From Syntrophomonadaceae bacterium (GTDB lineage Bacteria; Bacillota; Dethiobacteria; DTU022): a stretch of DNA of 64,000 bases. The stretch is from positions 312-64,311 of the forward strand of contig SKMK01000033.1 in the NCBI GenBank assembly GCA_007121075.1, written 5' to 3'. A program made the position numbers and the translations under genes. This document shows positions 1 to 64,000 of the stretch, in pieces. The notes under the pieces were generated by a model. The model saw nothing but the letters and a program-made list of their open reading frames with translations, did not search any database and was not told where the DNA came from. How positions within the stretch are numbered: position 1 is the first letter of the stretch; each line of letters starts with the position of its first letter.

Positions 1-38
1 ATGCCCGGTGGTCTTTTGGTTAAAGGAGAGTGACCACG

Positions 39-1043
39 ATGCCCTCAATAATGATTATAAAAAGAATTGCCCTTCTCGCATTAATTTTACTAATAGCCGG
101 CTTAACCGGCTTGTCTTTAGCCTCCTGCGGTTCTATTTCCCATTTCGGCTCCAAAACATCAGAAGATTTCGCAGAGGTAGCGCCCGGTCAGCCGATGGAA
201 GATTACATCGTTGAAGAAGCGCCTACGGAAGAGTGGGGCATGGACAGGGGCGAACCCGATCTGCCGGATCATGAAGTAACCGCCCCGGGTATCAGTGACC
301 CTTCTTTAAGATATGTAATCCGCCGGGGATCTATCGATTTGTCCGTTTCAGACACCAGGAAGAAAGTCCAGGAGATCCAAAAAATTGTCAGGGAAGCGGA
401 AGGAATTATCGCCGGCTCATATGTCTATGAAATCCGGGAAGGGCAGTACGGAGCCCGGATGACCCTGCGTGTCCCGGAAAACAGGTTTGAAGCAATCCTC
501 GAACAACTGGAAAACCTCGGCAAGGTAACCAATATCCAAACCGTACTCGAAGACATAACCATGCAGTATGTGGATCTTGAATCGCGCCTCAATAACCAGG
601 AAGCCCAGGAAAAAAGGCTGACAGAAATTCTCGATATGGCTGAAACGGTGGAAGATGTGCTGGAGATCGAAAAAGAACTTGCCCGGGTCCGCGGTGAAAT
701 CGAATCAATGACCGCCCGGCTTACCCGCCTGAGAGACCAGGTTACATATGCCACAATCAATGTTTCCCTGCGGGAAAAAGCTATTCCTACCGGAACAGTA
801 TCACCCCATGCTTTTTACAACCTGGGAAACCGCATATCGGAAGCATTTATCGGCAGCATTAATTTTATACTTAATGCCGCATCAGGGTTAATAGTTCTAT
901 TTACGGCCCTGATCCCGGCCTTGTTTCTACTGGTTGTAATCGGAAGTATAATCTGGCTGCTGGTCCACAGGCATATAAACAAAAGGGCAGCGGCTGGAAG
1001 CCAGAATGAAGGGCAGGCTGCAGGATCTGATGATAAAATTTAA
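39..1043 (+). CDS. Membrane-anchored hypothetical protein (N-terminal signal/lipobox-like LASCG, central coiled coil, C-terminal TM; DUF4349-like architecture)
   Basis: ORF 30..1043; AGGAGAG RBS at ~23-29 favours ATG at 39; hydrophobic N-terminus with Cys, heptad-like charged middle (QEAQEKRLTEILDMAETVEDVLEIEKELARVRGEIE), C-terminal TM helix. Confidence 0.55.
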   Translation: MPSIMIIKRIALLALILLIAGLTGLSLASCGSISHFGSKTSEDFAEVAPGQPMEDYIVEEAPTEEWGMDRGEPDLPDHEVTAPGISDPSLRYVIRRGSIDLSVSDTRKKVQEIQKIVREAEGIIAGSYVYEIREGQYGARMTLRVPENRFEAILEQLENLGKVTNIQTVLEDITMQYVDLESRLNNQEAQEKRLTEILDMAETVEDVLEIEKELARVRGEIESMTARLTRLRDQVTYATINVSLREKAIPTGTVSPHAFYNLGNRISEAFIGSINFILNAASGLIVLFTALIPALFLLVVIGSIIWLLVHRHINKRAAAGSQNEGQAAGSDDKI

Positions 1044-1115
1044 TAACAGCGGTAAAAGTTAACTGTTGGATTGATTAAAAGGGGCATGCTTGAGAGATGG
1101 TACTCCCGGAGCTGT

Positions 1116-1532
1116 TTAAGAGTCGCGACTTTGTTCTGCATTGAGAACATCTCCCTGTAAAATGTCCTCCCGCTCAAAGAGTTCCGAAACTTCTCGCAAA
1201 AGGGCGAGCAGCTGCTGCCGCTTCTCTTCGGGAACGTGAGAAAGATAAACGGCCAGGAGCAGGTTGCGCCTTTCTTCCACATCATTAAGAACCCGGAGCC
1301 CTTTCGGGGTAATGGATATCCAGACCTGGCGCCGATCTTTCTCCTGCCGTTCCCTGTTAACCAATCCCATTTTATGAAGACGATTGATAAGGGCGGTTAC
1401 TGCGCTTAAAGTCACCCCGAGCATATGGGCAAGGAAAGACGTATTACAGGGACCCTTTCTCAGGGCACGGAGAACAATAAACTGGGTGTCGGTAATTTCA
1501 TCCACAGTATACCTGTTGTGCAGAACTCTCAC
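1116..1532 (-). CDS. MarR family transcriptional regulator
   Basis: 138 aa; winged-helix MarR signature (IVLRALRKGPCNTSFLAHMLGVTLSAVTALINRLHKMGLVNRERQEKDRRQVWISITPKG). Confidence 0.8.
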   Translation of the reverse strand: MRVLHNRYTVDEITDTQFIVLRALRKGPCNTSFLAHMLGVTLSAVTALINRLHKMGLVNRERQEKDRRQVWISITPKGLRVLNDVEERRNLLLAVYLSHVPEEKRQQLLALLREVSELFEREDILQGDVLNAEQSRDS

Positions 1533-1861
1533 CCGGTATACCAGGCGGCTAAAGACGTAATCAAGTTCTTTTATGTATTCGAGCAGGTTGTCCCTTTTTA
1601 TGATTATTCTCCTCTCTGAATATATTTAAAAGAATCAACTGTTAACTGCTTTAAGTAATTTGTATATATTTTATACCATTCAATGCCGCTAAAATCAAGT
1701 TTAGACTCCCTAATTTATGCCGTTTTAAACACTGTGGTAAAATATTATTAGACGGTGCTTAACTATCTTGAAAAACAAAGGGATGCAGAACACCACCGGA
1801 ATCAGCAGAGGAGTGGTATAATGCCCGATCTGTTTTTCAGCAAAAGTGAGAAAGGGTTACT

Positions 1862-3439
1862 ATGAGCAGTTTATTAAACCTTCAACAATTGGAATCCTCG
1901 CCCCGTTTTTACCTGATCTTCCCCCTGCTATCGGGTATACTGATAATCCTGGCTTTCCCCCCTTTCGAGCAGGGGTATGCGGCCTGGTTTGCCCTTCTGC
2001 CTCTGCTCTGGGTCACCTTACAATCAGCACCCTTTAACGCTTTCAAGGCCGGCTTTTTATTCAGCCTCCCTTTTACACTTTATGTAAACTACTACCTGGG
2101 ATACGTCCTTTATCCCTACCTTTCCGACATCCTCGCCACAGTGGCCATGGTCGGCCTGGTGCTTTATATCAGCCTCTTTTATGGCATATTCGCCCTCACC
2201 GCCAGTTTGGCTGCCCGCTCAGGGAGAGTCTGGTTCACAGCCCTGGCCGTCCCCTCACTCTGGCTGGGTGTGGAGTACCTCCGCTCGCTTACTTTCCTGG
2301 CTTACAATGTAGGCTACCTGGGTTACACCCAGTGGGGCTACCCCACCGTGCTCAATATCGCTTCCGTTTACGGTTACTGGGGCCTGCCTTTTGTGATTGT
2401 TTTTTTCCAGGTGATAATAATCCTCTTCTTCCAGAAAAAGCTACAGGGCAAAAACTTTGTCGCTGTCACGGCAACCTTTTTGATAATATTAACAGCAGGT
2501 CTGCTCGGGCCGGCGTTTCAAGAAGTGGAAAAGGAGGATGAGCCCCTTTATACAGCCATGATCCAGGGCAACATTCAACCGGAACGGATCGTCCGGCAGG
2601 ATCGCCAAAACATCCTGGACCATTATCTTGACCTGACAGAGCGGGCAATACAAGATAATCCCGAGGTAGAACTGGTGGTCTGGCCTGAAACGGTGGCCCG
2701 GCTCGATTTCAGAATAGAAAGAGCCCATCTGGAAGAAATAGTAATCCTGGGCGAAGAACACGGGATAAACCTGCTTTACGGAGCCCGGCTTCAGAAACCG
2801 GATCACCTTTACAACGCAATAACCTTTTATTCCAGGGAGCAGGAACAAATACCCGTTTATAATAAGCACCGGCTGGTGCCTTTTGTCGAATTCTTCCCGG
2901 CAGAGCAGGTGCTAAACAGAATCCTGCAGCTTGAACTGCTGCTGGGAAGCTACACCCCGGGAGAGGAGATTACCATATTTGACATCAAAGGCTTTCCGGT
3001 AGCCGGTGTGGTTTGCTTTGAATCGTATTTTGGGGATCACATGCGCCTTTTTGCTAAAGAAGGAGCCCTGCACCAGTTTGTGGTAACCAATGATGCCTGG
3101 TTTGGAGAGTCAATCGGACTTGAGCAGCACGCCCAGGTGGCCGCAATCAGGGCGGCTGAAACCGGGGTAGGGGTAACCCAGGTGGCAAACAGCGGCATTA
3201 CCATTTCTTTTGATTACCGGGGCCGGGAGCTGTTCAGATCCGGAAAAAGCGAAACAGAAATTTTTGCCGTACCCCTTGATATGACCCGCAGGGAAACAGT
3301 CTATACCCGCTACGGCGATTACTTCCCGGCCCTGTGGGGCATATTCCTTTTGATAACCGCTTCTTATTTTATTTATAAAGCTAATCAAGGAAATTCTTCA
3401 CCACCACAATCGGGGTCCCGGCATCAGCTGAACCGCTGA
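1862..3439 (+). CDS. lnt: Apolipoprotein N-acyltransferase
   Basis: 525 aa; N-terminal polytopic membrane region followed by carbon-nitrogen hydrolase domain (MIQGNIQPE...VVWPE...CFE), C-terminal TM. Confidence 0.8.
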   Translation: MSSLLNLQQLESSPRFYLIFPLLSGILIILAFPPFEQGYAAWFALLPLLWVTLQSAPFNAFKAGFLFSLPFTLYVNYYLGYVLYPYLSDILATVAMVGLVLYISLFYGIFALTASLAARSGRVWFTALAVPSLWLGVEYLRSLTFLAYNVGYLGYTQWGYPTVLNIASVYGYWGLPFVIVFFQVIIILFFQKKLQGKNFVAVTATFLIILTAGLLGPAFQEVEKEDEPLYTAMIQGNIQPERIVRQDRQNILDHYLDLTERAIQDNPEVELVVWPETVARLDFRIERAHLEEIVILGEEHGINLLYGARLQKPDHLYNAITFYSREQEQIPVYNKHRLVPFVEFFPAEQVLNRILQLELLLGSYTPGEEITIFDIKGFPVAGVVCFESYFGDHMRLFAKEGALHQFVVTNDAWFGESIGLEQHAQVAAIRAAETGVGVTQVANSGITISFDYRGRELFRSGKSETEIFAVPLDMTRRETVYTRYGDYFPALWGIFLLITASYFIYKANQGNSSPPQSGSRHQLNR

Positions 3440-4544
3440 CCAGATCAGCCAGGCTGGCTAAAACATCTTCCATGCGCCTGGGGGTAGTCCCTTCTCTTTC
3501 CATGCAATCCTGGGCCAAATTGCTTTTGATGCTTTCGATAAGGATCGCTTCAATTTCTTCGGCTGTCTTATGCTCTTCGTGGTAGCACTGATCGGCAAGG
3601 TACTTGTATTTAACGCCTTCCCTGAGGCAGTTCAGGCCGTCGGTGGCGGCAAAAGCGGCCTGCGGATCGGCAAGTTCATATATTCCGCTGGTAGGATCAA
3701 GGTAGGCCCCATCTCCATAGATCATGACCTGAACTTCATGGCTAAACTGCTTTTTTATCCTGGACTGAATATCCTTGACCAGTTGTTCTCCTTCACGAGG
3801 CGCCAGCTTGAGCCTTTCACCAGATGACATGTTGCTGCCAAGCAGGCCCCATTCAGAGTAAACTTCACCCCCGGTAAAAAGCTGATCCAGGGTAACGCAG
3901 TTATCAAACCGGGTAGAAATAGCCTTTTTTGTAACTGCCCTGGTGTGAATATCGGCGGCAATTACCCCGTCGGGATTGTATTCAAGGGCTTTCAGGGGGT
4001 CGTTGGAAAGGAAAAGAAACGGTTTCGCTCCTTCTTCTTGTATGATTTCACGGTAAAGGCCGATATAATCAACCCCGGTGACCGGGTGCCTGAAACTGCG
4101 GCTGCCCAGATCTTCCAGGGTAATCTCGTCTTTACCCAGCTGTTCCGCAAATCCCGGATCTATGACCTGGTTGCCTACCTCATCAGTCGGGAAAGAAAGT
4201 TGGACCACCACTTCTCCCCGGGGAACAGCCCTGGCCAGACCTTTCAGGATTATGGAAAACCGGTTGCGGCTGGCAATCGGGAAGACCACCGCCAACCTGC
4301 TTTTCTCGGTTAAGCCAAGCTTTTCTTTTATTTCCCGGGCAATATCATCAACGGTGATATAATTGTTTTGGGCCCGGGCCACGATGGACTCGGTAATGCA
4401 GATCACGTCGTTGTCCTCAAGTAAACCATCGCGACTGCAACAGGACAGCGCTTTAATTACTTCTTCCGCAATATCCATTCCCGGCAATATTACGCCCATC
4501 TTCAATCCAAAAGCCAGGGATCCTATGTAGTCAGGTATTTTCAT
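3381..4544 (-). CDS. CofE-like protein (F420-0:gamma-glutamyl ligase family, PF01996-like)
   Basis: 387 aa; resemblance to bacterial long-form CofE-like proteins (GDGAY...DP...ADP region, GTTPR... C-terminal segment); family call from memory, not verified. Confidence 0.4.
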   Translation of the reverse strand: MKIPDYIGSLAFGLKMGVILPGMDIAEEVIKALSCCSRDGLLEDNDVICITESIVARAQNNYITVDDIAREIKEKLGLTEKSRLAVVFPIASRNRFSIILKGLARAVPRGEVVVQLSFPTDEVGNQVIDPGFAEQLGKDEITLEDLGSRSFRHPVTGVDYIGLYREIIQEEGAKPFLFLSNDPLKALEYNPDGVIAADIHTRAVTKKAISTRFDNCVTLDQLFTGGEVYSEWGLLGSNMSSGERLKLAPREGEQLVKDIQSRIKKQFSHEVQVMIYGDGAYLDPTSGIYELADPQAAFAATDGLNCLREGVKYKYLADQCYHEEHKTAEEIEAILIESIKSNLAQDCMEREGTTPRRMEDVLASLADLVSGSADAGTPIVVVKNFLD

Positions 4545-4563
4545 TATCCTAAGTTCCTCCTTT

Positions 4564-5205
4564 TCAACTGGACTTCTTTCTGCGGCCCATCTTTAGAAGG
4601 GCCTGTTCATAATCTTCCCAGGTATTAATATTAATAAACGATTCCTGATCCGGATCATGCCTGGCTATTTCTGAGCGAGAAATAAACTTGATCTTCAAAT
4701 TCCGGTAAAAATCACTAACTTTATATTGGCCCCGGTTTACCTGCCTTTCGATTATATCAATACAGGAGCGCTTGTAAAAGGCATGCAGAGGCTGAAAGTA
4801 CTCTCCCCCGACATGGGGAACCACCGCATCATGATCAGGAGCAAACCGGCCCATGTATTTTATCAGCTCCAGGTTTAAAAAGGGCATATCGCAGGCGGCA
4901 ACAAACTGGTAGGGATGGGAAGATACACTCAGGCCGGCATGGATACCCCGCAGGGGGCTTTTCTCTTTCTGCTTTAACAGGTCCCCTGTCAGTCGGATGG
5001 GCAGATCGTTGTAGAGTTCCGGGCGATCGGTAACCACGGTGATATCCGGGAACAGTTTGCCAAGCCGCTCGACCATCAGGGAAATCAACGGGCGACCGTT
5101 AAAATCGAGCAGGGCCTTGGGCCGGCCCAGGCGCTTGCTGTCGCCTCCCGCAAGAATAATGGCCCCTTTGCAACCCTCGTTGAAATTATGCTCGGTACCG
5201 CTCAA
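4564..5205 (-). CDS. mobA: Molybdenum cofactor guanylyltransferase
   Basis: 213 aa; GAIILAGGDSKRLGRPKALLDFNGRPL nucleotidyltransferase motif typical of MobA. Confidence 0.8.
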   Translation of the reverse strand: MSGTEHNFNEGCKGAIILAGGDSKRLGRPKALLDFNGRPLISLMVERLGKLFPDITVVTDRPELYNDLPIRLTGDLLKQKEKSPLRGIHAGLSVSSHPYQFVAACDMPFLNLELIKYMGRFAPDHDAVVPHVGGEYFQPLHAFYKRSCIDIIERQVNRGQYKVSDFYRNLKIKFISRSEIARHDPDQESFININTWEDYEQALLKMGRRKKSS

Positions 5206-5232
5206 TATTCCACCCCGCCCGTGTAATTAATA

Positions 5233-5967
5233 TTACTGCTCTTCCTGCACCTTTAGCCGTTTTCTTTCACTGATTAGAACCATAATAATTCCCAGTTCGT
5301 AAAGAAAAGCCAGCGGCAAAATCATGACCACCTGGGATATAATATCAGGAGGTGTAATAATCGCCGATAGAACCAGCATGATCAAAAGGGCGATTTTCCT
5401 GTGCCGCCTCAGGAACTGCGTCGTTAAAATGCCAAGTTTGCCCAGGGCCCAGGTTAACAGGGGCAGTTGAAACACTGCACCAAAAGACAGGTGAAAAGAA
5501 ATCACAAATGATATGTACTCGGTAATCGTAAACTGCGGAACAAGCCTGGCGTCGGCAAACTGCAGGAAAAAACGCAGGGTGAAGGGAAACACAATCTGGT
5601 AGGCAAAAACTATCCCGGCTGAAAAAAGTACAATAATCCCAAATAAAACGGCAACGTAAAATTTCTTTTCATTGCGGGTCAGGCCGGGGAAAATATAAGC
5701 GGACATCTGGTAAAGGATAACCGGCAGCGAAACCACCAACCCGCTGAACAGGGCCAATTTCAGGTTGGCCATGAATGCTTCGGGGGGCGATAGATATATA
5801 AGCTGTTTCCCTTCCAGTGGGATGGTCAGTATGGAACGGATGCGTTCGATGTACGTAAAGCAAATACCCGATGCAACAAGCAAAGCGCCTGCCGAGATAA
5901 CCAGGCGCAGGCGCATTTCTGAAAGATGTTCAAGGACGGGCATTGTGCCGTCTTTATTATTCCCCAC
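5233..5967 (-). CDS. tatC: Twin-arginine translocase subunit TatC
   Basis: 244 aa, 6 predicted TM, TatC N-terminal motif (PVLEHLSEMRLRL). Confidence 0.85.
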   Translation of the reverse strand: MGNNKDGTMPVLEHLSEMRLRLVISAGALLVASGICFTYIERIRSILTIPLEGKQLIYLSPPEAFMANLKLALFSGLVVSLPVILYQMSAYIFPGLTRNEKKFYVAVLFGIIVLFSAGIVFAYQIVFPFTLRFFLQFADARLVPQFTITEYISFVISFHLSFGAVFQLPLLTWALGKLGILTTQFLRRHRKIALLIMLVLSAIITPPDIISQVVMILPLAFLYELGIIMVLISERKRLKVQEEQ

Positions 5968-6052
5968 TCGTTTTGAATACCTCCCGGCATTCCCGGCACT
6001 GTTTATAATCCCCCCTGTTTAGCTAAACTCCGCTTACGACCAATCAGCCGCC

Positions 6053-6241
6053 TTATTTTTCAGTTTCGGAGTTTGGGGTGGTTGACTCGTCGGATGTAGA
6101 ACTTCCTTTTAATCCTTCTTTGAGTTCTACAACGCTCTTCCCAATCGCCTTGGCGAGTTCAGGGAGCTTGGTAGAGCCAAATATTAAAAGGATTACAGCC
6201 AAAATGGCAATTATTTCTGTAGCTCCAATTCTTCCAAACAT
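6053..6241 (-). CDS. tatA: Twin-arginine translocase subunit TatA/E
   Basis: 62 aa; N-terminal TM + amphipathic helix (MFGRIGATEIIAILAVILLIFGSTKLPELAKAIGK). Confidence 0.85.
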   Translation of the reverse strand: MFGRIGATEIIAILAVILLIFGSTKLPELAKAIGKSVVELKEGLKGSSTSDESTTPNSETEK

Positions 6242-6329
6242 AATAAATCCTCCTCAATAGAGAATCAAAAACATTTTATGTATACCAAAATTATTGTAAC
6301 ATAAAATCCTCAAACAGGGAAGCTAACTG

Positions 6330-6521
6330 TTAACTACTCTTGTCAGTTTCATTATCATCAAGACTTATGGAATCCTTGAGCTCTTTAGTCGCCTTTCTGA
6401 ATTCTTTTAAACCGTTGCCGATCGAGCGGCCCATTTCAGGCAGCTTGTTCGGTCCAAAAATAATCAGGGCCACTACGAGAACCAGTAAAATTTCCCACAA
6501 ACCGATCCTTCCACCGATCAA
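6330..6521 (-). CDS. tatA: Twin-arginine translocase subunit TatA/B paralog
   Basis: 63 aa; MIGGRIGLWEILLVLVVALIIFGPNKLPEMGRSIGNGLKEF; second copy upstream of tatA-tatC. Confidence 0.8.
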   Translation of the reverse strand: MIGGRIGLWEILLVLVVALIIFGPNKLPEMGRSIGNGLKEFRKATKELKDSISLDDNETDKSS

Positions 6522-6638
6522 AATCTTTCACCTCCAAAAAAACAGCCATTTCCATGTCATATTATAAACCATCTTTACTATAAATGCGATACGGTGGAGG
6601 CAAAATATTTATACCCCAAACTAATAATAGTTAACCGC

Positions 6639-7667
6639 CTACTCTTTTCTTGAAGATAAATTGAGATAGACAAACAAAAACGGCGCACCTAATGTCACCC
6701 ATAACCCGCCCAGGGCATACCTGGTGAAGCCCAGATGAGTAATCTCTGCCGGGAACACGCCCCCCAAACCAAGGATAATGCCGAACAGGACAGCCAGGCC
6801 CACCAGCGCTTTCAGCACCTGGAAAAACAGGGGTGCTGAAACAAGAGATCCCACTTTTTCTTTTTCCAGCAGATAACCAAAGGATGCTCCACCAAGATAC
6901 CCCAGGATCTTTGGCGGATCGGCTCCTGGCAGCACAGCTGCCAGCAAGATCGGAAAGGCCAAAGAAATAACCAGGAGGGCCGGTGTGGAATACCGTTCCA
7001 GCAAACCTTTTTCATAAATCCTGGCACTGATCCACAAAAAGAAAAGCAGGAAAGGGATCCCGAAAACAAACCCACCCAGGACATCGCCCAGAAAGTGGTA
7101 TCCCAAGACCAGCCTTGAAAAAGCAATCATTACGACAGCTATAAAAGTCCAAATCCAGAAAGCCCTGTTCTGAATCCTTACAGCAAGATAACCCCAGACT
7201 GTAACTGCAGTCAGGGTATGCCCACTGGGGAAAGCATAACTGCCCGGGGGATGTTCGATTACTTCAATCGGGGGCCTTTCCAGCAAGGTTATATCTTTAA
7301 TCAGGTTGCTGCAGGTAGCGGAGCTAAGAAGGACAAACGCACCCCAAAATCCAAGGGTTTTGCTTACACACCAGATTAAAACGCTAAAAAGGACCATGAA
7401 AAATTCGTCATCGCCTAAAAAAGTAAAGGCCCGAAAAAGCACCTCCACACCGGGCACCGTTCGCAATTGCTGAAGGGCGGCAATCATTTCCACACTCCGG
7501 GTAAACTGCCAGGCAAAAATCAAAAGCAGCGCCGACACGATTGTTACCGCCCACAAAAGTTTAATCCAGAACCATTCGCGCTTCGGATCATCTGAAAAAT
7601 AAGGTTTTGTTACAGGAGAATTCAAGCTGATTTTACCTCCCCGCCTTGTTCTGTTGCTAGCTATCAC
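6639..7667 (-). CDS. PAP2-family phosphatase fused to additional C-terminal membrane domain
   Basis: 342 aa; PAP2 motifs (KDITLLERPP...PSGH...SRLVLGYHFLGDVLGG) plus ~5 extra TM helices. Confidence 0.7.
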   Translation of the reverse strand: MIASNRTRRGGKISLNSPVTKPYFSDDPKREWFWIKLLWAVTIVSALLLIFAWQFTRSVEMIAALQQLRTVPGVEVLFRAFTFLGDDEFFMVLFSVLIWCVSKTLGFWGAFVLLSSATCSNLIKDITLLERPPIEVIEHPPGSYAFPSGHTLTAVTVWGYLAVRIQNRAFWIWTFIAVVMIAFSRLVLGYHFLGDVLGGFVFGIPFLLFFLWISARIYEKGLLERYSTPALLVISLAFPILLAAVLPGADPPKILGYLGGASFGYLLEKEKVGSLVSAPLFFQVLKALVGLAVLFGIILGLGGVFPAEITHLGFTRYALGGLWVTLGAPFLFVYLNLSSRKE

Positions 7668-7920
7668 CGATTTCTAAGTCCGGGTCAATCTCCAGCATTA
7701 ACTGAGCCGCCTGCTCCAGGAAAGGTCCGGGAACCAGGACCTGGACTTCCATGGCCTGGCCACCGATAACCCGCATTGCGCCGGTATAGGGGCTGCTGTC
7801 CGCTTTTCGGGCCGGAATACCCTTCTCCTGCAAAAAGCCGCAAATTATATCCGCTTCCACATCATTGCTGGCTTCAACCAAGATTTCCCAGTCGTTTTGC
7901 GTCACTGTCGCACCGGTCAC
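7657..7920 (-). CDS. Small DUF2007-like (putative signal-transducing) protein
   Basis: 87 aa; overlaps start of PAP2 gene by 11 nt (operonic). Confidence 0.45.
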   Translation of the reverse strand: MTGATVTQNDWEILVEASNDVEADIICGFLQEKGIPARKADSSPYTGAMRVIGGQAMEVQVLVPGPFLEQAAQLMLEIDPDLEIGDS

Positions 7921-8248
7921 CTGCCTTTTCTCTGCTATCTTACATTTCCATATTACTTCTTTATTACTTCTTTTTAAGCAGGCATTACTCCTGCCGCTGA
8001 ATCGGCCTATTCAATAACTAAAACCAGTTACCATCCAATAGATTATGGTGCTGCCGGCCCGGATCGGAATCATAAACAAATTTGACAGGACAACTAAAGC
8101 GAATTATGATCTGATTATAATGTGGTGCTCTGGGAGCTTTTTATAGCGCCAACCTTTGCTCAAACACCTGTTATACACTTTTATTTTCATGCTGCTCAGG
8201 GCGCTCATAAAAACATGATCCCGGTTTTATGCCGGGCGGAGGAACTAA

Positions 8249-9070
8249 ATGAATAATAAAAAAACAATTATCGAAAAAGGCAAAACCGTACAATCCCTGG
8301 AAAGGGCGCTGACAATAGTAGAACACATGGCCGAAGCCGGGCGCCCTGTTACCATCAGCGAGCTATCGGAAGGTGTAAATTTAAAAATCAGCACTGTTCA
8401 CCGGCTTTTAAATACCCTTTTAAACCGGGGCTATGTAGAACAAGATCCGGAAACCAACAAGTACCAGCTGGGCCTCAAACTGCTGGAAGTAGCCAATAAC
8501 ATTTTTTCTTATTCCGATATAAGGACCATCGCCAGGCCATTTTTGACAGAGCTGGTAGACCGGTGCAACGAAACCGCCAACCTTGCCGTTTTGGATGAAA
8601 CCGAAATAGTTTACATCGATCAAATCGAATCGCACAACTATATCATCGTTAAAATGTTTGCCCAGGTTGGCAACAGAGGGCCCGTTCACTGTACCGCTTC
8701 AGGGAAAATTCTGCTGGCCTACCTTTCCGAAAAAGAACTTGATCTTGTCCTGCCCAGGATAGAGTTAAAAAAATACACCAGCCAAACTATTAGCGACCCG
8801 GAAGAGCTAAAAAAAGACCTGACCCGCTCCAGGAAACAGGGATACGCCTTAGATTGGGGCGAAATGGAGGAAAACGTACGCTGCATAGCCGCACCAATCT
8901 TCAATTACGAAAACAAAGCCGTGGCCAGTATCGGGGTTTCCGGTCCCGATAACCGGATCACGGCAGATTATATCAACCAAAAGCTGGCCGGCATCATAAA
9001 AGATGTCGCCGCCAAAGCTTCAATAAAGATGGGCTACAGCAAAGGAAAAGACCTGTTATCCATATCGTAA
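8249..9070 (+). CDS. IclR family transcriptional regulator
   Basis: 273 aa; N-terminal HTH (QSLERALTIVEHMAEAGRPVTISELSEGVNLKISTVHRLLNTL) and C-terminal IclR effector domain. Confidence 0.85.
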   Translation: MNNKKTIIEKGKTVQSLERALTIVEHMAEAGRPVTISELSEGVNLKISTVHRLLNTLLNRGYVEQDPETNKYQLGLKLLEVANNIFSYSDIRTIARPFLTELVDRCNETANLAVLDETEIVYIDQIESHNYIIVKMFAQVGNRGPVHCTASGKILLAYLSEKELDLVLPRIELKKYTSQTISDPEELKKDLTRSRKQGYALDWGEMEENVRCIAAPIFNYENKAVASIGVSGPDNRITADYINQKLAGIIKDVAAKASIKMGYSKGKDLLSIS

Positions 9071-9077
9071 CAGGCAG

Positions 9078-10661
9078 TTAAAAATCTAAGATTTGTTCCG
9101 CCTCTTCCCTGTCTAAATCCATAACATGTTTGATGCCGCTTATTTCTGCGGCTTCTTTTGTCAGGGCGGCAATGTCATCCCTGGATATATATTCCAGGGT
9201 AAACTTGCGGTTGCCACACATCAACTGTTTCAAGCCCTGGGCCAGACGTTCATAGTAGGTGTACAGTCCCAGTGCACCGGGGGGCAATTCCTCAAACAGG
9301 TCGTTGCCAAGCTCATGTTTCAACTCGGAAGCAGTCACAAATATTTCTTCAACATCGGAACCAAAGCGCTCCACGTATACCGGGAGCTTGTTTTCCGCTA
9401 TCCTCGAACCGATTGTTTTCCCGACCATTGCCGCTGCCAGCGGCGCCCTGGCCATGCCGATCAGCTTAACATGGGGAGCGGCAATAGCCAGTCCTTTGAA
9501 AATCTGGTCTTCAAAAGCAAAACCTCCCCCTAAAGCAATATCGGGCATATAATGGTCCTTGGCTTTTAACTTCTCACAATAGCTGTAAAGAAGAGAATGC
9601 AGCTCTACCGAGGGAACACCCCATTCGTTCATCATCCGCCAGGGGCTCATGCCTGTCCCCCCGCCTGCCCCGTCCACGGTAACAAGATCTATGTCGGCCA
9701 GGGAAGAAAACCGCAAGGCCCTGGCCAGATCGGCCGGCCTGTAAGCTCCGGTCTTTAAAAATACATTCCTTGCCCCCGCTTCTCTCAGGCTTTTCACCCT
9801 CTGCAGAAATGATTCCTCGTCAACGATGCCCAGCAAAGAATGGCGTTCAAATTCTTTAAAGCTTCCGCGCCGGAAGGCCTCGGCCACATGGGGATCCTCC
9901 GGATCGGGCAAAACAACATATCCTCTCTTTTTCAACATCAGGGCTTTATCCAAACTTTTGATTTTAACTTCGCCGCCAATATCTTTAGCGCCCTGGCCCC
10001 ACTTCAGTTCCACAGCATCAACATCCAGCTGTTCAAGAGCATATTCAAGGGTTCCCAGTCGGCTGTCTTCTACATTAGCCTGGACCACTATGGCACCGCA
10101 GCCGTCCACCTGCCATTTTTTGAATAATTCCACCCGGCGTTTCAAGTCAGACGTTTTGACTACGCGGCCGTTCTCTAGTACCGCATCTTCATCCATGCCG
10201 CTGACATTTTCACCAACAGTCAGGATAATCCCACAAAGCGCTGCACCGGCTGCCAAACTTTCCCAGTTATTCCTGGCTACATCGGTAGAACCGATACCGG
10301 ATATAACAACAGGCAGTTTCAACCTGATATCTTTATTCTTACCAATTGGCCGTCCCAATTCCACATTAGGAAAGATTGCCTTTTCAGTATCTGCCTCTAT
10401 ACCTTTAGCTCCCATCATGGTGCCCATGATCGAAAAATGAGAATAATCGACGGGGTATTTTTTCTCAGAAGCGGTGGTAGTGATACCAAAAGGCTGGGGG
10501 TAAAGGGCTTCATGGCCGCGGTAGGCCGATTTTCCGATTTCACACATTCCCACACAGCCATCAACGCAGGTCACACACATTCCGCTGTAAGGGTTGATCG
10601 AGCCTTCCGTCCGGTTCTTGGTTAAGGTTGCGGCTGAAGCATTGGGTTTGTAAATACTCAT
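9078..10661 (-). CDS. Stand-alone glutamate-synthase domain-2-like FMN oxidoreductase (Glu_synthase family, N-terminal Cys cluster)
   Basis: 527 aa; N-terminal CVTCVDGCVGMC cluster, TIM-barrel FMN-binding GltB domain-2 signature (GGTGMSPW, GG...DIALGGGF). Confidence 0.75.
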   Translation of the reverse strand: MSIYKPNASAATLTKNRTEGSINPYSGMCVTCVDGCVGMCEIGKSAYRGHEALYPQPFGITTTASEKKYPVDYSHFSIMGTMMGAKGIEADTEKAIFPNVELGRPIGKNKDIRLKLPVVISGIGSTDVARNNWESLAAGAALCGIILTVGENVSGMDEDAVLENGRVVKTSDLKRRVELFKKWQVDGCGAIVVQANVEDSRLGTLEYALEQLDVDAVELKWGQGAKDIGGEVKIKSLDKALMLKKRGYVVLPDPEDPHVAEAFRRGSFKEFERHSLLGIVDEESFLQRVKSLREAGARNVFLKTGAYRPADLARALRFSSLADIDLVTVDGAGGGTGMSPWRMMNEWGVPSVELHSLLYSYCEKLKAKDHYMPDIALGGGFAFEDQIFKGLAIAAPHVKLIGMARAPLAAAMVGKTIGSRIAENKLPVYVERFGSDVEEIFVTASELKHELGNDLFEELPPGALGLYTYYERLAQGLKQLMCGNRKFTLEYISRDDIAALTKEAAEISGIKHVMDLDREEAEQILDF

Positions 10662-10830
10662 GTCAAATTCTCCCCTTTATAATTAAACTAATATATTATA
10701 ATTGACCTGCTTACTGATTGGTCTTCTTTTTTAACTCACAGGCTGCGCAGGGATCCATATAGCACAAAGTATGATCGTTGTTTTCCAGGCAGGGCGGTGA
10801 AAGGTTCAGACAAGCACTGCATAATGTGCT

Positions 10831-11391
10831 TTATCCACTGGGACCCTGGCAGCGAACCTGGCAAACCGGACAAATATACATGCATGCCCCACAGAGGCGG
10901 CATTGTTCGGACTTCCTGTCAAAAGCGGTGCTGATTCGCCGATTGACGCCCCTGTCAACAAAACCGATCGCCTTTGCCTGCATTTGCTCCTCACACATTC
11001 TGACACACAGACCGCACAATATGCACTCTTCGTTTTTTGGTGAAAAGCGGACTCCGGTAACACCATATTTTGAAGCCAGATCCTGAATTGTTTTCGAGGA
11101 TGGGCACGTCGCCAGGTAAAGCTCGATGATCATTTTTCTGGTCTGCATTACCCGCACGGTATTGGTCCTTACATTCAGCTTTTCCCTGGCTGGGTAGGTG
11201 CAAGAACTAACCAGGCGAGATTTGCCCGGCTCTCCTATTTCGACCAAGCATAACCGGCATGCCCCGTAGGGGCTTAAAGCTTCATCATAGCAAAGGGTTG
11301 GAATATTAGCCCCGTAAAACCTGGCTACATCGAGCAGGGTAGCACCCGGTTCCACATTAATCTTGAGGCCGTCCATGGTCAGATTAATCAA
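10831..11391 (-). CDS. 2Fe-2S / 4Fe-4S ferredoxin-like electron-transfer subunit (NuoG/HydA N-terminal type, no catalytic domain)
   Basis: 186 aa; N-terminal 2Fe-2S fold (TLCYDEALSPYGACRLC), followed by CGLCVRMC and CRLCGACMYICPVC 4Fe-4S motifs. Confidence 0.75.
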   Translation of the reverse strand: MINLTMDGLKINVEPGATLLDVARFYGANIPTLCYDEALSPYGACRLCLVEIGEPGKSRLVSSCTYPAREKLNVRTNTVRVMQTRKMIIELYLATCPSSKTIQDLASKYGVTGVRFSPKNEECILCGLCVRMCEEQMQAKAIGFVDRGVNRRISTAFDRKSEQCRLCGACMYICPVCQVRCQGPSG

Positions 11392-11413
11392 TTTCTCACC
11401 TCATCTAGCGGTC

Positions 11414-13276
11414 CTACTGCTTTAAGATTGCCTCATTTCGGCATGTAGAAAAGCAAATACCACACTTATCACACTGATCTTTATCAATATAATGGGGTTT
11501 TTTCTGCTCTCCGGTTATAGCATCCGACGGGCAATTCTTTTTACATAAACCGCATCCGTTACAGTAGGATTCAATGATCTCAAAAGTAATCAGCGCCCGG
11601 CAAACACCGGCCGGACATTTATTTTGTAAAATATGAACCCTGTATTCATCTTCAAAATATTTTATGGTCGACAGCACCGGGTTGGGAGCAGTTTGACCAA
11701 GCCCGCACAAGGTTGAATCTTTAACTACTTCTGCCAGTTCTTTTAACAGGTCCAGCTGGTCAAGTGAACCGCGTCCACAGGATATGTTCTGCACCAGCTC
11801 GAGCAGTCGGCTTATTCCTTCCCGACAGGTAAAACAACACCCGCAGGATTCATCAGCCAAAAATTTTAAAAAATACCCGGCCAGATCAACCATACAGGTA
11901 TCTTCATCCATGACGATCATGCCCCCTGAACCCATCATGGAACCCACTTCTGTTAAGCTCTCGAAATCGGTGGGCAGATCCAGGTATGAAGCAGGCAGAC
12001 AACCACCAGAGGGACCTCCGGTCTGGACAGCTTTAAAGGCTTTTCCCTCTTTGATACCGCCCCCAATTTCAAAGATGATCTCTCTCAGGGTCATGCCCAG
12101 AGGCACCTCAACCAGGCCGGTATTGTTGACTTTGCCGACCAGCGAAAATATTTTTGTCCCACTTGATGCCTCGGTTCCAGTTGCGCGGTAGTTTTCCGCT
12201 CCCTGTTTGATAATATGAGGGACATTGGCCAGGGTTTCTACGTTATTGACCACGGTCGGCCTGTCCAGGTAGCCTTGCTGTACCAGGCGGGGAGGCTTTT
12301 GGACCGGTTCCCCAACTCTTCCGTCAACCGAAGCAATAAGGGCGGAAGTTTCACCACATACAAAAGCGCCCGCCCCGATGCTTAGGTAGATTTGAATCCC
12401 GAAACCACTGCCCAGGATATCGTCGCCTACCAAACCCAACTCTTTCGCCCGGTTAATCGCAGTCTTGATCTTCTCCACGGCGGTGGGATACTCAGATCGA
12501 ATATATACTACGCCTTCCCGGGCATCGGTGGCATACGCACCAATAATTAATCCTTCCAGAACAGCATGAGGATTGCCTTCCAGAAGGCTCCGATCCATAA
12601 ATGCGCCCGGATCTCCTTCGTCGGCATTGCAAATTATAAACTTCCTGCCGGATGCCTTGAAGCATTCTTCCCACTTAAGGCCGGCATCAAATCCGGCTCC
12701 ACCCCGGCCTCTTAAACGGGCCTCTTTGACTTCTTGCACAACTTCACCCGGGCTCATTTCCGTGACCGCTTTCACCAGGGCCTCGTAACCGCCCTGGGCT
12801 ATATAATCTTCTATTTTGGTGGGATCTGTTTTCCAATTGCCACTCAGCAAATTCCTGACCTGCTTTTTGTAAAATGGAAGGCCCCGGGCATAGGCATATT
12901 TTTCGCCACTGGACGGATCCCTGTAAATAAGCCTGTCAATAATCCGGCCCGCCTGGACAGTTTCTTCTACAATTTCCGGCATATCATCAGGAATGACCCT
13001 GTGGTATAATATCTCCTCCGGGTAAACAATTACCAGGGGCCCGCTTTCACACAGGCCCAGGCAACCTGTAAACCTGGCTCCTACCGTTTCACTCAAATCT
13101 TTTTCTTTAAGGCACCGATCCAGGCTTCCCAGAATCGCCTTTGAATTTCTGGCGGTACATCCGGTATCGCCGCAAATCGCAATAAAACGATTATTGTCCC
13201 GGTACTGCTTTTGATAATTCCGCTGGATATAAAAAAACTCTTCTGCGCTTTTTATTTTTGGCGCTTCCAAATCCAT
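11414..13276 (-). CDS. NuoF/HoxF/HndC-like NADH-binding FMN flavoprotein with extra ferredoxin domains
   Basis: 620 aa; 51-kDa subunit motifs (GRGGAGFDAGLKWE, ICNADEGDPGAFMDR), C-terminal CxxCxxCxxxCP ferredoxin motifs, N-terminal thioredoxin-like 2Fe-2S segment. Confidence 0.85.
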   Translation of the reverse strand: MDLEAPKIKSAEEFFYIQRNYQKQYRDNNRFIAICGDTGCTARNSKAILGSLDRCLKEKDLSETVGARFTGCLGLCESGPLVIVYPEEILYHRVIPDDMPEIVEETVQAGRIIDRLIYRDPSSGEKYAYARGLPFYKKQVRNLLSGNWKTDPTKIEDYIAQGGYEALVKAVTEMSPGEVVQEVKEARLRGRGGAGFDAGLKWEECFKASGRKFIICNADEGDPGAFMDRSLLEGNPHAVLEGLIIGAYATDAREGVVYIRSEYPTAVEKIKTAINRAKELGLVGDDILGSGFGIQIYLSIGAGAFVCGETSALIASVDGRVGEPVQKPPRLVQQGYLDRPTVVNNVETLANVPHIIKQGAENYRATGTEASSGTKIFSLVGKVNNTGLVEVPLGMTLREIIFEIGGGIKEGKAFKAVQTGGPSGGCLPASYLDLPTDFESLTEVGSMMGSGGMIVMDEDTCMVDLAGYFLKFLADESCGCCFTCREGISRLLELVQNISCGRGSLDQLDLLKELAEVVKDSTLCGLGQTAPNPVLSTIKYFEDEYRVHILQNKCPAGVCRALITFEIIESYCNGCGLCKKNCPSDAITGEQKKPHYIDKDQCDKCGICFSTCRNEAILKQ

Positions 13277-13302
13277 ATTGCCGGACTCCTCTTAATATCA
13301 TA

Positions 13303-13803
13303 TTACTTACTTAAACCGGAAGACACTGTTTGTTCAGTCTTGGTCGGGTTATCGCTAAAAAGTCTACGCACTTTCAAGGGGGTCATCTGACCGTAATATC
13401 GACCATCAACAATTATCAGGGGCGCCAGGGCGCAGGCGCCAACACAATTAACGCATTTAAGGGAATACTCACCGTCTTCAGTCGTGGAACTTATATCAAC
13501 CCCAAGGGTTCGGGAAATTTCTTCAGTAATTTTTTCACTTCCCCGCACGTGGCAGGCCGTTCCGGCGCAGGTGACAACCTCGCGACGGCCCTGCGGGGCC
13601 AATCTAAAGTTCTTGTAAAAAGTAGCAACACTATAAAAATCTATTAGAGGAACTTTCAGCTCCCGGGCAGCCTTTTCCAAGGCTTCTTCGGGAAGGTAGC
13701 CATAATAACCCTGGATAGCTTGAAGCACTGTAATAACCGAAACCCCATTAGGGCCACAGGGAACCTCGAGCCCGAGCACAGTATTTTTTTTCATGGCAGT
13801 CAC
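13303..13803 (-). CDS. NuoE-like (24-kDa) 2Fe-2S thioredoxin-like ferredoxin subunit
   Basis: 166 aa; CAGTACHVRGS...CVNCVGACALAP 2Fe-2S motif typical of NuoE/HndA. Confidence 0.8.
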   Translation of the reverse strand: MTAMKKNTVLGLEVPCGPNGVSVITVLQAIQGYYGYLPEEALEKAARELKVPLIDFYSVATFYKNFRLAPQGRREVVTCAGTACHVRGSEKITEEISRTLGVDISSTTEDGEYSLKCVNCVGACALAPLIIVDGRYYGQMTPLKVRRLFSDNPTKTEQTVSSGLSK

Positions 13804-14076
13804 TAAATCACCCCGTTATATTTCCACATTATGAAATTACTTTCCATTTTAGTGTATTGAATATTATAAGGTCTTTCCGGACTGCTGTCAAGCAAATTGA
13901 TCCAAAACGATTAGATCAAATTTTTATGCCGCCTTGTTTCCGGGCAGATCACAGGCACCACAATTTCTGAACCGTATTCGATCATCAATTAACTACCTAT
14001 TAAACCGGTAGTGAGGATTTGAGTTGGAAATGATACAATAAACAGGCAGGGTGGCACCTGCAAAGGAGGACCATTT

Positions 14077-15201
14077 ATGGTGTTTGTTGATCACGTCAAG
14101 CTGAAAAAAACAGCCTTCTCTGCAGGTGCAGACCAGGTCGGGATTACCACTGCTGAACCGCTGCTTTACATGAAGGGGCGCCTGGAAAAGCGAAGAAAAG
14201 AAAAAAGGGTTACTCCGTTTGAAGAAAGCTGCATAACCCGGCGTCTTTATCCCTACTCTTTATTACAAGGAGCACGGAGCATTATAACAGTCGCCGCCCC
14301 TTATGCATCCCCCGAACTTCCTGGACCTAAAGGCACAACTGAACCGGCCGGGAAAGTAGCCCGCTGTGCCAGAAGTTTAGACTACCATCTCCTGGTGGAA
14401 GATTTATGCCGGAGAATGGTGGAAAGGCTAAAGCTAGAAATCAAACCGATCTTCGAATACAGAATTTTATGCGACCGCAGCCCGCTGCTTGAAAGGGAAC
14501 TGGCCCGTAACTCCGGCCTGGGCTTAATCGGCGAAAACTGCACCCTGATCAACCCCACTTACGGTTCTTACACGGCCCTGGGCACGATCCTGGTTAATAT
14601 AGAGCTGGAACCAGATCAACCGGGGAAAAGCCCCTGCCAGAAATGCGGCAAATGCCGGAAGGTATGCCCTACCGGCGCCCTGACAGAACCATACATCATC
14701 GATCCCCATTTATGCCTCTCCTACCTGACCCAGGCCCCCGGGATTATCCCCAGGCCCATGCGTTCCCTGATGGGAAGGCACATTTACGGCTGCGACATTT
14801 GCCAGGAAAACTGCCCCCACAACAAGGACGTGGCAAGTTCCCCGTTTCCGGAAATGGCCTTTTCCTATTTTCCTGCTGAGCCGCTTTTACTCCCCTTTTT
14901 ACGCATGACCCAGAAAGAATTCAAAACTACTGTGGGTCTCACTTCGGCCGGTTGGAGGGGCAAAACCACCCTGCAGCGCAATGCAGTAATAGCCCTTGGT
15001 AATATAAAAGATCCGGTTGCAGAACGGCCCCTGGCAGCAATGCTGGAAAATGATCCGCGGAAAATAATCAGGCTGCACGCAGCCTGGTCCCTGGGCCAAA
15101 TCAATACTAAGAAAGCACTTTTTGCCCTGGATAAATCTTTTCAAAATGACCCCGATACAGAAGTCAAAACAGAAGCGAAAATAGCCCTCGAAGGACAATA
15201 A
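14077..15201 (+). CDS. queG: tRNA epoxyqueuosine(34) reductase
   Basis: 374 aa; DUF1730 N-terminus, CQKCGKCRKVCP + CDICQENCP 4Fe-4S motifs, C-terminal HEAT-like repeats. Confidence 0.75.
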   Translation: MVFVDHVKLKKTAFSAGADQVGITTAEPLLYMKGRLEKRRKEKRVTPFEESCITRRLYPYSLLQGARSIITVAAPYASPELPGPKGTTEPAGKVARCARSLDYHLLVEDLCRRMVERLKLEIKPIFEYRILCDRSPLLERELARNSGLGLIGENCTLINPTYGSYTALGTILVNIELEPDQPGKSPCQKCGKCRKVCPTGALTEPYIIDPHLCLSYLTQAPGIIPRPMRSLMGRHIYGCDICQENCPHNKDVASSPFPEMAFSYFPAEPLLLPFLRMTQKEFKTTVGLTSAGWRGKTTLQRNAVIALGNIKDPVAERPLAAMLENDPRKIIRLHAAWSLGQINTKKALFALDKSFQNDPDTEVKTEAKIALEGQ

Positions 15202-15318
15202 ACAGCGGGCATGACCGGCAGAGCAGTAATCAGGTTTTAAACGGCCAATGTATATTGGTGAGGAAACAGATTTGATATAATAAATAAATGTAAAGATCGA
15301 GAAAGGAGCTTAGTATAA

Positions 15319-16437
15319 ATGAACAACTCGTTCCGCCTGATGTATATCAGAGACATCCCGGTCGAGATACATATAAGCTGGCTTTTAATTTTTTTTCTGT
15401 TCAGCATCAGCCTGGCCCAGGGTTATTTCCCCTTAATGGTGGAAGGACTAAGCAGCCAGGTTTACTGGGCAACCGGAATAATCACGACACTGCTGGTATT
15501 TGCTTCCGTGTTAACCCATGAGCTGGGCCATTCCTTTGTCGCCCTCAGTGAAAACATTCCCATCAAAAAAATCACCCTCTTTATTTTTGGAGGAGTGGCC
15601 CAGATGGAAGAAGAGCCAACCAGTGCCAAAACAGAACTTAAGGTAACTGCAGCAGGGCCGTTAACCAGCTTTGCCCTGGCAGTTATCACCGGCGGGCTGT
15701 ATTACCTGGCTTTGCCACCGGGGCAAATTTTAAGTGAAGCCATATTCTTTGTGGCCCGCGTCAACCTGATCATGGCCGTTTTCAACCTGGTCCCCGCTTT
15801 TCCCCTTGATGGAGGGCGCTTATTTCGCTCAATAATTTGGTATTTTGGTAAAAACATGCTTAAAGCGACCAGGATCGCGGTAACTGTGGGCAGCATGCTC
15901 TCCTTCTTTGCCATGGGATTTGGCTTTGTCATAATCTTTTTCCAGGGAAATTTATTTGGGATCTGGCTAATCTTCCTGGGCTGGATGATCTACCAGGCCG
16001 GTCAATCAAGCTATTCGCAGCTTGTGTTTAAAGATACTTTTTCCGGAGTTAAAGTTTCCAAAATAATGAGCACCAACCTGCAAACCGTCTCTCCGGATGC
16101 GACCCTGGAGGAACTGGTGGACTACTTTCTGCGCTATAAGTACGGGGCTTTTCCTGTAGTCTATGGATCCACTACCCACGGAATTGTCACTCTTCAGGAG
16201 ATGAAAGAGGTGCCGCGGGAAAAATGGCCTTATACCACGGTAGCCCATATATTGACCCCGCTTAAAGAAACCATGGTTATAAATCCCGACAGCGATGCCG
16301 CCGAAGTGATGATGAAAATGGCCAACCAGAATATCGGGCGGGCCCTGGTCATGGAAGACGACGGTGAACTGGTCGGCCTGCTCAGCAGGACCGATATGAT
16401 GCGTTTAATCCAAATGCACATGGTCCTGGGAGAATAA
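15319..16437 (+). CDS. Site-2 protease (M50) family metalloprotease with C-terminal CBS pair
   Basis: 372 aa; HELGH zinc motif in TM helix, LDGG motif, two CBS domains at C-terminus. Confidence 0.8.
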   Translation: MNNSFRLMYIRDIPVEIHISWLLIFFLFSISLAQGYFPLMVEGLSSQVYWATGIITTLLVFASVLTHELGHSFVALSENIPIKKITLFIFGGVAQMEEEPTSAKTELKVTAAGPLTSFALAVITGGLYYLALPPGQILSEAIFFVARVNLIMAVFNLVPAFPLDGGRLFRSIIWYFGKNMLKATRIAVTVGSMLSFFAMGFGFVIIFFQGNLFGIWLIFLGWMIYQAGQSSYSQLVFKDTFSGVKVSKIMSTNLQTVSPDATLEELVDYFLRYKYGAFPVVYGSTTHGIVTLQEMKEVPREKWPYTTVAHILTPLKETMVINPDSDAAEVMMKMANQNIGRALVMEDDGELVGLLSRTDMMRLIQMHMVLGE

Positions 16438-16517
16438 TAAATAACCTATCGTCCAGTTGCTGTTAAAAGCTCCGGCACGTATTATTAAATTAAACTATAG
16501 CAAAAGGAGATGCAATC

Positions 16518-16958
16518 ATGACTGCACTGGTAGTCCCCATCAAAAGTGGCTTAATTAAAGGCCTGAACCTGCTCTGGCTCCTGGTTAAAATAATTATCCC
16601 CGTATCAAGCCTGGTAGCCCTGCTCAACCACTTTGGCATAATGGAATTGATAGCCGGTTTCTTTTCCCCGGCCATGGCCCTGTTTGGGCTCCCCGGTGAA
16701 GCAACCATCGCCCTGCTGCTAAGCTTTTTCGTGAATTTTTACGCCGCCCTGGGCGCAATTACTGCCATGACCCTGACCACCCAGCAAATAACAGTCCTGG
16801 CCGTAATGATTGGGATCTGTCACGAATTGCCTATAGAAACCGCCGTCAGCAGTTATACAGGCCTGCGAATTCCGACGGCAGCCACCCTGCGGATTTTTAC
16901 CGCCCTTGCAGCCGGACTGCTTATAAATATGATCTACACTATGGTCGGGGGAAGCTAA
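16518..16958 (+). CDS. Nucleoside-recognition (Gate) domain membrane protein, SpmA-like
   Basis: 146 aa polytopic membrane protein; adjacent partner gene; SpmA/SpmB-like pair typical of spore formers. Confidence 0.5.
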   Translation: MTALVVPIKSGLIKGLNLLWLLVKIIIPVSSLVALLNHFGIMELIAGFFSPAMALFGLPGEATIALLLSFFVNFYAALGAITAMTLTTQQITVLAVMIGICHELPIETAVSSYTGLRIPTAATLRIFTALAAGLLINMIYTMVGGS

Positions 16959-16961
16959 TAA

Positions 16962-17417
16962 ATGGAAATCTTTGCACTGCTCTTCAATACCATTATCGAC
17001 AGCCTGCTCAGCATTGCCCGGTTGGCGTTGATCCTGATCCCGATCCTGGTCTTGATTGAAATCGCCCGTTACTACCAGGTTATCGAAAAAATAACAGGCA
17101 GAGTCCAGGCGATTCTGCGGTTTCTAACCCTGCCCAGGGAGGCAGCTTTTCCAATGCTGGCCGGTATTTTTTTTGGGATTGTCTTAGGGGCTGCCTTGAT
17201 TATCGAATATTCCCGGGAAGGATCCCTTAACAAGCGCGATCTGCTGCTGATCGGTATCTTCCTCAGCATATGCCACTCTGTGGTTGAAGATACCTTTATT
17301 CTGGCCGTATTCGGAGCCAATCCGGTGGTACTCCTGACCACCCGCATCATTCTGGCGGTTATGATTACCAGGGCGGCTGCCTTTTTGCTCGATCGCTCCG
17401 GGGCCAGGCTGGCTTAA
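16962..17417 (+). CDS. Nucleoside-recognition (Gate) domain membrane protein, SpmB-like
   Basis: 151 aa polytopic membrane protein, 4 nt after upstream partner. Confidence 0.5.
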   Translation: MEIFALLFNTIIDSLLSIARLALILIPILVLIEIARYYQVIEKITGRVQAILRFLTLPREAAFPMLAGIFFGIVLGAALIIEYSREGSLNKRDLLLIGIFLSICHSVVEDTFILAVFGANPVVLLTTRIILAVMITRAAAFLLDRSGARLA

Positions 17418-18751
17418 ACCCTGAAAGCCTGATATCCCTGAAAATTATCGGCAATATCCTCGGCCCAGTATAAAAGCAGTTCATCCCCCATAAACGGAGC
17501 CACCAGCTGCACCCCCAGGGGCAGATTGTTACCGGATTTCCCGGCAGGAATGGTGACTGCGGGAAGCCCGGCATGGGTCCAGGGCAAGTTCAGTCCGGGA
17601 TCCCCGGTAAATTGGATTCCTTCCGGAGCCGGGCCCGGTGCAGCAGGAGCAATCCACAGGCTGACCCCTTTTTCCCACATTACCGATTCAAGTTCATCCC
17701 TGAGTTGCTTCTGTTTCCTGCAGGCAGCTGCCAGTTCTTCTTCCGTTACTTTCTGCCCCTGTTTAATCAGCTCGGCCGTGCGCGGCTGGTATAAATCAGC
17801 AAAACGGGCATAAAGATCCCTGTGTTCATCCGCCATTTCAGCCGATATCAATTTACGATGCCAGTAGGTAATTTCTTCAATATCGTCCAGTATATTTACT
17901 TCTTCAATCACATAACCGGCTTTCCGCAGGCTCTCCAGCTGCTGCTTAAAAGCTTTCATCCCTTCCGGAGAAACCTGCTCATCAAGGTATTTACCCCGGG
18001 GCACGCCAAGAACAGGCTGATAGGTTACGCTGATTTCCTGCCAGCTGTAACAAAGATTTTCTGCAGCCAGAATCATACCCCTGACATCCTGGGTAAACAG
18101 GCCGACATGGTCGGCTGAACGGGAGAAATGAACCAACCCCTCGGTGGGGATCCTGTTGTAGCTGGGCTTAAACCCGACAACCCCGCAGTACGCAGCGGGG
18201 CGATTAACAGAACCAATAGTCTGGGTTCCCAAAGCAAGCGGGCAAAAACCGGCTGCAACTGCGGCGGCCGAACCGCTGCTGGAACCACCCGGGGTGTGTT
18301 CAAGGTTGTGCGGGTTCCTGGTCGGCCCCGGCTCAAAATAAGCAAATTCAGTAGTAACTGTTTTGCCGAGGATAAGAGCTCCGGCCTGGCGGAGAATAGT
18401 GACGCAGTCGGCTTCAGGTCCATTAAATTCTTCCGGATCTATCCTGGTGTTGGCCCTGGTCACAAACCCCTCTACATGGAAAATATCTTTTACTCCGACC
18501 AGGGCTCCGTAAAGCGGTGGCCTGCTTTCCGGATTGGGGTAAATATCTTGCAGTGATCCTGCCTCGCTTAGCAAACGTTCCCTGCGCCCGGGTTCAGGCA
18601 GCAAAGCCTGTATTTCTCGATCTGATTGTTCGATACGGTCACATTGAGCGTTAATGTAATCTTTTAATTTGATCTTATTATTGATTATATCCTCCACACT
18701 TACAGCTAGGGGGGCCGGATGAAGGTACATATTATACTCCTCCCATATCAA
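17414..18751 (-). CDS. Amidase-signature family protein (GatA-like amidase)
   Basis: 445 aa; amidase signature GGSSSGSAAAVAAGFCPLALGTQTIGSVNRPAAYCGVVGFKPS. Confidence 0.8.
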   Translation of the reverse strand: MIWEEYNMYLHPAPLAVSVEDIINNKIKLKDYINAQCDRIEQSDREIQALLPEPGRRERLLSEAGSLQDIYPNPESRPPLYGALVGVKDIFHVEGFVTRANTRIDPEEFNGPEADCVTILRQAGALILGKTVTTEFAYFEPGPTRNPHNLEHTPGGSSSGSAAAVAAGFCPLALGTQTIGSVNRPAAYCGVVGFKPSYNRIPTEGLVHFSRSADHVGLFTQDVRGMILAAENLCYSWQEISVTYQPVLGVPRGKYLDEQVSPEGMKAFKQQLESLRKAGYVIEEVNILDDIEEITYWHRKLISAEMADEHRDLYARFADLYQPRTAELIKQGQKVTEEELAAACRKQKQLRDELESVMWEKGVSLWIAPAAPGPAPEGIQFTGDPGLNLPWTHAGLPAVTIPAGKSGNNLPLGVQLVAPFMGDELLLYWAEDIADNFQGYQAFRV

Positions 18752-18778
18752 TTAATTAATTTAAAGCATCTGTCCGAT

Positions 18779-19267
18779 CTATAAAAACAAGAGATCAAAG
18801 AAATGGGCAACAGTGCCGGCGGCAACGCAAAAAATCGCGTGCAAGGCCATCCGGAGCAAACTAAACTTAACGCCAAGAAATCCGCTTTCAAAGGGTATCC
18901 TGGATAATCCCAGCATGGTCCAGCCGGAGAGCATAGAAATGGTTGTCCCCAGACCCGCCCCCGAACCATAAATAGTAGCGATAATGGGATAAGAAGCATA
19001 AGGCCCGAAGGCCATCATCATCCCCCCGAAGGTTCCCAGAAACACACCGGTAATTCCGGCTTCCTGGGCCAGCCAGCGTTTGATGAATTCCTCGGGTATT
19101 AAAACTTCCAGCAATCCGGACAGCAGCAAGGCCAGCAGAATAACCGGGAGGGCAACCAGCATCTGGCGCAGGCCGGATTTAACCCCTTCCTTATGCCGGC
19201 CATGCTTTATATTCAGCAAAAACAACAACCCTGCAATGATGAAAAAAATAACCGTAGTCGCAATCAT
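18779..19267 (-). CDS. Permease, C-terminal half of split COG0701/DUF318-type permease
   Basis: Start taken at internal Met41 (MIATTVIFFII) giving ATGA overlap with upstream half; 162 aa, polytopic. Confidence 0.5.
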   Translation of the reverse strand: MIATTVIFFIIAGLLFLLNIKHGRHKEGVKSGLRQMLVALPVILLALLLSGLLEVLIPEEFIKRWLAQEAGITGVFLGTFGGMMMAFGPYASYPIIATIYGSGAGLGTTISMLSGWTMLGLSRIPFESGFLGVKFSLLRMALHAIFCVAAGTVAHFFDLLFL

Positions 19268-19794
19268 TGCTGGTCCCTTTCTTCCCAGGAGGCGCCGGTC
19301 ACGCCCCGTGGAAAGAAGCGCCTGCTGATCAAACCCATGATAAAGGGCACCGGAAAGGTTAAAACATTGCGCAGAATGGCAATCCACGGATTGATCAGGC
19401 CGATTTCAAGCGGCAGCCTGGTAAAATCAAAAATTTGCTTGCCGGAAACAAAAGAAAATAACAGGTAAAAGGGGATTCCTTTCTCTTTGAACCCGGCTAT
19501 AAAAGGATAAAAGATATAGGGCCCGCCAGGGAAAAGCCCACCAGCCAGCGAGCTGAGGGCAATCCCCCTGCTCCCGGAGAATTTTTGCATCCAGCTTTTG
19601 ATCATATCCGAAGTGATCAGAACCTGCAGTTGGCCGATCACCAAAAAAGCGGCAATAATGAGCAGCAGGGCCCGTGAGGCCGTTATTCCAGCCGTCAACA
19701 ACCCCTCTGCAACCAGGTCCATTCCCCCGGAAATATAAACCGTTATAAACAGCATAACCGTAGCAACGGTCAGGATAATGGCTGTACTTTTCAT
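19264..19794 (-). CDS. Permease, N-terminal half of split COG0701/DUF318-type permease
   Basis: 176 aa, 5-6 TM; stop overlaps start of next ORF in ATGA arrangement at 19264-19267. Confidence 0.55.
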   Translation of the reverse strand: MKSTAIILTVATVMLFITVYISGGMDLVAEGLLTAGITASRALLLIIAAFLVIGQLQVLITSDMIKSWMQKFSGSRGIALSSLAGGLFPGGPYIFYPFIAGFKEKGIPFYLLFSFVSGKQIFDFTRLPLEIGLINPWIAILRNVLTFPVPFIMGLISRRFFPRGVTGASWEERDQQ

Positions 19795-19805
19795 TTAGAG
19801 CCTCC

Positions 19806-20678
19806 CTATAAACCTTCCTGCTTCAATTCGGCCAGAAAAGATTTCAACCCGGGAGCTAAATCTTTTCTCCTGAGAGCATATTCAATCGTGGCTTCCAGGA
19901 AACCGAGGCGGTCTCCCACATCGTATCGCCGCCCTTCAAATGTATAAGCCCAGACCGGTTGTTGTTCGGCAAGAGTATTTAAAGCATCGGTAAGCTGAAT
20001 CTCTCCTCCCGAACCGGGTGGCGTTTTTTCAAGAATATCAAAGATTTCCGGAACTATAATATAGCGTCCCAGCACGGCCAGGTCAGTTTTGGCCTCTTCC
20101 CGGGAAGGCTTTTCAGTTAAGCGACTGACACTGACCACACTGCCTTCCGGATCATCGGACTCAACCGCCCCGTATTTATGGATGTGATCAAAGCCCACCC
20201 TGCGCACACCCAAAACGGTATTTTCCATTTTCGCATACACATCGGCCATCTGCCCGATGCAGGGAACCCGGGCATGGATCACATCATCGCCAAGCAGGAC
20301 GGCAAAAGGTTCGCTGCCAACAAAACGGCGGGCACATAACACCGCATGTCCCAATCCAAGCGGTTCCTTCTGCCGTACATAAAATATATTGGCCAGAGCA
20401 CTGATCTTTTTCATTTCTTGCAGCTCTTGTTCTTTGTTCTTTTGCCCCAGGGCCTGTTCCAGTTCTATACTTCGGTCAAAGTGATCTTCAATCGATTGTT
20501 TATTGCGGCCGGTAATGATCAGGATATCTTCTATACCTGCATCAACAGCCTCTTCAACAACGTACTGGATAGTCGGCTTGTCTACTATGGGCAGCATTTC
20601 CTTGGGCTGTGCCTTTGAGGCCGGCAGAAAACGGGTTCCCAGGCCCGCAGCCGGTATTACAGCTTTTCTTATTTTCAT
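19806..20678 (-). CDS. galU: UTP--glucose-1-phosphate uridylyltransferase
   Basis: Start moved to MKIRKAVIPAAGLGTRFLPASKAQPKEMLPIVDKP (GGTGG RBS upstream); classic GalU motifs. Confidence 0.85.
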   Translation of the reverse strand: MKIRKAVIPAAGLGTRFLPASKAQPKEMLPIVDKPTIQYVVEEAVDAGIEDILIITGRNKQSIEDHFDRSIELEQALGQKNKEQELQEMKKISALANIFYVRQKEPLGLGHAVLCARRFVGSEPFAVLLGDDVIHARVPCIGQMADVYAKMENTVLGVRRVGFDHIHKYGAVESDDPEGSVVSVSRLTEKPSREEAKTDLAVLGRYIIVPEIFDILEKTPPGSGGEIQLTDALNTLAEQQPVWAYTFEGRRYDVGDRLGFLEATIEYALRRKDLAPGLKSFLAELKQEGL

Positions 20679-20913
20679 CCAACGGTTCACCACCTGGTTT
20701 AGTTTCAGTTTAGAATAGAGAAAATGTGAAAATAGATTTCTACGTACCGCACCAATTTCCCTTCCCACAACCGGATTTTATCGACAGAGAACAAACAAGC
20801 CTCTAATCCGCGGTTTTTTGAAGGATTTGAAGGTAACCCGGGCGAAGTATCGCCTTAAAGGCAAAGTACCAAATCTTAAATACAACTATAATCATCACCG
20901 GGAGGTGCTTGAA

Positions 20914-21951
20914 ATGGAAACAATGCGGGCGGCACAGTTAACAAAGCCGGGAAGGCCGCTGGAACTGGTTGAAGTGTCTATCCCCAGGCCGGAACCGGAC
21001 GAAATTTTATTAAAAGTAAAAGCGGCAGGTATCTGCAGCTCCGATCTGCACTACCAGGACGGAAGAAGCCAGGTCACAAAGCTGCCGATTACCCTGGGCC
21101 ACGAAGTGGCAGGCGAAGTCGTTGAATGCGGCGAAGAAGTAAAGGGGCTCAAGGCCGGTGACCGGGTATGCCTCTTCTACCTGGTTACCTGCGGCGAATG
21201 CATGGCCTGTTGCACTGGAAATGACAATTATTGCAGTGAAGCCGAAATGCTGGGCAAAAATATTGACGGTGGGTTTGCCGAATACCTTACGATTCCGGCC
21301 CGCAATGCTTTCCCTTTTCCGGAATCGATCCCCTATTCCCAGGCTGCCCTCTTAACCGATGCTGTGGCCACACCTTTTCATGCCCTGACCAGGGCCGGGG
21401 TAAAAACAGGAGACAGCGTTTTGATTATTGGCATTGGCGGCCTCGGCCTTCATGCCGTTCAAATCGCAAAAATAATGGGAGCCGGACAGGTCATCGCCAT
21501 GGACCTGGACCGGAACAAGCTGGATCTGGCCCAAAAAGTGGGAGCAACCGCCACGGTTAATCCCAGTCAAGACAATGCTCTAGAAAAAATCAGATCGTTA
21601 CCCGGGGGCGGAGCCGATGTGGCAGCTGAACTAATCGGACTGACCGAAACAGTAAGGCAGGCAATCGACTGCACGGCCGTCGGAGGAAGGACCGTAATTG
21701 TGGGCATCTGTCCTGAAGAGGTAGGGATCAGCCCCTATCACGATCTGCTCCTGAAAGAAAGGACCCTGCTTGGCAGTGCTGATCAAAGCAGGATTGATTT
21801 CCCGGTGATTATCGAACTGGCTGCCCAGAACAGGTTGGATATGTCGTATTCGGTCACCAGGGAGCTGCCTCTGGAAGAAGTTAACCGGGGCCTGGAAATG
21901 CTTAGGGAAAAAGAGGAAAACATAGTCAGGCTGGTTGTAACTTTTCCCTGA
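20914..21951 (+). CDS. Zinc-dependent alcohol dehydrogenase (MDR family)
   Basis: Start at METMRAAQL with GGGAGGTG RBS; GHEVAGEVVECGEEV catalytic Zn motif, structural Zn Cys cluster (CGECMACC), GIGGLG Rossmann. Confidence 0.8.
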   Translation: METMRAAQLTKPGRPLELVEVSIPRPEPDEILLKVKAAGICSSDLHYQDGRSQVTKLPITLGHEVAGEVVECGEEVKGLKAGDRVCLFYLVTCGECMACCTGNDNYCSEAEMLGKNIDGGFAEYLTIPARNAFPFPESIPYSQAALLTDAVATPFHALTRAGVKTGDSVLIIGIGGLGLHAVQIAKIMGAGQVIAMDLDRNKLDLAQKVGATATVNPSQDNALEKIRSLPGGGADVAAELIGLTETVRQAIDCTAVGGRTVIVGICPEEVGISPYHDLLLKERTLLGSADQSRIDFPVIIELAAQNRLDMSYSVTRELPLEEVNRGLEMLREKEENIVRLVVTFP

Positions 21952-21991
21952 GCCCGGCAACCTTTTTACCTGCCGGATAGTGATAAGTATC

Positions 21992-23473
21992 CTATCCGGA
22001 TTCAGTTTCCCAATGGATCCCGTCTCCTTTTTCTACGGTAACCAGGGCTGGAAATTCCTCCCTGACCCTGGCATCGATTTCCGGGGGAACAATCGGCTCA
22101 GAAGGCTCCTGGAGGATCTGCGCAGCAAGTTCTTCCGCCCGCTTCCAGCTGTCCTTGCTCCCGGCATCGATCCAGCGCTGGTAAGGCTGTCGATCGCTGG
22201 CCCGCGGGGCATAACTTTCAGTGCGCATGTACCTGACCGTATGCTCCTCACTGAGATAATTGCCACCGGGTCCAACCCTGGCAATAATATCATAGGCCAG
22301 CGTATCCTGGTTAATTTCAATCCCTCGTAAAGTGCGCAGGCAGCTTCCAACAATATCGTTGTCGATCACATACTGAGCATAAGAAACTGTAAGGGCCCCG
22401 TCGAGCATGCCAAACGCTTCATGAATAAAGTTCCCCCCGGCCAGGGCAGCCAACATGGCCGTAGTTGCTCCTTCATGGGCGGCCTGGGCGTCGGGAAGCT
22501 TGGAGTCGGTGGTGCCTACTGTCAAATAACAGGGCAGGCGGTAATAATGGGCCATCTGGGTAATGGCTGCATTCATCAAACCCGATTCTATACTGCCCAT
22601 CAAGAAAGACATGGTCCGCATATCCATGGTTACCGGTACAGCACTGTACAGGACGGGCGTACCCGGGTTAACCAACTGAGTAAGCATCACTCCCATCAGC
22701 GCTTCGGCATTTTGCTGAACGAGGGTGCCGGCCAGGGTAATCGGCGCCGTCGCTCCGGCGCAAGGAGCAGTCGAAGTAGCCAGGGGAAGGCCGTAGCGAG
22801 CTACTTCCATGATATATTCCGCATGCTCGGGGCTTATTTTTAACGGGCTGTTTATCGATGAAATAAAACCGACAAAGGGCCTGCGCTGTAAATTTTCCAG
22901 CCCCCCGGCGATAATTGAGGCAATTCTAATTGCATCTTCAAGCCCCTGCTTGCTGAAAATACCGCTCATTACCGGTTTTCCGGTATTCAGAAAAGCCTGG
23001 TACTTGGTATTGATACCCACAGTCTCGATATTGATATCATGCGGATAAAGGGGATTGATAAAAAAGTTCAGGTATTCCAGCCTGTCGGCAAGCCGGGCCA
23101 GTTCTGCAACATCGTGGATGGCCCCGGGTCGCTTGTTTCGTTCAAGATCCAAAACATAAAGGGCCAGTCCTCCGGTGCCAAAGTTAACTTTCTTGCCGCC
23201 GATGGTAATATCTTTTCCTTCCTGGCGGCCGTAAAAGACAAACTCGGCCGGAGCTTGTTTGATACAACGGGATACAAGATCCCTGGTCACATAGATCCGG
23301 TGGCGGTCATAATCAACCCTGGCTCCGTTTTTTTCAAACAACTCGAGGGTTGGCTGGTAATTAATTTCAAATCCTACTTTTTCCAGCACCTTGATCGATG
23401 TTTCATGGATCTGGCTTATCTCCTTTTCCGAAAGGACATTATAGCCCCCGCCTTCATAGGTCAATTTTTCCAT
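21992..23473 (-). CDS. MttB-superfamily (trimethylamine methyltransferase-like) corrinoid-dependent methyltransferase, non-pyrrolysine type, paralog 1
   Basis: 493 aa uninterrupted ORF (no amber); TIM-barrel MttB-family similarity along whole length; downstream of Opu transporter and CBS gene on same strand. Confidence 0.75.
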   Translation of the reverse strand: MEKLTYEGGGYNVLSEKEISQIHETSIKVLEKVGFEINYQPTLELFEKNGARVDYDRHRIYVTRDLVSRCIKQAPAEFVFYGRQEGKDITIGGKKVNFGTGGLALYVLDLERNKRPGAIHDVAELARLADRLEYLNFFINPLYPHDINIETVGINTKYQAFLNTGKPVMSGIFSKQGLEDAIRIASIIAGGLENLQRRPFVGFISSINSPLKISPEHAEYIMEVARYGLPLATSTAPCAGATAPITLAGTLVQQNAEALMGVMLTQLVNPGTPVLYSAVPVTMDMRTMSFLMGSIESGLMNAAITQMAHYYRLPCYLTVGTTDSKLPDAQAAHEGATTAMLAALAGGNFIHEAFGMLDGALTVSYAQYVIDNDIVGSCLRTLRGIEINQDTLAYDIIARVGPGGNYLSEEHTVRYMRTESYAPRASDRQPYQRWIDAGSKDSWKRAEELAAQILQEPSEPIVPPEIDARVREEFPALVTVEKGDGIHWETESG

Positions 23474-23526
23474 AGTTCCTGCCCCCCGACAAGCTATATT
23501 TAATAACTATTTGCTTTAATACCCTT

Positions 23527-24024
23527 TTAAGTCTGGTTAATTGTCTCCCATTTTTGTACCATGGCCCTGATTAAATCCGCCCTGGTAATAATCCCTGTTA
23601 GTTTATTGTTTTCGTCGGTTACCGGGATACGATTAATGCCGTTTTCATACATTAAACGGCTTACATCATATACGGGAGCATCTTCTTTAACCGAAATCAC
23701 TTCTGTCGTCATTAAGGTTTCCACGGTTGTGGAAGCAACCAGTTCTATCACTTCCACACCCCGGTGAGTAATATCAACATGGAGGACTTCTTTTCCCTTG
23801 GTAAATACCTGGTGAGGATCGCGCAGGGGCTGGCCGATTATTTGCTGGGTGTAACGAAGGATATCGGTCTCAGATACAACCCCGATTAAGTTATCCTCAT
23901 CATCAGTAACTGGCATTCCGCTAAAACTATTCTCATCCAAAATCTCAGCCGCTCTCTTCAGTGAAGTGTCCGTTTTGACGCTGATCACCGGAGAAGTCAT
24001 AATTTCTTTTGCCAATATCGCCAT
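23527..24024 (-). CDS. CBS-domain (tandem CBS pairs) protein
   Basis: Start at MAILAKEIMTSPV with GGAGGG RBS; four CBS-like repeats. Confidence 0.7.
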   Translation of the reverse strand: MAILAKEIMTSPVISVKTDTSLKRAAEILDENSFSGMPVTDDEDNLIGVVSETDILRYTQQIIGQPLRDPHQVFTKGKEVLHVDITHRGVEVIELVASTTVETLMTTEVISVKEDAPVYDVSRLMYENGINRIPVTDENNKLTGIITRADLIRAMVQKWETINQT

Positions 24025-24114
24025 ACTAATCCCTCCATAAATGCTTGTCAATAGATATTTCAAGCCACCAAAACCTAGCAACCACAAACATTCTTTAAGC
24101 ATTAATACAACAAA

Positions 24115-24144
24115 GGGGCAAGCAAGATTATCCCTGCTTGCCCC
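24115..24144 (-). terminator. Rho-independent terminator-like hairpin after opuAC-type gene
   Basis: Perfect 10-bp GC-rich stem GGGGCAAGCA/TGCTTGCCCC with 10-nt loop, followed on minus strand by TTTGTTGTATT. Confidence 0.5.
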
Positions 24145-24211
24145 CGCATTAACTGGCTGTTTTTCCCTTATTATATTAACTGCTTCATCATTTTACAGTC
24201 TTTTTTTCTGC

Positions 24212-25135
24212 TTACTCAATAAATCCTTCTTCACGCAACCACTCTTCTGCAACTTCTCTCGGAAGTTCTTCTTCCAGGTCAACTTTCATGTTCAGTGAAG
24301 ACATAACTTCCGGGGTCAACACGGCAGCGATGGGATTAAGAATGTCCGGGATTTCAGGAAATTCATCCAGGATATCCTGGCGAACTACCGGAGAACAGTT
24401 GTAAACCGGATGGAATTCCTGGTCGTCTACCAGGTTGACCAGGTTAAACTCAGCAATACGGGCATCTGTAGCAAAGCCCATTGCAGTGGCATGCATCCCA
24501 TCATTCAATGCGCCGTAGGTAATCCCGAGGTCCATAACTTCGTAACTTTCAAATTCAAAACCGTAATGCACCTGCAGCTGCTCCAGGCCGTCATCGCGAG
24601 CTTCGTATTCGTGGTCGGTAGCAAAAGACCATTCGCCCGGTTCGGGAGCTTCTACGCCTTCGTTAATGGCTTCAGCCAGGTCGCTGATTGTTTCGATGCC
24701 CATTTCTTCAGCATCTTCCTGGCGCATCATCACGGTGTAGGTGTTGTTAAACGGTGTCTTCTCCAGCCAGACCAGGTCATTTTCTGTCTGGTCCCATTCT
24801 GCTATGGTGGCATATGCTTCTTCCGGGTCGGTAATTACATCGTGCCCCATGAACTCAACCAGGGCAGTACCGGTGTATTCCCAGTACATCCCGATGTCCC
24901 CTCTTTCCAGGGCTTCACGGGCCACAACAGTACCGCCGAGGTTGGTTTCATCTTCCACCGGGATACCGGCATCTTCCAGGGCAACCAGGGCAATCTGGCC
25001 CAGGATCAACTGCTCGGTAAACTCTTTCGATCCTACTGTCACCGTAGGCTCATCAGGTTCACAGCCCATTACAAACAACGAACCTACCAGGAAAATCAAG
25101 ACTAAAGATAGTGTTAACAATCTTTTAATACTCAT
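24212..25135 (-). CDS. Quaternary-amine (glycine betaine/choline/carnitine type) ABC transporter substrate-binding lipoprotein (OpuAC family)
   Basis: 307 aa; signal peptide + lipobox (LFVMGCEP); OpuAC-type binding fold; in operon with OpuA/OpuC-type permeases and ATPase. Confidence 0.75.
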   Translation of the reverse strand: MSIKRLLTLSLVLIFLVGSLFVMGCEPDEPTVTVGSKEFTEQLILGQIALVALEDAGIPVEDETNLGGTVVAREALERGDIGMYWEYTGTALVEFMGHDVITDPEEAYATIAEWDQTENDLVWLEKTPFNNTYTVMMRQEDAEEMGIETISDLAEAINEGVEAPEPGEWSFATDHEYEARDDGLEQLQVHYGFEFESYEVMDLGITYGALNDGMHATAMGFATDARIAEFNLVNLVDDQEFHPVYNCSPVVRQDILDEFPEIPDILNPIAAVLTPEVMSSLNMKVDLEEELPREVAEEWLREEGFIE

Positions 25136-25280
25136 AAATATAATCTACCCCCTTCTACTCATTTGGTTTGGGAAAACAGCCAAACTCTAACTCTATTTCA
25201 CTTTAACTCTTAACCTTTATTATAACATCCAATCACAAATTTTTGCTAATATATATCAAAGTCTCTCCAAGCTTATATGA

Positions 25281-26003
25281 TTAAGACCAGCGGACAACCC
25301 GTTCTTCGGCTTTGCCAATCAAATAATCCAATAAAATGGCCGTAATAGCAGCAATAACCGCTCCATTCACGATAATCATATCCCGGTGAACTGAAAGCCC
25401 GGTTACGATCAGGTCCCCGAGGCCGCCGCCACCAATAAAGGTAGCCAGGGTGGCAGCACCGACATTAATCACGATAGCAGTCCTGAGGCCGGCCACAATA
25501 ATCGGAAAAGCGATCGGCAGTTCAATCCTGGTTAAAATGCGTAAGGGACGCATACCCATTCCCCTGGCCGCTTCAATAATACTGTGTTCAACACCGTCTA
25601 TACCGGCAAAAGTGTTCCTCAGAATGGGCAAAATCGAGTAGAGAAACAGGGCAAATACCGCCACCCTGAATCCCAGGCCTAATATGGTATAGAAAAGAGC
25701 CAGCACGGCCAGGCTGGGCACAGTCTGGCCGATGTTGACTATGGTTTCCATTACCCGGCCGATCCGGTACAGGCTGGGGCGGGACAGCATAATCCCCCCG
25801 GCCACACCGACGATCGTGGCCCCGGTCATCGAAACCAGGAGCAGGCCCATATGCTCCCTGATCACTCTAAAGACTCGCTCATAGGTGAGCATCCGGGCCA
25901 CGATGGAATCAGGAGGGTTATTGACAGAATAGATAACAATTGCTGCTGCAATTCCGATCATGATCAGCGGAATTCCGATCCAAACCCACAAAGTCCGTAG
26001 CAT
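25281..26003 (-). CDS. Quaternary-amine ABC transporter permease (OpuCD/OpuBD-like)
   Basis: 240 aa, 6 TM, ABC permease EAA-like motif (EAARGMGMRPLRILTRIELP). Confidence 0.8.
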   Translation of the reverse strand: MLRTLWVWIGIPLIMIGIAAAIVIYSVNNPPDSIVARMLTYERVFRVIREHMGLLLVSMTGATIVGVAGGIMLSRPSLYRIGRVMETIVNIGQTVPSLAVLALFYTILGLGFRVAVFALFLYSILPILRNTFAGIDGVEHSIIEAARGMGMRPLRILTRIELPIAFPIIVAGLRTAIVINVGAATLATFIGGGGLGDLIVTGLSVHRDMIIVNGAVIAAITAILLDYLIGKAEERVVRWS

Positions 26004-26005
26004 GA

Positions 26006-27124
26006 TTAGCTATCCTCCCTGACCACGTTGAGCAGGTCGCCCAGGGTGATTGTTCCTTGATACTTCTCATCTTCGTTAACTACGGCCACATAACCTTCAC
26101 CAATCTCAAGCATAACCGAAAGGGCATCGTTCAAAGTGGCATCGTCGGTTACCGTATCGGATACTTCCTGGAAGTAATCGCCTGCCACTTCACCTGTTTT
26201 TCGTTTTAGATCATTTACCCCGATAACTCCTTTCAGCTTGTTATCGCGATCGACAACTATAACCGTCCTGATATCACTTTCATCAAGCCGTTTTTTAACC
26301 TCTTCTTCCTTTGTGTCTTCCTTGAGTGCCGGTGCCCTGTCGACTTCTTCCAAAATTTCGCTGACCCGGATCAGGTGCAACCGCTTAATGGAGCGGTTCC
26401 TTCCTACCAGGTTTGATACAAATTCATCGGCCGGCGCGCTGAGCAAATCGCTCGGAGTGGCGTGCTGGACCAGTTCACCTTCTCTCATCACAGCGATGGT
26501 ATCGCTCATTTTAATCGCTTCATCAATATCGTGGGTAACGAAAACGATGGTTTTATCCACCCTTTCCTGGATCCTTAAAAACTCGTTCTGCAAGCGAGCC
26601 CTGGTGATCGGGTCAACCGCGCCGAAGGGCTCGTCCATGAGCATGATCGGCGGATCGGAAACCATCGCCCGGGCCACGCCGACCCTTTGCCTCTGGCCGC
26701 CGCTCAGGGCCGAAGGATAGCGATTTTTAAAAATTTCCGGGTCGAGTCCTACCAGGCTCATCACGTTATCTACTTTTTCTTTTACCTGGTCTTTGGGCCA
26801 CTGTTTTTCATTGGGGACGGTAGCGATATTTTCATAAATTGTCATGTGGGGAAACAACCCGATTTCCTGGATCACATAGCCAATATCCAGGCGCAGTTTT
26901 ATCGGGTCCATTTGAAGGGCGTCTTCACCCCGGATATATATCTTCCCCCCGGTTGGTTCATAAAGGCGGTTAATCATTTTCATGGTTGTAGTTTTTCCGC
27001 ACCCTGAAGGGCCAACCAGGACACAAACATCCCCCTCATTTACTTCCAGGTTCAGGTCCTTGACCGCGGGAATATTATGCCCCTTGAAAACTTTAGTCAA
27101 TCCTTCCAATTTTATCATGTTCAA
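26006..27124 (-). CDS. Glycine betaine/proline-type ABC transporter ATP-binding protein with C-terminal CBS domains (OpuAA/OpuCA-like)
   Basis: 372 aa; Walker A GPSGCGKTT, signature LSGGQRQRVGVARA, Walker B IMLMDEPFGAVD, tandem CBS at C-terminus. Confidence 0.85.
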   Translation of the reverse strand: MNMIKLEGLTKVFKGHNIPAVKDLNLEVNEGDVCVLVGPSGCGKTTTMKMINRLYEPTGGKIYIRGEDALQMDPIKLRLDIGYVIQEIGLFPHMTIYENIATVPNEKQWPKDQVKEKVDNVMSLVGLDPEIFKNRYPSALSGGQRQRVGVARAMVSDPPIMLMDEPFGAVDPITRARLQNEFLRIQERVDKTIVFVTHDIDEAIKMSDTIAVMREGELVQHATPSDLLSAPADEFVSNLVGRNRSIKRLHLIRVSEILEEVDRAPALKEDTKEEEVKKRLDESDIRTVIVVDRDNKLKGVIGVNDLKRKTGEVAGDYFQEVSDTVTDDATLNDALSVMLEIGEGYVAVVNEDEKYQGTITLGDLLNVVREDS

Positions 27125-27858
27125 TTCCCCTCCCTTGTGCTGCCTTCTACGGAAAACCGCTTCTCTCCATAATAGAGGAGGTAATCGAAGGCAATTGCGA
27201 TTATGGATACCCCGATTGCACCGGCAATAATCATCGGCTGGTGTCCCCTGGAAATACCGGAAAAGATCAGCTCACCCAGTCCGCCTGCTCCTACATAAGC
27301 GGCAATAGCGGCAATACCGATCATCATAACCGCTGCAGTCCGAACCCCGGCCATGATTACAGGCCTGGCCAGAGGGATTTTAATTTTGAAGAGAATACGC
27401 CGCTCCGTCATTCCCATTCCCTTGGCCGCTTCAACAATCGCCGGATCTAGCTCCCTGATCCCGGTATATGTATTTCTAACAACCGGCAGTAAGCTGTAAA
27501 GAACCAGGGCTACCACCCCGGTAGTAAAACCGATCCCAAACAATGGAACCATAAAGGCAAGCATGGCCATACTGGGAATAACCATCAAAACCTGGCATAT
27601 CCCCAGAACAGTTTGAGCAAGGCTTTCATAGTAGCTGATAATTATACCGATCGTTACAGATATGGTTACTGCAATTATCAAGGTCAATATAACCAGCCAG
27701 AGGTGTTCAAGCATCAATTCCAAAATCAAGTCACTTCGACGAGAAATGTAGTCAATCGTGTGGGCAATAATACCCCGGTCTCCTGCCTGGGCTATCGACT
27801 CAATGCCATTTCCCGCCGCCCTGAATGCATCAAACGCCATCCCTAATAATTGGTCCAT
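27121..27858 (-). CDS. Quaternary-amine ABC transporter permease (OpuCB/OpuBB-like)
   Basis: 245 aa; EAAKGMGMTERRILFKIKIP motif; overlaps ATPase start by 4 nt. Confidence 0.8.
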   Translation of the reverse strand: MDQLLGMAFDAFRAAGNGIESIAQAGDRGIIAHTIDYISRRSDLILELMLEHLWLVILTLIIAVTISVTIGIIISYYESLAQTVLGICQVLMVIPSMAMLAFMVPLFGIGFTTGVVALVLYSLLPVVRNTYTGIRELDPAIVEAAKGMGMTERRILFKIKIPLARPVIMAGVRTAAVMMIGIAAIAAYVGAGGLGELIFSGISRGHQPMIIAGAIGVSIIAIAFDYLLYYGEKRFSVEGSTREGN

Positions 27859-28234
27859 GAATCAGCAATCACCCTCTCTGTATTTTATATTTCAATTCAT
27901 TTAAGTAACCGGGTAGCCCCTGTTGTTTAAGTACTTACTATGTTGATTTAAATAGACCCGGGATAATCTTCTGGGAAGAACCCCAGTTAATTAAAATTGC
28001 GAAGTTTTATAAACTGTAAAATTCTATGTGGGTATTCTAGTTTCCTGGTATTTTATAAAATTATTTCACATATAAACCACGGTTACAACTAATACATTTA
28101 GTAGTAATTAGCTTTAAAACGTCATTATCCGGGCCTATTTATAGTTTTCGCCACATGAATACCTGTAAAGCGGATCCTTGTGGCGAAAACCTTATAAACA
28201 ATGAATATTTACTCTATACAGCCGGAATTCAACT

Positions 28235-29482
28235 TTATTTAACAATCTGGATTATACCAACCAGTCCATGGCCCAGGCCGTGACCCTGCTGAAGGTTCAT
28301 TTCCAGGCTGCGAATGGCATATCCGAGCTGGGCTTCGATCAAGTCGGCCCTGATATCACCGTAAAGCCCTTTGCTACCTTCCAGGCTCTGCCGCATAACC
28401 CGGTACGCTTTCTCCAGGGGTTTTACATCGGTTTGCGGGGGATAGGGCAGCAGTTCCTCGTCACTGTCATAATTCTCCATCAGGACCATGGTATAATCGA
28501 CCAGGTCATTCCAGCTGTCGGCCAGCCTCTGGAGGGATTCATTCTGCCAGTCAAACCCTTCCCTGGGTTTGTAGTTTACTTTGAGATCCGGAAAATAGGT
28601 CCTCAAACCGCGCTCAAAGAGGGATGAAACCATCAGGCGCAGAGGTTGAGAATTGCCGTTATAGGTGCCGGTCTCGATGTGCCTGCCCACAAACAGGGAG
28701 CGGTCAAAAAATCGCAATACTTTCAGTTCCACTCCAGCCTTTCGGGCCGCACTTTCCAGGATCCTAAAAACCTCAGCCGGTGTCATAAGCCGCAGTGGAA
28801 ATGAAGACAGATCTACATTATCCCTGTCTTCCTCCTCATAGAGGTAATTAATTACGTAGTCGATATAGGAAATTTCTTCCGGATCATGAGTCCACAGGTT
28901 TTGCCACTCATATGAATAGCGGCCCAGAAAGTCAGCCAGGATCAGGCTTCCGTTGTTACCGTGCTTACCCATATCTACAAACAACTTTTCCAGCTCTTCA
29001 TTAGTGCAGTGAGAAAGAGTCCCGTAGGAAGTGAAATAAAGATCGTACGGCTCTTCGCCTTCGTCCAGGGGCAGGCCGTTTGAAAAATCTCCCTTACAGA
29101 AATTAACATGGTCATAATCGCCAAACAGGGTTTCAGCTTCTTTAAGCAATTCAATGCTTAAATCAATGCCCTTATACTGGTCCATCATGTCGTCTTTGAT
29201 TAAGCGGGTATCAAACTGGGACAACCTGGCTCCCCTGGCCATGTTGCTGAGCAGTTCATATCCGTCGCCTGTTCCACAGCCCAGGTCATAAAAACGCAAC
29301 CCTTCGCCAATTTTATTGACTTTCATTTTTACAATATCTTCTATATAGGGCCTGAGATAGTATTTAGTAATAAAATCTTCAAACTGGGTCCGGACATGGT
29401 CGTACTTGCCGCGCAAACTCCTTACGTGTTCGCTGTACCTCCCATGTCGTATCGCTTCTTGATAAGCCTTATCGGCATCCAT
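28235..29482 (-). CDS. Class I SAM-dependent methyltransferase with large C-terminal extension, translationally linked to corrinoid protein
   Basis: Start placed at Met24 (AGGAGGG RBS; 1 nt after corrinoid-protein stop); motif I FYDLGCGTGDG, post-I D (GIDLS), motif II YDLYFTSYGTL; ~230 aa C-terminal region without recognisable motifs. Confidence 0.7.
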   Translation of the reverse strand: MDADKAYQEAIRHGRYSEHVRSLRGKYDHVRTQFEDFITKYYLRPYIEDIVKMKVNKIGEGLRFYDLGCGTGDGYELLSNMARGARLSQFDTRLIKDDMMDQYKGIDLSIELLKEAETLFGDYDHVNFCKGDFSNGLPLDEGEEPYDLYFTSYGTLSHCTNEELEKLFVDMGKHGNNGSLILADFLGRYSYEWQNLWTHDPEEISYIDYVINYLYEEEDRDNVDLSSFPLRLMTPAEVFRILESAARKAGVELKVLRFFDRSLFVGRHIETGTYNGNSQPLRLMVSSLFERGLRTYFPDLKVNYKPREGFDWQNESLQRLADSWNDLVDYTMVLMENYDSDEELLPYPPQTDVKPLEKAYRVMRQSLEGSKGLYGDIRADLIEAQLGYAIRSLEMNLQQGHGLGHGLVGIIQIVK

Positions 29483-29483
29483 G

Positions 29484-30185
29484 CTAACTTTTCCCTCCTG
29501 ATTGTAATAATTTTTCTGCCACCCGGATGGCGGCAAAAGCATCTTTTCCATACCCGTCGGCGCCTATCTCGGCCGCAAAATCATCGGAAGTCGGTGCTCC
29601 ACCAATTATAACCTTAACTTTATCGCGAAGTCCTTTCTTCTCAAGTTCCTTGACAACATTTTCCATGTTAACCATGGTGGTGTTGAGCAGGGCCGAAAGC
29701 CCAACCAGATCCGCTTTTTCTTGCTCGGCCGCTTCTACGATCCGGGCGGCAGGTACATCAATGCCCAAATCTACTACATTAAAACCTGCTCCTTTAAGCA
29801 TAATTGACACCAGGTTTTTACCGATATCATGCAGGTCTTTTTCTACTGTCGCCATGATTACTTTTCCTTTGCCTTCACTTTCACCTGCACTGGCCAGGTG
29901 CGGTTCCATGACTTTCATGCCTGCTTCAACAGCTTCTGCAGCGGTTAGCATATCCGGGATAAAGTATTCCCCTGTTTCATATTTTTCCCCGACCTGCTCC
30001 ATGCCTTTGCTCAGACCTTCAAGCAGAATCGTATTTGTATCGATCCCGTTATCCAGTGCTTCCTGGACCAGTTCCGCCACTCCCGCCTTGCCGGCATAAT
30101 CTTCTTCAATACCTTCGTCATCCTTATTGCGGCGCCCCTGCAGGACATTTTCCACTATGCGTTTAATCAGTTCTTCCTTCAACAT
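29484..30185 (-). CDS. Cobalamin-binding corrinoid protein (MtgC/MttC-type)
   Basis: 233 aa; B12-binding_2 helical cap then Rossmann B12 domain with DxHxxG (DLHDIGKNLV), SxL and GG motifs; strong RBS TAAGGAGGAAGA. Confidence 0.85.
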   Translation of the reverse strand: MLKEELIKRIVENVLQGRRNKDDEGIEEDYAGKAGVAELVQEALDNGIDTNTILLEGLSKGMEQVGEKYETGEYFIPDMLTAAEAVEAGMKVMEPHLASAGESEGKGKVIMATVEKDLHDIGKNLVSIMLKGAGFNVVDLGIDVPAARIVEAAEQEKADLVGLSALLNTTMVNMENVVKELEKKGLRDKVKVIIGGAPTSDDFAAEIGADGYGKDAFAAIRVAEKLLQSGGKS

Positions 30186-30279
30186 TCTTCCTCCTTAACT
30201 TCGCAGTCATTTATTATTAAATCAATATAGCCTACCATGCGTGTTCACACGATCCGTTAAAATACTTTTTGTAAAAAAT

Positions 30280-30313
30280 CTTTGTTATACAACCCTGTGG
30301 TTGTATAACAAAG
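30280..30313 (-). promoter_or_regulatory. Perfect 15-bp inverted repeat (CTTTGTTATACAACC-ctgt-GGTTGTATAACAAAG) between mttB paralog 2 and corrinoid gene
   Basis: Read directly from sequence; followed on minus strand by GATTTTTTAC; could be internal attenuator/processing hairpin or operator. Confidence 0.45.
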
Positions 30314-30327
30314 GATACCTGCCACTT

Positions 30328-31863
30328 TTATTTTGCATACGGATTTAAACGGGGCAGCAATCCGGGTATCTGCTCAAAAATACGCTTGCAAATATCTTCT
30401 GAGAGGTGTTCCGGTTGCTGTTTTTCTAGTTCTTTTAACTTGTCATGGGCTGCCAGCAAAGTCTGATCTTCTTCTTCCAAATCACCTTCAAAGGGGAAAC
30501 CGGGAAAGATTTCGCCGCGGCGCAGCATCTTACGGGCAAAACGGGCATAGAGCCTGTAAGGACTGTTCATTACTTCTTCGATCATACTCTTTATCCGTCC
30601 GGCCTCTCCTGCTTCCACACCACTTTCCCGGTAAAGTGACTTAACCATAGCAATCTGATGGTTTTCAAGAACAGCCTGCTCCGGAGAAAAAGTTTGTGTT
30701 TTATCCAACAAACCAAAGGCATAATGAATTAAATCAGGTGCTGAAGAGGGAACTGCTGTGTAAGTAAACATTTTTTCCACGGCCGCCTGAACACCCGGCA
30801 CCTTTGCATCGCCAACACCGGCGGTTGAATAACAAGGCACTTTGTAATACCGGGCCATCTGGGCACAGATCATGTTATAATGACAAAATTCAGGCACACC
30901 ATACATGTCGTGCAGATCATCCATGCGCGCTCGTACCGGCACTGCACCATAAATAACCGGTGCTCCCGGATTGGTCAGCTGGTTGATTACTATTCCTGCT
31001 AAAGTTTCCGCATTTACCTGTGCCGCCATACCAAATTCTTCTATTGGGGCCGTTGATCCACCCTGAGGTGAAGTGGAAATAATAACTGGTAAACCTAACT
31101 TAGAAATGGCCATCAGTTTGTCTGCAGTTTCGTCCACTATTTGTAAAGGACTCTTGATCACACTGGTAATAAATGTCACTATCGGATTTTTGATCAGTTG
31201 TTCGCGCCCGCCTGTTATTATTTCAGCCATGGCAACTACGTTTTCAAGTTGTTCGGGATCGGCTACCCCGCTAACTATCGGCTTGGTAGTATAGTTTAAG
31301 GCGGCAAAAAAAACATTGACATCCTTATTTTCGCCACTGATATCGGAATCCTGTACATTAACGTTGCGAAGGAAAAAATCTAAGTTCTCAAGTTGTTCTG
31401 CAAGATGCGCTGAGCGACAAAGATATTCCAGGCTGCCCCGGTTTTTTTTCATTACCGGAAAGACCTGTTCTCGTCCATCCTGCTTGGAAACAAAAGTCTC
31501 CGGCTCAACTTCCAACCAGTAGTTGGTTTCCGAACCGGTGCCAAAATAAACTCTTGAACCCTCAGCATCCATAACAACCTGATTTTCCGGTTTTCTTGCT
31601 CCAAGAGTTACCTTTGTCGGAGCACTATCCAGCGCCTTCTGAACCACTTTTTCCGGAATACTTACCCACCAGGCATCGTGCTCTCCCTCACGTGTTTTCT
31701 TGGCAGTGGCACCTGCTTTTTCCAACAATGCAACTGCTTCTTCGTTGTAACAGAGAATACCCGGCGTTTCTAAAAGATCTAAAGATGTTTGGTGAACCAG
31801 TTCAACCTGTTCTTGACTTAAACGTTCATACGGCTTAGATACTACTACTCCTCTTTCACTCAA
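30328..31863 (-). CDS. MttB-superfamily corrinoid-dependent methyltransferase, non-pyrrolysine type, paralog 2
   Basis: 511 aa uninterrupted ORF; MttB family similarity (compare paralog 1: ...YFGTG...SPL.I... conserved blocks); first gene of operon with corrinoid protein. Confidence 0.75.
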   Translation of the reverse strand: MSERGVVVSKPYERLSQEQVELVHQTSLDLLETPGILCYNEEAVALLEKAGATAKKTREGEHDAWWVSIPEKVVQKALDSAPTKVTLGARKPENQVVMDAEGSRVYFGTGSETNYWLEVEPETFVSKQDGREQVFPVMKKNRGSLEYLCRSAHLAEQLENLDFFLRNVNVQDSDISGENKDVNVFFAALNYTTKPIVSGVADPEQLENVVAMAEIITGGREQLIKNPIVTFITSVIKSPLQIVDETADKLMAISKLGLPVIISTSPQGGSTAPIEEFGMAAQVNAETLAGIVINQLTNPGAPVIYGAVPVRARMDDLHDMYGVPEFCHYNMICAQMARYYKVPCYSTAGVGDAKVPGVQAAVEKMFTYTAVPSSAPDLIHYAFGLLDKTQTFSPEQAVLENHQIAMVKSLYRESGVEAGEAGRIKSMIEEVMNSPYRLYARFARKMLRRGEIFPGFPFEGDLEEEDQTLLAAHDKLKELEKQQPEHLSEDICKRIFEQIPGLLPRLNPYAK

Positions 31864-32326
31864 TCGTCCAGCCCGGTTATTTTCCCGGGCTGTTCACCTC
31901 CTTTGGTTGCTTTAATAACACCGGCATATTTTAGGAAAGCGGGTAAATGCTAAAAATAAAAAAAACCGTATTACATCGTTCAGGGCGCGCCTGATTCTGA
32001 TTGTTATACGGGTGCTTTATAAAAGCATTCAATATAATCCGGCCCGTTTACCGGGGGCGCCTTCCTATTACTGCCAGATCTTGGTACATTAAATTCTATA
32101 TTATTATGTCATAATGTATACCTTTTCGCAAAAGGGAAACAAGGTAGTATAACCAAGAATTACACCCTTATCTAGAGTATTTACTGATTAACCATGGAAA
32201 TATTAAGCAAATAACTCACAAAAAAGGGGTCATGTGAGCCTGTAGACATATTTGAGCTGAGCACATGGACCAGTATCATAGTTGTGTTATAATAAGTGGT
32301 AATTTGAAAGGAACGGGTATTAATTC

Positions 32327-33268
32327 ATGAGGAATCTTGCCGGCCGGGTAGCCGAAAAAATAACAGAAAACCGTGATTTAAGGAAGCCCTCCGAAAGAAG
32401 CCGGGTCGGGATCATTGAAAGCTGGGTGGGATTGGGCGGCAATATCTTCTTAGCCCTGTTAAAATTAGTTTTTGGTCTGCTTACCAACAGTATTGCCCTG
32501 ATAGCTGACGCAGTCCACAGCGCATCTGATATTTTCTCCTCGCTGATTGTTTTGATCGGCTTCCTGCTGGCCGGCAAAAAAGCAGACAGCGAACATCCTC
32601 ATGGACACGGCCGGACCGAGTATCTGGCCGGACTGGTCATTGGACTAATGCTGATCGGGGCCGGAGGAGCCTTTGTATACGGGGCCTACAACAGGCTGGC
32701 CGGCGAGGTTTTTGCCACACCTTCCCTCGCCTCCATTGTTGCAGTTATTGCCGCCATTATTATAAAAGAATTTATGTATTTTTTTTCTTCCCGGCTTGGC
32801 AGCCTGATCGATTCTGAAACGCTGGAAGGTGATGCCTGGCATCACCGTACCGACTCCCTTTCTTCAGCCCTGGTTTTAATAGCGCTGATCGGAGGGTATT
32901 TTGGGTTTTACGTCCTTGATGCTTTTTTCGCCATAGCCATCGCTCTTTTTATAATCTTTACAGGAATTAGGATTGTCCGCAACTCATGCAGCCGGCTTCT
33001 TGGCACCTCTCCGGCAAACGAGCTGGAAGAAGGCGTCGTCAAACGCGCCAAAGAAATTGACGGTGTTATCGACGCCCACCGGTTGGAAGTCCATGATTAC
33101 GGCTCCTGGAAAGTGCTTACCATCCATATCGAGGTTGACGGCCGGTTGAGCCTGGAAGAAGCTCATGAGATTGCCCAGAAGGTGGAAGATCATGTGTGCA
33201 ATAAGTATCATTGTGATACAATCGTCCACCTTGACCCTGCCGAAGATTTCACTCCTTCAGAACAATAA
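32327..33268 (+). CDS. Cation diffusion facilitator (CDF) family metal efflux transporter
   Basis: 313 aa; 6 TM with HSASD/ HxxxD metal-binding motifs (ADAVHSASDIFSS; HGHGRTEY), C-terminal cytoplasmic domain. Confidence 0.8.
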   Translation: MRNLAGRVAEKITENRDLRKPSERSRVGIIESWVGLGGNIFLALLKLVFGLLTNSIALIADAVHSASDIFSSLIVLIGFLLAGKKADSEHPHGHGRTEYLAGLVIGLMLIGAGGAFVYGAYNRLAGEVFATPSLASIVAVIAAIIIKEFMYFFSSRLGSLIDSETLEGDAWHHRTDSLSSALVLIALIGGYFGFYVLDAFFAIAIALFIIFTGIRIVRNSCSRLLGTSPANELEEGVVKRAKEIDGVIDAHRLEVHDYGSWKVLTIHIEVDGRLSLEEAHEIAQKVEDHVCNKYHCDTIVHLDPAEDFTPSEQ

Positions 33269-33296
33269 GCCGCTCACGGCGGCTTTTTTAAATACC

Positions 33297-33506
33297 TCAG
33301 CCTCCACCACCAAAGCCAATACTCTGAACTACACCCTCTTCAACAACTACTGGGACCTTGTCGGCCTTGTATTCCTGGCGGGCCCTTTTTAAAGCTTCCC
33401 TGTCCGCGCTAACATTGTAGAGTTTATAATCTATGCCTTTCTTTTTGAGCACTTCAATTTGCTTCTCGCAGTACGGGCAGCCGTCCTTCACATAAACCTC
33501 AAGCAT
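33297..33506 (-). CDS. Glutaredoxin-like protein (CPYC thioredoxin fold)
   Basis: Start placed at MLEVYVKDGCPYCEK (GGAGGTG RBS); 69 aa; longer 111-aa ORF has hydrophobic N-terminus but no RBS. Confidence 0.6.
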   Translation of the reverse strand: MLEVYVKDGCPYCEKQIEVLKKKGIDYKLYNVSADREALKRARQEYKADKVPVVVEEGVVQSIGFGGGG

Positions 33507-33777
33507 TTCAACACCTCCGTAAAAATATATTCCAAGAGTTTTAATTCCAGGCAACTGAGTCAACAGCCGGGTAATGAGCATACAAGCAAACAATACTGTT
33601 TCCATTATAGTTGTCCACCCCGACACTGGCAAGAAGACGGGGCACTGTCTAAAAGATTTGCTAAGAAAAATGGCATGTTGTGCCCCATAAGGCCGTGTCT
33701 AAACACATTAACTACATCATGTGCTACCCAAATGATATAATTCAAACCAGGGAAAGGCACAAGACCTGACCCCATTA

Positions 33778-33840
33778 TGTATGTGTCGGTGTCCTGTATG
33801 TGTCGGTGTCCTTGACTTTAAAGCTGCGCTTGATTATAAT
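33778..33840 (+). promoter_or_regulatory. nadE promoter: tandem 17-bp direct repeat (TGTATGTGTCGGTGTCC x2) abutting consensus sigma-A promoter TTGACT-17-TATAAT
   Basis: Repeats at 33778-33794 and 33795-33811; -35 TTGACT 33812-33817; -10 TATAAT 33835-33840; ~95 nt upstream of nadE ATG. Confidence 0.6.
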
Positions 33841-33873
33841 TCTCCCAGAATAAACTTGTACTCTAAACGGGAA

Positions 33874-33911
33874 AATTGCTCACGGGGAAACTCGCATTCC
33901 CGTGAGCAATT
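33874..33911 (+). promoter_or_regulatory. 13-bp perfect inverted repeat in nadE 5' leader (AATTGCTCACGGG-N12-CCCGTGAGCAATT)
   Basis: Between the TATAAT box and the GGGGAGG RBS of nadE; operator or RNA hairpin. Confidence 0.5.
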
Positions 33912-33933
33912 AATATAGGGGAGGATTTATCAG

Positions 33934-35583
33934 ATGCGGATTGCCCTGGCCCAGCTTAATCCCACCATCGGAGCTTTAAATCATAACCTGGAAAAAGTAA
34001 AAAACCATTACCAGAGTGGGGTGGAGAGGGGCGCAGACCTGGTTGTATTTGCCGAACTGGCCTTACCCGGTTACCCACCCCGCGATTTGCTTAACTACAA
34101 GGGCTTCCTGGATCAAGAAAGAAAGTTAATCACAAACGAACTAATGCCACTGACCGCAAAAACAGGGGTCCCAATTCTGATCGGCGCCAACCAGCGCCAG
34201 GGAACCAGACTTCACAATGCGGCCCTGCTCCTGGAAAATGGCGAAATTAAATCGGCTCATTTAAAAACCCTCCTGCCATATTTCGATGTTTTTGATGAAA
34301 CCAGGTATTATACCCGCTGTACGGAACGAAAAATTGAGGTGCTGGGCAACCTGCCGACAGCTATCACCGTCTGTGAAGATATCTGGAATGACATGGACTA
34401 TTTTAATGAACCCCTTTATGACCTTGATCCTTTAAAATGGCTTTTTGCCCAGGGCGCACGCCTGCTGATTAACCTCTCTGCTTCACCTTATCATTACGGC
34501 AAGCATGGCTTAAGAGAAGATATGCTGCCCTACCTGGCAAAAAAATATAATACCGCCGTTATTTACCTGAACCAGGTGGGCGCAAACGACGAACTGGTTT
34601 TTGATGGCTCCAGCCTGGTCTACAACAACCGCGGCGAACTGCTCTACCGCGCCCCGGCCGATCAAGAAGAATTGTTTTTCATCGAAACAGACGATCTGTT
34701 TAAACCTGCCGCTCAAACAGCGCCCCCCGACCGCGATGACATAGGGACCATAAAACAAATCCTGGAAATTGGAACCAGGGACTATTTTGTCAAAACCGGC
34801 TTCAAAAAAGCCATCCTGGGGTTAAGCGGAGGGATTGATTCAGCTGTGGTTGCCGCCCTGGCTTCAGAAGCCCTGGGTCCGGAAAATATCCTCGCCATTC
34901 TCATGCCTTCGCCATATTCTACCGAACACAGCCTGGAAGATGCTAAAAAACTGGCTGAAAACCTGGGCATAAACTACAGGACGATCAGGATCGATCAGCC
35001 TTTTGATATCTTTATCAACCTTCTTAACGAAAGTAAGGAACCTGAGCTGGACCTGGCGGAGGAAAACCTCCAGGCCCGCCTGAGGGGTTTAATACTGATG
35101 CAAATTTCAAACCGGGAGGGGTACCTGGCCCTGGTTACCGGCAATAAATCGGAACTGGCTGTCGGTTACAGCACCCTGTACGGGGATATGGCTGGCGGCC
35201 TGGCCATACTTGCCGATGTCCGCAAAATGATGGTCTATGAACTGGCCCACCATATTAATTATATTCACGGCAAAAAGGTCATACCAGAAAGAATTATTGC
35301 CAAAGCTCCTTCGGCTGAACTCAGACCCGACCAAAAAGATGAGGATTCCCTGCCGCCCTACACAGTTCTGGACCCGATCCTTGAACTGTACCTGGAAAAA
35401 AACTGGTCCCCTTCAGAAATTATTACCGTCGGCCACGAGGAAGAAACAGTTAAAAAAGTAGTTAAAATGGTCGACACCTCCGAGTATAAGCGCCGGCAGG
35501 CTGCCACAGGCCTGCGCATTTCACCTTATGCTTTCGGGGCAGGCAGGTGGATGCCCATTGCCCGGGGCTATGACTATTATTAA
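33934..35583 (+). CDS. nadE: Glutamine-dependent NAD+ synthetase
   Basis: 549 aa; N-terminal nitrilase/CN-hydrolase domain (VVFAELALPGYPPRDLL) + C-terminal NAD synthetase PP-loop (LGLSGGIDSAVVAAL). Confidence 0.9.
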   Translation: MRIALAQLNPTIGALNHNLEKVKNHYQSGVERGADLVVFAELALPGYPPRDLLNYKGFLDQERKLITNELMPLTAKTGVPILIGANQRQGTRLHNAALLLENGEIKSAHLKTLLPYFDVFDETRYYTRCTERKIEVLGNLPTAITVCEDIWNDMDYFNEPLYDLDPLKWLFAQGARLLINLSASPYHYGKHGLREDMLPYLAKKYNTAVIYLNQVGANDELVFDGSSLVYNNRGELLYRAPADQEELFFIETDDLFKPAAQTAPPDRDDIGTIKQILEIGTRDYFVKTGFKKAILGLSGGIDSAVVAALASEALGPENILAILMPSPYSTEHSLEDAKKLAENLGINYRTIRIDQPFDIFINLLNESKEPELDLAEENLQARLRGLILMQISNREGYLALVTGNKSELAVGYSTLYGDMAGGLAILADVRKMMVYELAHHINYIHGKKVIPERIIAKAPSAELRPDQKDEDSLPPYTVLDPILELYLEKNWSPSEIITVGHEEETVKKVVKMVDTSEYKRRQAATGLRISPYAFGAGRWMPIARGYDYY

Positions 35584-35689
35584 TTGCGCTGTTATAAAAT
35601 ATACGCTTTTTTGTCGGCCTGGTAAATTGTTAAAATCGATCTCGATGTTTAACTAAACCTATCCAAAACAGGGACAGGTGATCGCTTAA

Positions 35690-37660
35690 TTGGCATCCAT
35701 CGAAAACAACCATCCGAACCCTGAACAATATAAACCAGGTTCATATAACGACCTGGTGGTCATTGGCGCCGGCCACGCCGGATGTGAAGCCGCTCTCGCG
35801 GCCTCGCGGATGGGGTGCCGCACCCTGCTTTTGTCCTTGAACCTGGACATGATCGCCTTCATGGCCTGTAATCCTTCACTTGGAGGACCGGGCAAAGGCC
35901 ACCTGGTCCGGGAAATTGATGCATTAGGCGGAGAAATGCCCCGCACCGCCGATAAAAATACTTTGCAGGTCCGGATACTCAATACCGGCAAGGGGCCGGC
36001 CGTGCAGGCCCTGCGTGCCCAAATAAACAAATGGGGCTACCAGCGCACCATGCGCATCGCCCTGGAGCAAGAGCCCGGCCTGATCATGAGGGAAGACATG
36101 GCCGAAGGAATAATCACTGAAAACGGCCGTATATCAGGGGTTAAAGGGCGCAGCGGCGCTTTTTACCCGGCCCAGGCGATAATTGTCTGCAGCGGGGTTT
36201 ACCTCGGGGCCGAACTCTTCCTGGGCGATCTTCATTACCCTGCCGGGCCGGGAAGCCTGACCCCTTCTTACAATTTAGCCAACAGTCTGCAGGAACTTGG
36301 CCTTACCCTGGAGCGTTTTAAAACCGACACCTCGCCCCGGGTATACCAGCGCAGCATCAACTTCACCGGGCTGGAACCAGTTTACGGTGATCCTGACGCG
36401 CCCGGCTTTTCTATTGTCAAACAGGGGGCTCCGGCTGAGCAAATTCCCTGCTGGATGACGTACACCAACCCGGCCACCCATAAAATAATCCATGAAAATT
36501 TTGCCCGGGCCCCGTTTCACAGCGGCCTGATCAAGGGGGCCGGGCCCCGTTACTGCCCTTCTATTGAAGATAAAGTGGCCCGATTTGCCGACCGGGAACG
36601 CCACCCTGTATTTATCGAACCCGAAGGCCCGGATACCGAAGAAGTGTATCTGCAGGGCGTCACCACCGGCCTTCCCCCGGAAATCCAGCAAATGTTCCTG
36701 CGCACCATCAAAGGCTTGGAAAGCGTGGAAATTATGCGCCCGGCATTTGCCATAGAATACGACTACGCCCCGCCTACCCAGCTGAAAAATTCCCTGGAAA
36801 CCAGGACTATAGAAGGACTGTTTTTAGCCGGGCAGATAAACGGGACCACCGGCTACGAGGAGGCGGCCGCCCAGGGGCTGATAGCCGGGATCAACGCCGC
36901 CCTGTATTTAAAAGATATGGACCCGATGGTGTTAAAGAGAAGCGAAGCTTATATCGGGGTAATGATCGACGACCTGGTTACCCGGGGGGTGCGTGAACCG
37001 TACCGTATTTTTACCTCCCGCGGCGAGTACCGCCTGTTGCTGCGCCAGGACAATGCCGACCTGCGGTTGACAGAAAAAAGCCGGTCCATCGGTTTGATCG
37101 ACGAAGAGCGCTATAAACTGCACCTGGAGAAAAAAGTCTTTATTGAAAGCGAACTGGAGAGACTGGGAAAAACCAGGTACAATCCCGGGAGTGAGATCGA
37201 AACCTTCCTGGCCGAATATAATTCATCCCCGCCCAGGCAGCCTGTTACCGCCCTGGAATTGATCAGGAGACCGGAAATCAGTTACCCGTCTTACCTGAAA
37301 TGGGAAAATAAACTCCTGCCCGACCTCCCGCCGGGGACGATCAGGGAGCTGGAAAACCAGATTAAATATGCCGGTTATATCGCCAAGCAGGGCCTGATGG
37401 TGGAAAAGACCGCCCGCATGCACGATAAAAAGATCCCCGAAGATTTCGATTATCAAAAGGCAAAAAACTTATCCAGCGAAGCCCGGCAAAAGCTTGAGCA
37501 GGTATGTCCCGCTACAATCGGCCAGGCCAGCCGCATGGAAGGCGTTACCCCGGCCGACCTTTCCATCCTCCTGCTTTACCTGGAACGGCCGGAACTCCTG
37601 GCCAGGATGCGCAAGGGAGATCCCGGAAACAGCAGCCGTAAAAAAGCGGACAATAATTAA
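35690..37660 (+). CDS. mnmG: tRNA uridine 5-carboxymethylaminomethyl modification enzyme MnmG (GidA)
   Basis: 656 aa; TTG start in ORF track; FAD-binding GAGHAGCEAA, GPRYCPSIEDK, C-terminal IGQASRMEGVTPADLSILLLYL. Confidence 0.85.
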   Translation: MASIENNHPNPEQYKPGSYNDLVVIGAGHAGCEAALAASRMGCRTLLLSLNLDMIAFMACNPSLGGPGKGHLVREIDALGGEMPRTADKNTLQVRILNTGKGPAVQALRAQINKWGYQRTMRIALEQEPGLIMREDMAEGIITENGRISGVKGRSGAFYPAQAIIVCSGVYLGAELFLGDLHYPAGPGSLTPSYNLANSLQELGLTLERFKTDTSPRVYQRSINFTGLEPVYGDPDAPGFSIVKQGAPAEQIPCWMTYTNPATHKIIHENFARAPFHSGLIKGAGPRYCPSIEDKVARFADRERHPVFIEPEGPDTEEVYLQGVTTGLPPEIQQMFLRTIKGLESVEIMRPAFAIEYDYAPPTQLKNSLETRTIEGLFLAGQINGTTGYEEAAAQGLIAGINAALYLKDMDPMVLKRSEAYIGVMIDDLVTRGVREPYRIFTSRGEYRLLLRQDNADLRLTEKSRSIGLIDEERYKLHLEKKVFIESELERLGKTRYNPGSEIETFLAEYNSSPPRQPVTALELIRRPEISYPSYLKWENKLLPDLPPGTIRELENQIKYAGYIAKQGLMVEKTARMHDKKIPEDFDYQKAKNLSSEARQKLEQVCPATIGQASRMEGVTPADLSILLLYLERPELLARMRKGDPGNSSRKKADNN

Positions 37661-38811
37661 AACCTTTTCCTCTCCATGGCTATGGTCATCAGCTGGGCCA
37701 GCTTATTTTCCGGCGGCGTGTAAATATTTTCCCTACGCGCCATGCTCAGGGCATCGGCCGGGCAGGCAGCGGCGCAAACCCCGCACCCAATACAAGTATC
37801 CCGATCAAGAGAGGGTTCTTGCGGGGGCGACGCTTTTAAGGCCCCGATATGGCAGATATCAACGCAGGTTTCACACCCGGTGCATTCTTGTGGATCAATA
37901 GAAGGTATAAAATTGCCGGGCTGGATCCCTATTACGCCGTGCTCGTTAATCGCTCGCAGGGGGGTGCAGCAGCAGCCGCAGCAATGGCAGATATAGGCCG
38001 GTTCGTTAATCACGTTGTCACAGGTCAGGACCAGGCCCAGGTTATAGCTGCGTTCAAGGTTCTTGAGAAGATCATCCACGGAAGCTTTTCGGGCAAAACC
38101 GCGCCTGAGCAACCAATTGGCAGGTCTCCCCAGCGATGTACAGATATCTTCCATCGGGAATCGGCACGTATAACCCAAATGGCTGGCTTTATGCCGGCAG
38201 GCGCAAACGGAAAGCCCCCCGCCGCCCGATTCGCGAATTACCGCTTCCGCTTTTTCATAATTTAAAACCTCGGTCTGGATTAGTTCGGGAATATAGTGCT
38301 CATATACCAGGGCTCGGAACATTTTCGGCTCGGTGCCGAATATTTCTTCGACCACATCCCGGTTCTGGAAATACTGTTCGTACAGGACTGCCAGTTCTTT
38401 AACATTGGCTCCGTCCGTGCGCATCAGGCTGTATTCAAAAAAACCGACCACCACCGGCGATAGCATATAATAAGTCGTCCCTTTGCGCGGGATATCCACA
38501 ACCAGGCCTTTTTTAGCCATTCCTTCCAGTAAAGAAGAGAGCTTGCCTTCTTCCATACCGGCCAGCTCCTTGATTTTTTCAAAAGGGCGCGGCTTCAGAG
38601 GAAATTTGCTCCCCGCTTTAGCTTCCTTTTCCGTATAGAGCAGTTTCAAAATCTCCATCAAGGTATTATTAATGACAACTCCTACCGGAAACCGGCTCAA
38701 CCTGTCCGCCAGGGCCTGGTATGCTTCTTCTTTGCCGCCTGCAAGATGACCCAATGCCATTCCTCCTCTTCTGCCTGAACGATCTGTTAGCAAAGATTTC
38801 ATTTCAAGCAA
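37657..38811 (-). CDS. 4Fe-4S cluster protein with N-terminal winged-helix-like region and unusual CHCCGCCC motif
   Basis: 384 aa; CxxCxxCxxxC (ECTGCETCVDIC) and CIGCGVCAAACP ferredoxin motifs plus Cys-dense CACRH...CHCCGCCC segment; function unknown. Confidence 0.5.
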   Translation of the reverse strand: MLEMKSLLTDRSGRRGGMALGHLAGGKEEAYQALADRLSRFPVGVVINNTLMEILKLLYTEKEAKAGSKFPLKPRPFEKIKELAGMEEGKLSSLLEGMAKKGLVVDIPRKGTTYYMLSPVVVGFFEYSLMRTDGANVKELAVLYEQYFQNRDVVEEIFGTEPKMFRALVYEHYIPELIQTEVLNYEKAEAVIRESGGGGLSVCACRHKASHLGYTCRFPMEDICTSLGRPANWLLRRGFARKASVDDLLKNLERSYNLGLVLTCDNVINEPAYICHCCGCCCTPLRAINEHGVIGIQPGNFIPSIDPQECTGCETCVDICHIGALKASPPQEPSLDRDTCIGCGVCAAACPADALSMARRENIYTPPENKLAQLMTIAMERKRF

Positions 38812-38999
38812 TTTAATTAACAGCCTGGTAACGGCTGAGCAGATATATTAAGATTATATATTGCTGCCATTATTTATTTCGCTGCAAAGACGGCGCTTCC
38901 TCCAATAGGCACGCGCCTGATTTAAAGTTTAAAAAGCTGCCCGGATGAGGTAGGAGTTTATTTGTTAAACGTCGAATATATTATAAGCAAAGCAAACTT

Positions 39000-41285
39000 A
39001 TGTTTAAGGCGGATACTCACCCGATGACCGGTCTAAATGAACTGCTGCAGCAATGGCAAAATGACCCTGCTTTCATGAGCAATGTTACCCGCTGGGAAGT
39101 GGTTCCCCCTTCAGAGGGCAGTTTTTCCGACTTTCCGGATCGGCTGGACAGGCAGCTGCAGGAAACTTTAAAAAACCGCGGTATCAGCAGGCTGTACAGC
39201 CACCAGGCCAGGGCCGTCAATGCCGCCCTGGAAAATAAAAATGTCGTGGTCGTAACCCCCACCGCTTCCGGAAAAACTCTCTGCTACAATTTGCCCGTAG
39301 TCAGCTCGCTGATTGATGATCCTTCCAGCCGGGCCCTCTACCTTTTTCCGACCAAGGCCCTTTCCCAGGACCAGGTGGCCGAATTGCGCGATCTAACGGC
39401 CAACCTCGAGGCCGATCTAAACTGCCACACCTACGACGGGGATACGGAGCCGGGCCTGCGCCAGGGGATCCGGCGCAGCGGGCACATTGTAGTCACCAAT
39501 CCGGACATGCTCCATTCGGCAATCCTGCCCCATCACACCAAGTGGGTTCAATTATTTCAAAATCTCAGGTACATAGTAATCGACGAAATGCACCAGTACC
39601 GGGGAGTTTTTGGTAGCCACGTCGCCAATGTCATGCGCCGCCTGAAGCGCATTTGCTCCTTTTACGGATCCGACCCCAAATTTATACTTTGCTCCGCCAC
39701 CATCGCCAATCCCGGTGAACTGGCCGATTTGCTGGTCGAAAAACCGGTGGAAGTAATCACTGAAAACGGGTCGCCGGGTGCGGAAAAACATTTTATTTTC
39801 TACAATCCACCAATGGTTAACCCCGAACTGGGTCTGAGGCGGAGCACACTCCTGGAAGCTCAAAACCTGGCCGGTAAATTGATCAAACGGGACGTGCAAA
39901 CCATAATTTTTACCCGCAGCCGCCTGGGCGTAGAAGTGCTCTTGACCTACCTGCGCCAGGGGTTGAAATTAAATCCCGGCGAAGACAGCGCCATCAAGGG
40001 CTACCGGGGCGGCTACCTGCCCCGGGAAAGGCGGGCCATAGAAGAAGGGCTCCGGCAGGGGTCCATCAAGGGCGTGATCAGCACCAATGCCCTGGAACTG
40101 GGGATCGATATCGGGGCCCTGGATGCCTGCCTGATGACCGGCTACCCGGGCAGCATTGCCAGCACCTGGCAGCAAGCCGGCCGTTCAGGAAGGCGCAGCG
40201 GCACTTCCCTGACAATCCTGATTGCCAACAGTGAACCTCTTAACCAGTATATTGTAGCCAACCCCGGGTATTTTTTCGGCCGCACTCCTGAACGGGCCCT
40301 TGCCGATCCCGACAACCTGATCATTTTGACCAACCACATCCGCTGTGCCGCCTTTGAACTACCTTTTGACCAGAATGAACAGTTTGGCCGCGCCAATATA
40401 AGCGAAATACTTCACTTCCTGGAAGACGAAAATGTCCTGTACTTCAGTGACAACCGCTATCACTGGATGGAAGACACCTACCCGGCTGAAGAGATCAGCC
40501 TGCGCAGCGCCACCCGGGAAAATGTGATTATCATCGATATTACCGGTCCCAACCCCCGGGTGGTAGGCGAAGTTGACCGCTTCAGCGCCCCGATGCTGGT
40601 GCATGAAGAAGCCATCTACATGCACGGGGGCACCCAGTACCAGGTAGAAAAACTTGATTTTGAAGAAAAGAAAGCTTACGTGCGCCAGGTCGACGTAAAT
40701 TACTTCACCGATGCCAACCTCTCAGTTGATTTAAAAACACTGGAAGTTTTTGAAGAAGAAGCCGGTACCGTCAACAGGGCCTGGGGCGATGTCAGGATTA
40801 ATGCCCTGGTTTCGATGTTCAAAAAAATCCGTTTCAATACCCACGAAAACCTGGGCGCCGGGCCGGTCGACCTCCCGGAAACCGAGATGCACACCACCGC
40901 CTTTTGGGTTGCCTTTACCAGGGCAGCACTGGGTGGTATGCCCTTATCCGCTGTCCAGTCCGGTCTGATGGGATTGGCCCACCTGCTACCCCAGGTTGCG
41001 GCCTTTTTCCTGATGGGCGATCCGCGTGACCTGCGGGCGGTAAGTCAGGTCAAGGCTCCGTTCACAGAACTACCTACCCTCTACCTCTATGATAATTTCC
41101 CGGGCGGAGTCGGTTATTCCGCAGAAATATACCGCAGCTGCCGGGATATCTTTCAGGCCGCCATGAAAGTAATCACCGACTGCCACTGCAGTGAGGGGTG
41201 TCCCTCCTGCACCGGGCCCGCCTACCAGGGCGTAGAACCCGGTAAACTGCAGGCACTTCAATTAATCGAGGTGATCTTGAAGTGA
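39000..41285 (+). CDS. mrfA: DEAD/DEAH-box helicase with C-terminal DUF1998 zinc-binding domain (MrfA/YprA family)
   Basis: 761 aa; Walker A TPTASGKT, DEMH box (VIDEMHQY), helicase C motifs, C-terminal CHCSEGCPSC Cys4 cluster. Confidence 0.8.
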   Translation: MFKADTHPMTGLNELLQQWQNDPAFMSNVTRWEVVPPSEGSFSDFPDRLDRQLQETLKNRGISRLYSHQARAVNAALENKNVVVVTPTASGKTLCYNLPVVSSLIDDPSSRALYLFPTKALSQDQVAELRDLTANLEADLNCHTYDGDTEPGLRQGIRRSGHIVVTNPDMLHSAILPHHTKWVQLFQNLRYIVIDEMHQYRGVFGSHVANVMRRLKRICSFYGSDPKFILCSATIANPGELADLLVEKPVEVITENGSPGAEKHFIFYNPPMVNPELGLRRSTLLEAQNLAGKLIKRDVQTIIFTRSRLGVEVLLTYLRQGLKLNPGEDSAIKGYRGGYLPRERRAIEEGLRQGSIKGVISTNALELGIDIGALDACLMTGYPGSIASTWQQAGRSGRRSGTSLTILIANSEPLNQYIVANPGYFFGRTPERALADPDNLIILTNHIRCAAFELPFDQNEQFGRANISEILHFLEDENVLYFSDNRYHWMEDTYPAEEISLRSATRENVIIIDITGPNPRVVGEVDRFSAPMLVHEEAIYMHGGTQYQVEKLDFEEKKAYVRQVDVNYFTDANLSVDLKTLEVFEEEAGTVNRAWGDVRINALVSMFKKIRFNTHENLGAGPVDLPETEMHTTAFWVAFTRAALGGMPLSAVQSGLMGLAHLLPQVAAFFLMGDPRDLRAVSQVKAPFTELPTLYLYDNFPGGVGYSAEIYRSCRDIFQAAMKVITDCHCSEGCPSCTGPAYQGVEPGKLQALQLIEVILK

Positions 41286-42517
41286 AGCGAAGCCTTGGTT
41301 CGCGCCTTTCCGCCCTGCGGGGGACCGGCGAAATAAAGACGGGCCGCCAGGTGGCTGAAGGACTGGAAACCGAAACCAGGATTGATCTTTTCCCCGGCGA
41401 AGGAAGGGAAGAAGAAACCTCTTACGGGTATTGTTATTTGCGTGAACTAAAATTTCCCCTCGATTATAAGCACGGCGAATACACTTTGTCAGGCTTCCTT
41501 TCCTGCTCCGGATCCGGGCTGGCCCTGCCCGCACGTGACGAAAGTCTGCTCAGTTTTAAACCTGAAAACACAATTTTCCTGGATGTTGAAACCACAGGCC
41601 TTTCCGGGGGAACCGGAACCTGGGCCTTTTTGATTGGCCTGGGCTGGGCCGATGGAGGCCACTTTATACTGCGTCAGTACTTCATGCGCCGCCCTTCCGA
41701 AGAAAGGGCCATTTTAAGCCACTTAAAAGCATCAATCTCGGATAACCCGGTCCTGGTTACATTCAACGGCAAGCAGTTTGATCTGCCTCTGATCAGGAAC
41801 CGGCAGGTGCTGGCCGGATTCAGGCCGTTTGAACCGGAACAGCACCTTGATCTGCTGCAGTGCGCCCGGTCTCTCTGGAAAAAGAGGCTTGCTTCCCGCT
41901 CCCTGCATTCGCTGGAAGAATCGCTTTTAGGCTTAGGGCGAACTGACGACATCCCGGGCGCAGAAATTCCTGAGGTGTATTTTAATTATCTCAGGCGGGG
42001 GGAAACCGAACTGCTTAAAAAGGTATTTCACCATAATGTGCTTGATATCCTGTCGATGGTCACCTTGCTGGAAAGGGTTTACCGCACCACATCCGGAGAG
42101 CTGGTCAAACACCCCGCCGAATCCCTGGCCCTGGGCTGCCTCTGTCTGGAAGCCGGGCGCTGCTATGAAGGGGTAAGCCACCTCCGCGAGGCCACCAGTT
42201 GGGCCCCTGATCCTCTGGCCGAGGAAGCGGCCCTGAAACTATCCTTTCATTTTAAACGGCAGGGTCGCTGGGAGGAAGCTGTTAAGATATGGGAAGAAAC
42301 GGCGGCAAACAACCCCCGCAACATCCCGGCCCTTGTTGAACTGGCCAAGTACTACGAACATCGGGCTGGCAAATACCGCACCGCCCTGGAATTAACTGAA
42401 AAAGCGTTTGCCCTGGCCAGGTTAAGCGGTATCCCAACCCCGGGCAGATGCAGCGAATTCAGTCCACAGGCCCTCCGGCACAGGTTAAACCGTTTAAACA
42501 GGCGCCTTGGCGCTTAA
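41282..42517 (+). CDS. mrfB: RNase H-like (DnaQ-fold) exonuclease with TPR-like C-terminus (MrfB/YprB family)
   Basis: 411 aa; FLDVETTGLS exonuclease motif I, HNVLD motif; 4-nt overlap with helicase gene. Confidence 0.7.
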   Translation: MKRSLGSRLSALRGTGEIKTGRQVAEGLETETRIDLFPGEGREEETSYGYCYLRELKFPLDYKHGEYTLSGFLSCSGSGLALPARDESLLSFKPENTIFLDVETTGLSGGTGTWAFLIGLGWADGGHFILRQYFMRRPSEERAILSHLKASISDNPVLVTFNGKQFDLPLIRNRQVLAGFRPFEPEQHLDLLQCARSLWKKRLASRSLHSLEESLLGLGRTDDIPGAEIPEVYFNYLRRGETELLKKVFHHNVLDILSMVTLLERVYRTTSGELVKHPAESLALGCLCLEAGRCYEGVSHLREATSWAPDPLAEEAALKLSFHFKRQGRWEEAVKIWEETAANNPRNIPALVELAKYYEHRAGKYRTALELTEKAFALARLSGIPTPGRCSEFSPQALRHRLNRLNRRLGA

Positions 42518-42568
42518 GCTAACTTGACCGTCCATTGTCACAACCATAAACCTCAACGGCATAACGCC

Positions 42569-43180
42569 TTATTTTCGCAACACAAAAAGCAGCTCTTCAG
42601 CTTCCCTGCTGTCTGCAGGCAAATCCACAGGCCGGGAACGGTTATTGCTCCAGGCATAACCGTCAACTATTCCAACCCCATGTTCATCAACCCAGTCCAG
42701 GAAATCAAAGAGGGTAAACAGGTGAATGTTAGGAGTTTCATACCACTGGTAAGGCAGCGATGAAGTGACAGGCATCCTTCCTGTGCTCTTTAATGTATCT
42801 ACAACCTCCCGGTAATTGAAATTGGGAAATGTAACAATGCAGGATTTGCCTATTCTCAGCATTTCTTCCATCACCACCATGGGCCGATAAAGGACCTGCA
42901 GGGTTTTTTCTAAAACAACATAATCAAAAGACCCGGTCTTAAACTCCGGCAGGCCCCGGTCCATATCTTTTTGATAAACGTCTACGCCGGCGCATATTGC
43001 CTCCCCAACCCGGCCGGGATCCGCTTCAACTGCCTGGCCGCATACCTGCTTCTGTTTAACCAGGCGGGCCAGCAGCTCTCCGCCGCCGCAGCCCAGGTCC
43101 AGGACAGAAGAACCTGGTTCGATTAGTTTATAGATCAGGCAGTGATCCCAACGTTTGTGATTGGCCATGTTTAACCGCAC
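42569..43180 (-). CDS. metW: Methionine biosynthesis protein MetW
   Basis: 203 aa; SAM-MTase-like fold VLDLGCGGGELL, MetW family; overlaps metX end. Confidence 0.8.
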   Translation of the reverse strand: MRLNMANHKRWDHCLIYKLIEPGSSVLDLGCGGGELLARLVKQKQVCGQAVEADPGRVGEAICAGVDVYQKDMDRGLPEFKTGSFDYVVLEKTLQVLYRPMVVMEEMLRIGKSCIVTFPNFNYREVVDTLKSTGRMPVTSSLPYQWYETPNIHLFTLFDFLDWVDEHGVGIVDGYAWSNNRSRPVDLPADSREAEELLFVLRK

Positions 43181-44400
43181 CTCCCTAAAAACGAAGCCAC
43201 CAGGGGAGATGTTTTGTCCGTTTCCAGGAGAAAGGCATCATGGCCGTAATCAGAGAGTATCTCAATATAGGATACAGGCTTTTTATTGGCCAGCATCGCC
43301 TTTGCCACTTCCCTGGTATCCTCGGGCGGATAAAGCCAGTCGGAAGAAAATGATACCAGGAGCAGCCGGGCTTTTATGGCGGAACAAGCCGCCTCAAGAC
43401 CACCGCCGATGCCGGCGGCATCATAGTAATCCATCGCCCGTGTCAGGTACAGGTAACTGTTGGCATCAAAACGCCGAACGAATGAACGCCCCTGATGCTC
43501 AAGGTAGCTTTCCACGCAAAATTCATTATTCAGCCGGTAGCCCGGTTCCGTTCCGTTTTGAAAACGGCGGCCGAATTTGCCTTCCATGGACCGCTGTGAA
43601 AGGTAAGTTATGTGGCCAAGCATCCGGGCCAGTTCCAGTCCGCAGCGCGGGGGCTCGTTCTGGTAATACTGGCCCTCGTCAAAGCAGGGATCGCTCAAGA
43701 TTGCCTCTCTCCCCACAGCGTTAAACGCCAGACCCTGGGCCCCGATTCGGGCCGAGGCAGCCATAATAACCGCCGACCGGATCCGATCAGGGTAATTGAC
43801 GGCCCAGGCCAGGGCCTGCTGCCCGCCGAGAGAACCTCCTGCTACAGCCAAAAATTTTTCTATACCCAGATAATCCTGGAGCCTTACATGCAGCCGGACC
43901 CAGTCTTCCACTGTTACCACCGGAAAATCAAGACCGTAAGGCTTCCCGGTTCTCGGATTGGTTTCCCAGGGTCCGGTAGTACCGTAGCAGCTGCCCAGCA
44001 GGTTGGCACAGACCACGAAGTAGCGGGAAGTATCGAAGGCCTTTCCCGGGCCGATCATTTCATCCCACCAACCCGGCCGGTCCTTTCTCCAGGGTCGTTT
44101 ATACTTTTTCCATTCGGCATCCCAGCCGGCAGCATGGGCATCTCCCGAAAGAGCGTGCAGAATAAAAACAGCATTGTCTTTGGCGGCAGTCAGTTTACCG
44201 TAGGTTTCGAATTCAACAGTAACCGGGTACAGGTTTTCCCCGCAATCAAGGGGAAGAGGGTTGTCTTCATCGGCAAGAAGAGCCCTTACAGGCCGGGTCC
44301 AGCCCACCGAACGGGGCGAATCGGGGAGATCATGCCCTTTTTTCTTTTCTGATACAGCATTTAAGGGATCTGTCATTCTACTGGCCTCTCCTTCCAACAA
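43171..44400 (-). CDS. metX: Homoserine O-acetyltransferase
   Basis: 409 aa; alpha/beta hydrolase with GGSLGG nucleophile elbow; MetX family. Confidence 0.85.
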
Positions 44401-45700
44401 GCTGATTCTGGCTGACTGCTATGGCTTGTTCCAAATCGTCTATGATGTCGGAAGGATCTTCAAGCCCTACCGAAAGCCTGATATAGTCTTCTGGTACCCC
44501 TGATTCCAGCTGTTCTTCCTGTGAAAGTTGCTGATGAGTTGTGGAAGCCGGATGGATGATCAGGGTTTTGGCATCACCGATATTGGCCAGGTGCGAGACA
44601 AGGTTCAAGGAATCGATCAGCCGGGTTCCCGCTTCGAGCCCGCCCCGGATGCCAAAACCAACCACGGCCCCCTGGCCCAGGGGCATAACTTCCCGGGCAT
44701 AATTGTAGTCGGGGTGGCTTTCCAGGCCGGGGTAATTAACCCATTTCACTGCAGGATGCCCCTCAAGCCACCTGGCCACGGTAAGGGCATTTTTACTGTG
44801 CCTGACCATACGCAGTGAAAGGGTCTCCAGCCCCTGCAGGAATAAAAATGCATTGAACGGTGAAAGGCAGCTGCCCAGGTCCCGCAACAACTGCACCCTC
44901 GCCTTTACCGAGAAGGCGGCTCCCTGCTCACCTTCGTTTTTCGCCCCAAAACTTTCCCAGTAATTAACACCGTGGTAGGAAGGATCGGGACTACAAAAAT
45001 CAGGGTATTTACCGTTAGACCAGGGAAAATCCCCTTTTTCCACCACCGCTCCGCCGATCGAGCTGCCGTGACCCCCAATAAACTTGGTCAGGGAGTGGAC
45101 CACCAGGTCAGCTCCATGCTCAAAGGGGCGGCACAGGTACGGGGTGGTAACGGTATTGTCAACTATAAGCGGTATTCCATGCTCGCGGGTAATTTCGCCG
45201 ATCTGCTCCAACCGGGCAATCCTGTTTCTCGGATTGCCAATAGATTCCAAGAATACCGCCCGGGTATTTTGATCAATTACCTTTTCCAGGTTCTCCGGAT
45301 CATTTTGATCAAAAAACCTGGTTTCAATACCAAATCGCGGCAGGGTATACGAAAAAAGGTTATAGGTGCCCCCATACAGGTGGCTGCTGCTGGCTATGTT
45401 CTGCCCGGCCCGGACCAGGTTAAATATGGTTAAAGTGATAGCTGCCTGGCCGGATGACAGAGCCAGGGCACTGCTGCCGCCTTCCAGGCTGGCCAATCGC
45501 TCCTCCAATACTCCGACAGTGGGGTTCATAATTCGGGAATAAATATTGCCCTGCTCTTTAAGCCCGAATAAGGCCGCCGCATGCTCTGCCGAATCAAAAA
45601 CATAAGACGTAGTTTGATAAATTGGCACGGCACGCGCGCCGGTGGCCGGATCTGCATTTTGCCCGGCATGAATAGATAAAGTATCAAAGTTATAGGTCAT
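44378..45700 (-). CDS. metY: O-acetylhomoserine aminocarboxypropyltransferase (sulfhydrylase)
   Basis: 440 aa; PLP-dependent Cys/Met metabolism family (DTLSIHAGQ...; [10 protein letters not shown] lysine site). Confidence 0.85.
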
Positions 45701-45960
45701 GATTTATTTGCCTCCTTAATTATTTGTGCTTTTTAAGCTGTTGGCGGCACAATACTTTAGAGGCGCATAGAAGAAATCCCGCCCCGGCAGGTGAACCGGT
45801 GGGGCGCGGTAGAAGAATAAAAGCAGGAAGAGATAAATAAACTGGAAACCACCTTTTTTGTTTCGGCAAACTCCTTGTCTCTGCCTGGCAGCAAATGCAA
45901 CCCCTCCTGAATTGATATAAATACTATTATATTACTTTTATTTAATAGTATTTATATTAT
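45701..45960 (-). promoter_or_regulatory. Structured 5' leader of metYXW with GC-rich hairpin + U-rich tract (candidate riboswitch/attenuator)
   Basis: 330-bp intergenic region; minus-strand sense contains CGCGCCCCACCGGTTCACCTGCCGGGGCGGG followed by AUUUCUUCU about 35 nt before AAGGAGG RBS; SAM-I consensus not confidently matched. Confidence 0.35.
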
Positions 45961-46031
45961 CCCCTCCGGGGCTATTTGTCAAGGCCTATTTTATCGTTGA
46001 ATAGTTACCTGTCCCCAGGAAAGAAGGAAAA

Positions 46032-47861
46032 TCAGGCAGTTTCGTCCAAATCGGACAGCTCCCTCCGGTCCGAGGTGCTCCCCAGTACCATAGGCAGAAT
46101 TATGCTCAATACGATCAGCCCGGCGGCCAGGTAAGCGGCGGGAACAACGGTATCCAGCAGCAGGTTGAGAATAAAACCGGCCGAAAAAGCCGTCACGATC
46201 ATAATTGCCGCCGACTTAGCCATATCGGCAACACCCATCTCTTTGACCAAAACTGTAAAAGTAGCAGCGCAGGGAAAATAAGCGGCCAGGACCACGGCTC
46301 CGATTACCAGCTGACGGGCGCTTAGCCCCAGCGGTATCATCATCGCTACTGCAACATCCTTGCGCAGGAACCCAATTAACAGGGTTGAAACAGCATCGCC
46401 GGGCAACCCGAGCAGCCCCTGCACGGCCGGTGCAAACAGGACCCCCAGGAAATGGATTATACCTAGGGTATAAAGGATGTTCACAACCAAAATTCCACCC
46501 AGGATATAGGGGGTGGCGTGAACCAGGAACCCCCTGATTCGCATAGCCAGTTTCTTAGCCTGGGCTTTAAAGCTGGGGATACGGTAGGGAGGAATCTCCA
46601 CCACCATAGAAGGGGTGTAACCGGGCATGACCCGATCAATGATCAGGCCCAGTACCACCCAGATAAAAAAGAGGGCGGCAAATACCACGGCCAAATAATC
46701 AAAGCCATGGCGCCCCACCAGCCCTACAATCAGGGCCAGTTGGGCCATACACGGGATAGCCACCGACATCAGGGTACAGGCAATAAACCTTTCCCGCCGG
46801 CTATCCAGGTTGCGGGCAGCCAGGGCCGCCGGCACATTGCACCCAAAACCGAGAACCATGGGAATTATTGAATAACCATGAAGGCCGAGCCGGTGCATAC
46901 TGCGGTCAACCATAACCGCCAGGCGGGGCAGGTAACCTGAATCTTCCAGAAAACCTAGAACCAGGTAAAAAACTGCCAGGAAAGGCAGGACTACGCCCAG
47001 TTCCACAAAAACTCCGGTTGTCAAAACCCCGAGCGACTCTTCAAAATCTATATTTCCGTCCACCAGTTTACCAACTAAAATATTATGTAAAAAACCGCTG
47101 CTACCAAGAGCTTCACTCAAGTATAACAGCAATGTTTCATAAAACCCTTCAAAAATATAATCTTCCATGGCCTCATGGATAAATTCTCCCAGCCCGATAA
47201 CCAGCTGAAAAGCCAGGAAAAGAACTGCTGCCGCTATCGGGAAGCCGGTCAGGGGCCTTAAACTCGCATCCTGCAGTTTTTCCAGCCAACTATGATGGCG
47301 GTGAATTACTTCCTGGATCTGCCCCACCAAATTCCCGATATAAGCCCAGCGATCAGAAATATTTAATGGCATTTTAATCCTGTTAACCGACTTTGACAGT
47401 GAATCAACAAGTTCTTTAAGGCCCTCCCCGCTTACTGCAACGGTCGGCACAACCGGAACCCCAAGCAGTTCTTCCAACTTTTCTACGTCAATCTTTACCC
47501 CCTTGTGCCCTGCCTCATCGATCATGTTCAAGGCCACAATCAGGGGCACATTCCTTTCCAGTAATTCAGTGGTTAGAAATAGGTTGCGTTCCAGGTTGGT
47601 GGCATCTACAACGTTAATTACTATGTCAGCCTGATCAACAAGGTTTGAAGCTACTTCTTCCACTTTGGAAGTTGGCTCCAGGCTGTATGTACCGGGGGCA
47701 TCTAAAACTTCAAAGGATTCTTCACCGGTATTAAGCAGGCCTTTTGTAAATTCCACAGTAGTTCCGGCATAATTGGAGATCATAACCCTGGAGCCGGTTA
47801 GCTGGGAAAAAACCACACTTTTGCCGACATTAGGATTGCCGGCCAGGACTATCTTTCTCAA
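46032..47861 (-). CDS. feoB: Ferrous iron transporter B
   Basis: 609 aa; N-terminal GTPase (GNPNVGKS), two Gate domains in polytopic membrane region. Confidence 0.9.
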   Translation of the reverse strand: MRKIVLAGNPNVGKSVVFSQLTGSRVMISNYAGTTVEFTKGLLNTGEESFEVLDAPGTYSLEPTSKVEEVASNLVDQADIVINVVDATNLERNLFLTTELLERNVPLIVALNMIDEAGHKGVKIDVEKLEELLGVPVVPTVAVSGEGLKELVDSLSKSVNRIKMPLNISDRWAYIGNLVGQIQEVIHRHHSWLEKLQDASLRPLTGFPIAAAVLFLAFQLVIGLGEFIHEAMEDYIFEGFYETLLLYLSEALGSSGFLHNILVGKLVDGNIDFEESLGVLTTGVFVELGVVLPFLAVFYLVLGFLEDSGYLPRLAVMVDRSMHRLGLHGYSIIPMVLGFGCNVPAALAARNLDSRRERFIACTLMSVAIPCMAQLALIVGLVGRHGFDYLAVVFAALFFIWVVLGLIIDRVMPGYTPSMVVEIPPYRIPSFKAQAKKLAMRIRGFLVHATPYILGGILVVNILYTLGIIHFLGVLFAPAVQGLLGLPGDAVSTLLIGFLRKDVAVAMMIPLGLSARQLVIGAVVLAAYFPCAATFTVLVKEMGVADMAKSAAIMIVTAFSAGFILNLLLDTVVPAAYLAAGLIVLSIILPMVLGSTSDRRELSDLDETA

Positions 47862-48093
47862 GTTCGTCTACCTCCACCATAATACGGATCGCTTTTCCAT
47901 ATCCAACCGCAACCTGGTAATTGTCAGCATTTAATGTTACCGGCCCGCGGTTAAAAATAGAGCTGATCTTTTTAATGCGTTTTCCTTCCCTTAACCCAAG
48001 CTGGTTTAATTTCAGGGTTAAGTTTGAACCACCCCGGATCTTGGAAATCACCCCGCTTTGTCCGGGTTTCATTTCAACCAGTGATACTTCCAT
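47830..48093 (-). CDS. feoA: Ferrous iron transport protein A
   Basis: 87 aa SH3-like FeoA, upstream of feoB. Confidence 0.8.
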   Translation of the reverse strand: MEVSLVEMKPGQSGVISKIRGGSNLTLKLNQLGLREGKRIKKISSIFNRGPVTLNADNYQVAVGYGKAIRIMVEVDELEKDSPGRQS

Positions 48094-48116
48094 CAGATGT
48101 CACTCCCGTCCAAGGA

Positions 48117-48557
48117 TCACTCATCCTGGTCCTGCCAGGCCAGTTCTTTTTTTAAGCCTGCATCAATATCCTGTTCCAAGAGGAACTGGAGCAATTTGTC
48201 AAAAGTTTCACTGCTTAAATCGTGTTCCAGCAGGCAGGCATCTTTTTCCGCCGCTTTAGGTGACACTCCTAATACCTGGGTTAAAAACCCGTAGATTATT
48301 TTGTGCCTGTGCCTCACTTTGAGGGCATAACGACGACCTTTCTCAGTCAATTCCACCGGGCCATAGCGATCCTGCCTGATCAAACCCTTTTCTTTTAATA
48401 TGGCCAGGGCCTGGATAACGCTGGGCTTGGCAATATCCAATCGATCGGCAATATCAGTCACCCGGGCTGTTTTTTTCTCCTGGAGCAGGTTTAAAATAAC
48501 TTCCAGATAATCCTGCAGTGAAGAGGTAACCGGGAATGATTGGGTCAACAGGACCAC
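48117..48557 (-). CDS. DtxR/MntR family metal-dependent transcriptional regulator
   Basis: 146 aa; HTH (ARVTDIADRLDIAKPSVIQALAILKEKGLI) and dimerisation/metal-site helices; immediately upstream of feoAB. Confidence 0.8.
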   Translation of the reverse strand: MVLLTQSFPVTSSLQDYLEVILNLLQEKKTARVTDIADRLDIAKPSVIQALAILKEKGLIRQDRYGPVELTEKGRRYALKVRHRHKIIYGFLTQVLGVSPKAAEKDACLLEHDLSSETFDKLLQFLLEQDIDAGLKKELAWQDQDE

Positions 48558-48723
48558 CGCCTTAAAATAATTGATATTAGGATAATCTGTTAGGTTAATC
48601 TAACAGTTACAATATAGCATCTCATTTTCCTGGTGTCAAATTAAAAGCGATTATACAAAAAGATAAAAAGTTAGTGTATATTAGTGGACAAGGTTAAAAT
48701 CATGTCGCTTTAGAGGTGAGAAC

Positions 48724-49902
48724 TTGCAGCAGGGCAATAAGGATAATAAAAACGGCAACTTTTTATTAATTCCAGTCTACCTGGTGGTATTCTGCGCGTT
48801 TTTTGACACACATGCGCAAATGCCGGTCCTGGCCCCTTATACCATGTCAATGGGAGCAACTCCTTTTCTGCTGGGGCTGGTAATCGGGTTCTATTCCCTG
48901 TTCAATATAATCGGTAATTTTGCAGGGGGAATCATGATTGACAAGAAGGGATGGCATCTCCCTTTATTTTTAGGGCTGGCCGGAGCATCACTGGGTTTAT
49001 TTTTCTATACCCAGGCTGGAAGTGCTTACCATCTGGTTATTGTCCGGGCCGGTCACGGTTTCATGGGTGGATTGCTTGTTCCCGCCGCCCTCGCCTCCCT
49101 GACTGCCGGAAAAACCATAACCCCACTTTACAGTAAACGCCTGGCCCTGTTTGGAGCTATAATCGGCCTGGCGGCAGTAACCGGGCCTCTTTTTGCGGGG
49201 ATAACCGCAAACCGCCTGGGGTTTCATGCCGTTTATTACGGTTTGGCCCTGTTCATGGCTTTGGCTTTGGCCGCCGCTTTAGTCCTTTTGAAAAAAAAGA
49301 TAAACCCGGGTACAGGGACTGCTGCACCTTCAGTATCCATAAGATGGATCTTGGCCCGGCCCGGACTGCAAGGCACTTTTATTTTCGCCCTCGGGACAAT
49401 GGGCTCAACAGGGACCCTGGCTTCTTTTTTGCCTGAACGGGCAGCAGAGCTGGGGCTGGATCACGCCCGGACCGGAATGCTGTTTGCAACTTTTGCCGTT
49501 ACGGCAATCATAATCCAGTTGTTATGGCCGGGACTGATAAAACCTCTGTTTAAACAAAATCTTCCCGGTTGCACTGCCGGCCTAACTTTCTTGTGCGCAT
49601 CGTTGGTCCTGGCCGCTATAGCCCCGGCAGCAGGGCTTCTATATGCCGCCATGGTTCTATACGGAACCGGGTTTGGATTCTCCTTCCAGGGCATGCTGGG
49701 CCTGGTCATGGAAAACTCTGATCCAGCCTGGCGGGGCCGGGCCATCGGTGTATTTTTTGCCGCCTATTCCCTGGGAGTAGCTATTATGCCTCCCATAAGC
49801 GGACTGATCTGGCAGAGCCTGCCGGCCATATTCCCTTTTTACACCTCTGCGGCTGCCGCCCTGATCAGTTTGGCAGCAGGCAAAAATTCCTGCTCCGGTT
49901 AA
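48724..49902 (+). CDS. MFS transporter
   Basis: 392 aa, 12 TM, MFS motif A-like (GxxxDkxGwH...). Confidence 0.75.
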   Translation: MQQGNKDNKNGNFLLIPVYLVVFCAFFDTHAQMPVLAPYTMSMGATPFLLGLVIGFYSLFNIIGNFAGGIMIDKKGWHLPLFLGLAGASLGLFFYTQAGSAYHLVIVRAGHGFMGGLLVPAALASLTAGKTITPLYSKRLALFGAIIGLAAVTGPLFAGITANRLGFHAVYYGLALFMALALAAALVLLKKKINPGTGTAAPSVSIRWILARPGLQGTFIFALGTMGSTGTLASFLPERAAELGLDHARTGMLFATFAVTAIIIQLLWPGLIKPLFKQNLPGCTAGLTFLCASLVLAAIAPAAGLLYAAMVLYGTGFGFSFQGMLGLVMENSDPAWRGRAIGVFFAAYSLGVAIMPPISGLIWQSLPAIFPFYTSAAAALISLAAGKNSCSG

Positions 49903-49925
49903 TGGGTGCTGTGACAAAAGCTGAA

Positions 49926-50513
49926 TCACTCCGATTCGAAAAGCCACAGGTAATCACCGTACCCTCTTTCATTCATTTTTTCTTTAGGAATAAACTCCAG
50001 GGACGCTGAGTTGATACAGTAGCGCATGCCGGTTGGTTCAGGCCCATCTCCAAAAAGATGCCCCAGGTGGGAATCTGCTTTTTTACTGCGGACCTCGGTG
50101 CGGTGCATCCCATAGCTGTAATCATCTTTTTCAACGATTCTTTCTTCTTCAATCGGCCTGGTAAAACTGGGCCAACCTGTCCCGGAATCATACTTATCCG
50201 TTGAACTGAACAACGGTTCCCCGGAAACAATATCCACGTAGATGCCTTCTTCCTTGTTTTCCCAGTACTTATTGTCAAAAGGAGGTTCAGTTCCGTCCTC
50301 CTGGGTTACCCGGTACTGCAGTTCCGTTAACCTTTCTCTTAAATCACCCATCTCTTCATATTCCTCCATTTCTACGGCCTGTCCAGGACAGGACGAACTA
50401 TCCGGATCGCCTTCTCCCCGGACCGCCTCGCATCCGGAAGCAGTAATAAACAGCACGGACAGCAGCAATAATCCGCCGGTTTTATTCAACTGTAACACCC
50501 TTTCCAAAGGCAA
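49926..50513 (-). CDS. msrB: Peptide-methionine (R)-S-oxide reductase MsrB, lipoprotein form
   Basis: 195 aa; signal peptide + lipobox (ITASGCE); SelR domain with GTGWPSF and RYCINSA active-site Cys. Confidence 0.85.
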
Positions 50514-50772
50514 AATAGCCGGTTATATGGCGGGCTTTTTCTTTTGGATCCGGGTAGGACCAAACAGCGTTTTCCTTCTTTTCTCCATCAACTACAAGGT
50601 CGTAATAATGAGCCGGTCCTTTCCAGGGGCACCTGGTCCTGTAGTCGCTTTCAACCAGGTATTCCTGCTTAACATCCCCGGGTGGAAAATAGTGGTTTCT
50701 TTCAACAATAATTGTATTTTCGCTTTCAGCCAGGATTACACCTTTCCAAGCTGCTTTTACCATATTTACCAT
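50482..50772 (-). CDS. DUF427-domain protein
   Basis: 96 aa; conserved CPWKG...YYD pattern typical of DUF427. Confidence 0.6.
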
Positions 50773-50930
50773 CCTAACAAAGCAACTTCTTAATTCACGG
50801 CTTCTCCATAATCACAACCGCAGTCCTAAACTTATTCTACTGCTTGCTCCAAACTCATATCGATTTTCATGCCCACCGCTAAATTATTATATCATTTCTT
50901 AATAATCTCTACTATTTTAATTAAAACAGA

Positions 50931-51707
50931 TTAAATCTTTCGCCCTGGCTCCGGGTTCCTGTTAATATGCCGCATCATCAACAGGCAGAGAACTATGATC
51001 GGGGGCGTAAAAAGATGTACAGTCGTAAAAAACCCTGCTCCCCAGGCTTCACTGACATAATTCCAGGCTACAAGAGGATTATCCCGGAATGTTTCTTCAA
51101 TCAGCCCGCGCAGTAAAGTGTAACCAAGAACAAAGCTCCAAAACAAATAACCCGGTTTGAGTTCCCGGCGCCTGACCAGGTAATTATGGAACAAAAGCAG
51201 GGTTATACCAATTAAAGTCCCATAAATCTGGGCCGGGTGCCTTTCAAAAAAGAACACTGCCGCTTCACGGCCCAGTATCTCCTGGTTAAAAATGTTGGCG
51301 ATCCGGATCAAAGCAATTCCAAGTGCAACTCCGGGGACAGCCAGGTCGGTCAGGATCCACCAGTTTAAATTTTTAACCCGGCAGTAAATCCAACTGCTTA
51401 AAATACCGCCCAGGAGGCCGCCGTGAAAGGCAAGCCCTCCCTGATCAATCCGAATAATTAGATGGGGATTTTCCATAAAATATGGCCAGTTGACGGCAAC
51501 AAAAACAGCCCGGGCGCCCATGATCAGAAAGACCACAACCAGGATAAACAGGCTAAAAAGTATATCCTCATTAAAACCGTGCTTTAAACCATTCTTGCGC
51601 AGGTAATAAAAACCGGTCAGTATCGAAACCGCAAACATCAGGCCATACCACCTGATGGCAATCGGGCCTGCTTCAAAGATGATCGGGCTGATATCCTCTA
51701 TATACAT
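50931..51707 (-). CDS. lgt: Prolipoprotein diacylglyceryl transferase
   Basis: 258 aa; Lgt signature (YGLMFAVSILTGFYYLRKNG; GGLAFHGGLLGG). Confidence 0.85.
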   Translation of the reverse strand: MYIEDISPIIFEAGPIAIRWYGLMFAVSILTGFYYLRKNGLKHGFNEDILFSLFILVVVFLIMGARAVFVAVNWPYFMENPHLIIRIDQGGLAFHGGLLGGILSSWIYCRVKNLNWWILTDLAVPGVALGIALIRIANIFNQEILGREAAVFFFERHPAQIYGTLIGITLLLFHNYLVRRRELKPGYLFWSFVLGYTLLRGLIEETFRDNPLVAWNYVSEAWGAGFFTTVHLFTPPIIVLCLLMMRHINRNPEPGRKI

Positions 51708-51817
51708 GGGTATTCTCCTTTACCGTTACGAATTGGTTTTAACTCCTGCTTGATCATTTTTTCGCCCTGATCCATAAATCAGAGCCCTACCGCAATCCGC
51801 CCTACACAATCATCTTA

Positions 51818-52843
51818 CTATACAAGGCCCAGGGCCAGCAACATTGAGATCAGGTACCCCACTACCAGGGCTATACTAAACACCGTTAAAACATAAAGGG
51901 CAAGAAAGCGGCGCTTAAAGACCGAGCTCATAAAAATAATCCCATTTATACTGGTCCCCGATCCGGCTATAATGAATGCTATGCCTGCCGCTACCGCCCC
52001 CGTAGCTCCAATCAGCGGTGCAGCCAGGGCTATCATAGCGCAATCACCGCTGTAAAAAGGAATCCCGATTAAAGCCCCAATCAGGACATCAAAAGGAGCT
52101 CTTTCAGCCAGGGCCTGCTTTATTAATTCCTGGGGAACAAGGTTCTGCAAAAGGGCGGAAATGACAATTACAGCCGCAACGTAGGGAAAGATCCTCTTTA
52201 TGAGGTCAACAGTTTGAACCCAGGCCGGGCCGGCTATGGAGGAAAGACCTTTCTTGTTTCCAACATCAGGTGATACCGTAGAAGAGCAGCAGTTGCTTTC
52301 ACCGTCGGACCCGCATGAAGAAGAACCAGAAGCCATGGCCAGGGAAGCCCTTTCGTTTTTTTCTTCTCCTACTGCAAAACCGCTTTTAAAAATTCCCCAG
52401 CGCCTGCCTGCAGGTTCCAACAGCAACCCGGCTGCCAGGGCGGCCGAAGAAGTAATGAGCAGGTAAACCAGGGCCAACGGCAACCCAAAGACACCGATCA
52501 AAATCATGAAAGCAGGCAAGCTGACCACCGGGCTGACCAGGAAAAATGTCAGGACGGCCCCCGTTGGGACCCCGGCCCTGACCAGGCCCAACATAACCGG
52601 AAAAGCACCGCACTCACAAAAAGGAAGGACGGCTCCCAGGCCAACCGCCCTTAAGCGCCCCGTCCAGGCGCTCCTGCCGGCCAGTAAAGATCTCAGTTTT
52701 TCATTACCAAGCCACAACCTGGCTAATTCGGCAATAAAAATCGCTGCAACCAGCATGGGAATTATCCGCAGTGCCAGCAGTCCGGCACCTGCTGCAGTTT
52801 CAAAAATCAGGTTATTTTTTATCAGTTCATAACCCGCGGGCAT
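51818..52843 (-). CDS. Fused COG0701/DUF318-type permease with Cys-rich cytoplasmic loop (ArsP-like)
   Basis: 341 aa; 8-10 TM; central loop SSSCGSDGESNCCSSTVSPD; adjacent to ArsR regulator. Confidence 0.55.
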   Translation of the reverse strand: MPAGYELIKNNLIFETAAGAGLLALRIIPMLVAAIFIAELARLWLGNEKLRSLLAGRSAWTGRLRAVGLGAVLPFCECGAFPVMLGLVRAGVPTGAVLTFFLVSPVVSLPAFMILIGVFGLPLALVYLLITSSAALAAGLLLEPAGRRWGIFKSGFAVGEEKNERASLAMASGSSSCGSDGESNCCSSTVSPDVGNKKGLSSIAGPAWVQTVDLIKRIFPYVAAVIVISALLQNLVPQELIKQALAERAPFDVLIGALIGIPFYSGDCAMIALAAPLIGATGAVAAGIAFIIAGSGTSINGIIFMSSVFKRRFLALYVLTVFSIALVVGYLISMLLALGLV

Positions 52844-52868
52844 ATTTATTGCTTCATACCTCCCTAAT

Positions 52869-53252
52869 CTAGCCGTTCTCGCGAATGTGCTCCATACTCA
52901 AATCAACCAGGCTGGCAATGTGTTCGTCGGCAAGGCTGTAAAAAACCATTTTTCCCCTTTTTTCCGATTTTACAAGGCGCAGGCTTCTTAAATAACGGAG
53001 GTGATATGACACAGCTGCAACCGGCAGACCAAGGACCAGGGCCAGATCGCAGACACAAAGTTCTTCATGCCAGAGGGCATAAACAATCTTGAACCTGGTC
53101 TGATCTCCCAGCGCCTTGAAAATATCCACCGCCACTTCCAGGCCATCAAGCCGGCTTTTGACATGATCTACTTTTACCGGATCACTGCAAAATATATCGC
53201 AGTGATCCGGTTCCTTTTGTTTTGGCGACATAATTAAAAAGCCTCCGTACAT
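52869..53252 (-). CDS. ArsR/SmtB family metalloregulatory transcriptional regulator
   Basis: 127 aa; HTH with ELCVCDL metal(loid)-binding Cys pair, extra N-terminal Cys (HCDIFC). Confidence 0.8.
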   Translation of the reverse strand: MYGGFLIMSPKQKEPDHCDIFCSDPVKVDHVKSRLDGLEVAVDIFKALGDQTRFKIVYALWHEELCVCDLALVLGLPVAAVSYHLRYLRSLRLVKSEKRGKMVFYSLADEHIASLVDLSMEHIRENG

Positions 53253-53423
53253 TCAAACACTTATACAATTATAATAACGTACCTGAAATAATAAGCCAAC
53301 CCTGATCAGGGTATCTCCCGGCTATATTCAGTCAGGATCTTCTGTTAATTATAAAATGCGTACCTCAGATAATAAATAAAAAGTTTATTGACCCAGGTTA
53401 CGCACAGAAAGCACTCCTGAAAT

Positions 53424-53452
53424 CAACAACCTGCCATAATGGCAGGTTGTTG
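53424..53452 (-). terminator. Hairpin downstream of beta-helix protein gene (13-bp perfect stem CAACAACCTGCCA / TGGCAGGTTGTTG, 3-nt loop)
   Basis: Seen in sequence 55 nt after stop at 53508; weak U tract (AUUUCAGG) on minus strand. Confidence 0.4.
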
Positions 53453-53507
53453 GCCAACTGTTTTAGTGAAAAACCTTAGCGGCTTATCTTTAATAAAACA
53501 GAGTTAT

Positions 53508-55259
53508 TTATTGATCATTATTATCTTCATCTTCTTCCAGGTCTTCAGGAACATTGTCCCGGTAAGTATTGTCGTCAGGATCGCTTCTTTCAATACTGGC
53601 CTCGCCAAACCCGACAAAAGCACCGCCTTCGTCAGCTTCATTGGCAATAAAATCATTTTCTTTCAGCTCAATTACAGAATCATCAAAAGCGACCACGCCG
53701 CCACCTAATTCCACTGCGATATTACGGGTGAATTCGTTATTAAGAATTGTGGCAGTGGAGTTGGCTACAAGAATAATACCGCCGCCTGATCCTGGCAGGT
53801 CGGCAAGTTCTCCCTGAGCCATGTTGTCCGAGATGACATTTCGCTCCATGGTAACCGCGGATCGCTGTACAAATAATCCTCCACCCGAAGCCACAGCCGT
53901 ATTGCTGGATATAGAGTTGTCTTCAAATACCGGGGAAGAATTGCCGTGAACTACCGCTCCGCCGCCCATGCGGCCTGCGGTATTTTCGTCAATCACATTA
54001 TTTGCCACAAGCGGTGAAGAATCGGTTGAAATTGCTATTCCGCCGCCATCCTGCTGAACCAGGTTCTCAACAATGTTATTGCCCTCTATCAGCGGCGAAG
54101 ATTCTTTGATATAAATTCCGCCACCGCCAAGCAGCACGACATTTTCTGATATGATGTTATCAATTACGTTGGGTTCAGATCCTTCCAGGATTGCCAATCC
54201 ACCGCCGTTTTCTTCTGTATAATTTTCCATGATCGTATTGTTGATTATATCCGGCGATGAGCCTTCAGCCACCGCCAGACCCCCGCCATTGTTCCTCGCC
54301 GAATTGTTGGAAACATCATTGTTTTCGATAGTCGGAGAAGCATCAAAAACAGCAATTCCTCCTCCATACCATATGGATCGGTTGTTGTTTACGGTGTTGC
54401 CGCTGATCAAAGGGTTCGCATAAAAAACAGCAATTCCGCCTCCGCTGGTAGATCTGTTATTATGAAGGTCGTTAACGTTAATGTTGGGATTTGCTTCAAA
54501 GTCTACAAATATGCCCCCACCGTAATTTCTGGCATCATTTTCGCGCAAAATATTCTCTTCGATAAGCGGATCGGATTTAAAGGTATAAATTCCGGCTCCG
54601 TTAAATGATTTGTTATATTCGATGGTATTTCCGGAAATGATCGGGTTTGAATTATCAAGGACGGCAATACCACCCCCGGCGGATTTGTCATGTTCAATTT
54701 CATTGCCTTCGATAACATTAAGGGTTATTGTCGGAGAGCTATTACCGCTTATGTAAATCCCTCCGCCGTAGTAAGAATCTTCTACGTACTCCTCACCCTC
54801 ATATTCGTGAACCAGGGTGTCCCTTGTGCCTGTCCCCCCGGCGATGGTAATGCCTTTTAAGATGGCGTTTTCACTTTCACCGTTCTGGAAAGTTACTACA
54901 GATCCTCTCCTGCGTCCGTCAATAACCGTTTCAGCAATGACTCCCGGATCTTCCGGGTCAGTGCTCCGTACCGTAATATCTTTACCCAGAAAATCAATCT
55001 GCTCGTAATAAAGACCCGGTTCTACAACTATCTCATCTCCATCACCGGCTGCTTCAATGGCTTCCTGTATGCTCCGGTAATCACCGGGAACAGAAATATA
55101 GGGGCTATGTAAAAACACAGCCGCCAGGATTACAACAGCCACCACGGCCACGACACCCAAGGCCAGGCCGACTATTTTCCCCCGGGAAGAAATATTTTTG
55201 GAGTGCTGTTTATTAGTTTCATTTTGTATATCTTTTTGTATATTTTTATCTTGATCCAT
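53508..55259 (-). CDS. Membrane-anchored right-handed parallel beta-helix (PbH1/NosD-like) repeat surface protein with acidic C-terminal tail
   Basis: 583 aa; N-terminal TM anchor, >12 repeats of GGGI(A/Y)...N.I..N pattern, C-terminal DDNTYRDNVPEDLEEDEDNNDQ. Confidence 0.7.
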   Translation of the reverse strand: MDQDKNIQKDIQNETNKQHSKNISSRGKIVGLALGVVAVVAVVILAAVFLHSPYISVPGDYRSIQEAIEAAGDGDEIVVEPGLYYEQIDFLGKDITVRSTDPEDPGVIAETVIDGRRRGSVVTFQNGESENAILKGITIAGGTGTRDTLVHEYEGEEYVEDSYYGGGIYISGNSSPTITLNVIEGNEIEHDKSAGGGIAVLDNSNPIISGNTIEYNKSFNGAGIYTFKSDPLIEENILRENDARNYGGGIFVDFEANPNINVNDLHNNRSTSGGGIAVFYANPLISGNTVNNNRSIWYGGGIAVFDASPTIENNDVSNNSARNNGGGLAVAEGSSPDIINNTIMENYTEENGGGLAILEGSEPNVIDNIISENVVLLGGGGIYIKESSPLIEGNNIVENLVQQDGGGIAISTDSSPLVANNVIDENTAGRMGGGAVVHGNSSPVFEDNSISSNTAVASGGGLFVQRSAVTMERNVISDNMAQGELADLPGSGGGIILVANSTATILNNEFTRNIAVELGGGVVAFDDSVIELKENDFIANEADEGGAFVGFGEASIERSDPDDNTYRDNVPEDLEEDEDNNDQ

Positions 55260-55293
55260 TATATTCCATACTCCTTTCAGTTATAATTAAAAA

Positions 55294-56637
55294 TTACTGC
55301 TCTTCGAATATATCATCAGGTGTGTTGTTTGTATAAACATTATCATCAGGATCTTCCAGTTCCAGTTCCGAATCACCGGAAACCCATACTGCTCCTCCAC
55401 CCTCATCATCCTGCGCTTCATTGCTTTCAAAAACATTCCTGAGCAGCAACGGCGCTGAATTGTTGACAGCAAGTCCGCCGCCCACTCGCTCTGAAATATT
55501 ATCGATAAAAACATTGTCTTCTATTGTGGGGGAAGACCCTTCCATGTAGAGTCCGGCGCCGGCAAAGGAGGCCAGGTTGTCGGCAATTTCATTGCCGATG
55601 ACCATAAGGGCGGTACTTAATGAATTGACCAGGAAAAGACCGCCTCCCCTGGCTGCACGGTTACCGGTTATTATATTGCTTTCAACAACTGGTTCGGAAT
55701 CTTCGATGTAAAGTCCGCCGCCTCGCTCGGCAGAATTATCGGTAATTGTGTTCCCCTCCATGGTGGGAGTAGATCTGCCGGCTATTGCCACTCCCCCTCC
55801 AAGTTGATCGGCAGAGTTGCCAGAGATAGTGTTATTAAGCAGAGTTGGGGAAGCATTGGAATAAATAACTATCCCGCTTCCGTACTCGGCATTGTTTCTT
55901 TGAATAATGTTGCCTTCGATCAAAGGTGAAGATTCCTCGATGTGGAGGCCGCCACCCCAGAAACCTGAATTGCCGGTAATTGTATTATCCAGGATCGTGG
56001 GAGAAGAATCAAAAATGGCTATACCTGCACCGACCTCGGCCGAATTATCTTCAATGTTATTTTTTTTGATTACCGGTGAGCTGCCTCCTGATACCAGCAA
56101 ACCGCCTCCACGGGTAATCGTAAAGCCGCTTAAAACAGCTTCTTCGCTTTCCCCGCTCCTGAATGAGACAACAGCACCACTGTTTCCCCCGTCAATTATG
56201 GTTGAATCAACCACATCAGGATCATCGGGATCGGTGCTGCGCAGGGTTATGCTCTTTCCTCTAAAATCTATATTCTCCCTGTATACACCAATACCAACTA
56301 TAATTTCATCTCCATCTTCAGCAGCATCAATTGCTTCCTGGATGGTTGGATATTTGTCCGGAACAGATACATCACTGCTACCCAGGGCAAATATTGCCGA
56401 TATCGCCACACCGATAACAGCAACCGCTGCCAGACCAATTACAACGAACTTGAATGTTTTGTTGGCAGGCCTCATTTTTTTCTGTTGGCCCGGTGCTGAT
56501 TTTTCAGGTCCTTTTTCTTTCTTAAGCAAGTATTCCTCATCCTGGATCTGGCTTTTCGGAGGTTGTTCCCCACAGTAAGGACAAAAGCCATATTCATTTT
56601 CATCGTAATTCATACCGCAACTTTGGCAGTCTATCAT
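55294..56637 (-). CDS. Zinc-ribbon + TM + parallel beta-helix repeat surface protein (paralog of downstream gene)
   Basis: 447 aa; N-terminal CQSCG...CPYCG zinc ribbon, single TM, PbH1 repeats, C-terminal DPDDNVYTNNTPDDIFEEQ matching paralog tail. Confidence 0.7.
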   Translation of the reverse strand: MIDCQSCGMNYDENEYGFCPYCGEQPPKSQIQDEEYLLKKEKGPEKSAPGQQKKMRPANKTFKFVVIGLAAVAVIGVAISAIFALGSSDVSVPDKYPTIQEAIDAAEDGDEIIVGIGVYRENIDFRGKSITLRSTDPDDPDVVDSTIIDGGNSGAVVSFRSGESEEAVLSGFTITRGGGLLVSGGSSPVIKKNNIEDNSAEVGAGIAIFDSSPTILDNTITGNSGFWGGGLHIEESSPLIEGNIIQRNNAEYGSGIVIYSNASPTLLNNTISGNSADQLGGGVAIAGRSTPTMEGNTITDNSAERGGGLYIEDSEPVVESNIITGNRAARGGGLFLVNSLSTALMVIGNEIADNLASFAGAGLYMEGSSPTIEDNVFIDNISERVGGGLAVNNSAPLLLRNVFESNEAQDDEGGGAVWVSGDSELELEDPDDNVYTNNTPDDIFEEQ

Positions 56638-56877
56638 ATAATACCCCTCTCAATGACAATTAAGCCGGCCTGATACCTGAAACTGATTAAACTCATTTGA
56701 TTAAACCAGGCTATAGATAAGCTGTTTCACTTACAGGCAGCGCGTGAAACAGCTTGCTCTTAATGTTAAAAACCTTGCCTCCCTGACAGAAGCAAGAATT
56801 TTAAACTCCATAAATTCAGCATCAATGGAATTTCTACATCGACGACTTTATTCCTGCCTGCACCCGATTACAATAAA

Positions 56878-57591
56878 TTAATTATTTGTTAAAAAGTTTA
56901 AAGGAACAATGATTTTCCCTTTCTCCACTCCTGACCTCTGTTTTTCTTTCATGAAGTAAATATAATGAACTTCAGCAGGAACATCCTCAACCGGGCAGGC
57001 AAAAACTATCACTCCTTCAGATCCTTCGGGAAGGTCATTAAAACCGGAGAAGTTTTCAGCGCCGCCTGTATACTTGAATTGAGTAATTACCCGTTCGTAC
57101 CTGGCCCCATCCTCACTTACCAGCACCGGCTGTTCATCATCAAAACCGGGAGGGATTTTAAAATATCCATCTTCAATATTTTTTACAGTTACAAATATGG
57201 CCAGGTAGTGTACTTCCTTTTCCAACAATTTGATCTGGGAACTTTCAAAGTATAAATTTCCTTCGGAATTCTCTTTTTCATCATTGCCGGTATGCTCATT
57301 TTTTTCAGCCGTAAAAAAAGTGCTGATCTCTTTTGGGATGTCATCATCAACCAGGTAATGGTCCAATGCTATTGTAACTTTGCCGTCTTCTGAAACATAA
57401 TCAGTCAACTGAATACCAATCTCGCCCTCTCCTCTGTGTTTTTCAGGATCACTTTCTTCCGGGTCGACCTTCTTCTCGGCGGCTTGCAGATCATCTGGGG
57501 CTTTTTTGTTAGATCCTCCTGTTTCTTCAGCAGCACACCCGAAGACTAAAGCAAATGCAGTTACAATCACAACCAATAATAAGTGCTTCAA
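56878..57591 (-). CDS. Putative lipoprotein
   Basis: 237 aa; signal peptide + lipobox (ALVFGCAAE); acidic low-complexity linker then beta-rich domain. Confidence 0.6.
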   Translation of the reverse strand: MKHLLLVVIVTAFALVFGCAAEETGGSNKKAPDDLQAAEKKVDPEESDPEKHRGEGEIGIQLTDYVSEDGKVTIALDHYLVDDDIPKEISTFFTAEKNEHTGNDEKENSEGNLYFESSQIKLLEKEVHYLAIFVTVKNIEDGYFKIPPGFDDEQPVLVSEDGARYERVITQFKYTGGAENFSGFNDLPEGSEGVIVFACPVEDVPAEVHYIYFMKEKQRSGVEKGKIIVPLNFLTNN

Positions 57592-57744
57592 AACCTATCC
57601 CTCCCCGCCAATCAGAGAATCCGCCAGAAAACAGCGAAACTAAATTTTGAATAACAGTCTTAAACTGCTGTGATTATTGTTGCAGTTTATATCAACATTA
57701 AAAAGCATTAATGAACAGTTAAACTGATCCGTCTTCATCCGGTT

Positions 57745-58719
57745 TTACCGCTTAGAAATTGAAACTAGGACCGGTCTCGCCGGCCCTTCCCGGTAATTAA
57801 AAACAATTTCTGCCCCTTCAGCAATGCCTTCCACATCTATCTCTTCCCCGAGGATAAAAGCCTGATCATATTCAATTTCAACCGAGTGGCTATCGATCCG
57901 CCCATTATATATCCCCGGTATAACCTCACCCTCCGGAGGGCTGTCAACAGTTTCGATATGCTCCAGGATTGCGCGCTCCCCGGTTTCAGTATAAGTAAAA
58001 GCCACCTTTGAACCGTCTGCAATATTATTAACGCTTACTCCACGGCCGAGTGTAAAAGCCCTGCTCCTAAAAATCTCAATCGATCGGCTGTCAATTTGGC
58101 CTATATAGATTCCTTCACCTTTAACTTCAATGGGTTCACCGGGTTCACTATCTTGTCCAGGGTCAGGTTCCTCGATTATTTCAACCGACATCAAAACCGG
58201 CCTGGAATCGGTTTCCCTGTACGTAAATGCTATTATTGAACCTTCGATTAAGTCTTCCACTGTTATTTCCTTGTCTATCGTAAATGCCCTGTACTCTCCA
58301 TTAATTTCTATTTCCATCGAACGACTATCAATACGACCGACATAAGTTCCCTCGGATTGGATAATCTCCTCTAAAGGTTTATCAGTAACCTCAATTGATT
58401 TCAGTAGAGGCCGCTCTCCCTGATCGTCATAGGCAAAAGAAACTCTGGAGCTGCTGCTTATTCCTGAGACATCTATTCCTTCAGAAAGGGCAAAAGCCCT
58501 GGGCTGGCCCGCCACCTCAATTTCTACAGACTGGCTGTCAATTTGGCCGACAAAGATGCCCTCGCTTTGAATATATTCAACCTGCCCATCTCGCTCTTCC
58601 ATTGTTTCTGTTTCGGCATCAGTTTCTTCATTAAAGGGCTGGCATCCACCCCCTGCAATACCGGCCACCAAAACAACCACTGCCAGGATAACTCCGGCTT
58701 TTTTGTACACAGCCCTCAC
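57745..58719 (-). CDS. Lipoprotein composed of four tandem ~65-aa repeats
   Basis: 324 aa; signal + GGGCQP lipobox-like; four copies of IQSEG.YVG.IDS.S.EIE..G..RAF.......V..I..GS...F.Y.E....RP.L.SIE. Confidence 0.65.
   Translation of the reverse strand: MRAVYKKAGVILAVVVLVAGIAGGGCQPFNEETDAETETMEERDGQVEYIQSEGIFVGQIDSQSVEIEVAGQPRAFALSEGIDVSGISSSSRVSFAYDDQGERPLLKSIEVTDKPLEEIIQSEGTYVGRIDSRSMEIEINGEYRAFTIDKEITVEDLIEGSIIAFTYRETDSRPVLMSVEIIEEPDPGQDSEPGEPIEVKGEGIYIGQIDSRSIEIFRSRAFTLGRGVSVNNIADGSKVAFTYTETGERAILEHIETVDSPPEGEVIPGIYNGRIDSHSVEIEYDQAFILGEEIDVEGIAEGAEIVFNYREGPARPVLVSISKR
57760..58580 (-). repeat. Four diverged tandem coding repeats (~195 nt each) inside the lipoprotein gene
   Basis: Protein-level periodicity of ~65 aa seen in translation. 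Confidence 0.6.
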
Positions 58720-58875
58720 CCTTTCATATATTCTACCTAAATGACCACCTGCTGCAAGATCGGGTTCCCACCATACTGTTTTTGCATGTCTATACTATAA
58801 TAGTTTAAAATTAATATAAAGCATAATTTATTTTTTTACCATAGCTGTTTATGTTAGTAGGAGGCAACAGGTCAG

Positions 58876-59826
58876 ATGGAAGACAGAATTAAAGTGGGGG
58901 TCAGTTCCTGCCTGCTCGGAAACCAGGTCAGGTATGACGGCAGCCACAAGCGGGATCGTTATATTACCGATGTGCTGGCGGATTATTTCCACTTTATACC
59001 TGTCTGCCCTGAAGTGGAATGCGGCCTGCCTGTGCCCCGTGAAACAATGCACCTGGAAGGTGATCCCGAACAGCCCCGGCTTGTCACCACCAGGAGTAAT
59101 ATCGATCACACGGTCAAAATGAAAAAGTTCTGTACAGAAAAGATCAGGGAACTGCAAAACGAAAAGTTAAGCGCCTTTATATTCAAAAAAGATTCCCCCA
59201 GTTCAGGCCTGTATCGTGTTAAGGTCTACGGACATTCCGGCCAGGCTCAAAAAAAGGGGCGGGGTCTTTTTGCTTCTGCCGTGACAAACCATTTCCCCCT
59301 TCTTCCCCTGGAAGAGGAAGGGCGCCTGCACGATGTAAAACTCCGGGAAAATTTTATCGAACAAGTTTTTTGTTACCATCGCTGGCAGTCTTTCCTGGAA
59401 GGCAAACCGGATTATAAAAAACTGGTCAAATTTCACACCAGGCACAAGCTCCAGTTAATGGCCCACAGCCCCAAACATCTGTCGAAGATGGGCAAGCTGG
59501 TTGCCGCCGGAAAAACAATGCCCCCAGAAGAACTGCTGGATCAATACCAGGCTTTCTTAATGGAAGCGATGGCTTTAAAAGCCACAATAAAGAAAAACGT
59601 AAATGTCCTCTATCATATTATGGGCCATTTCAAAACTTTCCTTACCGGTGATGAAAAAGCGGAGCTCTTAGAAATCATTGATGCCTATGCCCGCTCTATT
59701 ACTCCCCTGGTGGTACCCCTAACTATGGTCAGTCATTACGTGCGCAAACACGGGGTATCATACCTCCAGGACCAGGTTTACCTGGAACCGCATCCATCAG
59801 AATTAATGCTCCGCAACCATGTCTGA
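58876..59826 (+). CDS. YbgA-like DUF523 + DUF1722 fusion protein
   Basis: 316 aa; DUF523 N-terminal Cys motifs (VGVSSCLLG...CPEVECGLP) as in TudS/YbgA, C-terminal DUF1722 helical domain. Confidence 0.6.
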   Translation: MEDRIKVGVSSCLLGNQVRYDGSHKRDRYITDVLADYFHFIPVCPEVECGLPVPRETMHLEGDPEQPRLVTTRSNIDHTVKMKKFCTEKIRELQNEKLSAFIFKKDSPSSGLYRVKVYGHSGQAQKKGRGLFASAVTNHFPLLPLEEEGRLHDVKLRENFIEQVFCYHRWQSFLEGKPDYKKLVKFHTRHKLQLMAHSPKHLSKMGKLVAAGKTMPPEELLDQYQAFLMEAMALKATIKKNVNVLYHIMGHFKTFLTGDEKAELLEIIDAYARSITPLVVPLTMVSHYVRKHGVSYLQDQVYLEPHPSELMLRNHV

Positions 59827-59965
59827 TTGCTCCGGGAAACAAGGGCAGGGAAGTAAAGGAGAGGGGCCCAATTTGTAAAAACAAGGTTCCTGGCCAGTAG
59901 AAAAACAACTTGCTTTATGATATTATTCTGATTAGTCGTTTTCAATATTAATTAGGAGTAAGGTA

Positions 59966-61669
59966 ATGGCAAGTGAAGTCAGAATTTCACAAAGCTATTT
60001 ATTGTCGGTAGAAGATTTTAAAAAAATGATCTTAGGGGCCAGTTATTTTTTTGAACGTGAGAAAGAAAAAATCGATGCCCTTAACGTATTCCCTGTTCCT
60101 GACGGCGACACCGGAACAAATATGAGCATGACTCTGGACGCCGCTGTTAAAGGGTCTTTGAATTATGAAGGAGAATCCATAGGGGAACTTTCCGAAATTG
60201 TAGCCTTCCATGCCCTGATGGGCGCCCGGGGCAATTCGGGAGTTATCCTGTCCCAAATCCTGAGGGGTATTGCCCGCGGTTTGCAAAAAAAGGATTACAT
60301 CTCCCCGGCTGAACTGAGCAAAGCCTTTCAATATGCAGTAGTCTATGCTTATAAGGCGGTTTCTACCCCGGTCGAAGGGACAATCTTAACCGTGGCCAGG
60401 GAGATGGCCCGCGGCATCAGAAATGCCGTTAAAAAGGGCGAAAACGTGCACAATAGCATGGAAGAAGCCGTAAAAAGCGGTAAAGCGGCCCTCGAAAAAA
60501 CCACGGAAATGCTCCCTTCACTCAAGGAAGCCGGAGTGGTCGATGCCGGAGGGCTCGGACTCCTGGTTTTTCTTGAAGGCTGTCTTTATGCCATGAAACA
60601 ATCTCTTGATGATCTGCTCAACCACAATCAAAAAAATCTGCCGGGAGGAGACTTTCCGGCTAGCACCAGCCCTTCCGGACAACCTACAAGACCGATCCCT
60701 TCTGAACCATTAGATCTTCAACATCCCTACTGTACCGAGATGATCATCAAATCGGAAAACAGGGACTTCTCCGGCCTTGAAAGCGAATTAACTTCTTACG
60801 GAGATTCCCTGATTGTCGCTTACGATAAAAGTCTGGCCAAAGTTCACATCCATACGGCATCACCAGGATTAGTCCTCCAGGTTGCCCTTGATTACGGGAC
60901 CCTGCGTGATATAAAGATCGAAAATATGGAAAACCAACATGAAAAAGCCGCTTCTTCTAAAGCACCGGTGGAAACGCCGATTATTTTGCCCAAAGCTGGA
61001 CGCCATGAACAGGGCGAGGCAGGTATTATCTCAGTATCCTTCGGGGAAGGTTTCAGGGAGATCTTTCTCAGCCTGGGCGCCGATGAAATTATTTTTGGCG
61101 GGCAGACCATGAATCCCAAGGTGGAAGACCTTTTAAGCGCCGTCCAAAAACTGCCCCAGGAGACGGCGGTTATTCTTCCCAATAATAAAAATATCATTAT
61201 GGTTGCCGAACAGGCTAAGACTCTGGCAGAAAAGCATGTTGAAGTTGTTAAAACCAGGTCTTTGCCTGAAGGACTGGCAGCCCTCCTGGCTTACAACCCG
61301 CACCAGCCGGTTGGAAACAACCTCACAACCATGGTGGAGGGGATAGTCAGGGTGAAAACAGGCCTGGTTACCTATGCAACCCGGGATACCACCATCAGGG
61401 GATCAAATATTAAAATCGGCCAGTATCTGGGGCTCTTTGAAGATGAAATTATTTCCTCCGGGGAAGATTTGAACCAGACTGCCCTTATAGTGACAGAGAA
61501 AATAATTACTGAGGATAACGATATTGTGACCATTTTTTACGGGCATGATATTCCCCGCTCAGAGGCATCGCTCCTGGCCAATGTGGTAGCTGAAAAAAAT
61601 CCGGAACTGGAAGTTGAACTTCAGTACGGCGGCCAACCAATTTACTATTACATTTTTTCCGTGGAATAA
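59966..61669 (+). CDS. yloV: DAK2-domain fusion protein YloV
   Basis: 567 aa; N-terminal Dak2 domain (DGDTGTNM), C-terminal DegV-like YloV-specific domain. Confidence 0.75.
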   Translation: MASEVRISQSYLLSVEDFKKMILGASYFFEREKEKIDALNVFPVPDGDTGTNMSMTLDAAVKGSLNYEGESIGELSEIVAFHALMGARGNSGVILSQILRGIARGLQKKDYISPAELSKAFQYAVVYAYKAVSTPVEGTILTVAREMARGIRNAVKKGENVHNSMEEAVKSGKAALEKTTEMLPSLKEAGVVDAGGLGLLVFLEGCLYAMKQSLDDLLNHNQKNLPGGDFPASTSPSGQPTRPIPSEPLDLQHPYCTEMIIKSENRDFSGLESELTSYGDSLIVAYDKSLAKVHIHTASPGLVLQVALDYGTLRDIKIENMENQHEKAASSKAPVETPIILPKAGRHEQGEAGIISVSFGEGFREIFLSLGADEIIFGGQTMNPKVEDLLSAVQKLPQETAVILPNNKNIIMVAEQAKTLAEKHVEVVKTRSLPEGLAALLAYNPHQPVGNNLTTMVEGIVRVKTGLVTYATRDTTIRGSNIKIGQYLGLFEDEIISSGEDLNQTALIVTEKIITEDNDIVTIFYGHDIPRSEASLLANVVAEKNPELEVELQYGGQPIYYYIFSVE

Positions 61670-62109
61670 TCCCCGCTTTCAGTCAAACAGCCCGGGCAGT
61701 GGCCGTAAGCCTCTAGAGTATGCTCTACAATTCTAAACCGGGTTACACCTTCTATTTCTTCGCAAATTAACTTAAAATTACAGCTGCCAAATTCGGTAAT
61801 CTCCCCGCAGGCCGTGCAAACCAGGTGATGGTGATGATCACCGGGCCGGTTCAGTTCATACCGGATCCGGTTATTTTTCAATACCAGAGCCCGCAGGAAC
61901 CCGATATCCACCAACAAATCCACGGTGCGATAAACAGTGGCCATGCCGATACCCGGATATTCGGTTCTGATCCCCTCATAAATCGCCTGCACATCGGGAT
62001 GCCCTTTTTCTCTGGCTAAATAATTAAGAATCGCCAGCCGCGGACCGGTAAGTTTAAACCCCTTTCGGCGCAGCTTTGCTTTGGCTTCTTCCAAGAAAGA
62101 ATCATTCAT
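61648..62109 (-). CDS. zur: Fur family transcriptional regulator, probable zinc uptake regulator Zur
   Basis: 153 aa; Fur HTH, HHHH + CxxC...CxxC metal sites; directly upstream of znuBC(A) on same strand. Confidence 0.75.
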   Translation of the reverse strand: MNDSFLEEAKAKLRRKGFKLTGPRLAILNYLAREKGHPDVQAIYEGIRTEYPGIGMATVYRTVDLLVDIGFLRALVLKNNRIRYELNRPGDHHHHLVCTACGEITEFGSCNFKLICEEIEGVTRFRIVEHTLEAYGHCPGCLTESGDYSTEKM

Positions 62110-62176
62110 TATTCAAATACTGCCTCCTCCATAAAAAGCATCAAATCCAGAGCCAGCGCCAAATTTTAAATAAAAA

Positions 62177-62998
62177 TCAGGTATTCTTTTCAAAATGGTA
62201 TTTTAACACAACAGCAATGCCAAACAGAAGCGCCAGGATCAGGACAATTGCTGCACCCGGAGGCACCGGAAAATAGTAAGAAATAAAGAGCCCTCCAAAA
62301 CTTCCGGTTAACCCGGTAACCAGCGAATAGACAACCATACTGCGGTAGTTGCCGCTCAGACGGTAAGCCGTGGCACCTGGAATAACTATCAGTGCCGCTA
62401 CCATCACTACACCGACCAGCTGGATGGACACCATTACTGTTAAACCAATTGCAGCCAGAAGACCCATATAGAGCGGCCCGACCGGCAATCCTCCCGCAAC
62501 GGCCATTTCTTCATCAAAACAAATCGCCAGCAATTCTTTGAAAAAAAGAAGGATAAAGACAATGATCACGGCCAGGACACCGGCCATAACCTGCAGATCA
62601 CGGGTTGAAACGGCAAGGATGTTTCCAAAAAGCAGTGAGAAGAGCTCAGGATAATACCCTTTAAAAGTACTGATCAGGGCAATCCCCAGGGCCATACCCG
62701 AAGCATAGAATATACCGATTACAGTATCTTCGCTTATTTTGCCAAGCCGGCTGATATGACCGGTACTCATAGCGGTTCCTACGGCAAAAACGCTCCCGGT
62801 CAGAACCGGGTCCAATCCTGAAGCCAGGCCGATCGCTATCCCCCCCAGGGCAGTGTGAGAAATGCCTGCTCCCAGAAATGAAAGCCGTTTTAAAATCACA
62901 AAGAACGATATGGTAGGGCAGAGAATTCCTACCAGTAAAGCGGCAAGCAGGGCTCTTTGCATGAAGCCGTAGGAAAACATCTCGCTCAATGCCAGCAC
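62177..62998 (-). CDS. znuB: Metal (zinc/manganese) ABC transporter permease
   Basis: 273 aa; ZnuB/MntB family TM pattern. Confidence 0.8.
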   Translation of the reverse strand: MLALSEMFSYGFMQRALLAALLVGILCPTISFFVILKRLSFLGAGISHTALGGIAIGLASGLDPVLTGSVFAVGTAMSTGHISRLGKISEDTVIGIFYASGMALGIALISTFKGYYPELFSLLFGNILAVSTRDLQVMAGVLAVIIVFILLFFKELLAICFDEEMAVAGGLPVGPLYMGLLAAIGLTVMVSIQLVGVVMVAALIVIPGATAYRLSGNYRSMVVYSLVTGLTGSFGGLFISYYFPVPPGAAIVLILALLFGIAVVLKYHFEKNT

Positions 62999-63750
62999 CT
63001 CTCATTATCGCCCCCGGTGGTCAGGAAATCAAATTGACAGCGGTACGCCTCATCTAACTGGGGGCTGCGCAAAACTTCAGCCGGATGGCCGTGAATATGC
63101 ATGGTCCGGTTAATACAAAGCAATATATCTGCCGCAGGAGCGATGGAAACCAGGTCGTGTGAAACCAGAAGGATCGTTAAATTTTCTTTTTCTTTCAACT
63201 CACGCAGCAATTCTACAAAACTCTGCTGGGCCGGAAAATCAAGACCGGTATTTGGTTCGTCCAGCAGGAGCAAGCTGGGACGCCTGACCAGAGCACGGGC
63301 CAGCAGGACACGCTGCTGCTCTCCTCCGGAGAGATCCTGGAAAGGGCGATCATAAAAACCTTCCATCCCCACCAACCGGAGTGCTTTTCTAACCTGCTCT
63401 TTTTTACCCGGCACCCTGCGAAAAAGTGTCCGCGGAGAAAGGAGCCCGGTAGCGACTACATCGGCAGAGGAAAGCGGAAACCGCCTTTCAAAAGACTGGC
63501 GCTGAGGCATATACCCGATCCGGGACCTGACTTCTTTCAACTGCTGCTCGGAAATTCCAAGCACGGCCAGGCTGCCCCCCTGAACGGGGATCAAACCAAG
63601 GATCGCCCGCAGCAGGGTTGTTTTGCCTGCACCGTTCGGACCAATAACTCCCGTCAACTCTCCGCTGCCGGCTGTAAAAGTGATATCTTCCAGGACTGTT
63701 TTACCGGCCAGGGTAACGGTCAAATTGTTAGCTTTTATTACTTCGTCCAA
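62986..63750 (-). CDS. znuC: Metal ABC transporter ATP-binding protein
   Basis: 254 aa; Walker A GPNGAGKTT, LSGGEQQR, Walker B LLLLDEP. Confidence 0.85.
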   Translation of the reverse strand: MDEVIKANNLTVTLAGKTVLEDITFTAGSGELTGVIGPNGAGKTTLLRAILGLIPVQGGSLAVLGISEQQLKEVRSRIGYMPQRQSFERRFPLSSADVVATGLLSPRTLFRRVPGKKEQVRKALRLVGMEGFYDRPFQDLSGGEQQRVLLARALVRRPSLLLLDEPNTGLDFPAQQSFVELLRELKEKENLTILLVSHDLVSIAPAADILLCINRTMHIHGHPAEVLRSPQLDEAYRCQFDFLTTGGDNERCWH

Positions 63751-63779
63751 TCTCCTCTACTCCTCATATTCCCGGCGTT

Positions 63780-64000
63780 TTATTCCATGGCCTCTTTAAA
63801 AACAGAGAGGTTAAATCTCATTAGCTCCAGGTATGTTTCCCTGCGGGGGACGCCTTCTCCTCCCAGGGGATCGATAATCTTTACTTCAGTGCCGCTTTCT
63901 TCAGCTATCCTTTCAGCCAGCTCAGGTGAAAACTGGGGCTCAGTAAAAATAGCGCCTATTTCTTCTTCCCTGATCAGTTCCACCAGCTCGGCAATCCAGC
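63780..64000 (-). CDS. znuA: Metal ABC transporter substrate-binding protein (C-terminal fragment; gene runs off window)
   Basis: C-terminal ~70 aa (AIFTEPQFSPELAERIAEESGTEVKIIDPLG) typical of ZnuA/TroA family; 5' part beyond 64000. Confidence 0.6.
   Translation of the reverse strand, partial: WIAELVELIREEEIGAIFTEPQFSPELAERIAEESGTEVKIIDPLGGEGVPRRETYLELMRFNLSVFKEAME

Follow-up and report, generated by a model that had tools for sequence, protein, structure and literature searches.

What does a set of soluble NADH dehydrogenase-like genes do when it is linked to a glutamate synthase-like flavoprotein instead of a hydrogenase? This question is raised by a minus-strand gene cluster in a 64,000-nucleotide stretch of a contig from a Syntrophomonadaceae bacterium (hereafter, the window). 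The initial annotation had read four genes at 9078-13803, for a NuoE-like protein, a NuoF-like protein, a 186-aa Fe-S protein (here called HoxU-like) and a GltB-domain-2-like protein, and all of them were recovered at these positions (Table 1). It had also noted the lack of a hydrogenase or formate dehydrogenase catalytic subunit, which was borne out: no H-cluster domain, NiFe large subunit or molybdopterin subunit was detected in the cluster or among ten large open reading frames sampled from the rest of the window. In the literature, neither a description of the four-gene set nor biochemical or expression results for any of its members were found. The set is best read as encoding an uncharacterised type-2 Bfu-like oxidoreductase, with a likely link to glutamate/2-oxoglutarate. 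As a whole, the evidence tips somewhat towards the four genes being one operon for a soluble, hydrogenase-independent flavin/Fe-S oxidoreductase of the BfuABC (HydABC-like) type 2.

Table 1. Features of the gene cluster and its surroundings, with positions in the window
Feature	Position	Strand	Basis
NuoE/HoxE-like [2Fe-2S] subunit, BfuC-type	13303..13803	-	ORF of 166 aa; PF01257 2Fe-2S_thioredx, E 6e-42; partial HoxE and NuoE NCBIfam matches
NuoF-like NADH/FMN subunit, full BfuB architecture	11414..13276	-	620 aa; Pfam domains; 738 bits to 7T2R_B
HoxU/NuoG-N-terminus-like Fe-S subunit, short, type-2 BfuA-like	10831..11391	-	186 aa; Fer2_4 and Fer4_7
Cryptic in-frame continuation of the BfuA-like gene past TAA	10711..10830	-	Reads STLCSACLNLSPPCLENNDHTLCYMDPCAACELKKKTNQ, then stop at 10713-10711
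Intergenic spacer of about 49 bp, with RBS AAAGGGGAG before the GltB-like ATG	10662..10710	-	Sequence and relatives
Stand-alone GltS synthase-domain-like FMN TIM-barrel protein	9078..10661	-	527 aa; PF01645
IclR-family transcriptional regulator	8249..9070	+	HTH_IclR and IclR_C
Sigma-70-type promoter TTGACA-17-TATAAT, upstream of the NuoE-like gene	13863..13891	-	12/12 consensus match
Conserved element TGGAAAGTAATTTCATAATGTGGAAA between -10 box and RBS	13821..13846	-	Kept in the window, L081 and L001

The first line of evidence comes from gene order, compared across 80 loci, each from a different species, that together represent at least 15 phyla of bacteria and archaea. For each gene only the loci with enough flanking DNA were counted. 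In 70 of 72 loci (71 when L023 is counted) the gene directly upstream of the GltB-like gene, in the same orientation, is the HoxU-like one, and genes for NuoF (56/57 loci) and NuoE (52/53) also lie upstream on the same strand. Conserved synteny of the GltB-like clade with NuoEF was a check named beforehand in the initial annotation, and its outcome is a near-universal order NuoE, NuoF, HoxU-like, GltB-like. The unit spans Bacillota, Zixibacteria, KSB1, Planctomycetota, Desulfobacterota, Acidobacteriota, Bacteroidota/Ignavibacteria, Verrucomicrobiota, Thermoplasmata and Methanobacteriota, among others, and its most conserved parts are the HoxU-like and GltB-like proteins, with 60-70% identity across phyla. 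Immediately downstream, no same-strand gene family recurs in the 80 loci, save glutamate dehydrogenase in a few of them. Together with the diagnostic BfuB residues of NuoF described below, this synteny supports the hydrogenase-independent NuoEF/GltB-like oxidoreductase that had been proposed from the sequence of the window.

In the proposed enzyme, NuoF (BfuB) would bind NAD(H) at its own FMN and, probably, ferredoxin at its C-terminal 2x[4Fe-4S] domain, with NuoE (BfuC) supplying the partner [2Fe-2S] cluster. The short HoxU-like protein (BfuA) would wire this core to a separate catalytic subunit, for which its Cys-rich tail is the probable dock. Electrons would enter or leave the GltB-like subunit via an N-terminal Cys4 cluster and reach the FMN in the TIM barrel, where the third substrate would be reduced or oxidised. 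Physical complex formation, ferredoxin coupling, bifurcation and the substrate are what we infer from the sequences.

Expression in the window genome would be driven by the consensus promoter upstream of nuoE and controlled by the neighbouring IclR regulator. A promoter scan returned this single consensus promoter, which is conserved in two related loci, L081 and L001, and is the likely operon promoter. The TATAAT before the GltB-like gene, previously regarded as a possible internal promoter, gained no support: it has no matching -35 box in the scan and is not conserved in L001. The NuoE-like protein probably starts at the ATG at 13794, which matches the 163-aa orthologue annotated in L081. 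With its GAAA..TTTC half-sites, the TGGAAAGTAATTTCATAATGTGGAAA element is a candidate operator of the IclR type, an assignment made on what we take to be the general form of IclR-family boxes. As had been described, the IclR gene runs convergently to the GltB-like gene, their stop codons separated by 7 bp; a neighbouring IclR gene is also found in the Bacillota relatives L001, L003, L004, L005 and L081, and the nearest NCBIfam models of the window's IclR protein, all below cut-off, are regulators responding to small organic acids.

The BfuA-like protein holds one [2Fe-2S] and two [4Fe-4S] motifs (Pfam Fer2_4 and a 4Fe-4S dicluster domain), whose Cys columns are kept in 92-100% of 63 homologues. 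Its Fer2_4 and Fer4_7 matches supply the 2Fe-2S and 4Fe-4S ferredoxin-type domains that constitute the minimum for a BfuA (Schut et al., 2022). The protein has no His-ligated cluster motif and is for this reason type-2-like. Its resemblance to the N-terminal electron-wire part of larger subunits, pointed out in the initial annotation, is reflected in the best NCBIfam matches, which are partial, all far under cut-off, and fall on the N-terminus of FeFe hydrogenase A6, HoxU and NuoG. The best solved relative of the full-length L081 protein is WorA (9MQX_A, 141 bits).

The window gene stops at an in-frame TAA (10833-10831). Beyond it the frame stays open for 39 more codons (10830-10714), which specify a Cys-rich tail found in the BfuA-like protein of all 63 complete homologues. 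In and around the tail, eight further Cys are each kept in 94-100% of homologues, six of them in the tail itself. The gap of some 170 bp described earlier before the GltB-like gene consists mostly of this conserved tail, leaving a true spacer of about 49 bp; in L081 the BfuA-like gene encodes 226 aa and ends 49 bp before the GltB-like gene. By analogy with the C-terminus of WorA, which docks WorS, the tail probably docks a separate catalytic subunit. Because the TAA removes this conserved element, the enzyme may be crippled in the window genome. A system rendered inactive here by the nonsense codon, as a recent pseudogene or through an assembly error, is a possibility that deserves to be taken seriously, albeit a minor one. 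The window reads GGA TAA where L081 (98% identical) and L001 (86% identical) read GAA GAA, and the one further metagenome contig that matches carries no stop here; the universal presence of the tail and its conserved Cys, and the docking role of the WorA C-terminus, point the same way. Against inactivation, the tail DNA after the TAA shows no sign of decay and all four genes, 98% identical to those of L081, are otherwise intact, so that the TAA could equally well be a sequencing error or have arisen very recently; moreover, the truncated protein still holds its three canonical clusters.

The core to which the BfuA-like protein would be wired has the composition of a Bfu enzyme. A NuoE-type [2Fe-2S] gene (PF01257), the BfuC expected in the cluster of such an enzyme, lies directly upstream of NuoF. 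In Pfam, NuoF starts with a 2Fe-2S_thioredx-like domain, continues with Complex1_51K, SLBB and NADH_4Fe-4S, and ends in a 2x[4Fe-4S] domain; PF01512, PF10531, PF10589 and Fer4 families at residues 565-617 thus make up the BfuB composition of Nuo51 FMN domain, SLBB, NuoF Fe-S region and 4Fe-4S ferredoxin-type domain (Schut et al., 2022). The protein scores 738 bits against HydB of the Acetomicrobium mobile NiFe-Bfu (PDB 7T2R_B), 685 bits against WorB and 600-775 bits against the cluster NuoFs of other phyla, which are no closer than HydB; the core is therefore generic rather than specialised. The ligands of the B2/Zn site correspond between NuoF and 7T2R_B as C461=C438, S499=C476, H548=H525, C554=C531 and C559=C536. 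The position of S499 is occupied by Thr in most BfuB.

In most relatives, and in most of the other phyla, the architecture of NuoF is different: a GltD domain, fused C-terminally in about 40 loci (for instance L020), takes the place of the ferredoxin-type C-terminus. Because of this replacement, ferredoxin coupling may not be universal across the relatives. It also favours a simple, non-bifurcating NADH-dependent reductase (NADPH-dependent too in the GltD-fused relatives), in which NuoEF and the HoxU-like protein are a wire to the GltB-like FMN, in effect a glutamate synthase-like enzyme with an alternative reductase module. GltS enzymes are known that use NADPH, NADH or ferredoxin, and genome context has led to the prediction of F420-linked ones; in the relative P0216 the same barrel is fused to a different input module; and a high-potential substrate such as 2-oxoglutarate/glutamate would need no bifurcation. 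This explanation is nevertheless rather unlikely. The window's NuoF has every feature associated with bifurcating BfuB: a 2Fe-2S domain at the N-terminus, the His/Cys B2 site and 2x[4Fe-4S] at the C-terminus. The B2/Zn-site residues are considered diagnostic of bifurcating BfuB and the His, present in the window protein, is absent in non-bifurcating homologues (Schut et al., 2022).

The 527-aa GltB-like protein is presumed to be the catalytic subunit that handles the third substrate. Its homologues number more than 8000 and share about 70% identity across phyla. By profile match it is a distant PF01645 (Glu_synthase) member, with 53 bits versus a cut-off of 20.4 and the best stretch at residues 279-399; its relatives P0122 and P0216 align across HMM positions 57-309. 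No NCBIfam family matches the protein, including the curated gltB equivalog models, no solved GltS structure gives a sequence match even in a profile search, and hhalign against E. coli GltB aligns the GGTG motif only. With E. coli GltB it shares the motifs KxxQGAK..GG, GGTGxSP and GGG, found at K220xxQ223GAK226..GG, G334GTGMSP340 and G379GG381 and corresponding to E. coli residues 931-943, 1028-1034 and the DGG motif. The QGAK, GGTGxSP and GGG positions are invariant in 21 homologues, and we take the QGAK loop, GGTGxSP and (D/G)GG to be the active-site and FMN motifs of GltS. The [3Fe-4S] ligand motif C-x5-C-x4-C, which in GltS comes after the FMN motifs, is missing, the equivalent region having no Cys. 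In place of this site there is a Cys4 motif at the N-terminus, C29-x2-C32-x3-C36-x3-C40; this cluster of Cys, spotted in the initial annotation, is real and invariant in 21 of 21 aligned homologues, and it is a probable [4Fe-4S] site. AlphaFold2 models the protein with a TIM barrel at its core (pTM 0.74, mean pLDDT 68).

Glutamine amidotransferase and GXGXG domains were found neither in the window genes nor among the recurrent neighbour clusters of the 80 loci, which makes glutamine-dependent GOGAT chemistry unlikely. A GltD-type small subunit (Fer4_20 plus an FAD/NADPH domain) is also missing from the four genes of the window. A GOGAT holoenzyme was rejected on the basis of these absences and of the lack of a gltB equivalog match.

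The genomic surroundings of the unit point to glutamate and 2-oxoglutarate. Glutamate dehydrogenase genes lie within the fetched flanks in about 13 of the 80 loci, from several phyla, and in most of these they directly neighbour the unit, before or after it, on its own strand. Genes for 2-oxoacid:ferredoxin oxidoreductase flank it in L026 and L002, those for succinyl-CoA synthetase in L026, and NtrC-type sigma-54 regulators lie upstream in 43 loci. Finally, P0216, which is 38% identical to the window protein, is fused to an F420-binding FrhB module. It is from these neighbours and fusions, that of GltD included, that the link is drawn, and the 2-oxoglutarate (2-iminoglutarate) plus NH3/L-glutamate couple is put forward as a possible, tentative third substrate. 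The potential of the 2-oxoglutarate/glutamate couple is well above that of NAD+/NADH, whereas the third substrate of known Bfu enzymes has an intermediate potential, and so the couple is not a neat match for the canonical Bfu scheme.

Alternatively, the third substrate could be a different small organic acid or an imine; with a 2-hydroxy or 2-oxo acid, for instance, the enzyme would be a 2-hydroxyacid/2-oxoacid oxidoreductase linked to Bfu. The top Foldseek matches of the model are generic FMN barrels, such as lactate or glycolate oxidase, IPP isomerase II and IMPDH, and are headed by FMN-dependent alpha-hydroxyacid oxidases/dehydrogenases (TMq 0.39, rmsd 7-12 Å), but such low TM-scores are typical of any FMN barrel. 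P0216 weakly matches PF01070 (FMN_dh), whereas the window protein has no match to this family in Pfam and lies above threshold for PF01645. The IclR-family regulator of the Bacillota loci, with its sub-threshold likeness to regulators answering small organic acids, would suit this substrate class; against it stand the invariant GltS-type QGAK loop and, as signs of glutamate metabolism, the fusion to GltD and the adjoining glutamate dehydrogenase genes, and a hydroxyacid or oxoacid substrate is on the whole unlikely. More speculatively, the unit could represent a widespread, undescribed Bfu-type class in anaerobic bacteria and archaea, a bifurcating or confurcating glutamate synthase or dehydrogenase with a minimal GltS synthase-domain subunit and glutamate/2-oxoglutarate plus NH3 as third substrate. 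This generalisation is doubtful at present; if true, the assimilation of nitrogen or the fermentation of amino acids would be coupled directly to the pools of NADH, NADPH and ferredoxin.

A further alternative, that the Nuo-like genes work for a hydrogenase (a refuting condition named in the initial annotation) or a formate dehydrogenase whose genes lie elsewhere and that the GltB-like gene is an unrelated neighbour, is very improbable: NuoE, NuoF and HoxU-like proteins are classic diaphorase parts of such enzymes, NuoF is as near to hydrogenase HydB as to the cluster NuoFs of other phyla, and a study on Dehalobacteriia left a NuoE/NuoF/NuoG-like cluster unassigned with hydrogenase as a guess, but the explanation is contradicted by the near-universal synteny with the GltB-like gene across phyla, by the strong conservation of precisely the HoxU-like and GltB-like proteins, and by the absence of hydrogenase and formate dehydrogenase families from the recurrent neighbour clusters of the 80 loci and from the ten sampled window reading frames.

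How, then, does the proposed GltB-linked oxidoreductase compare with known systems? With HydABC, Hnd and the HoxEFU diaphorase modules it shares homologous NuoE, NuoF and NuoG-N-terminus subunits; it differs from them, and from Hnd as had been anticipated, in that no H-cluster domain or NiFe subunit was found in the cluster and the ten sampled reading frames of the window or in the conserved unit of its relatives. An NAD-linked or bifurcating hydrogenase (HydABC, Hnd, HoxEFUYH) and an NAD-linked formate dehydrogenase were rejected for want of a catalytic subunit in the cluster, in these ten reading frames and among the recurrent neighbour clusters of the relatives. NfnABC and StnABC share the BfuBC core and include a GltD/NfnL-like NADPH-FAD domain, which most cluster relatives have as well. 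In NfnABC/StnABC, however, this domain is on BfuA and forms the third-substrate site, whereas in the cluster relatives it is on NuoF; the four window genes have no GltD domain, their BfuA has Fe-S domains only, and the cluster always has a GltB-like FMN subunit in addition. NfnABC/StnABC identity was rejected for the window, whose BfuA is not fused to a GltD/NfnL-like domain. The earlier claim of an arrangement distinct from Nfn and Stn thus stands for the window but not for the family, most members of which, with GltD on NuoF, overlap Nfn-Bfu in domain content.

NADPH-glutamate synthase GltBD shares with the cluster the PF01645 FMN synthase domain with its QGAK, GGTGxSP and GGG motifs, and the GltD-type electron-input domain present in the relatives. 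The cluster differs in lacking the glutaminase and GXGXG domains and the 3Fe-4S CX5CX4C site, with an N-terminal Cys4 instead, in its electron input via NuoEF/HoxU and in a similarity too weak for NCBIfam or PDB sequence matches. The B. subtilis GltAB-GudB complex is a precedent for the association of a glutamate synthase with a glutamate dehydrogenase. The F420H2-dependent glutamate synthases FGltS I and II, a prediction from genome context (PMC3448663), likewise have the GltS synthase domain as a subunit by itself, served by an alternative reductase, and the FrhB fusion of P0216 resembles them; their input module is the F420-dependent FrhB, in contrast to NuoEF/Bfu in the cluster. In WorABCSL, a bifurcating tungsten aldehyde oxidoreductase-Bfu complex with a type-2 Bfu (PMC12318220, PDB 9MQX), a BfuBC core is likewise joined to a short BfuA (about 250 aa) without a His-ligated cluster or large C-terminal domain, and a Cys-rich C-terminal element of BfuA docks the separate catalytic module. 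That module is the tungstopterin WorSL pair, whereas in the window it would be a GltS-type FMN barrel with Cys4, and the window-type tail has six conserved Cys in another pattern.

The domain content of the four-gene unit is summarised in the table below. Pfam and NCBIfam analysis recovered all four minus-strand ORFs at exactly the coordinates given by the initial annotation and with the same domain types, and located the convergent IclR neighbour as well. The only NCBIfam matches of the HoxU-like protein were partial and sub-threshold, covering the N-terminal regions of FeFe hydrogenase A6, HoxU and NuoG, and no NCBIfam family was matched by the GltB-like protein. A catalytic hydrogenase or formate dehydrogenase subunit had been reported as absent, and none was found among ten large ORFs sampled elsewhere in the window. 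The minus strand of the window also carries two genes for MttB-family methyltransferases (21992-23473 and 30328-31863), beside which lie genes for a B12-binding corrinoid protein (29484-30185) and a methyltransferase-domain protein (28235-29551); the region 21992-31863 has the appearance of a locus for the demethylation of quaternary amines or methylamines. ORFs at 24212-27858, of which the N-terminal sequences were read by eye, may encode a substrate-binding protein and an ABC transporter. Two adjoining minus-strand genes at 53508-56637 encode right-handed beta-helix/NosD-like repeat proteins of 583 and 447 aa.

Features of the four-gene unit and its convergent neighbour, with positions in the window
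Feature	Position	Strand	Description
NuoE/HoxE-type thioredoxin-like [2Fe-2S] protein	13303-13803	-	166 aa; Pfam/NCBIfam
NuoF	11414-13276	-	620 aa; N-terminal 2Fe-2S_thioredx-like, Nuo51 FMN, SLBB, NuoF 4Fe-4S region, C-terminal 2x[4Fe-4S]
HoxU-like	10831-11391	-	186 aa; Fer2_4 and 4Fe-4S dicluster domain (Pfam)
GltB-like	9078-10661	-	527 aa; sole domain PF01645 Glu_synthase, 53 bits against a cut-off of 20.4
IclR gene	8249-9070	+	Convergent with the GltB-like gene

The co-occurrence and synteny check that had been proposed for these genes turned out strongly positive. Databases contain more than 8000 homologues of the GltB-like protein, with about 70% identity maintained across Bacillota, Acidobacteriota, Bacteroidota, KSB1, Altiarchaeota and Thermoplasmata, and in a scan at one genome per species a relative was encoded in at least 593 species-level genomes. 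The best 80 of these loci, covering at least 15 phyla, were surveyed by tblastn with the window proteins, and the order NuoE, NuoF, HoxU-like, GltB-like on one strand was found nearly everywhere. Among loci with sufficient upstream DNA, the HoxU-like gene lies upstream of the GltB-like gene in 70 of 72 (71 if locus L023, which has a larger gap, is included); the corresponding counts are 56 of 57 for NuoF and 52 of 53 for NuoE. A single locus, L022, departs from the pattern; there the GltB-like protein is a 67% paralogue adjoining an IclR gene. Clustering of the neighbouring ORFs in the 80 loci revealed no recurrent same-strand gene family directly downstream other than glutamate dehydrogenase, in a few loci, and no hydrogenase or formate dehydrogenase among the recurrent neighbour clusters, which argues against the possibility that the Nuo-like genes serve a hydrogenase encoded elsewhere. 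GltB-like paralogues (60-67% identity) also occur beside IclR genes without NuoEF/HoxU genes of their own (L004, 4129-5712; L022, 10001-11581), and in Dethiobacter one such paralogue lies directly upstream of the main operon.

The Bfu family is defined by the domain sets of BfuB, BfuC and BfuA, and its His/Cys site B2, which binds Zn in other structures, lacks the His in non-bifurcating homologues (Schut et al., 2022). The window NuoF matches over its full length HydB of the Acetomicrobium mobile NiFe-Bfu hydrogenase (7T2R_B, 738 bits), a structurally characterised bifurcating enzyme, and further matches were obtained to the HydB proteins of bifurcating FeFe hydrogenases and to NfnB and WorB. 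Alignment places C461, S499, H548, C554 and C559 at the B2-site positions. Because of the full-length HydB match and the presence of the B2-site residues, the window NuoF is, by its sequence, a bona fide BfuB. The cluster as a whole also qualifies, by sequence, as a member of the Bfu family. A specialised NuoF clade is not supported: in phmmer, cluster NuoFs from other phyla score 600-775 bits with the window protein, no higher than hydrogenase HydB. The window shares the short form of NuoF (~620 aa) with about 17 other loci. In about 40 loci, from most phyla, NuoF reaches ~1050 aa (for example L020, 6123-9299) and a C-terminal GltD-type module (Fer4_20 and Pyr_redox_2) takes the place of the 2x[4Fe-4S] ferredoxin domain; NuoF-GltD fusions are present in hybrid hydrogenases too (Cell 2024). 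Outside Bacillota, the NuoE-like protein bears a Cys-rich C-terminal extension of ~120 aa in many loci (L020, 5237-6085), and a small Cys-rich protein of the NuoE-group cluster (90-177 aa; L020, 4727-5182) is often encoded just upstream; both are absent in the window.

The HoxU-like protein contains motifs for one [2Fe-2S] and two [4Fe-4S] clusters and lacks a His-ligated cluster motif. When its intact orthologue from L081, the 98%-identical relative, was used as query, the closest solved structure was WorA (9MQX_A, 141 bits). WorA is the short BfuA of WorABCSL, a bifurcating tungsten aldehyde oxidoreductase, and docks a separate catalytic module by means of a C-terminal zinc finger and helix. 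By analogy with this C-terminus, the Cys-rich tail of the HoxU-like protein is likely to be a docking and electron-transfer element directed towards the GltB-like subunit.

As judged by sequence comparison, the GltB-like protein is a distant PF01645 member. Neither a single-sequence search nor a 21-sequence profile retrieved GltS or any other informative match among solved structures, and hhalign of the family profile with E. coli GltB aligned just 30 columns, around GGTG. Local alignment with E. coli GltB nevertheless showed the three synthase-site signature motifs: ELKWGQGAKDIGGE versus IKVAQGAKPGEGGQ, GGGTGMSP versus DGGTGASP and GGGF versus DGGL, the correspondence of the QGAK loop being visible only by Smith-Waterman alignment. 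In the same alignment, the GltS [3Fe-4S] motif C-x5-C-x4-C is not present. The N-terminal Cys cluster that had been noticed in this protein is invariant among aligned homologues as C29-x2-C32-x3-C36-x3-C40, and was also seen in most of the divergent relatives inspected by eye.

The best-supported model is that of a type-2 Bfu-like complex. NAD(H) would bind at the FMN of BfuB and ferredoxin at its C-terminal clusters; the NuoE-like BfuC would be the partner subunit and the HoxU-like BfuA both wire and dock. The site for the third substrate would lie in the GltS-like FMN subunit, which would receive or deliver electrons via its Cys4 cluster. The couple 2-oxoglutarate (iminoglutarate) + NH3/glutamate is the leading candidate for this substrate, a weak and tentative assignment made because of the GltS motifs, the GltD fusions and the neighbouring genes for glutamate dehydrogenase and 2-oxoacid oxidoreductases. 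Glutamate dehydrogenase (ELFV_dehydrog, ~430 aa) is encoded in the fetched flanks of about 13 loci from several phyla (L002, L006, L007, L008, L015, L027, L034, L036, L044, L049, L055 and L076 among them), before the unit in some and after it in others; most of these genes are directly adjacent and share the strand of the unit, the exceptions including L055, with the gene on the other strand, and L002, with two genes in between. Downstream of the unit in L002, glutamate dehydrogenase is accompanied by a 2-oxoacid:ferredoxin oxidoreductase, and in the Aerophobetes locus L026 (840-16427) the unit sits between genes for 2-oxoacid:ferredoxin oxidoreductases (two sets, of which one is inferred from subunit sizes), NfnAB-like genes and the succinyl-CoA synthetase genes sucCD. 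The glutaminase and GXGXG domains are absent, and therefore the reaction would be NH3- rather than glutamine-dependent.

This couple lies well above the NAD+/NADH potential, whereas the third substrates of known Bfu enzymes have intermediate potentials; the enzyme would therefore either bifurcate electrons from NADH, in the manner of Bcd-Etf, or operate without bifurcation. The latter case corresponds to the first alternative, a plain NADH/NADPH-dependent reductase, against which stands the B2-site His of the window NuoF. The second alternative is a different organic-acid substrate; the GltS motifs and gene neighbours point to glutamate instead. An AlphaFold2 model of the GltB-like protein (pTM 0.74, mean pLDDT 68, barrel core confident), built from a shallow alignment of sequences all at least 69% identical, was of moderate quality and matched in Foldseek generic FMN TIM barrels with low TM-scores; it did not discriminate between substrates.

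A third alternative, that this particular copy has been inactivated, concerns the HoxU-like gene. Its ORF terminates at an in-frame TAA (10833-10831), beyond which the same frame stays open for 39 codons (within 10711-10830) and reads STLCSACLNLSPPCLENNDHTLCYMDPCAACELKKKTNQ, a Cys-rich stretch homologous to the C-terminal tail of HoxU-like proteins of at least 225 aa in 63 of 63 complete homologues. Conservation in these sequences is 94-100% for the six tail Cys and for C177 and C181. In L081 (GCA_003554615.1), the genes follow one another as in the window, the HoxU-like product is 226 aa long, and 49 bp separate the end of its gene from the GltB-like gene. The codons at the stop are GGA TAA in the window versus GAA GAA in both L081 and the 86%-identical relative L001, and the stop is likewise missing from the sole other matching metagenome contig. 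Because these relatives lack the stop and the tail is conserved, the window gene carries either a nonsense change, arising by recent mutation, or a sequence error. Recoding was judged unlikely, the codon being TAA rather than TGA or TAG and the relatives having GAA. The last alternative, a hydrogenase-associated module, is essentially excluded, contradicted by the synteny with the GltB-like gene.

The same comparison revises the initial view of a 170 bp gap with a TATAAT box that might allow independent transcription. Most of the gap is coding tail in the relatives, and the actual spacer is ~49 bp long with a good ribosome-binding site. An internal promoter before the GltB-like gene was thus rejected, since the promoter scan found no -35/-10 pair and TATAAT is not conserved in L001. 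Upstream of nuoE, by contrast, lies a perfect sigma-70-type promoter, TTGACA-17-TATAAT (13863-13891), kept in L081 and L001. Between its -10 box and the nuoE-like ribosome-binding site sits a palindrome-containing element, TGGAAAGTAATTTCATAATGTGGAAA (13821-13846, minus strand), common to the same three loci and a plausible candidate for an IclR-type operator. In 43 loci, the unit is preceded by the gene for an NtrC-type sigma-54 response regulator, accompanied in most cases by a partner gene; Bacillota have an IclR gene instead. A strict -24/-12 sigma-54 motif is enriched upstream of the unit (5 of 54 loci versus 0.3 expected), covering few loci and having no bearing on the sigma-70 promoter of the window.

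Bfu (HydABC-like) enzymes are a major route to NADH/ferredoxin balance in anaerobes, and about a third of BfuB clades have no assigned third substrate (PMC9304861). The founding paper leaves 17-18 BfuB clades without assignment and does not mention glutamate synthase (Schut et al., 2022); its supplement covers neither glutamate nor the taxa concerned. A genome paper on Dehalobacteriia notes an unassigned NuoE/NuoF/NuoG-like cluster, guessed there to be a hydrogenase, and no description of the four-gene arrangement was found in full-text literature other than subscription-only sources. The unit thus appears to be a widespread, coherent Bfu-type complex with a GltS-like catalytic subunit, not previously described as far as we found, and one coherent candidate for the clades awaiting a substrate. 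If the substrate is indeed glutamate/2-oxoglutarate, central nitrogen and amino-acid metabolism would be tied to low-potential electron carriers, a link currently missing from metabolic reconstructions of these uncultured lineages. Whatever the substrate, four genes that can be expressed from cultured Dethiobacter or Ignavibacterium relatives make a small, defined target, which could broaden the set of reactions known from the Bfu and the glutamate synthase families.

The proposal of a hydrogenase-independent arrangement distinct from Nfn, Stn and Hnd is supported for the window, the cluster fitting none of the definitions for hydrogenases, formate dehydrogenases or Nfn/Stn-type members. With GltS it has the synthase domain in common, whereas four other GOGAT features are absent. 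In the divergent relative P0216 (800 aa, 38% identical), a barrel of this GltB-like family is joined to an F420-binding FrhB_FdhB module, which suggests that the barrel can take interchangeable reductase input modules; this fusion resembles the predicted F420-dependent glutamate synthases.

Follow-up and report, generated by a model that had tools for sequence, protein, structure and literature searches.

Where an osmoprotectant importer lies next to methyltransferases of the MttB superfamily, the question arises whether the imported amine is also demethylated, and which amine this might be. We addressed it for an uncultured soda-lake Syntrophomonadaceae bacterium, whose setting is hypersaline. 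In the 64-kb window (the whole stretch of DNA analysed, 64,000 nucleotides), a minus-strand cluster of nine genes spans 21992-31863, in the 5' to 3' order MttB2, corrinoid protein, P415, OpuC-type ABC importer, CBS-pair protein and MttB1. A preliminary description had treated the importer, the CBS-pair protein and MttB1 (21992-27858) as one operon, with the importer physically fused to the methyltransferase. All six genes were found at these coordinates, with families assigned by Pfam and NCBIfam. However, this run is only the downstream two-thirds of the conserved cluster, which reaches further upstream, to 31863. The genes are neighbours on one strand, not a gene fusion, and "operon" is too strong a word because a terminator-like hairpin splits the six-gene run. 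The features are as follows.

30328-31863, minus strand: MttB2, 511 aa, TTG start, non-Pyl MttB-superfamily methyltransferase I homologue
30280-30313, minus strand: AT-rich hairpin of 15 pairs, then ATTTTTT, between MttB2 and the corrinoid-protein gene (terminator-like by scan and sequence)
29484-30185, minus strand: corrinoid (B12-binding) protein, 233 aa, MtgC-like, PF02310 and PF02607 matches
28235-29482, minus strand: P415, 415 aa, class I SAM-methyltransferase-like, weak Methyltransf_25 match
27121-27858, minus strand: ABC permease 1 (OpuCB/ProW-like), 245 aa, PF00528 (BPD_transp_1) 87 bits
26006-27124, minus strand: ABC ATPase with C-terminal tandem CBS module (OpuCA/ProV type), PF00005, PF00571, TIGR01186
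25281-26003, minus strand: ABC permease 2, 240 aa, PF00528 (BPD_transp_1) 81 bits
24212-25135, minus strand: substrate-binding lipoprotein of the OpuAC family, 307 aa, PF04069 185 bits
24114-24145, minus strand: GC-rich hairpin, terminator-like here, about 90 nt upstream of the CBS start
24023-24051, minus strand: TTGACA-N17-TA(G/A)TAT element from a promoter-like scan
23527-24024, minus strand: stand-alone CBS-pair protein, 165 aa, PF00571 twice, 125 bits
21992-23473, minus strand: MttB1, 493 aa, non-Pyl MttB-superfamily methyltransferase I homologue, PF06253 382 bits
22414-22518, minus strand: Rfam PYLIS_3 match within the MttB1 coding sequence, 53.2 bits

As judged from its protein families, the importer is a genuine OpuC/OpuB-type osmoprotectant (quaternary-amine) system, in line with its earlier assignment as Opu-type. 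The ATPase passes the cutoff of TIGR01186 (proV subfamily; 358.8 versus 326.6); its length of 370 aa in the source-contig gene call, compared to 372, fits an ATG start two codons downstream of the TTG. The best NCBIfam matches of permease 1 are ProW and choline permeases. The binding protein carries a signal peptide as well as a lipobox-like FVMGC sequence, and its best solved relatives are Thermoanaerobacter OpuBC-derived sensor scaffolds, OsmF, OpuCC, A. fulgidus ProX and EgtUC; the nearest of these all bind quaternary amines. Motif-level alignment revealed the cage motifs YxEYTG, NNTY, (F/W)ATD and PxY, and the spacing relative to the EgtUC residues listed in PMC9732360 points to K37, Y87, T90, N131, Y133, F221 and Y245 as putative aromatic-cage and carboxylate-contact residues. 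The Lys and Thr that contact the betaine carboxylate in EgtUC are retained. In A. fulgidus ProX, Lys and Thr reportedly contact the betaine carboxylate as well. These features place the binding protein in the F-III group, whose ligands are quaternary amines, so that an affiliation with a non-betaine (e.g. amino-acid) clade, raised beforehand as an objection, was not found. The set of binding protein, two permeases and tandem-CBS ATPase, together with the aromatic-cage motifs, resembles OpuC/OpuB of Bacillus subtilis, OsmU/YehZYXW, A. fulgidus ProX and EgtU. It differs from these systems in that the binding protein scores below the OsmF equivalog cutoff (187 versus 400), that the closest solved relative of this protein reaches only 165 bits, and that the importer genes sit inside a methyltransferase gene cluster.

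The two MttB paralogs proved to be clearly diverged, as described beforehand, with 34 % identity over 390 aa (BLASTP) and 31 % over the full alignment. Both match PF06253 (MTTB; 382 bits for MttB1, 212 bits for MttB2) and stay below the TIGR02369 cutoff of 525 (438 and 240, respectively). Their pyrrolysine independence was also confirmed: neither gene contains an internal stop or in-frame UAG, and at the Pyl column MttB1 has Thr321 (codon ACC, 22511-22513) and MttB2 has Val350. In a further likeness to Pyl-dependent MttB, the MttB1 nucleotides after the Pyl column score 53 bits on Rfam PYLIS_3, above the gathering score of 38. We rejected this match as a functional Pyl insertion element, because the "UAG" in the alignment falls in another reading frame (codon 319, position 2) and the codon read at the Pyl column is ACC; it reflects conserved coding sequence.

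The best solved relative of MttB1 is MtgB (302 bits, 34.6 % identity), which binds glycine betaine through Y97, R312, H348 and F356 (PMC13080624). Overall identity to MtgB is 35 % for MttB1 and 27 % for MttB2, and active-site comparison showed that both paralogs lack all four residues; the equivalents are G102/Y316/E352/A360 in MttB1 and S111/Y345/Y381/T389 in MttB2. The Glu of MttB1 stands where an H348E exchange left MtgB nearly inactive (PMC13080624). The MttB1 signature comprises G99-T100, G102, Y316, T321 (Pyl column), H351, E352 and A360, and the Gly of G102 and the Tyr of Y316 are common to 120/120 MttB1 relatives; that of MttB2 comprises S111, Y345, V350 (Pyl column), H380, Y381 and T389 (SYVHYT, also present in 24 ORFs of related loci). 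The Arg equivalent to R312 is reported to be conserved in MtgB, MtcB, MtpB, MtyB and MthB (PMC13080624). Like the two paralogs, MtpB, MtcB, MtyB and MthB of Eubacterium limosum (for proline betaine, carnitine, gamma-butyrobetaine and phosphocholine) are non-Pyl methyltransferase I enzymes with a corrinoid protein, and their clusters can include accessory enzymes such as the kinase MthK (PMC12155760). In comparison with their published residue description, however, both paralogs carry Tyr for the reported Arg (PMC13080624). The two did not group together with any single characterised enzyme; both lie outside the all-Arg MtgB clade and belong to a different clade of the superfamily, an uncharacterised one of Tyr/His type. 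The earlier list of candidate substrates (glycine betaine, proline betaine, carnitine, gamma-butyrobetaine, choline) is therefore not supported. Given these non-MtgB signatures and the invariance of Gly and Tyr, no substrate can be assigned, and the substrate or substrates of MttB1 and MttB2 are probably not bound the way MtgB binds glycine betaine.

MttB of Methanosarcina barkeri (PDB 7XCL), a Pyl-dependent methyltransferase for trimethylamine, shares 30 % overall identity with MttB1 and 26 % with MttB2. Its FGTG motif (with the Gly110-Thr111 cis-peptide) and Tyr329 are kept in both paralogs, which thus match true MttB and not MtgB at these positions (PMC9842639). In contrast to this enzyme, they have no UAG or Pyl, do not reach the TIGR02369 cutoff and carry a conserved His in place of the catalytic Y364 (PMC9842639). 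Such a Tyr/His-type pocket, carrying Glu, Gln or Asp in MttB1, could accept a non-acidic or partly demethylated amine, and the substrates might then not be acidic quaternary amines at all. Choline, a tertiary amine (dimethylglycine) or a trimethylamine-like cation used without pyrrolysine would be candidates, and the paralogs might act in sequence. The absence of the Arg reported for all acidic-substrate enzymes is in agreement with this alternative, as are the sharing of one corrinoid protein by two methyltransferase I paralogs and the substrate-specific paralogs for glycine betaine and dimethylglycine proposed in strain DCMF. We nevertheless consider it quite unlikely. These columns vary widely across the superfamily, and since only 25/143 diverse representatives carry the Arg, its absence alone predicts little. 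To our knowledge, tertiary-amine demethylation without pyrrolysine has no biochemical precedent in the MttB family. In addition, the binding protein keeps its carboxylate contacts; because it does so while the MtgB residues are absent from the enzymes, MttB1 and MttB2 may act on something other than the imported solute.

The sole corrinoid protein of the cluster contains a DxHxxG motif (DLHDIG, read from the translation) and scores below the cutoffs of both NF047996 MtgC (209 bits versus 370) and TIGR02370 (207.3 versus 215.3). P415 begins 1 nt past its stop and follows the corrinoid gene in 12/14 close relatives, and also in Desulfoferrobacter. An AF2 model of P415 (pLDDT 86.7, pTM 0.88) predicts an extra C-terminal helical domain, and its best Foldseek matches, which are generic and cover about 250 aa, are small-molecule N-methyltransferases. 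P415 might accordingly belong to an island for osmolyte homeostasis, in which it makes a compatible solute by SAM-dependent N-methylation, the importer scavenges this solute too, MttB1, MttB2 and the corrinoid protein remove it and recover its methyl groups when osmolarity falls, and the CBS protein acts as the switch. The modelled fold would suit this role, and in Ca. Syntrophonatronum no full pathway for glycine-betaine production was detected (PMC6295475). Both haloalkaliphiles Natranaerobius thermophilus and N. trueperi have P415 homologues, and in Desulfoferrobacter (L012) the triad of MttB2-type, corrinoid and P415 genes has SAM synthetase, SAH hydrolase, TrkAH and a BON-MscS channel as neighbours. 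However, P415 showed no specific similarity to glycine, sarcosine or dimethylglycine N-methyltransferases (best PDB sequence match E = 0.3), the N. thermophilus homologue has no MttB neighbour, and the start of P415 directly after the corrinoid gene fits an action on the corrinoid protein equally well. We regard such an island as distinctly improbable.

The stand-alone CBS protein shares only 23 % identity with the CBS module of the ATPase. Its mechanical ORF runs to 24102; the ATG at 24024 is preceded by a GGAGGG ribosome-binding site, and the source-contig gene call is likewise 165 aa. This ribosome-binding site lies in the spacer of the promoter-like element, whose second hexamer overlaps the start codon and whose TTGACA hexamer is conserved across relatives (alignment). 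The hairpin further upstream (24145-24114, minus strand) forms a stem of 14 pairs, 8 of them G-C, with a loop of 4 nt, and has the tail TTGTTGTATT. Its folding energy is -29.4 kcal/mol (z = -5.35; 0/200 shuffles fold as well), and some 25 relatives keep it, with compensatory double changes at 5/9 consensus pairs, which argues that it is real and under selection. The preliminary description was thus right about the hairpin as such. In L014, L016 and L019, however, it still precedes the CBS gene although the gene before it is P415 and not the binding-protein gene; it marks the CBS-MttB1 junction rather than simply the end of the transporter.

We analyzed conservation in close relatives, defined as loci with at least 75 % MttB1 identity; denominators differ by gene. 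MttB2 and the corrinoid gene are present in 13/14 loci each and P415 in 12/14. The CBS gene is located immediately upstream of MttB1 in 27/27 loci (15/26 at 55-75 % identity), and the ABC cassette directly upstream of CBS-MttB1 in 16/19. Since all 27 keep the CBS gene, the constant partner of MttB1 is the CBS protein, not the transporter, which is a movable cassette. The nine-gene order is identical in L003, L013, L020-L024, L026, L033, L038, L041 and L042; part of this synteny is inheritance and not selection, because the close relatives are phylogenetically near one another.

The mobility of the cassette bears on a third alternative, namely that the importer is an ordinary compatible-solute importer for osmoprotection only, with CBS-MttB1 as a separate transcription unit for an unrelated substrate and adjacency reflecting a shared genomic neighbourhood. 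The CBS module on the ATPase is typical of osmoregulated Opu transporters, and a strong conserved hairpin lies between the units. Moreover, the cassette is missing, sits elsewhere or has been replaced in L014, L016, L019 and L025, its adjacency falls to 1/14 loci at 55-75 % identity, and in L007 a 60 %-identical homologue stands alone beside Mrp antiporter genes. In contrast, Opu-type ABC genes recur beside this MttB group in at least six gene orders, distant taxa included, for example CBS-MttB1-MttB-MttB2-P415-ABC in L065 and L082, with further architectures in L039, L076, L081, L083 and Zhaonella (L005). L014 and L019, which lost the cassette from its usual place, have a paralogous one (about 50-60 % identity) at the other end, upstream of MttB2, and L003 has a second ABC cassette directly before an MttB1-type gene, without an intervening CBS gene. 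Pure osmoprotection thus seems unlikely to us.

Related clusters combine MtgBCA with a betaine transporter in Desulfitobacterium hafniense (DSY3154-3157), Acetobacterium woodii (Awo_c07520-07560) and Ca. Formimonas warabiya DCMF (Ga0180325_114734-42). As in these Wood-Ljungdahl anaerobes, the genes for a non-Pyl methyltransferase I, its corrinoid protein and a transporter of quaternary amines lie side by side, and, as in strain DCMF, there are several methyltransferase I paralogs per cluster (PMC9768040). In DCMF, glycine betaine induces clusters in which several MttB-type methyltransferases stand together with corrinoid proteins and betaine transporters (PMC9768040). The cluster studied here differs in that its transporter is an OpuC-type ABC system and not a BCCT carrier, and in that it adds the conserved CBS-pair protein and P415. 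It also lacks an MtgA or RACE/RamA gene: we found neither an MtgA-type methyltransferase II (pterin-binding or MtrH type) nor a RamA-type activase gene within the 64-kb window. The claimed unit of uptake and demethylation is for this reason incomplete as a demethylation pathway.

Overall, we lean cautiously towards the reading that the products of this cluster take up a betaine-like quaternary-amine osmolyte and demethylate it in a corrinoid-dependent manner. The missing methyltransferase II and RamA, the absent MtgB residues and the rare ABC adjacency among more distant loci weigh against it, as do the possible difference between the imported solute and the enzyme substrates, the near kinship of the close relatives and the fact that it gives P415 no role; an osmoregulatory-type importer with a CBS-gated ATPase could also serve osmoprotection alone. 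According to the coupling we favour, the importer, with its aromatic-cage lipoprotein, two permeases and CBS-gated ATPase, would bring in the amine, and MttB2 and MttB1 would each hand a methyl group to the one MtgC-like corrinoid protein in its Co(I) state, using different amines or successive demethylation products. The methyl group would pass to tetrahydrofolate and the Wood-Ljungdahl pathway via a methyltransferase II whose gene would lie in another part of the genome; CODH/ACS and the methyl branch of this pathway are encoded in the host lineage (PMC6146748). Judged by its proteins, this is an uptake-and-demethylation cluster of an already familiar kind, in which both paralogs lack the substrate-binding residues of their characterised relatives. 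The conserved hairpin may partly uncouple transcription of the upstream genes from CBS-MttB1, and the CBS-pair protein, as the dedicated partner of MttB1, would most likely be a regulatory, ligand-sensing subunit. It may thereby protect a solute that doubles as osmoprotectant from untimely degradation.

The importer genes and the two methyltransferase genes lie in one minus-strand cluster, in which the products listed below were recognized.

Genes of the cluster (positions in the window, strand, product)
21992-23473, minus strand: MttB1, methyltransferase I homologue of the MttB superfamily, 493 aa (PF06253, 382 bits)
23527-24024, minus strand: stand-alone CBS-pair protein, 165 aa (Pfam/NCBIfam)
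24212-25135, minus strand: OpuAC-family binding protein, 307 aa (PF04069, 185 bits)
25281-26003, minus strand: permease 2, 240 aa (Pfam/NCBIfam)
26006-27124, minus strand: ABC ATPase with tandem CBS domains, 372 aa (TIGR01186, 358.8 bits; cutoff 326.6)
27121-27858, minus strand: permease 1, 245 aa (Pfam/NCBIfam)
28235-29482, minus strand: P415, SAM-methyltransferase-like protein, 415 aa, starting 1 nt past the stop of the corrinoid protein gene
29484-30185, minus strand: corrinoid protein, MtgC-like, with a DxHxxG motif
30328-31863, minus strand: MttB2, second methyltransferase I homologue, 511 aa

The six genes from MttB1 to permease 1, which the preliminary description had reported as a minus-strand run, are all present at the positions it gave, but the real unit is larger and includes three more upstream genes on the same strand. 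The importer and MttB1, called "physically fused" there, are neighbouring genes and not a fusion, so that "adjacent" is the appropriate term. The observation itself is confirmed, because the genes, the hairpin between them, the second paralog and the lack of internal stops were all verified; the interpretation given with it is supported in part. The protein set of the window was also recovered from a 97-kb ENA contig and from the metagenome-assembled genome GCA_007126875.1. MttB2 starts with a TTG codon, and its sole good Shine-Dalgarno sequence, AAAGGAGGTGAA, is located more than 30 nt upstream (31863-31912, minus strand); a small hairpin between the two, CCCGGGAAAATAACCGGG, could bring both together. 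Just past the P415 stop, an inverted repeat of 12 pairs, GTTTTCGCCACA ... TGTGGCGAAAAC, whose loop measures 24 nt (28141-28189, minus strand), sits in the 377-nt gap preceding the first permease gene, and no U-tract follows it.

In its layout and its ATPase, which belongs to the betaine/proline/choline subfamily and has a C-terminal tandem CBS module (two PF00571 matches), the transporter is an osmoprotectant importer of the OpuC/OpuB/OsmU type. The binding protein carries a signal peptide as well as FVMGC, a lipobox-like sequence. Its motifs YWEYTGT, FNNTYT, GFATD and HPVY align with YVEYTGH, FNNTYT, AWATD and FPPYY in the OpuBC scaffold from Thermoanaerobacter, and their spacing matches that of K242, F293, T296, N339, Y341, Y419 and Y443 in EgtUC, which form the cage and carboxylate contacts of that protein (PMC9732360). 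The protein is thus a member of the OpuAC family (PF04069) for which alignment and spacing predict a quaternary-amine aromatic cage of the F-III type. Its score in the OsmF (YehZ) equivalog model NF049931 is 186.8 bits, the cutoff being 400. The preliminary description had named membership of the binding protein in a non-betaine clade, such as an amino-acid one, as a case against its reading. This is not the case; the closest solved relatives of the binding protein all bind quaternary amines, namely OpuBC-derived sensor scaffolds, OsmF, OpuCC, Archaeoglobus fulgidus ProX and EgtUC.

Both methyltransferases belong to the MttB superfamily, with PF06253 covering residues 10-471 of MttB1 and residues 10-433 of MttB2 (212 bits; cutoff 25). 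The two proteins are diverged, as had been proposed, sharing 34% identity across 390 aa. Among solved structures, the nearest to MttB1 are Desulfitobacterium hafniense MtgB (302 bits, 34.6% identity) and then the pyrrolysine-containing MttB (225 bits, 30%); MttB2 is more remote from both (127 and 115 bits). The claim that neither gene is interrupted by UAG also holds: both open reading frames are uninterrupted, and the position of Pyl334 is occupied by Thr321 (ACC) in MttB1 and by Val350 in MttB2. The scores in TIGR02369, the equivalog model of pyrrolysine-dependent MttB, are 438.4 bits for MttB1 and 239.8 bits for MttB2, both under the cutoff of 525. The Rfam family PYLIS_3 matched within MttB1 (22414-22518, minus strand; 53.2 bits, gathering score 38). 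A functional pyrrolysine element was rejected here, as the UAG of the alignment does not lie in frame, the alignment reaches the coding register only with a 5-nt insertion and the in-frame codon is the ACC of Thr321. The match detects conserved coding sequence only, which cautions against taking this Rfam family as proof of pyrrolysine decoding.

Active-site columns of the two paralogs were taken from a MAFFT alignment that included 120 relatives of MttB1. In MtgB, glycine betaine is bound by Y97 and F356 through cation-pi contacts and by R312 and H348 at the carboxylate; R312 is reported to be conserved across MtgB, MtcB, MtpB, MtyB and MthB, and an H348E variant of MtgB was almost inactive (PMC13080624).

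Residues at the glycine-betaine-binding columns of MtgB
Y97: G102 in MttB1; S111 in MttB2; Gly in 120/120 relatives
R312: Y316 in MttB1; Y345 in MttB2; Tyr in 120/120 relatives
H348: E352 in MttB1; Y381 in MttB2; Glu, Gln, Asp or Asn in the relatives (n=120)
F356: A360 in MttB1; T389 in MttB2; Ala, Gly or Ser in the relatives (n=120)

The Y97/R312/H348/F356 motif is thus absent from both paralogs, and the arginine reported as common to MtcB, MtpB, MtyB and MthB is a tyrosine in each. The active-site comparison suggested in the preliminary description, made here against MtgB, lends no support to the candidate substrates listed there (glycine betaine, proline betaine, carnitine, gamma-butyrobetaine and choline). 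The features of true MttB, whose active site contains a Gly110-Thr111 cis-peptide and the catalytic Tyr364 (PMC9842639), are kept in part. The cis-peptide motif (FGTG) is kept as G99-T100 in MttB1 and G108-T109 in MttB2, Tyr329 is kept in both, and at the Tyr364 column a conserved histidine stands instead, His351 and His380, respectively. Tyrosine at the R312 column was found in 132 of the 141 distinct MttB-family open reading frames of the fetched loci, the MtgB signature in one. When 143 diverse superfamily representatives were compared, the canonical Y-R-L-L-H-aromatic signature was restricted to the MtgB clade; G-Y-x-H is the type seen in the dozen clusters closest to MttB1, and many other signatures occur in the rest. 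Absence of the arginine alone, being common across the superfamily, is not enough to name a substrate.

The phylogenetic placement that had also been suggested was carried out with MtgB and MttB included, in a neighbour-joining tree of 148 sequences that is rough and without bootstrap support. In this tree, MtgB and the Sinorhizobium meliloti homologue 4YYC fall into an eight-member clade in which all members carry the arginine, whereas MttB1 and MttB2 are found together in a 30-member, mostly Tyr-type clade, to which neither MtgB nor the S. meliloti homologue nor true MttB belongs. No grouping of either paralog with characterized MtgB was seen in this rough tree, and the paralogs do not join true MttB either. 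On the basis of signature and tree placement, MttB1 and MttB2 are in the superfamily yet probably outside every characterized subfamily, and they are best labelled MtxB, following the usage of the MAGICdb authors (PMC10653893). The Lys/Thr pair kept in the binding protein hints at a carboxylate-bearing betaine as the imported compound, which fits awkwardly with these MttB pockets. A rival explanation is that the MttB enzymes act on non-acidic or tertiary-amine substrates; it would agree with the missing carboxylate contacts of MtgB, and it has to be weighed against the ligand at which the Lys/Thr pair hints.

The corrinoid protein comprises the B12-binding cap and Rossmann domains (PF02607 and PF02310) with the cobalt-ligand motif DLHDIG (DxHxxG). 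Its TIGR02370 score of 207.3 is just under the cutoff of 215.3, and the MtgC exception models are likewise under their cutoffs. Neither a methyltransferase II of the pterin-binding or MtrH type nor a RamA/RACE activase was found in the 64-kb window, so that a complete three-component system (methyltransferase I, corrinoid protein, methyltransferase II and activase) is not encoded together within it. P415 was considered as the missing methylcorrinoid:tetrahydrofolate methyltransferase and rejected, because it shows no similarity to pterin-binding or MtrH proteins and has a class I SAM-methyltransferase fold instead. In its predicted model (pLDDT 86.7), the N-terminal ~250 residues resemble small-molecule SAM-dependent N-methyltransferases, and the C-terminal helical domain is unmatched. 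The family is widespread, and the annotation of its over 900 members does not go past "class I SAM-dependent methyltransferase"; homologues are present at 10001-11266 of the Desulfoferrobacter locus (L012) and at 10001-11269 of another locus (L011). In the deltaproteobacterium Desulfoferrobacter suflitae, the triad of MttB2-type protein, corrinoid protein and P415 recurs next to genes for a pterin-binding methyltransferase, a MetH activation-domain protein, two Asn-synthase homologues, SAM synthetase (MetK), SAH hydrolase and TrkAH. The separate pterin-binding gene beside P415 in this genome further speaks against P415 as methyltransferase II. The P415 homologue of Natranaerobius thermophilus has no MttB neighbour. 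A rival explanation that accommodates P415 is an island for osmolyte synthesis, uptake and degradation; the likeness of P415 to small-molecule N-methyltransferases bears on the synthesis part, and the corrinoid protein and the MttB genes on the degradation part. Methionine biosynthesis genes (MetW, a homoserine O-acetyltransferase-like alpha/beta hydrolase and a PLP enzyme of the O-acetylhomoserine sulfhydrylase type) are located 11 kb from the cluster (42569-45700, minus strand).

The CBS-pair protein carries the canonical G-h-h-(S/T)-x-x-D sequence in both repeats (GVVSETD and GIITRAD). Such motifs in CBS domains fit the binding of adenosyl ligands, and those of the present protein would fit it as well. 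In the equivalog model NF041630 of the c-di-AMP-binding proteins CbpB/DarB, it scores 44.4 bits against a cutoff of 125. Origin as a recent copy of the CBS module of the ATPase was rejected, the identity being only 23%. Our literature search found no report of a CBS-MttB partnership.

The hairpin proposed to separate the transporter from the CBS-MttB1 pair is present at 24145..24114, with a 14-pair stem containing 8 G-C pairs, the tail TTGTTGTATT, and UUUGUUGU following the stem. It folds stably (-29.4 kcal/mol, z = -5.35; 0/200 shuffles fold as well). Its core, GGGCAAGCAGG...CTTGCTTGCCC, was found upstream of the CBS gene in ~25 relatives, and the RNAalifold consensus contains nine pairs, five of which show compensatory double changes. 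The hairpin belongs to the CBS-MttB1 junction, since it is kept even where P415 and not the binding-protein gene precedes, as in L014, L016 and L019. The U-run right after the stem is missing in about one third of the relatives, e.g. L026, L029, L030, L035, L041 and L042. Termination is the likely role of the hairpin in the window, and it may not be the sole one.

A TTGACA-N17-TA(G/A)TAT element (24023-24051, minus strand), of which TTGACA is strongly conserved in an alignment of 26 loci, lies between the hairpin and the CBS start. A GGAGGG ribosome-binding site falls within its spacer and the second hexamer overlaps the CBS ATG; the element may act as a promoter or bind a regulator. In several relatives, its core is ATTGACAAT, a 9-nt palindrome. 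Just 5' of the hairpin, the motif AAGGGAAAAACAGCC (24146-24175, minus strand) is conserved in most relatives of the same alignment, and a degenerate copy occurs in L019, in which the upstream gene is P415 instead of the binding-protein gene. A permissive Rfam search of 20000-34000 revealed no riboswitch or known RNA in the intergenic regions, PYLIS_3 inside MttB1 being the sole match. A sigma-54 promoter, prompted by sigma-54/PAS activators adjoining related clusters, was rejected: the cluster region contains no intergenic -24/-12 match and only two matches with two mismatches, both intracoding (23831-23846 and 25350-25365), and the 19 matches window-wide are below chance (33.6 expected).

For conservation of the cluster, 80 related loci from a scan of species-representative genomes and three others were compared with the window proteins by tblastn. 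Nearly all of the 80 loci are from Syntrophomonadaceae-labelled metagenome-assembled genomes of the T1Sed, B1Sed and CSSed series, which derive from hypersaline soda-lake sediments with more than 50 reported Syntrophomonadaceae-related genomes; in the two most abundant of these populations, genes for CODH/ACS and for the methyl branch of the Wood-Ljungdahl pathway are present (PMC6146748). At an MttB1 identity of at least 75%, the CBS gene was directly upstream in 27/27 loci and the ABC cassette directly upstream in 16/19, with MttB2 in 13/14, the corrinoid protein in 13/14 and P415 in 12/14. At 55-75% identity, the corresponding values were 15/26 and 1/14, with MttB2 and the corrinoid protein in 3/8 each and P415 in 0/8. 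The tightest partner of MttB1 is thus the CBS protein rather than the importer, and the ABC cassette behaves as a movable module. CBS-MttB1 directly follows P415 in L016 and L025, as well as in L014 and L019, where a paralogous ABC cassette (~50-60% identity) is located upstream of MttB2.

Opu-type ABC genes are joined to this MttB group in other orders in L039, L076, L081, L083 and Zhaonella formicivorans, and two Kiritimatiellae-labelled bins (L065 and L082) show the order CBS-MttB1-MttB-MttB2-P415-ABC. Because the adjacency of the ABC genes is kept in close relatives and recurs in other orders in distant genomes, the importer-methyltransferase link is more than chance. This speaks against a rival explanation in which the importer is purely osmoprotective, to which its osmoprotectant-transporter type lends itself. 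Several loci carry additional genes. In L017 (3485-5510) and L020 (7044-9084), whose clusters are otherwise identical, the binding-protein gene (~75-90% identical to the window protein) is present as a tandem pair, which suggests diversification of ligand specificity. L003 (1522-20453), a relative of ~80% identity, combines the full nine-gene cluster with two further MttB paralogs and, after these, a second complete ABC cassette. Right behind this cassette, with no CBS gene in between, comes a further MttB1-type gene (71% identity), and then a divergent sigma-54/PAS activator. In the Zhaonella locus (L005, CP085524, 6426-19234), a sigma-54/PAS activator is accompanied by two MttB genes of the Tyr type. 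Next come genes for a class I glutamine amidotransferase and for an MmgE/PrpD-family protein as well as those of an Opu-type ABC system, in which an IS110 transposase breaks the ATPase gene; histidine-utilization and glutamate mutase genes flank this region.

Overall, the best-supported reading, which we favour by a narrow margin over doubt, combines import of a betaine-like amine with corrinoid-dependent demethylation and regulatory uncoupling. The Opu-type ABC system would import a betaine-like quaternary amine, MttB2 and MttB1 would pass methyl groups to a common corrinoid protein, and the methyl group would then enter folate and the Wood-Ljungdahl pathway via enzymes encoded elsewhere, with the CBS protein and the hairpin providing the uncoupling. 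A more far-reaching version seems improbable to us: MttB1 and its obligate CBS partner would form a ligand-gated demethylase for a new substrate class, with a Tyr/His pocket nearer true MttB than MtgB. Its substrate would be an amine that is non-acidic or already partly demethylated, and pyrrolysine would not be needed. By sensing an adenosyl ligand, c-di-AMP or ionic strength, the CBS protein would decide between retention and consumption of an imported osmolyte, and P415 would add one more new component, involved either in making the substrate or in servicing the corrinoid protein.

The systems of D. hafniense, Acetobacterium woodii and strain DCMF are of the same known kind of uptake-demethylation system. 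In contrast to these, the present cluster has another transporter type, two conserved accessory genes and another active-site signature, and MtgA and RamA are absent from it. Identity of the DCMF homologue (L089, 51% identical) with the betaine-induced clusters of that strain was rejected, as gene order and approximate genome position do not fit. As it stands, the finding is a sensible and unsurprising genomic association and not a new mechanism. In saline anoxic sediments, betaine-type osmolytes are major sources of carbon, nitrogen and methyl groups, and their fate affects methane formation. Substrates are known for only a handful of the many MttB subfamilies, and this handful has one arginine in common. 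The present cluster points to an abundant soda-lake lineage that links two Tyr/His-type members with an importer for quaternary amines, with a dedicated CBS protein and with the SAM-methyltransferase-like P415. It offers a concrete, testable protein set with which the substrate map of the superfamily could be extended, and it also permits a test of how cells spare a solute that is needed for osmotic balance.

Follow-up and report, generated by a model that had tools for sequence, protein, structure and literature searches.

One of the closest described systems is the MtgB-MtgC-MtgA (plus RamA) glycine betaine:tetrahydrofolate (THF) system of Desulfitobacterium hafniense and Acetobacterium woodii. 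The locus described here resembles it in pairing an MttB-superfamily TIM-barrel enzyme with an MtgC-like corrinoid protein carrying a DxHxxG motif, in having a betaine-type transporter nearby and, in most orthologous clusters, in possessing an MtgA-like pterin methyltransferase. It differs in having two dedicated MttB paralogues, neither with Y97, R312, H348 and F356 of MtgB, in lacking RamA, in place of which other lineages have a protein with a MetH activation domain, and in having a conserved SAM methyltransferase (MT) and an AsnB-like enzyme as extra members. An accessory enzyme acting on a small-molecule substrate has a precedent in the MthB-MthC-MthA-MthK choline system of Eubacterium limosum, in which a kinase encoded in the MttB cluster makes phosphocholine (PMC12155760). 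The accessory enzyme here is a methyltransferase instead of a kinase and, since methylation as a catabolic "activation" would bring zero net gain, the logic of the MT cluster is probably biosynthetic rather than one of substrate conditioning. MetH and the split MtgBCD/MetH of Ruegeria (PMC12478193) share with these clusters a pterin-binding barrel, a cap plus B12-binding domain and a SAM-dependent activation domain, here on separate genes. Unlike the zinc homocysteine barrel of MetH, the acceptor/donor barrel here is of the MttB type, in two paralogues, and the window (the whole 64,000-nt stretch of DNA analyzed) encodes the B12 protein and the MttB barrels only.

The ORF listing and Pfam searches confirmed three linked minus-strand genes, which encode an amber-free MttB homologue (MttB1), a DxHxxG corrinoid protein and the 415-aa MT (Table 1), as the initial annotation had described. 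The corrinoid TAG stop (29486-29484) is followed by one base and then the MT ATG, and AGGAGGG lies 9-10 nt upstream of this ATG, in agreement with the coupled start behind a strong ribosome-binding site noted previously. The MT ORF opens at 29551; the ATG at 29482, taken earlier as the start, is the real one, because a database protein of 415 aa is identical to this form and every homologue begins at the same Met. The gap of 142 nt between the MttB1 and corrinoid genes contains a hairpin, which may act as an attenuator, terminate transcription partially or stabilize the mRNA. The gene unit exceeds 28235-31863: downstream of MT it goes on with the genes of an Opu ABC transporter (24212-27858), then a CBS protein and a second MttB paralogue (MttB2), giving the order MttB1-corrinoid-MT-OpuABC-CBS-MttB2, and this extended arrangement is kept in the closest relatives.

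Table 1. Features of the locus and their positions in the window
Feature	Position	Strand	Details
MttB1	30328..31863	-	511 aa, TTG start, no in-frame stops; PF06253 E=1.5e-62
Hairpin, 15 bp, then ATTTTTT	30280..30313	-	Terminator-like scan only
MtgC/MttC-type corrinoid protein	29484..30185	-	233 aa; PF02607 + PF02310
MT, class I SAM-dependent methyltransferase	28235..29482	-	415 aa; uncharacterized family
Opu-type ABC transporter, permease 1	27121..27858	-	PF00528
Opu-type ABC transporter ATPase + C-terminal CBS pair	26006..27124	-	PF00005 + 2x PF00571
Opu-type ABC transporter, permease 2	25281..26003	-	PF00528
OpuAC-family substrate-binding lipoprotein	24212..25135	-	PF04069 E=2e-54
Stand-alone CBS-pair protein	23527..24102	-	2x PF00571
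MttB2, second amber-free MttB paralogue	21992..23473	-	493 aa; PF06253 E=3e-114

MT consists of an N-terminal helix, a Rossmann core (~60-260) and a ~135-aa C-terminal helical domain ending in a beta-strand. Searches of Pfam, NCBIfam and the PDB gave a generic methyltransferase fold and no assignment beyond it, placing MT in no described family, as had been suspected. A total of 938 homologues were found, nearly all of 405-446 aa, which form only 394 clusters at 50% identity; the MT family is new, uncharacterized and sharply bounded, and one fusion of a Usp domain with MT was found. The glycine sarcosine and sarcosine dimethylglycine N-methyltransferases (GSMT/SDMT), which accompany MetK-SahH in halophiles, do not include MT at the sequence level. 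MT differs from them in its length, its unique C-terminal domain and its N-terminal KYDNVR motif, and in being genetically coupled to corrinoid/MttB genes and AsnB-like enzymes; we know of no such coupling for GSMT or SDMT. The literature searched contained no description of an MttB-corrinoid-MT system, which accords with the novelty initially proposed.

The gene neighborhood survey covered the 68 non-redundant genome loci in which 2.6 kb or more of sequence precedes the MT homologue. An MttB1 orthologue was found upstream of MT in 67 of the 68 loci and the corrinoid gene also in 63, with four loci containing MttB1 and MT without a corrinoid gene between them. The MttB1-corrinoid-MT linkage is far beyond chance, and it strongly supports the recurrent synteny whose absence had been named beforehand as refuting. 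In 55 of 78 loci, no more than 30 nt separate the corrinoid stop from the MT start, and the synteny reaches at least six phyla (Bacillota, Desulfobacterota, Chloroflexota, Actinomycetota, Nitrospirota and Planctomycetota). Among the 34 fully flanked loci, 32 contain MttB2, 20 have an Opu importer within or near the cluster, 19 have an MtgA-like Pterin_bind gene in one operon with MT, and 15 have a PF02965 MetH-activation-domain protein alongside MT, which in the orthologous clusters retains the MetH SAM-site motifs (PGY, SxSG). The pterin and PF02965 genes are missing locally in the soda-lake lineage of the window, ~20 sister loci being alike, and two MttBs with one corrinoid protein form the core there. 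Neither phmmer, run with reference proteins on every ORF of the six frames, nor Pfam scans covering 39 ORFs found a pterin-binding, PF02965, RACo/RamA, AsnS, MetK, SahH, ProA or GCS2 homologue in the window; MtgA-, RamA- and MetH-activation-like genes are absent from it, as the initial annotation had stated for the first two. The window is a reduced soda-lake form of the module.

From this absence it had been proposed that MT takes the position of MtgA or RamA and could methylate or remethylate the corrinoid protein, as Co(I)/Co(II), with SAM, instead of a reactivation of the RamA or MetH type. The translational coupling of the corrinoid and MT genes is in keeping with this proposal, as is the local lack of RamA, PF02965 and pterin genes in the window and its sister loci. 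An in-frame continuation of the corrinoid C-terminus into MT in one database protein (P0290) also points that way, but it is one fragment, which an indel artefact could have produced. Since many orthologous loci in other lineages carry MT together with the pterin methyltransferase and the SAM-motif PF02965 protein, MT is not a replacement for these enzymes. MT also occurs without nearby corrinoid genes, not only in the four loci mentioned above but also in the contexts described below, which argues against SAM-dependent Co(II) remethylation. We consider this function very improbable. Of the three roles initially offered for MT, action on the amine substrate is favored and Co(II) remethylation disfavored.

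In two Natranaerobius species MT stands alone, and the top MttB1 homologues include no protein from this genus. In-frame AsnB-MT fusions were found in P0269 (934 aa) and P0275 (901 aa), whose AsnB part scores above the AsnB equivalog cut-off (565-567 bits vs 499). They adjoin Opu-type ABC genes, one of them also a CBS protein, and no MttB or corrinoid gene lies within 10 kb of them. Among 23 metagenome loci, 14 have an Opu-type ABC transporter close downstream of MT, mostly directly after it. One locus (L104) is a single overlapping operon of ProA-GCS2-MttB-FeS protein-MT-MetK-SahH-OpuABC-MscS, and a Desulfoferrobacter cluster is flanked by MscS, by two AsnB genes with MetK-SahH, and by TrkAH. 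MetK and SahH are adjacent to the cluster in several loci. Across contexts, the most constant partners of MT are an OpuA-type ABC transporter and an AsnB-like enzyme, or else a ProA+GCS2 pair. Together with the Usp fusion, the L104 operon and the Desulfoferrobacter flanks point to a role in osmoadaptation, and so do the soda-lake, marine and hydrothermal habitats of the carriers; the related 'Ca. Syntrophonatronum' has a salt-out lifestyle and no recognized betaine synthesis route (PMC6295475).

In the transporter of the window, permease 1 follows downstream of MT in relatives and in many distant loci as well, and the ATPase has an OpuA-like architecture. The solved structures nearest to the substrate-binding lipoprotein are an OpuBC-derived sensor scaffold, OsmF, OpuCC, ProX and EgtUC, and the lipoprotein is predicted to bind betaine- or choline-type ligands. 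Comparative genomics suggests, with a probability of roughly three in four, that MT represents a new family of SAM methyltransferases acting on small-molecule amines, that it serves the metabolism of a compatible solute of the betaine type transported by Opu, and that it is neither a corrinoid re-activator nor an MtgA stand-in. Anaerobes combine the module in one operon with a pair of dedicated MttB paralogues and an MtgC-like corrinoid protein, mostly joined by an MtgA-like methyl-THF:corrinoid methyltransferase and a MetH-activation-domain protein. The corrinoid protein of the window has a four-helix cap (B12-binding_2) and a Rossmann B12-binding domain, with D-L-H-D-I-G, SALL and GGAP motifs; its best NCBIfam matches, MtgC_2 (209 bits, cut-off 370) and TIGR02370 (207 bits, cut-off 215), are both below cut-off.

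The two MttB paralogues share just 34% identity. MttB1 is a divergent member of the superfamily with its own C-terminal region, matching PF06253 over profile positions 29-420 only and MtgB (9yce/2qne) at 127 bits; its orthologues, found in Desulfobacterota, Chloroflexota, Actinomycetota and elsewhere, are 50-53% identical to it. MttB2 matches MtgB at 302 bits and the pyrrolysine (Pyl)-containing trimethylamine methyltransferase MttB at 225 bits. It is nearer MtgB overall, yet lacks the substrate-binding residues of MtgB, Y97/R312/H348/F356 being replaced by G/Y/E/A. Both paralogues have the FGTG, P(S/C)Y and GML(D/E) active-site motifs in common with Pyl-MttB, and Rfam PYLIS_3 matches all MttB2 orthologues tested (the window and six loci). 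Unlike Pyl-MttB, neither has an in-frame UAG, and the pyrrolysine position is occupied by Val in MttB1 and by Thr321 in MttB2. The R312 site is Tyr in both paralogues (Tyr345 in MttB1) and in at least 95% of their orthologues, as also in the Pyl-containing enzyme. R312 is kept in all characterized acidic quaternary-amine MttB members (PMC13080624), and its replacement by Tyr fits substrates other than classical acidic quaternary amines.

Our tentative reading of the whole locus is that MT would be an N-methyltransferase making a betaine-type compatible solute and that the MttB pair would move the lower-energy methyl groups of that solute; slightly more tentatively, all genes may work one way, toward its net synthesis or completion. 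The Co(I) corrinoid protein would be methylated by methyl-THF through a pterin methyltransferase, whose gene belongs to the cluster in most lineages and would lie elsewhere in the genome of the window's host. MttB1 and MttB2 would then hand methyl-Co(III) groups to a non-quaternary precursor nitrogen (primary to secondary to tertiary amine), MT would spend SAM on the energetically demanding last step(s), quaternization, and Opu would recapture or import the solute. As the acceptor, glycine is one candidate, which would give glycine betaine, and an amino acid derived from asparagine or proline is another. The flow from methyl-THF to an acceptor, anabolic as in MetH, could apply here, and methyl-Co(III)-to-nitrogen transfer is established chemistry of MtgA-type enzymes, which methylate N5 of THF. 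A common direction is argued for by the sharing of operons between MttB genes, SAM-cycle genes (MetK, SahH) and AsnB-like or ProA/GCS2 genes, the last two of which may supply the precursor, and by a reactivation partner that is a MetH-type activation domain with SAM-site motifs rather than RamA. In published free energies, the betaine methyl lies far above methanol and the trimethylamine methyls far below it (PMC7374477 Table 2), which suggests that methyl-THF could drive the lower methylations and not quaternization.

Several observations count against this synthetic reading. Every MttB-superfamily member studied biochemically demethylates its substrate and loads Co(I), and a methylating role is without precedent. 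The MT family is present in organisms without MttB genes, so that the MttB pair is not needed for synthesis there, and the window and its sister loci have no nearby pterin methyltransferase or activation protein, so that the first step would rely on genes beyond those loci. Variants with an MttB gene and no corrinoid gene (L054, L059, L069, L071 and L101-L104) and one locus with MttB1, the corrinoid gene and AsnS without MT (L088) also count against it, and the interchange of AsnB-like with ProA+GCS2 genes is not explained by one precursor.

A canonical RamA-linked MttB/corrinoid/pterin set lies directly beside the cluster in several Desulfobacteraceae and lends the region a catabolic flavor. 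MttB1 and MttB2 may thus be ordinary demethylases passing the methyls of an imported or self-made amine via corrinoid and THF to Wood-Ljungdahl oxidation, with MT as the opposing enzyme that re-methylates the tertiary amine and the locus as a homeostasis unit for synthesis, uptake and breakdown, regulated after transcription. Marine Desulfobacterium strains demethylate betaine to dimethylglycine. All characterized MttB-family enzymes run as demethylases (PMC13080624, PMC12155760), and strain DCMF takes betaine stepwise to sarcosine, presumably via MttB-family enzymes (PMC9768040). The Opu importers agree with such turnover, as do MTHFR/MetV genes adjoining the cluster in four loci (L005, L088, L109 and L111). 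We nevertheless consider turnover somewhat unlikely: if a SAM-consuming synthase is co-transcribed and translationally coupled with demethylases of one compound, methyl groups would cycle from SAM via the solute to methyl-THF at the expense of ATP; genes such as MetK, SahH, AsnB and ProA, found in such operons, have no catabolic role; and the Arg present in every known quaternary-amine demethylase is missing from both paralogues. The cluster is also found in MAGs labelled SeepSRB2 and EthSRB1, syntrophic partner bacteria for which we know of no use of organic substrates.

The adjacency of MetK and SahH would also fit a corrinoid module that feeds methionine/SAM regeneration for MT instead of methylating the amine. 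The methyl source would be either methyl-THF, through the pterin enzyme, or an imported betaine, through one MttB, and the second MttB would be the acceptor side of a split MetH, its barrel replacing the homocysteine barrel. Three MetH modules out of four have counterparts in the cluster, namely the pterin-binding, the cap plus B12-binding and the activation domain. In Ruegeria, betaine demethylation has been shown to be tied to methionine synthesis (PMC12478193), and the core of two MttBs and a corrinoid protein without a pterin gene in the window's lineage agrees with this arrangement, as do the family-specific conserved Cys333, Cys344 and His380 of MttB1. It is improbable, given that no homocysteine-binding (PF02574) protein and no demonstrable zinc site were found, that Cys333 is probably far from the active site by barrel topology, that L104-type operons combine MetK and SahH with a single MttB in the absence of corrinoid and pterin genes, and that no thiol-binding MttB member is known.

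The CBS protein lies between the substrate-binding protein gene and MttB2 in 16 related loci, and a similar CBS protein adjoins an AsnB-MT fusion in L091. Its true start is probably at an internal MAILAKE.

We confirmed by open reading frame (ORF) listing, Pfam and the sequence itself the three minus-strand genes described in the initial annotation, which encode an amber-free MttB-superfamily methyltransferase (MttB1), a corrinoid protein with a DxHxxG motif and a 415-aa class I SAM methyltransferase (MT). The proposed start of MT, 1 nt after the corrinoid stop codon and behind a ribosome-binding site, also held, because the databases contain an identical 415-aa protein and the same first methionine is found in all homologues. 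The TAG stop of the corrinoid gene (29486-29484) is followed by a single base and then the MT ATG, and AGGAGGG is located 9-10 nt 5' of the ATG. The unit extends beyond the 28235-31863 interval originally delimited: after a 376-nt gap, MT is followed by four genes of an Opu-type (betaine-type osmoprotectant) ABC transporter, a gene for a CBS-pair protein and a gene for a second amber-free MttB paralogue (MttB2), all of which belong to it. The transporter is of the OpuA type, with a tandem-CBS ATPase, BPD-type permeases and an OpuAC-family binding protein, and the closest solved relatives of the latter bind choline, betaine, carnitine, proline betaine or ergothioneine.

Features of the MttB/corrinoid/MT/Opu unit in the window
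Feature	Position	Strand	Description
MttB1	30328-31863	-	511 aa, TTG start, uninterrupted; PF06253 E=1.5e-62, profile positions 29-420 only
Hairpin, MttB1/corrinoid gap	30280-30313	-	Terminator-like, 15 pairs
Corrinoid protein	29484-30185	-	233 aa; PF02607 (B12-binding_2 cap) and PF02310 (B12-binding)
MT	28235-29482	-	415 aa; ORF from 29551, gene from ATG 29482
Opu permease	27121-27858	-	
Opu ATPase with CBS pair	26006-27124	-	
Opu permease, second	25281-26003	-	
OpuAC binding protein	24212-25135	-	
Hairpin, OpuAC/CBS-gene gap	24114-24145	-	Terminator-like, 14 pairs
CBS-pair protein	23527-24102	-	
MttB2	21992-23473	-	493 aa, amber-free; PF06253 E=3.3e-114

Two strong hairpins thus lie within the array, and the hairpin scan detected no terminator-like site 3' of the MT gene, a pattern that suggests segmented or attenuated transcription. 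An Rfam search of the window and seven diverse loci identified no riboswitch near the cluster; the only matches were to PYLIS_3 inside MttB2. Among the loci analyzed, the best genome matches, at no more than 94% identity, were "Syntrophomonadaceae" MAGs from hypersaline soda-lake sediments, in which the gene order is that of the window (MttB1 - corrinoid - MT - Opu - CBS - MttB2). Eight soda-lake relatives (L012, L014, L016, L018, L019 and L021-L023) carry about 8-9 kb upstream of MT a conserved gene that looks like a member of the BKACE (beta-keto acid cleavage enzyme; DUF849) family, which is absent from the window itself. The BKACE family includes enzymes proposed for carnitine-to-betaine conversion.

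Pfam was scanned with 39 window ORFs, and reference sequences were searched against every six-frame ORF of the window. The reference-sequence search detected no Pterin_bind (MtgA-like), PF02965 (MetH activation domain), RACo/RamA, AsnS, MetK, SahH, ProA, GCS2 or MTHFR gene in the 64 kb. The six-frame search and Pfam thereby bore out the earlier observation that a pterin methyltransferase and RamA are absent from the window, which, without PF00809 and RACo/RamA, does not contain a three-component system with its activase. The locus resembles a three-component corrinoid system of methylotrophs to which a module for betaine synthesis and uptake has been added, but the MT2 and activase components of such a system are not in the window.

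We examined the relationship of MT to known methyltransferases. MT has the features that define class I SAM methyltransferases, with a GxGxG motif I following beta-1, an acidic residue following beta-2 and a seven-stranded fold. HMM and PDB-sequence searches returned generic fold matches and no described family, in keeping with the uncharacterized status first assigned to it: Pfam matches were limited to the generic Methyltransf_25/31/11/12 families (residues about 60-175), no match was found in NCBIfam, and no PDB sequence matched below E=0.3. An AlphaFold model built from 31 homologues was confident (pLDDT 86, pTM 0.87) and predicted a Rossmann fold instead of a MetH activation domain (PF02965). 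Across the 31 sequences, 56 positions are invariant, and identity to the window protein is only 42-88%. There are 938 homologues in 90% clusters, and a profile search of 1.84 billion representatives yielded only 394 clusters at 50% identity, with 153 below E=1e-30. MT is a class I enzyme outside any described family, and its own family is highly constrained in sequence and sharply bounded.

The gene neighborhood of MT was surveyed in other genomes. A one-genome-per-species scan identified 485 contigs with MT relatives, and the best 80 of the 485, together with look-up loci, were analyzed by comparing reference proteins with six-frame stop-to-stop ORFs at phmmer thresholds; this survey may overlook genes that are small or divergent, such as the corrinoid genes of "corrinoid-less" variants. 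The recurrent linkage that the initial annotation had proposed to look for was found: an MttB1 orthologue lies upstream of MT in 67 of the 68 non-redundant loci with at least 2.6 kb of upstream sequence, accompanied by a corrinoid gene in 63 of 68, and the corrinoid stop and MT start are no more than 30 nt apart in 55 of 78 loci. These counts exclude chance adjacency. The 34 loci flanked on each side by at least 6 kb contained MttB1 (33), MttB2 (32), corrinoid (32), OpuAC (20), Pterin_bind (19), PF02965-like (15), AsnS (14) and ProA/GCS2 (7) genes. The most frequent order, [PF02965-like protein] - MttB2 - Pterin_bind - MttB1 - corrinoid - MT - AsnB-like, was found in Desulfobacterota (including Desulfoferrobacter suflitae and Desulfatitalea alkaliphila), Nitrospirota and unclassified bacteria; Desulfatitalea is without the AsnB-like gene, and MetK and SahH follow the cluster in some loci. 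ProA and a GCS2-family ligase replace the AsnB-like gene in Actinomycetota, some soda-lake Bacillota and some Thermodesulfobacteriota, and Anaerolineales and Phycisphaerae contain MttB2-MttB1-MT-AsnS, with the corrinoid gene absent. An Aminicenantaceae MAG (L088, JBMCVE010000001.1) contains a related array with no MT, Pterin-MttB1-corrinoid-MetV-MetF-corrinoid-MttB-AsnS-HIT-ABC-permease/OpuAC.

RACo-like genes were detected in only seven loci, mostly beside a second MttB set. In Desulfobacteraceae (L055, L060, L065, L067 and L079), a second, canonical methyltransferase set lies 2-9 kb 3' of MT, consisting of Pterin_bind - corrinoid - two more MttB homologues - RACo/RamA-like activase. RACo domains were confirmed on the L072 member of this gene cluster, and the L079 contig stops after the corrinoid gene. 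With this canonical set beside the cluster, the Desulfobacteraceae region is a hub of methylated-amine metabolism. In RamA's place, most cluster versions from outside soda lakes are headed by a gene for the PF02965-like protein, a stand-alone protein of ~230 aa (L003 4254-4949; L086 6819-7520; 29 distinct sequences). It retains the SAM-site motifs of MetH (FSPGYCDWP ... PRKSISGVFG) and has an extra conserved C-terminal NPCxxCxxxC, possibly a metal or Fe-S site.

MT had been thought to occupy the position of the missing pterin methyltransferase and activase. This did not hold, as many other lineages carry MT, Pterin_bind and the PF02965-like protein together; since the cluster elsewhere has its own MtgA-like and reactivation genes, MT is an additional conserved member and replaces neither. 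The PF02965 protein that coexists with MT, and the corrinoid-free contexts in which MT occurs, contradict the accompanying suggestion that MT uses SAM to remethylate Co(II) of the corrinoid protein; we regard this suggestion as highly improbable. The set of MetH-like modules and the pterin-less core of the window would also fit closure of the SAM cycle or transmethylation, an improbable role given that the homocysteine-binding element is absent.

We next compared the two MttB paralogues, which are only 34% identical, with characterized members of the family. To our knowledge, thousands of non-pyrrolysine MttB homologues have no assigned function, and the few substrates established are all acidic quaternary amines. 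Both paralogues belong to the MttB superfamily (PF06253), with the C-terminal part of MttB1 falling outside the profile, and both align in sequence with the solved structures of MtgB and MttB. In MtgB, the methyltransferase of the glycine betaine:THF system MtgB-MtgC-MtgA, the substrate is bound by Y97 and F356 (cation-pi) and by R312 and H348 (carboxylate) (PMC13080624). R312, which salt-bridges the acidic group, is conserved in every member of known function (MtgB, MtcB, MtpB, MtyB and MthB), whose substrates are all acidic quaternary amines (PMC13080624). HMMER alignments to 9yce/2qne showed that these residues are replaced in both paralogues: Y97 by G in MttB2 and S in MttB1, R312 by Tyr316 and Tyr345, H348 by E and Y, and F356 by A and T, respectively. 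The tyrosine that replaces R312 reaches at least 95% conservation in 62 MttB2 and 74 MttB1 orthologues. Neither paralogue thus has the arginine of the characterized acidic quaternary-amine demethylases, and the substitutions place both subfamilies outside that group.

The pyrrolysine (Pyl)-containing trimethylamine (TMA) enzyme (7xcl) likewise has a tyrosine at the R312 position (PSY), and it has the FGTG and GML(D/E) motifs in common with both paralogues. The Pyl position of 7xcl, however, is Thr321 in MttB2 and Val in MttB1, and the reading frames are continuous, with no UAG. With TIGR02369 scores of 438 and 240 bits, below the cut-off of 525, neither paralogue is a Pyl-type MttB proper. PYLIS_3 (RF02510) scored above the gathering threshold in MttB2 of the window (22414-22518, minus strand) and of L003, L005, L029, L047, L055 and L064. 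None of these seven orthologues, all of which were checked, contains an in-frame UAG, and the match probably reflects relatedness of the coding sequence to true mttB, not a recoding signal. Cys333, Cys344 and His380 of MttB1 are 95-100% conserved in its 74 orthologues, and the two cysteines are not conserved in MttB2. These residues could form a metal site or redox pair near the substrate pocket; a zinc site is doubtful, as the topology suggests that Cys333 is remote.

The corrinoid protein has the cap and Rossmann domains and the DxHxxG...SxL...GG motifs (DLHDIG, SALL and GGAP) of the methylotrophic class (MtgC/MttC/MtaC type). Its scores against the specific MtgC models (209 versus a cut-off of 370, and 193 versus 310) fall below the cut-offs, and the protein therefore belongs to the class without being assigned to MtgC.

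We investigated the contexts in which MT occurs apart from corrinoid genes. In Natranaerobius thermophilus and N. trueperi, an MT orthologue (50% identity) stands alone next to a DUF436 gene, and no Natranaerobius protein was among the top MttB1 homologues. The profile search recovered natural AsnB-MT fusions, P0269 (934 aa) and P0275 (901 aa), and a universal stress protein-MT fusion (P0303). The AsnB part of the former scored 565-567 bits against the AsnB equivalog cut-off of 499, and the N terminus of P0269 is MCGI. P0269 is first in an overlapping operon, followed by an ABC ATPase, a permease-OpuAC fusion and an MFS gene, and P0275 adjoins a divergent ABC/permease-OpuAC pair and a CBS protein; MttB and corrinoid genes are absent within 10 kb of either. 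Scanning metagenomes with an alignment of the two fusion proteins' MT domains identified 23 loci, 14 of which have an Opu-type ABC transporter close downstream of MT, mostly directly after it. One metagenome locus (L104; 655-14346, Ga0180432_10002898) forms a single overlapping operon, ProA-GCS2-MttB-DUF362/2x[4Fe-4S]-MT-MetK-SahH-ABC ATPase-permease-OpuAC-MscS, from which corrinoid and pterin genes are absent. Another (L101) has an SDR instead of this Fe-S protein and a MerR regulator upstream. The D. suflitae cluster is flanked on one side by an MscS-type channel and on the other by two AsnB genes, MetK, SahH and TrkH/TrkA. These contexts bear the mark of a system that makes and transports a compatible solute rather than of one that maintains corrinoids. 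In a 350-aa database fragment (P0290), the C-terminal part of a corrinoid protein runs in frame into the MT domain, either a rare genuine fusion or an indel artifact; the two genes are normally 0-30 nt apart.

In the product of the AsnB-like gene that directly follows MT in most Desulfobacterota, Ser or Ala takes the place of the catalytic Cys2 (MSGF... versus MCGI...), as at L003 (13003-14526) and about 35 other loci. With Cys2 replaced, the protein should be unable to hydrolyze glutamine by the normal route, and it may be ammonia- or amine-dependent. Some loci contain beside it a canonical second AsnB (MCGI), the type found in the MT fusions. We rejected the idea that the substrate specificity of MT tracks the partner type, because AsnB-like and ProA/GCS2 partners are interspersed in MT clades; the partner switches even within closely related clades and therefore does not define MT specificity. 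Neither partner was found nearby in the window's lineage, D. alkaliphila or Natranaerobius. The partner can thus be dispensed with, and the simplest explanation is a role in precursor supply or a side branch.

All functional statements here are based on gene context, motifs and predicted fold. The MT family tracks Opu transporters, asparagine synthase, MetK/SahH and MscS, a pattern that points to a putative, unrecognized compatible-solute pathway. From the conservation of the gene set, the occurrence of MT apart from corrinoid genes, its links to Opu, MetK/SahH, MscS, Usp and CBS and the active-site substitutions of the MttB pair, we infer, with a probability of about 75%, that MT methylates the nitrogen of a small molecule and takes part in the metabolism of a betaine-type solute transported by Opu. 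Glycine betaine is the economical guess for this solute, and the fusions and ProA suggest an asparagine- or proline-derived betaine.

The role of the MttB pair is less clear-cut. In a tentative model, to which we give somewhat less than even odds, the pair and MT all work towards synthesis of the solute. Methyl-THF would donate a methyl group to the corrinoid protein, MttB1 and MttB2 would transfer corrinoid methyl groups to the non-quaternary nitrogen of a precursor, and MT would use SAM for the quaternization step. This model draws on the cotranscription, often with translational coupling, of the MttB genes with SAM-cycle and AsnB-like or ProA/GCS2 genes, the latter read as precursor supply, on reactivation in the style of MetH rather than RamA, and on MttB active sites that resemble the enzyme for a non-quaternary amine. 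It also draws on the presence of the cluster in MAGs labeled SeepSRB2 and EthSRB1, syntrophic partners for which we know of no use of organic substrates. The energetics fit as well: methyl energies, taken from different sources, are -241 kJ per mol CH4 for betaine, -107 for methanol and an averaged -31 for trimethylamine (PMC7374477). Non-quaternary N-methyl groups are thus low in energy and would plausibly be within reach of methyl-THF, and a quaternary methyl group would not. Transfer from methyl-Co(III) to nitrogen is, moreover, already the chemistry of MtgA-type enzymes, with N5 of THF as the nitrogen, and a pair of corrinoid-dependent enzymes together with a single SAM enzyme would account for three methylations.

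Conversely, the MttB pair could demethylate the solute that MT re-makes, as every characterized MttB relative demethylates; the importer, the adjacent MTHFR genes and the canonical RamA-linked sets nearby are also consistent with such turnover. We consider it somewhat less likely, since cotranscription would then imply a futile cycle and MetK, SahH, AsnB and ProA would be left without a role. "SAM priming" of a tertiary amine for MttB, by analogy with MthK, the kinase of the choline MthB system, was rejected because methylation followed by demethylation gives no yield and costs ATP.

Within the synthetic model, the MttB pair may run "backwards" and, with the corrinoid protein and a methyl-THF:corrinoid methyltransferase, place cheap Wood-Ljungdahl methyl groups onto an amino-acid-type precursor, MT being kept for the costly quaternization. 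Such a corrinoid-dependent, SAM-sparing route to a betaine-type compound is a speculative proposal that we rate as unlikely; in anaerobes that inhabit saline sediments, its product would possibly be a new solute with asparagine or proline as the starting compound. If the pair does methylate, this would be the first anabolic amine-methylating role in the MttB superfamily and would explain how anaerobes with the acetyl-CoA pathway escape the large ATP demand of making betaine with SAM.

The full-text literature searched yielded no description of an MttB/corrinoid/class I MT/AsnB cluster and nothing on a bacterial asparagine betaine. The locus defines two MttB subfamilies without the hallmark arginine. 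In at least six phyla, both are firmly linked to a corrinoid protein and to an unstudied family of SAM methyltransferases. Carriers include soda-lake syntroph-related Bacillota, Chloroflexota, others, and marine sulfate reducers, among them MAGs labeled as partners of alkane-oxidizing archaea. The gap of "missing betaine synthesis" noted for haloalkaliphilic syntrophs could be closed by the pathway, which could also reveal a new osmolyte. The cultured carriers D. alkaliphila and D. suflitae have the full cluster, so the question is directly testable.

Two further regions of the window were recorded. At 9078-13803 (minus strand), a glutamate-synthase-domain protein (527 aa) adjoins NuoG-like (2Fe-2S/4Fe-4S type), NuoF-like (620 aa) and NuoE-like genes, a predicted electron-bifurcating-type module that, as far as can be told, is unconnected with the MttB/MT locus. 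A gene of the F420-0:gamma-glutamyl ligase family is located at 3381-4544 (minus strand), which is unusual, the closest-matching genomes being Bacillota MAGs.
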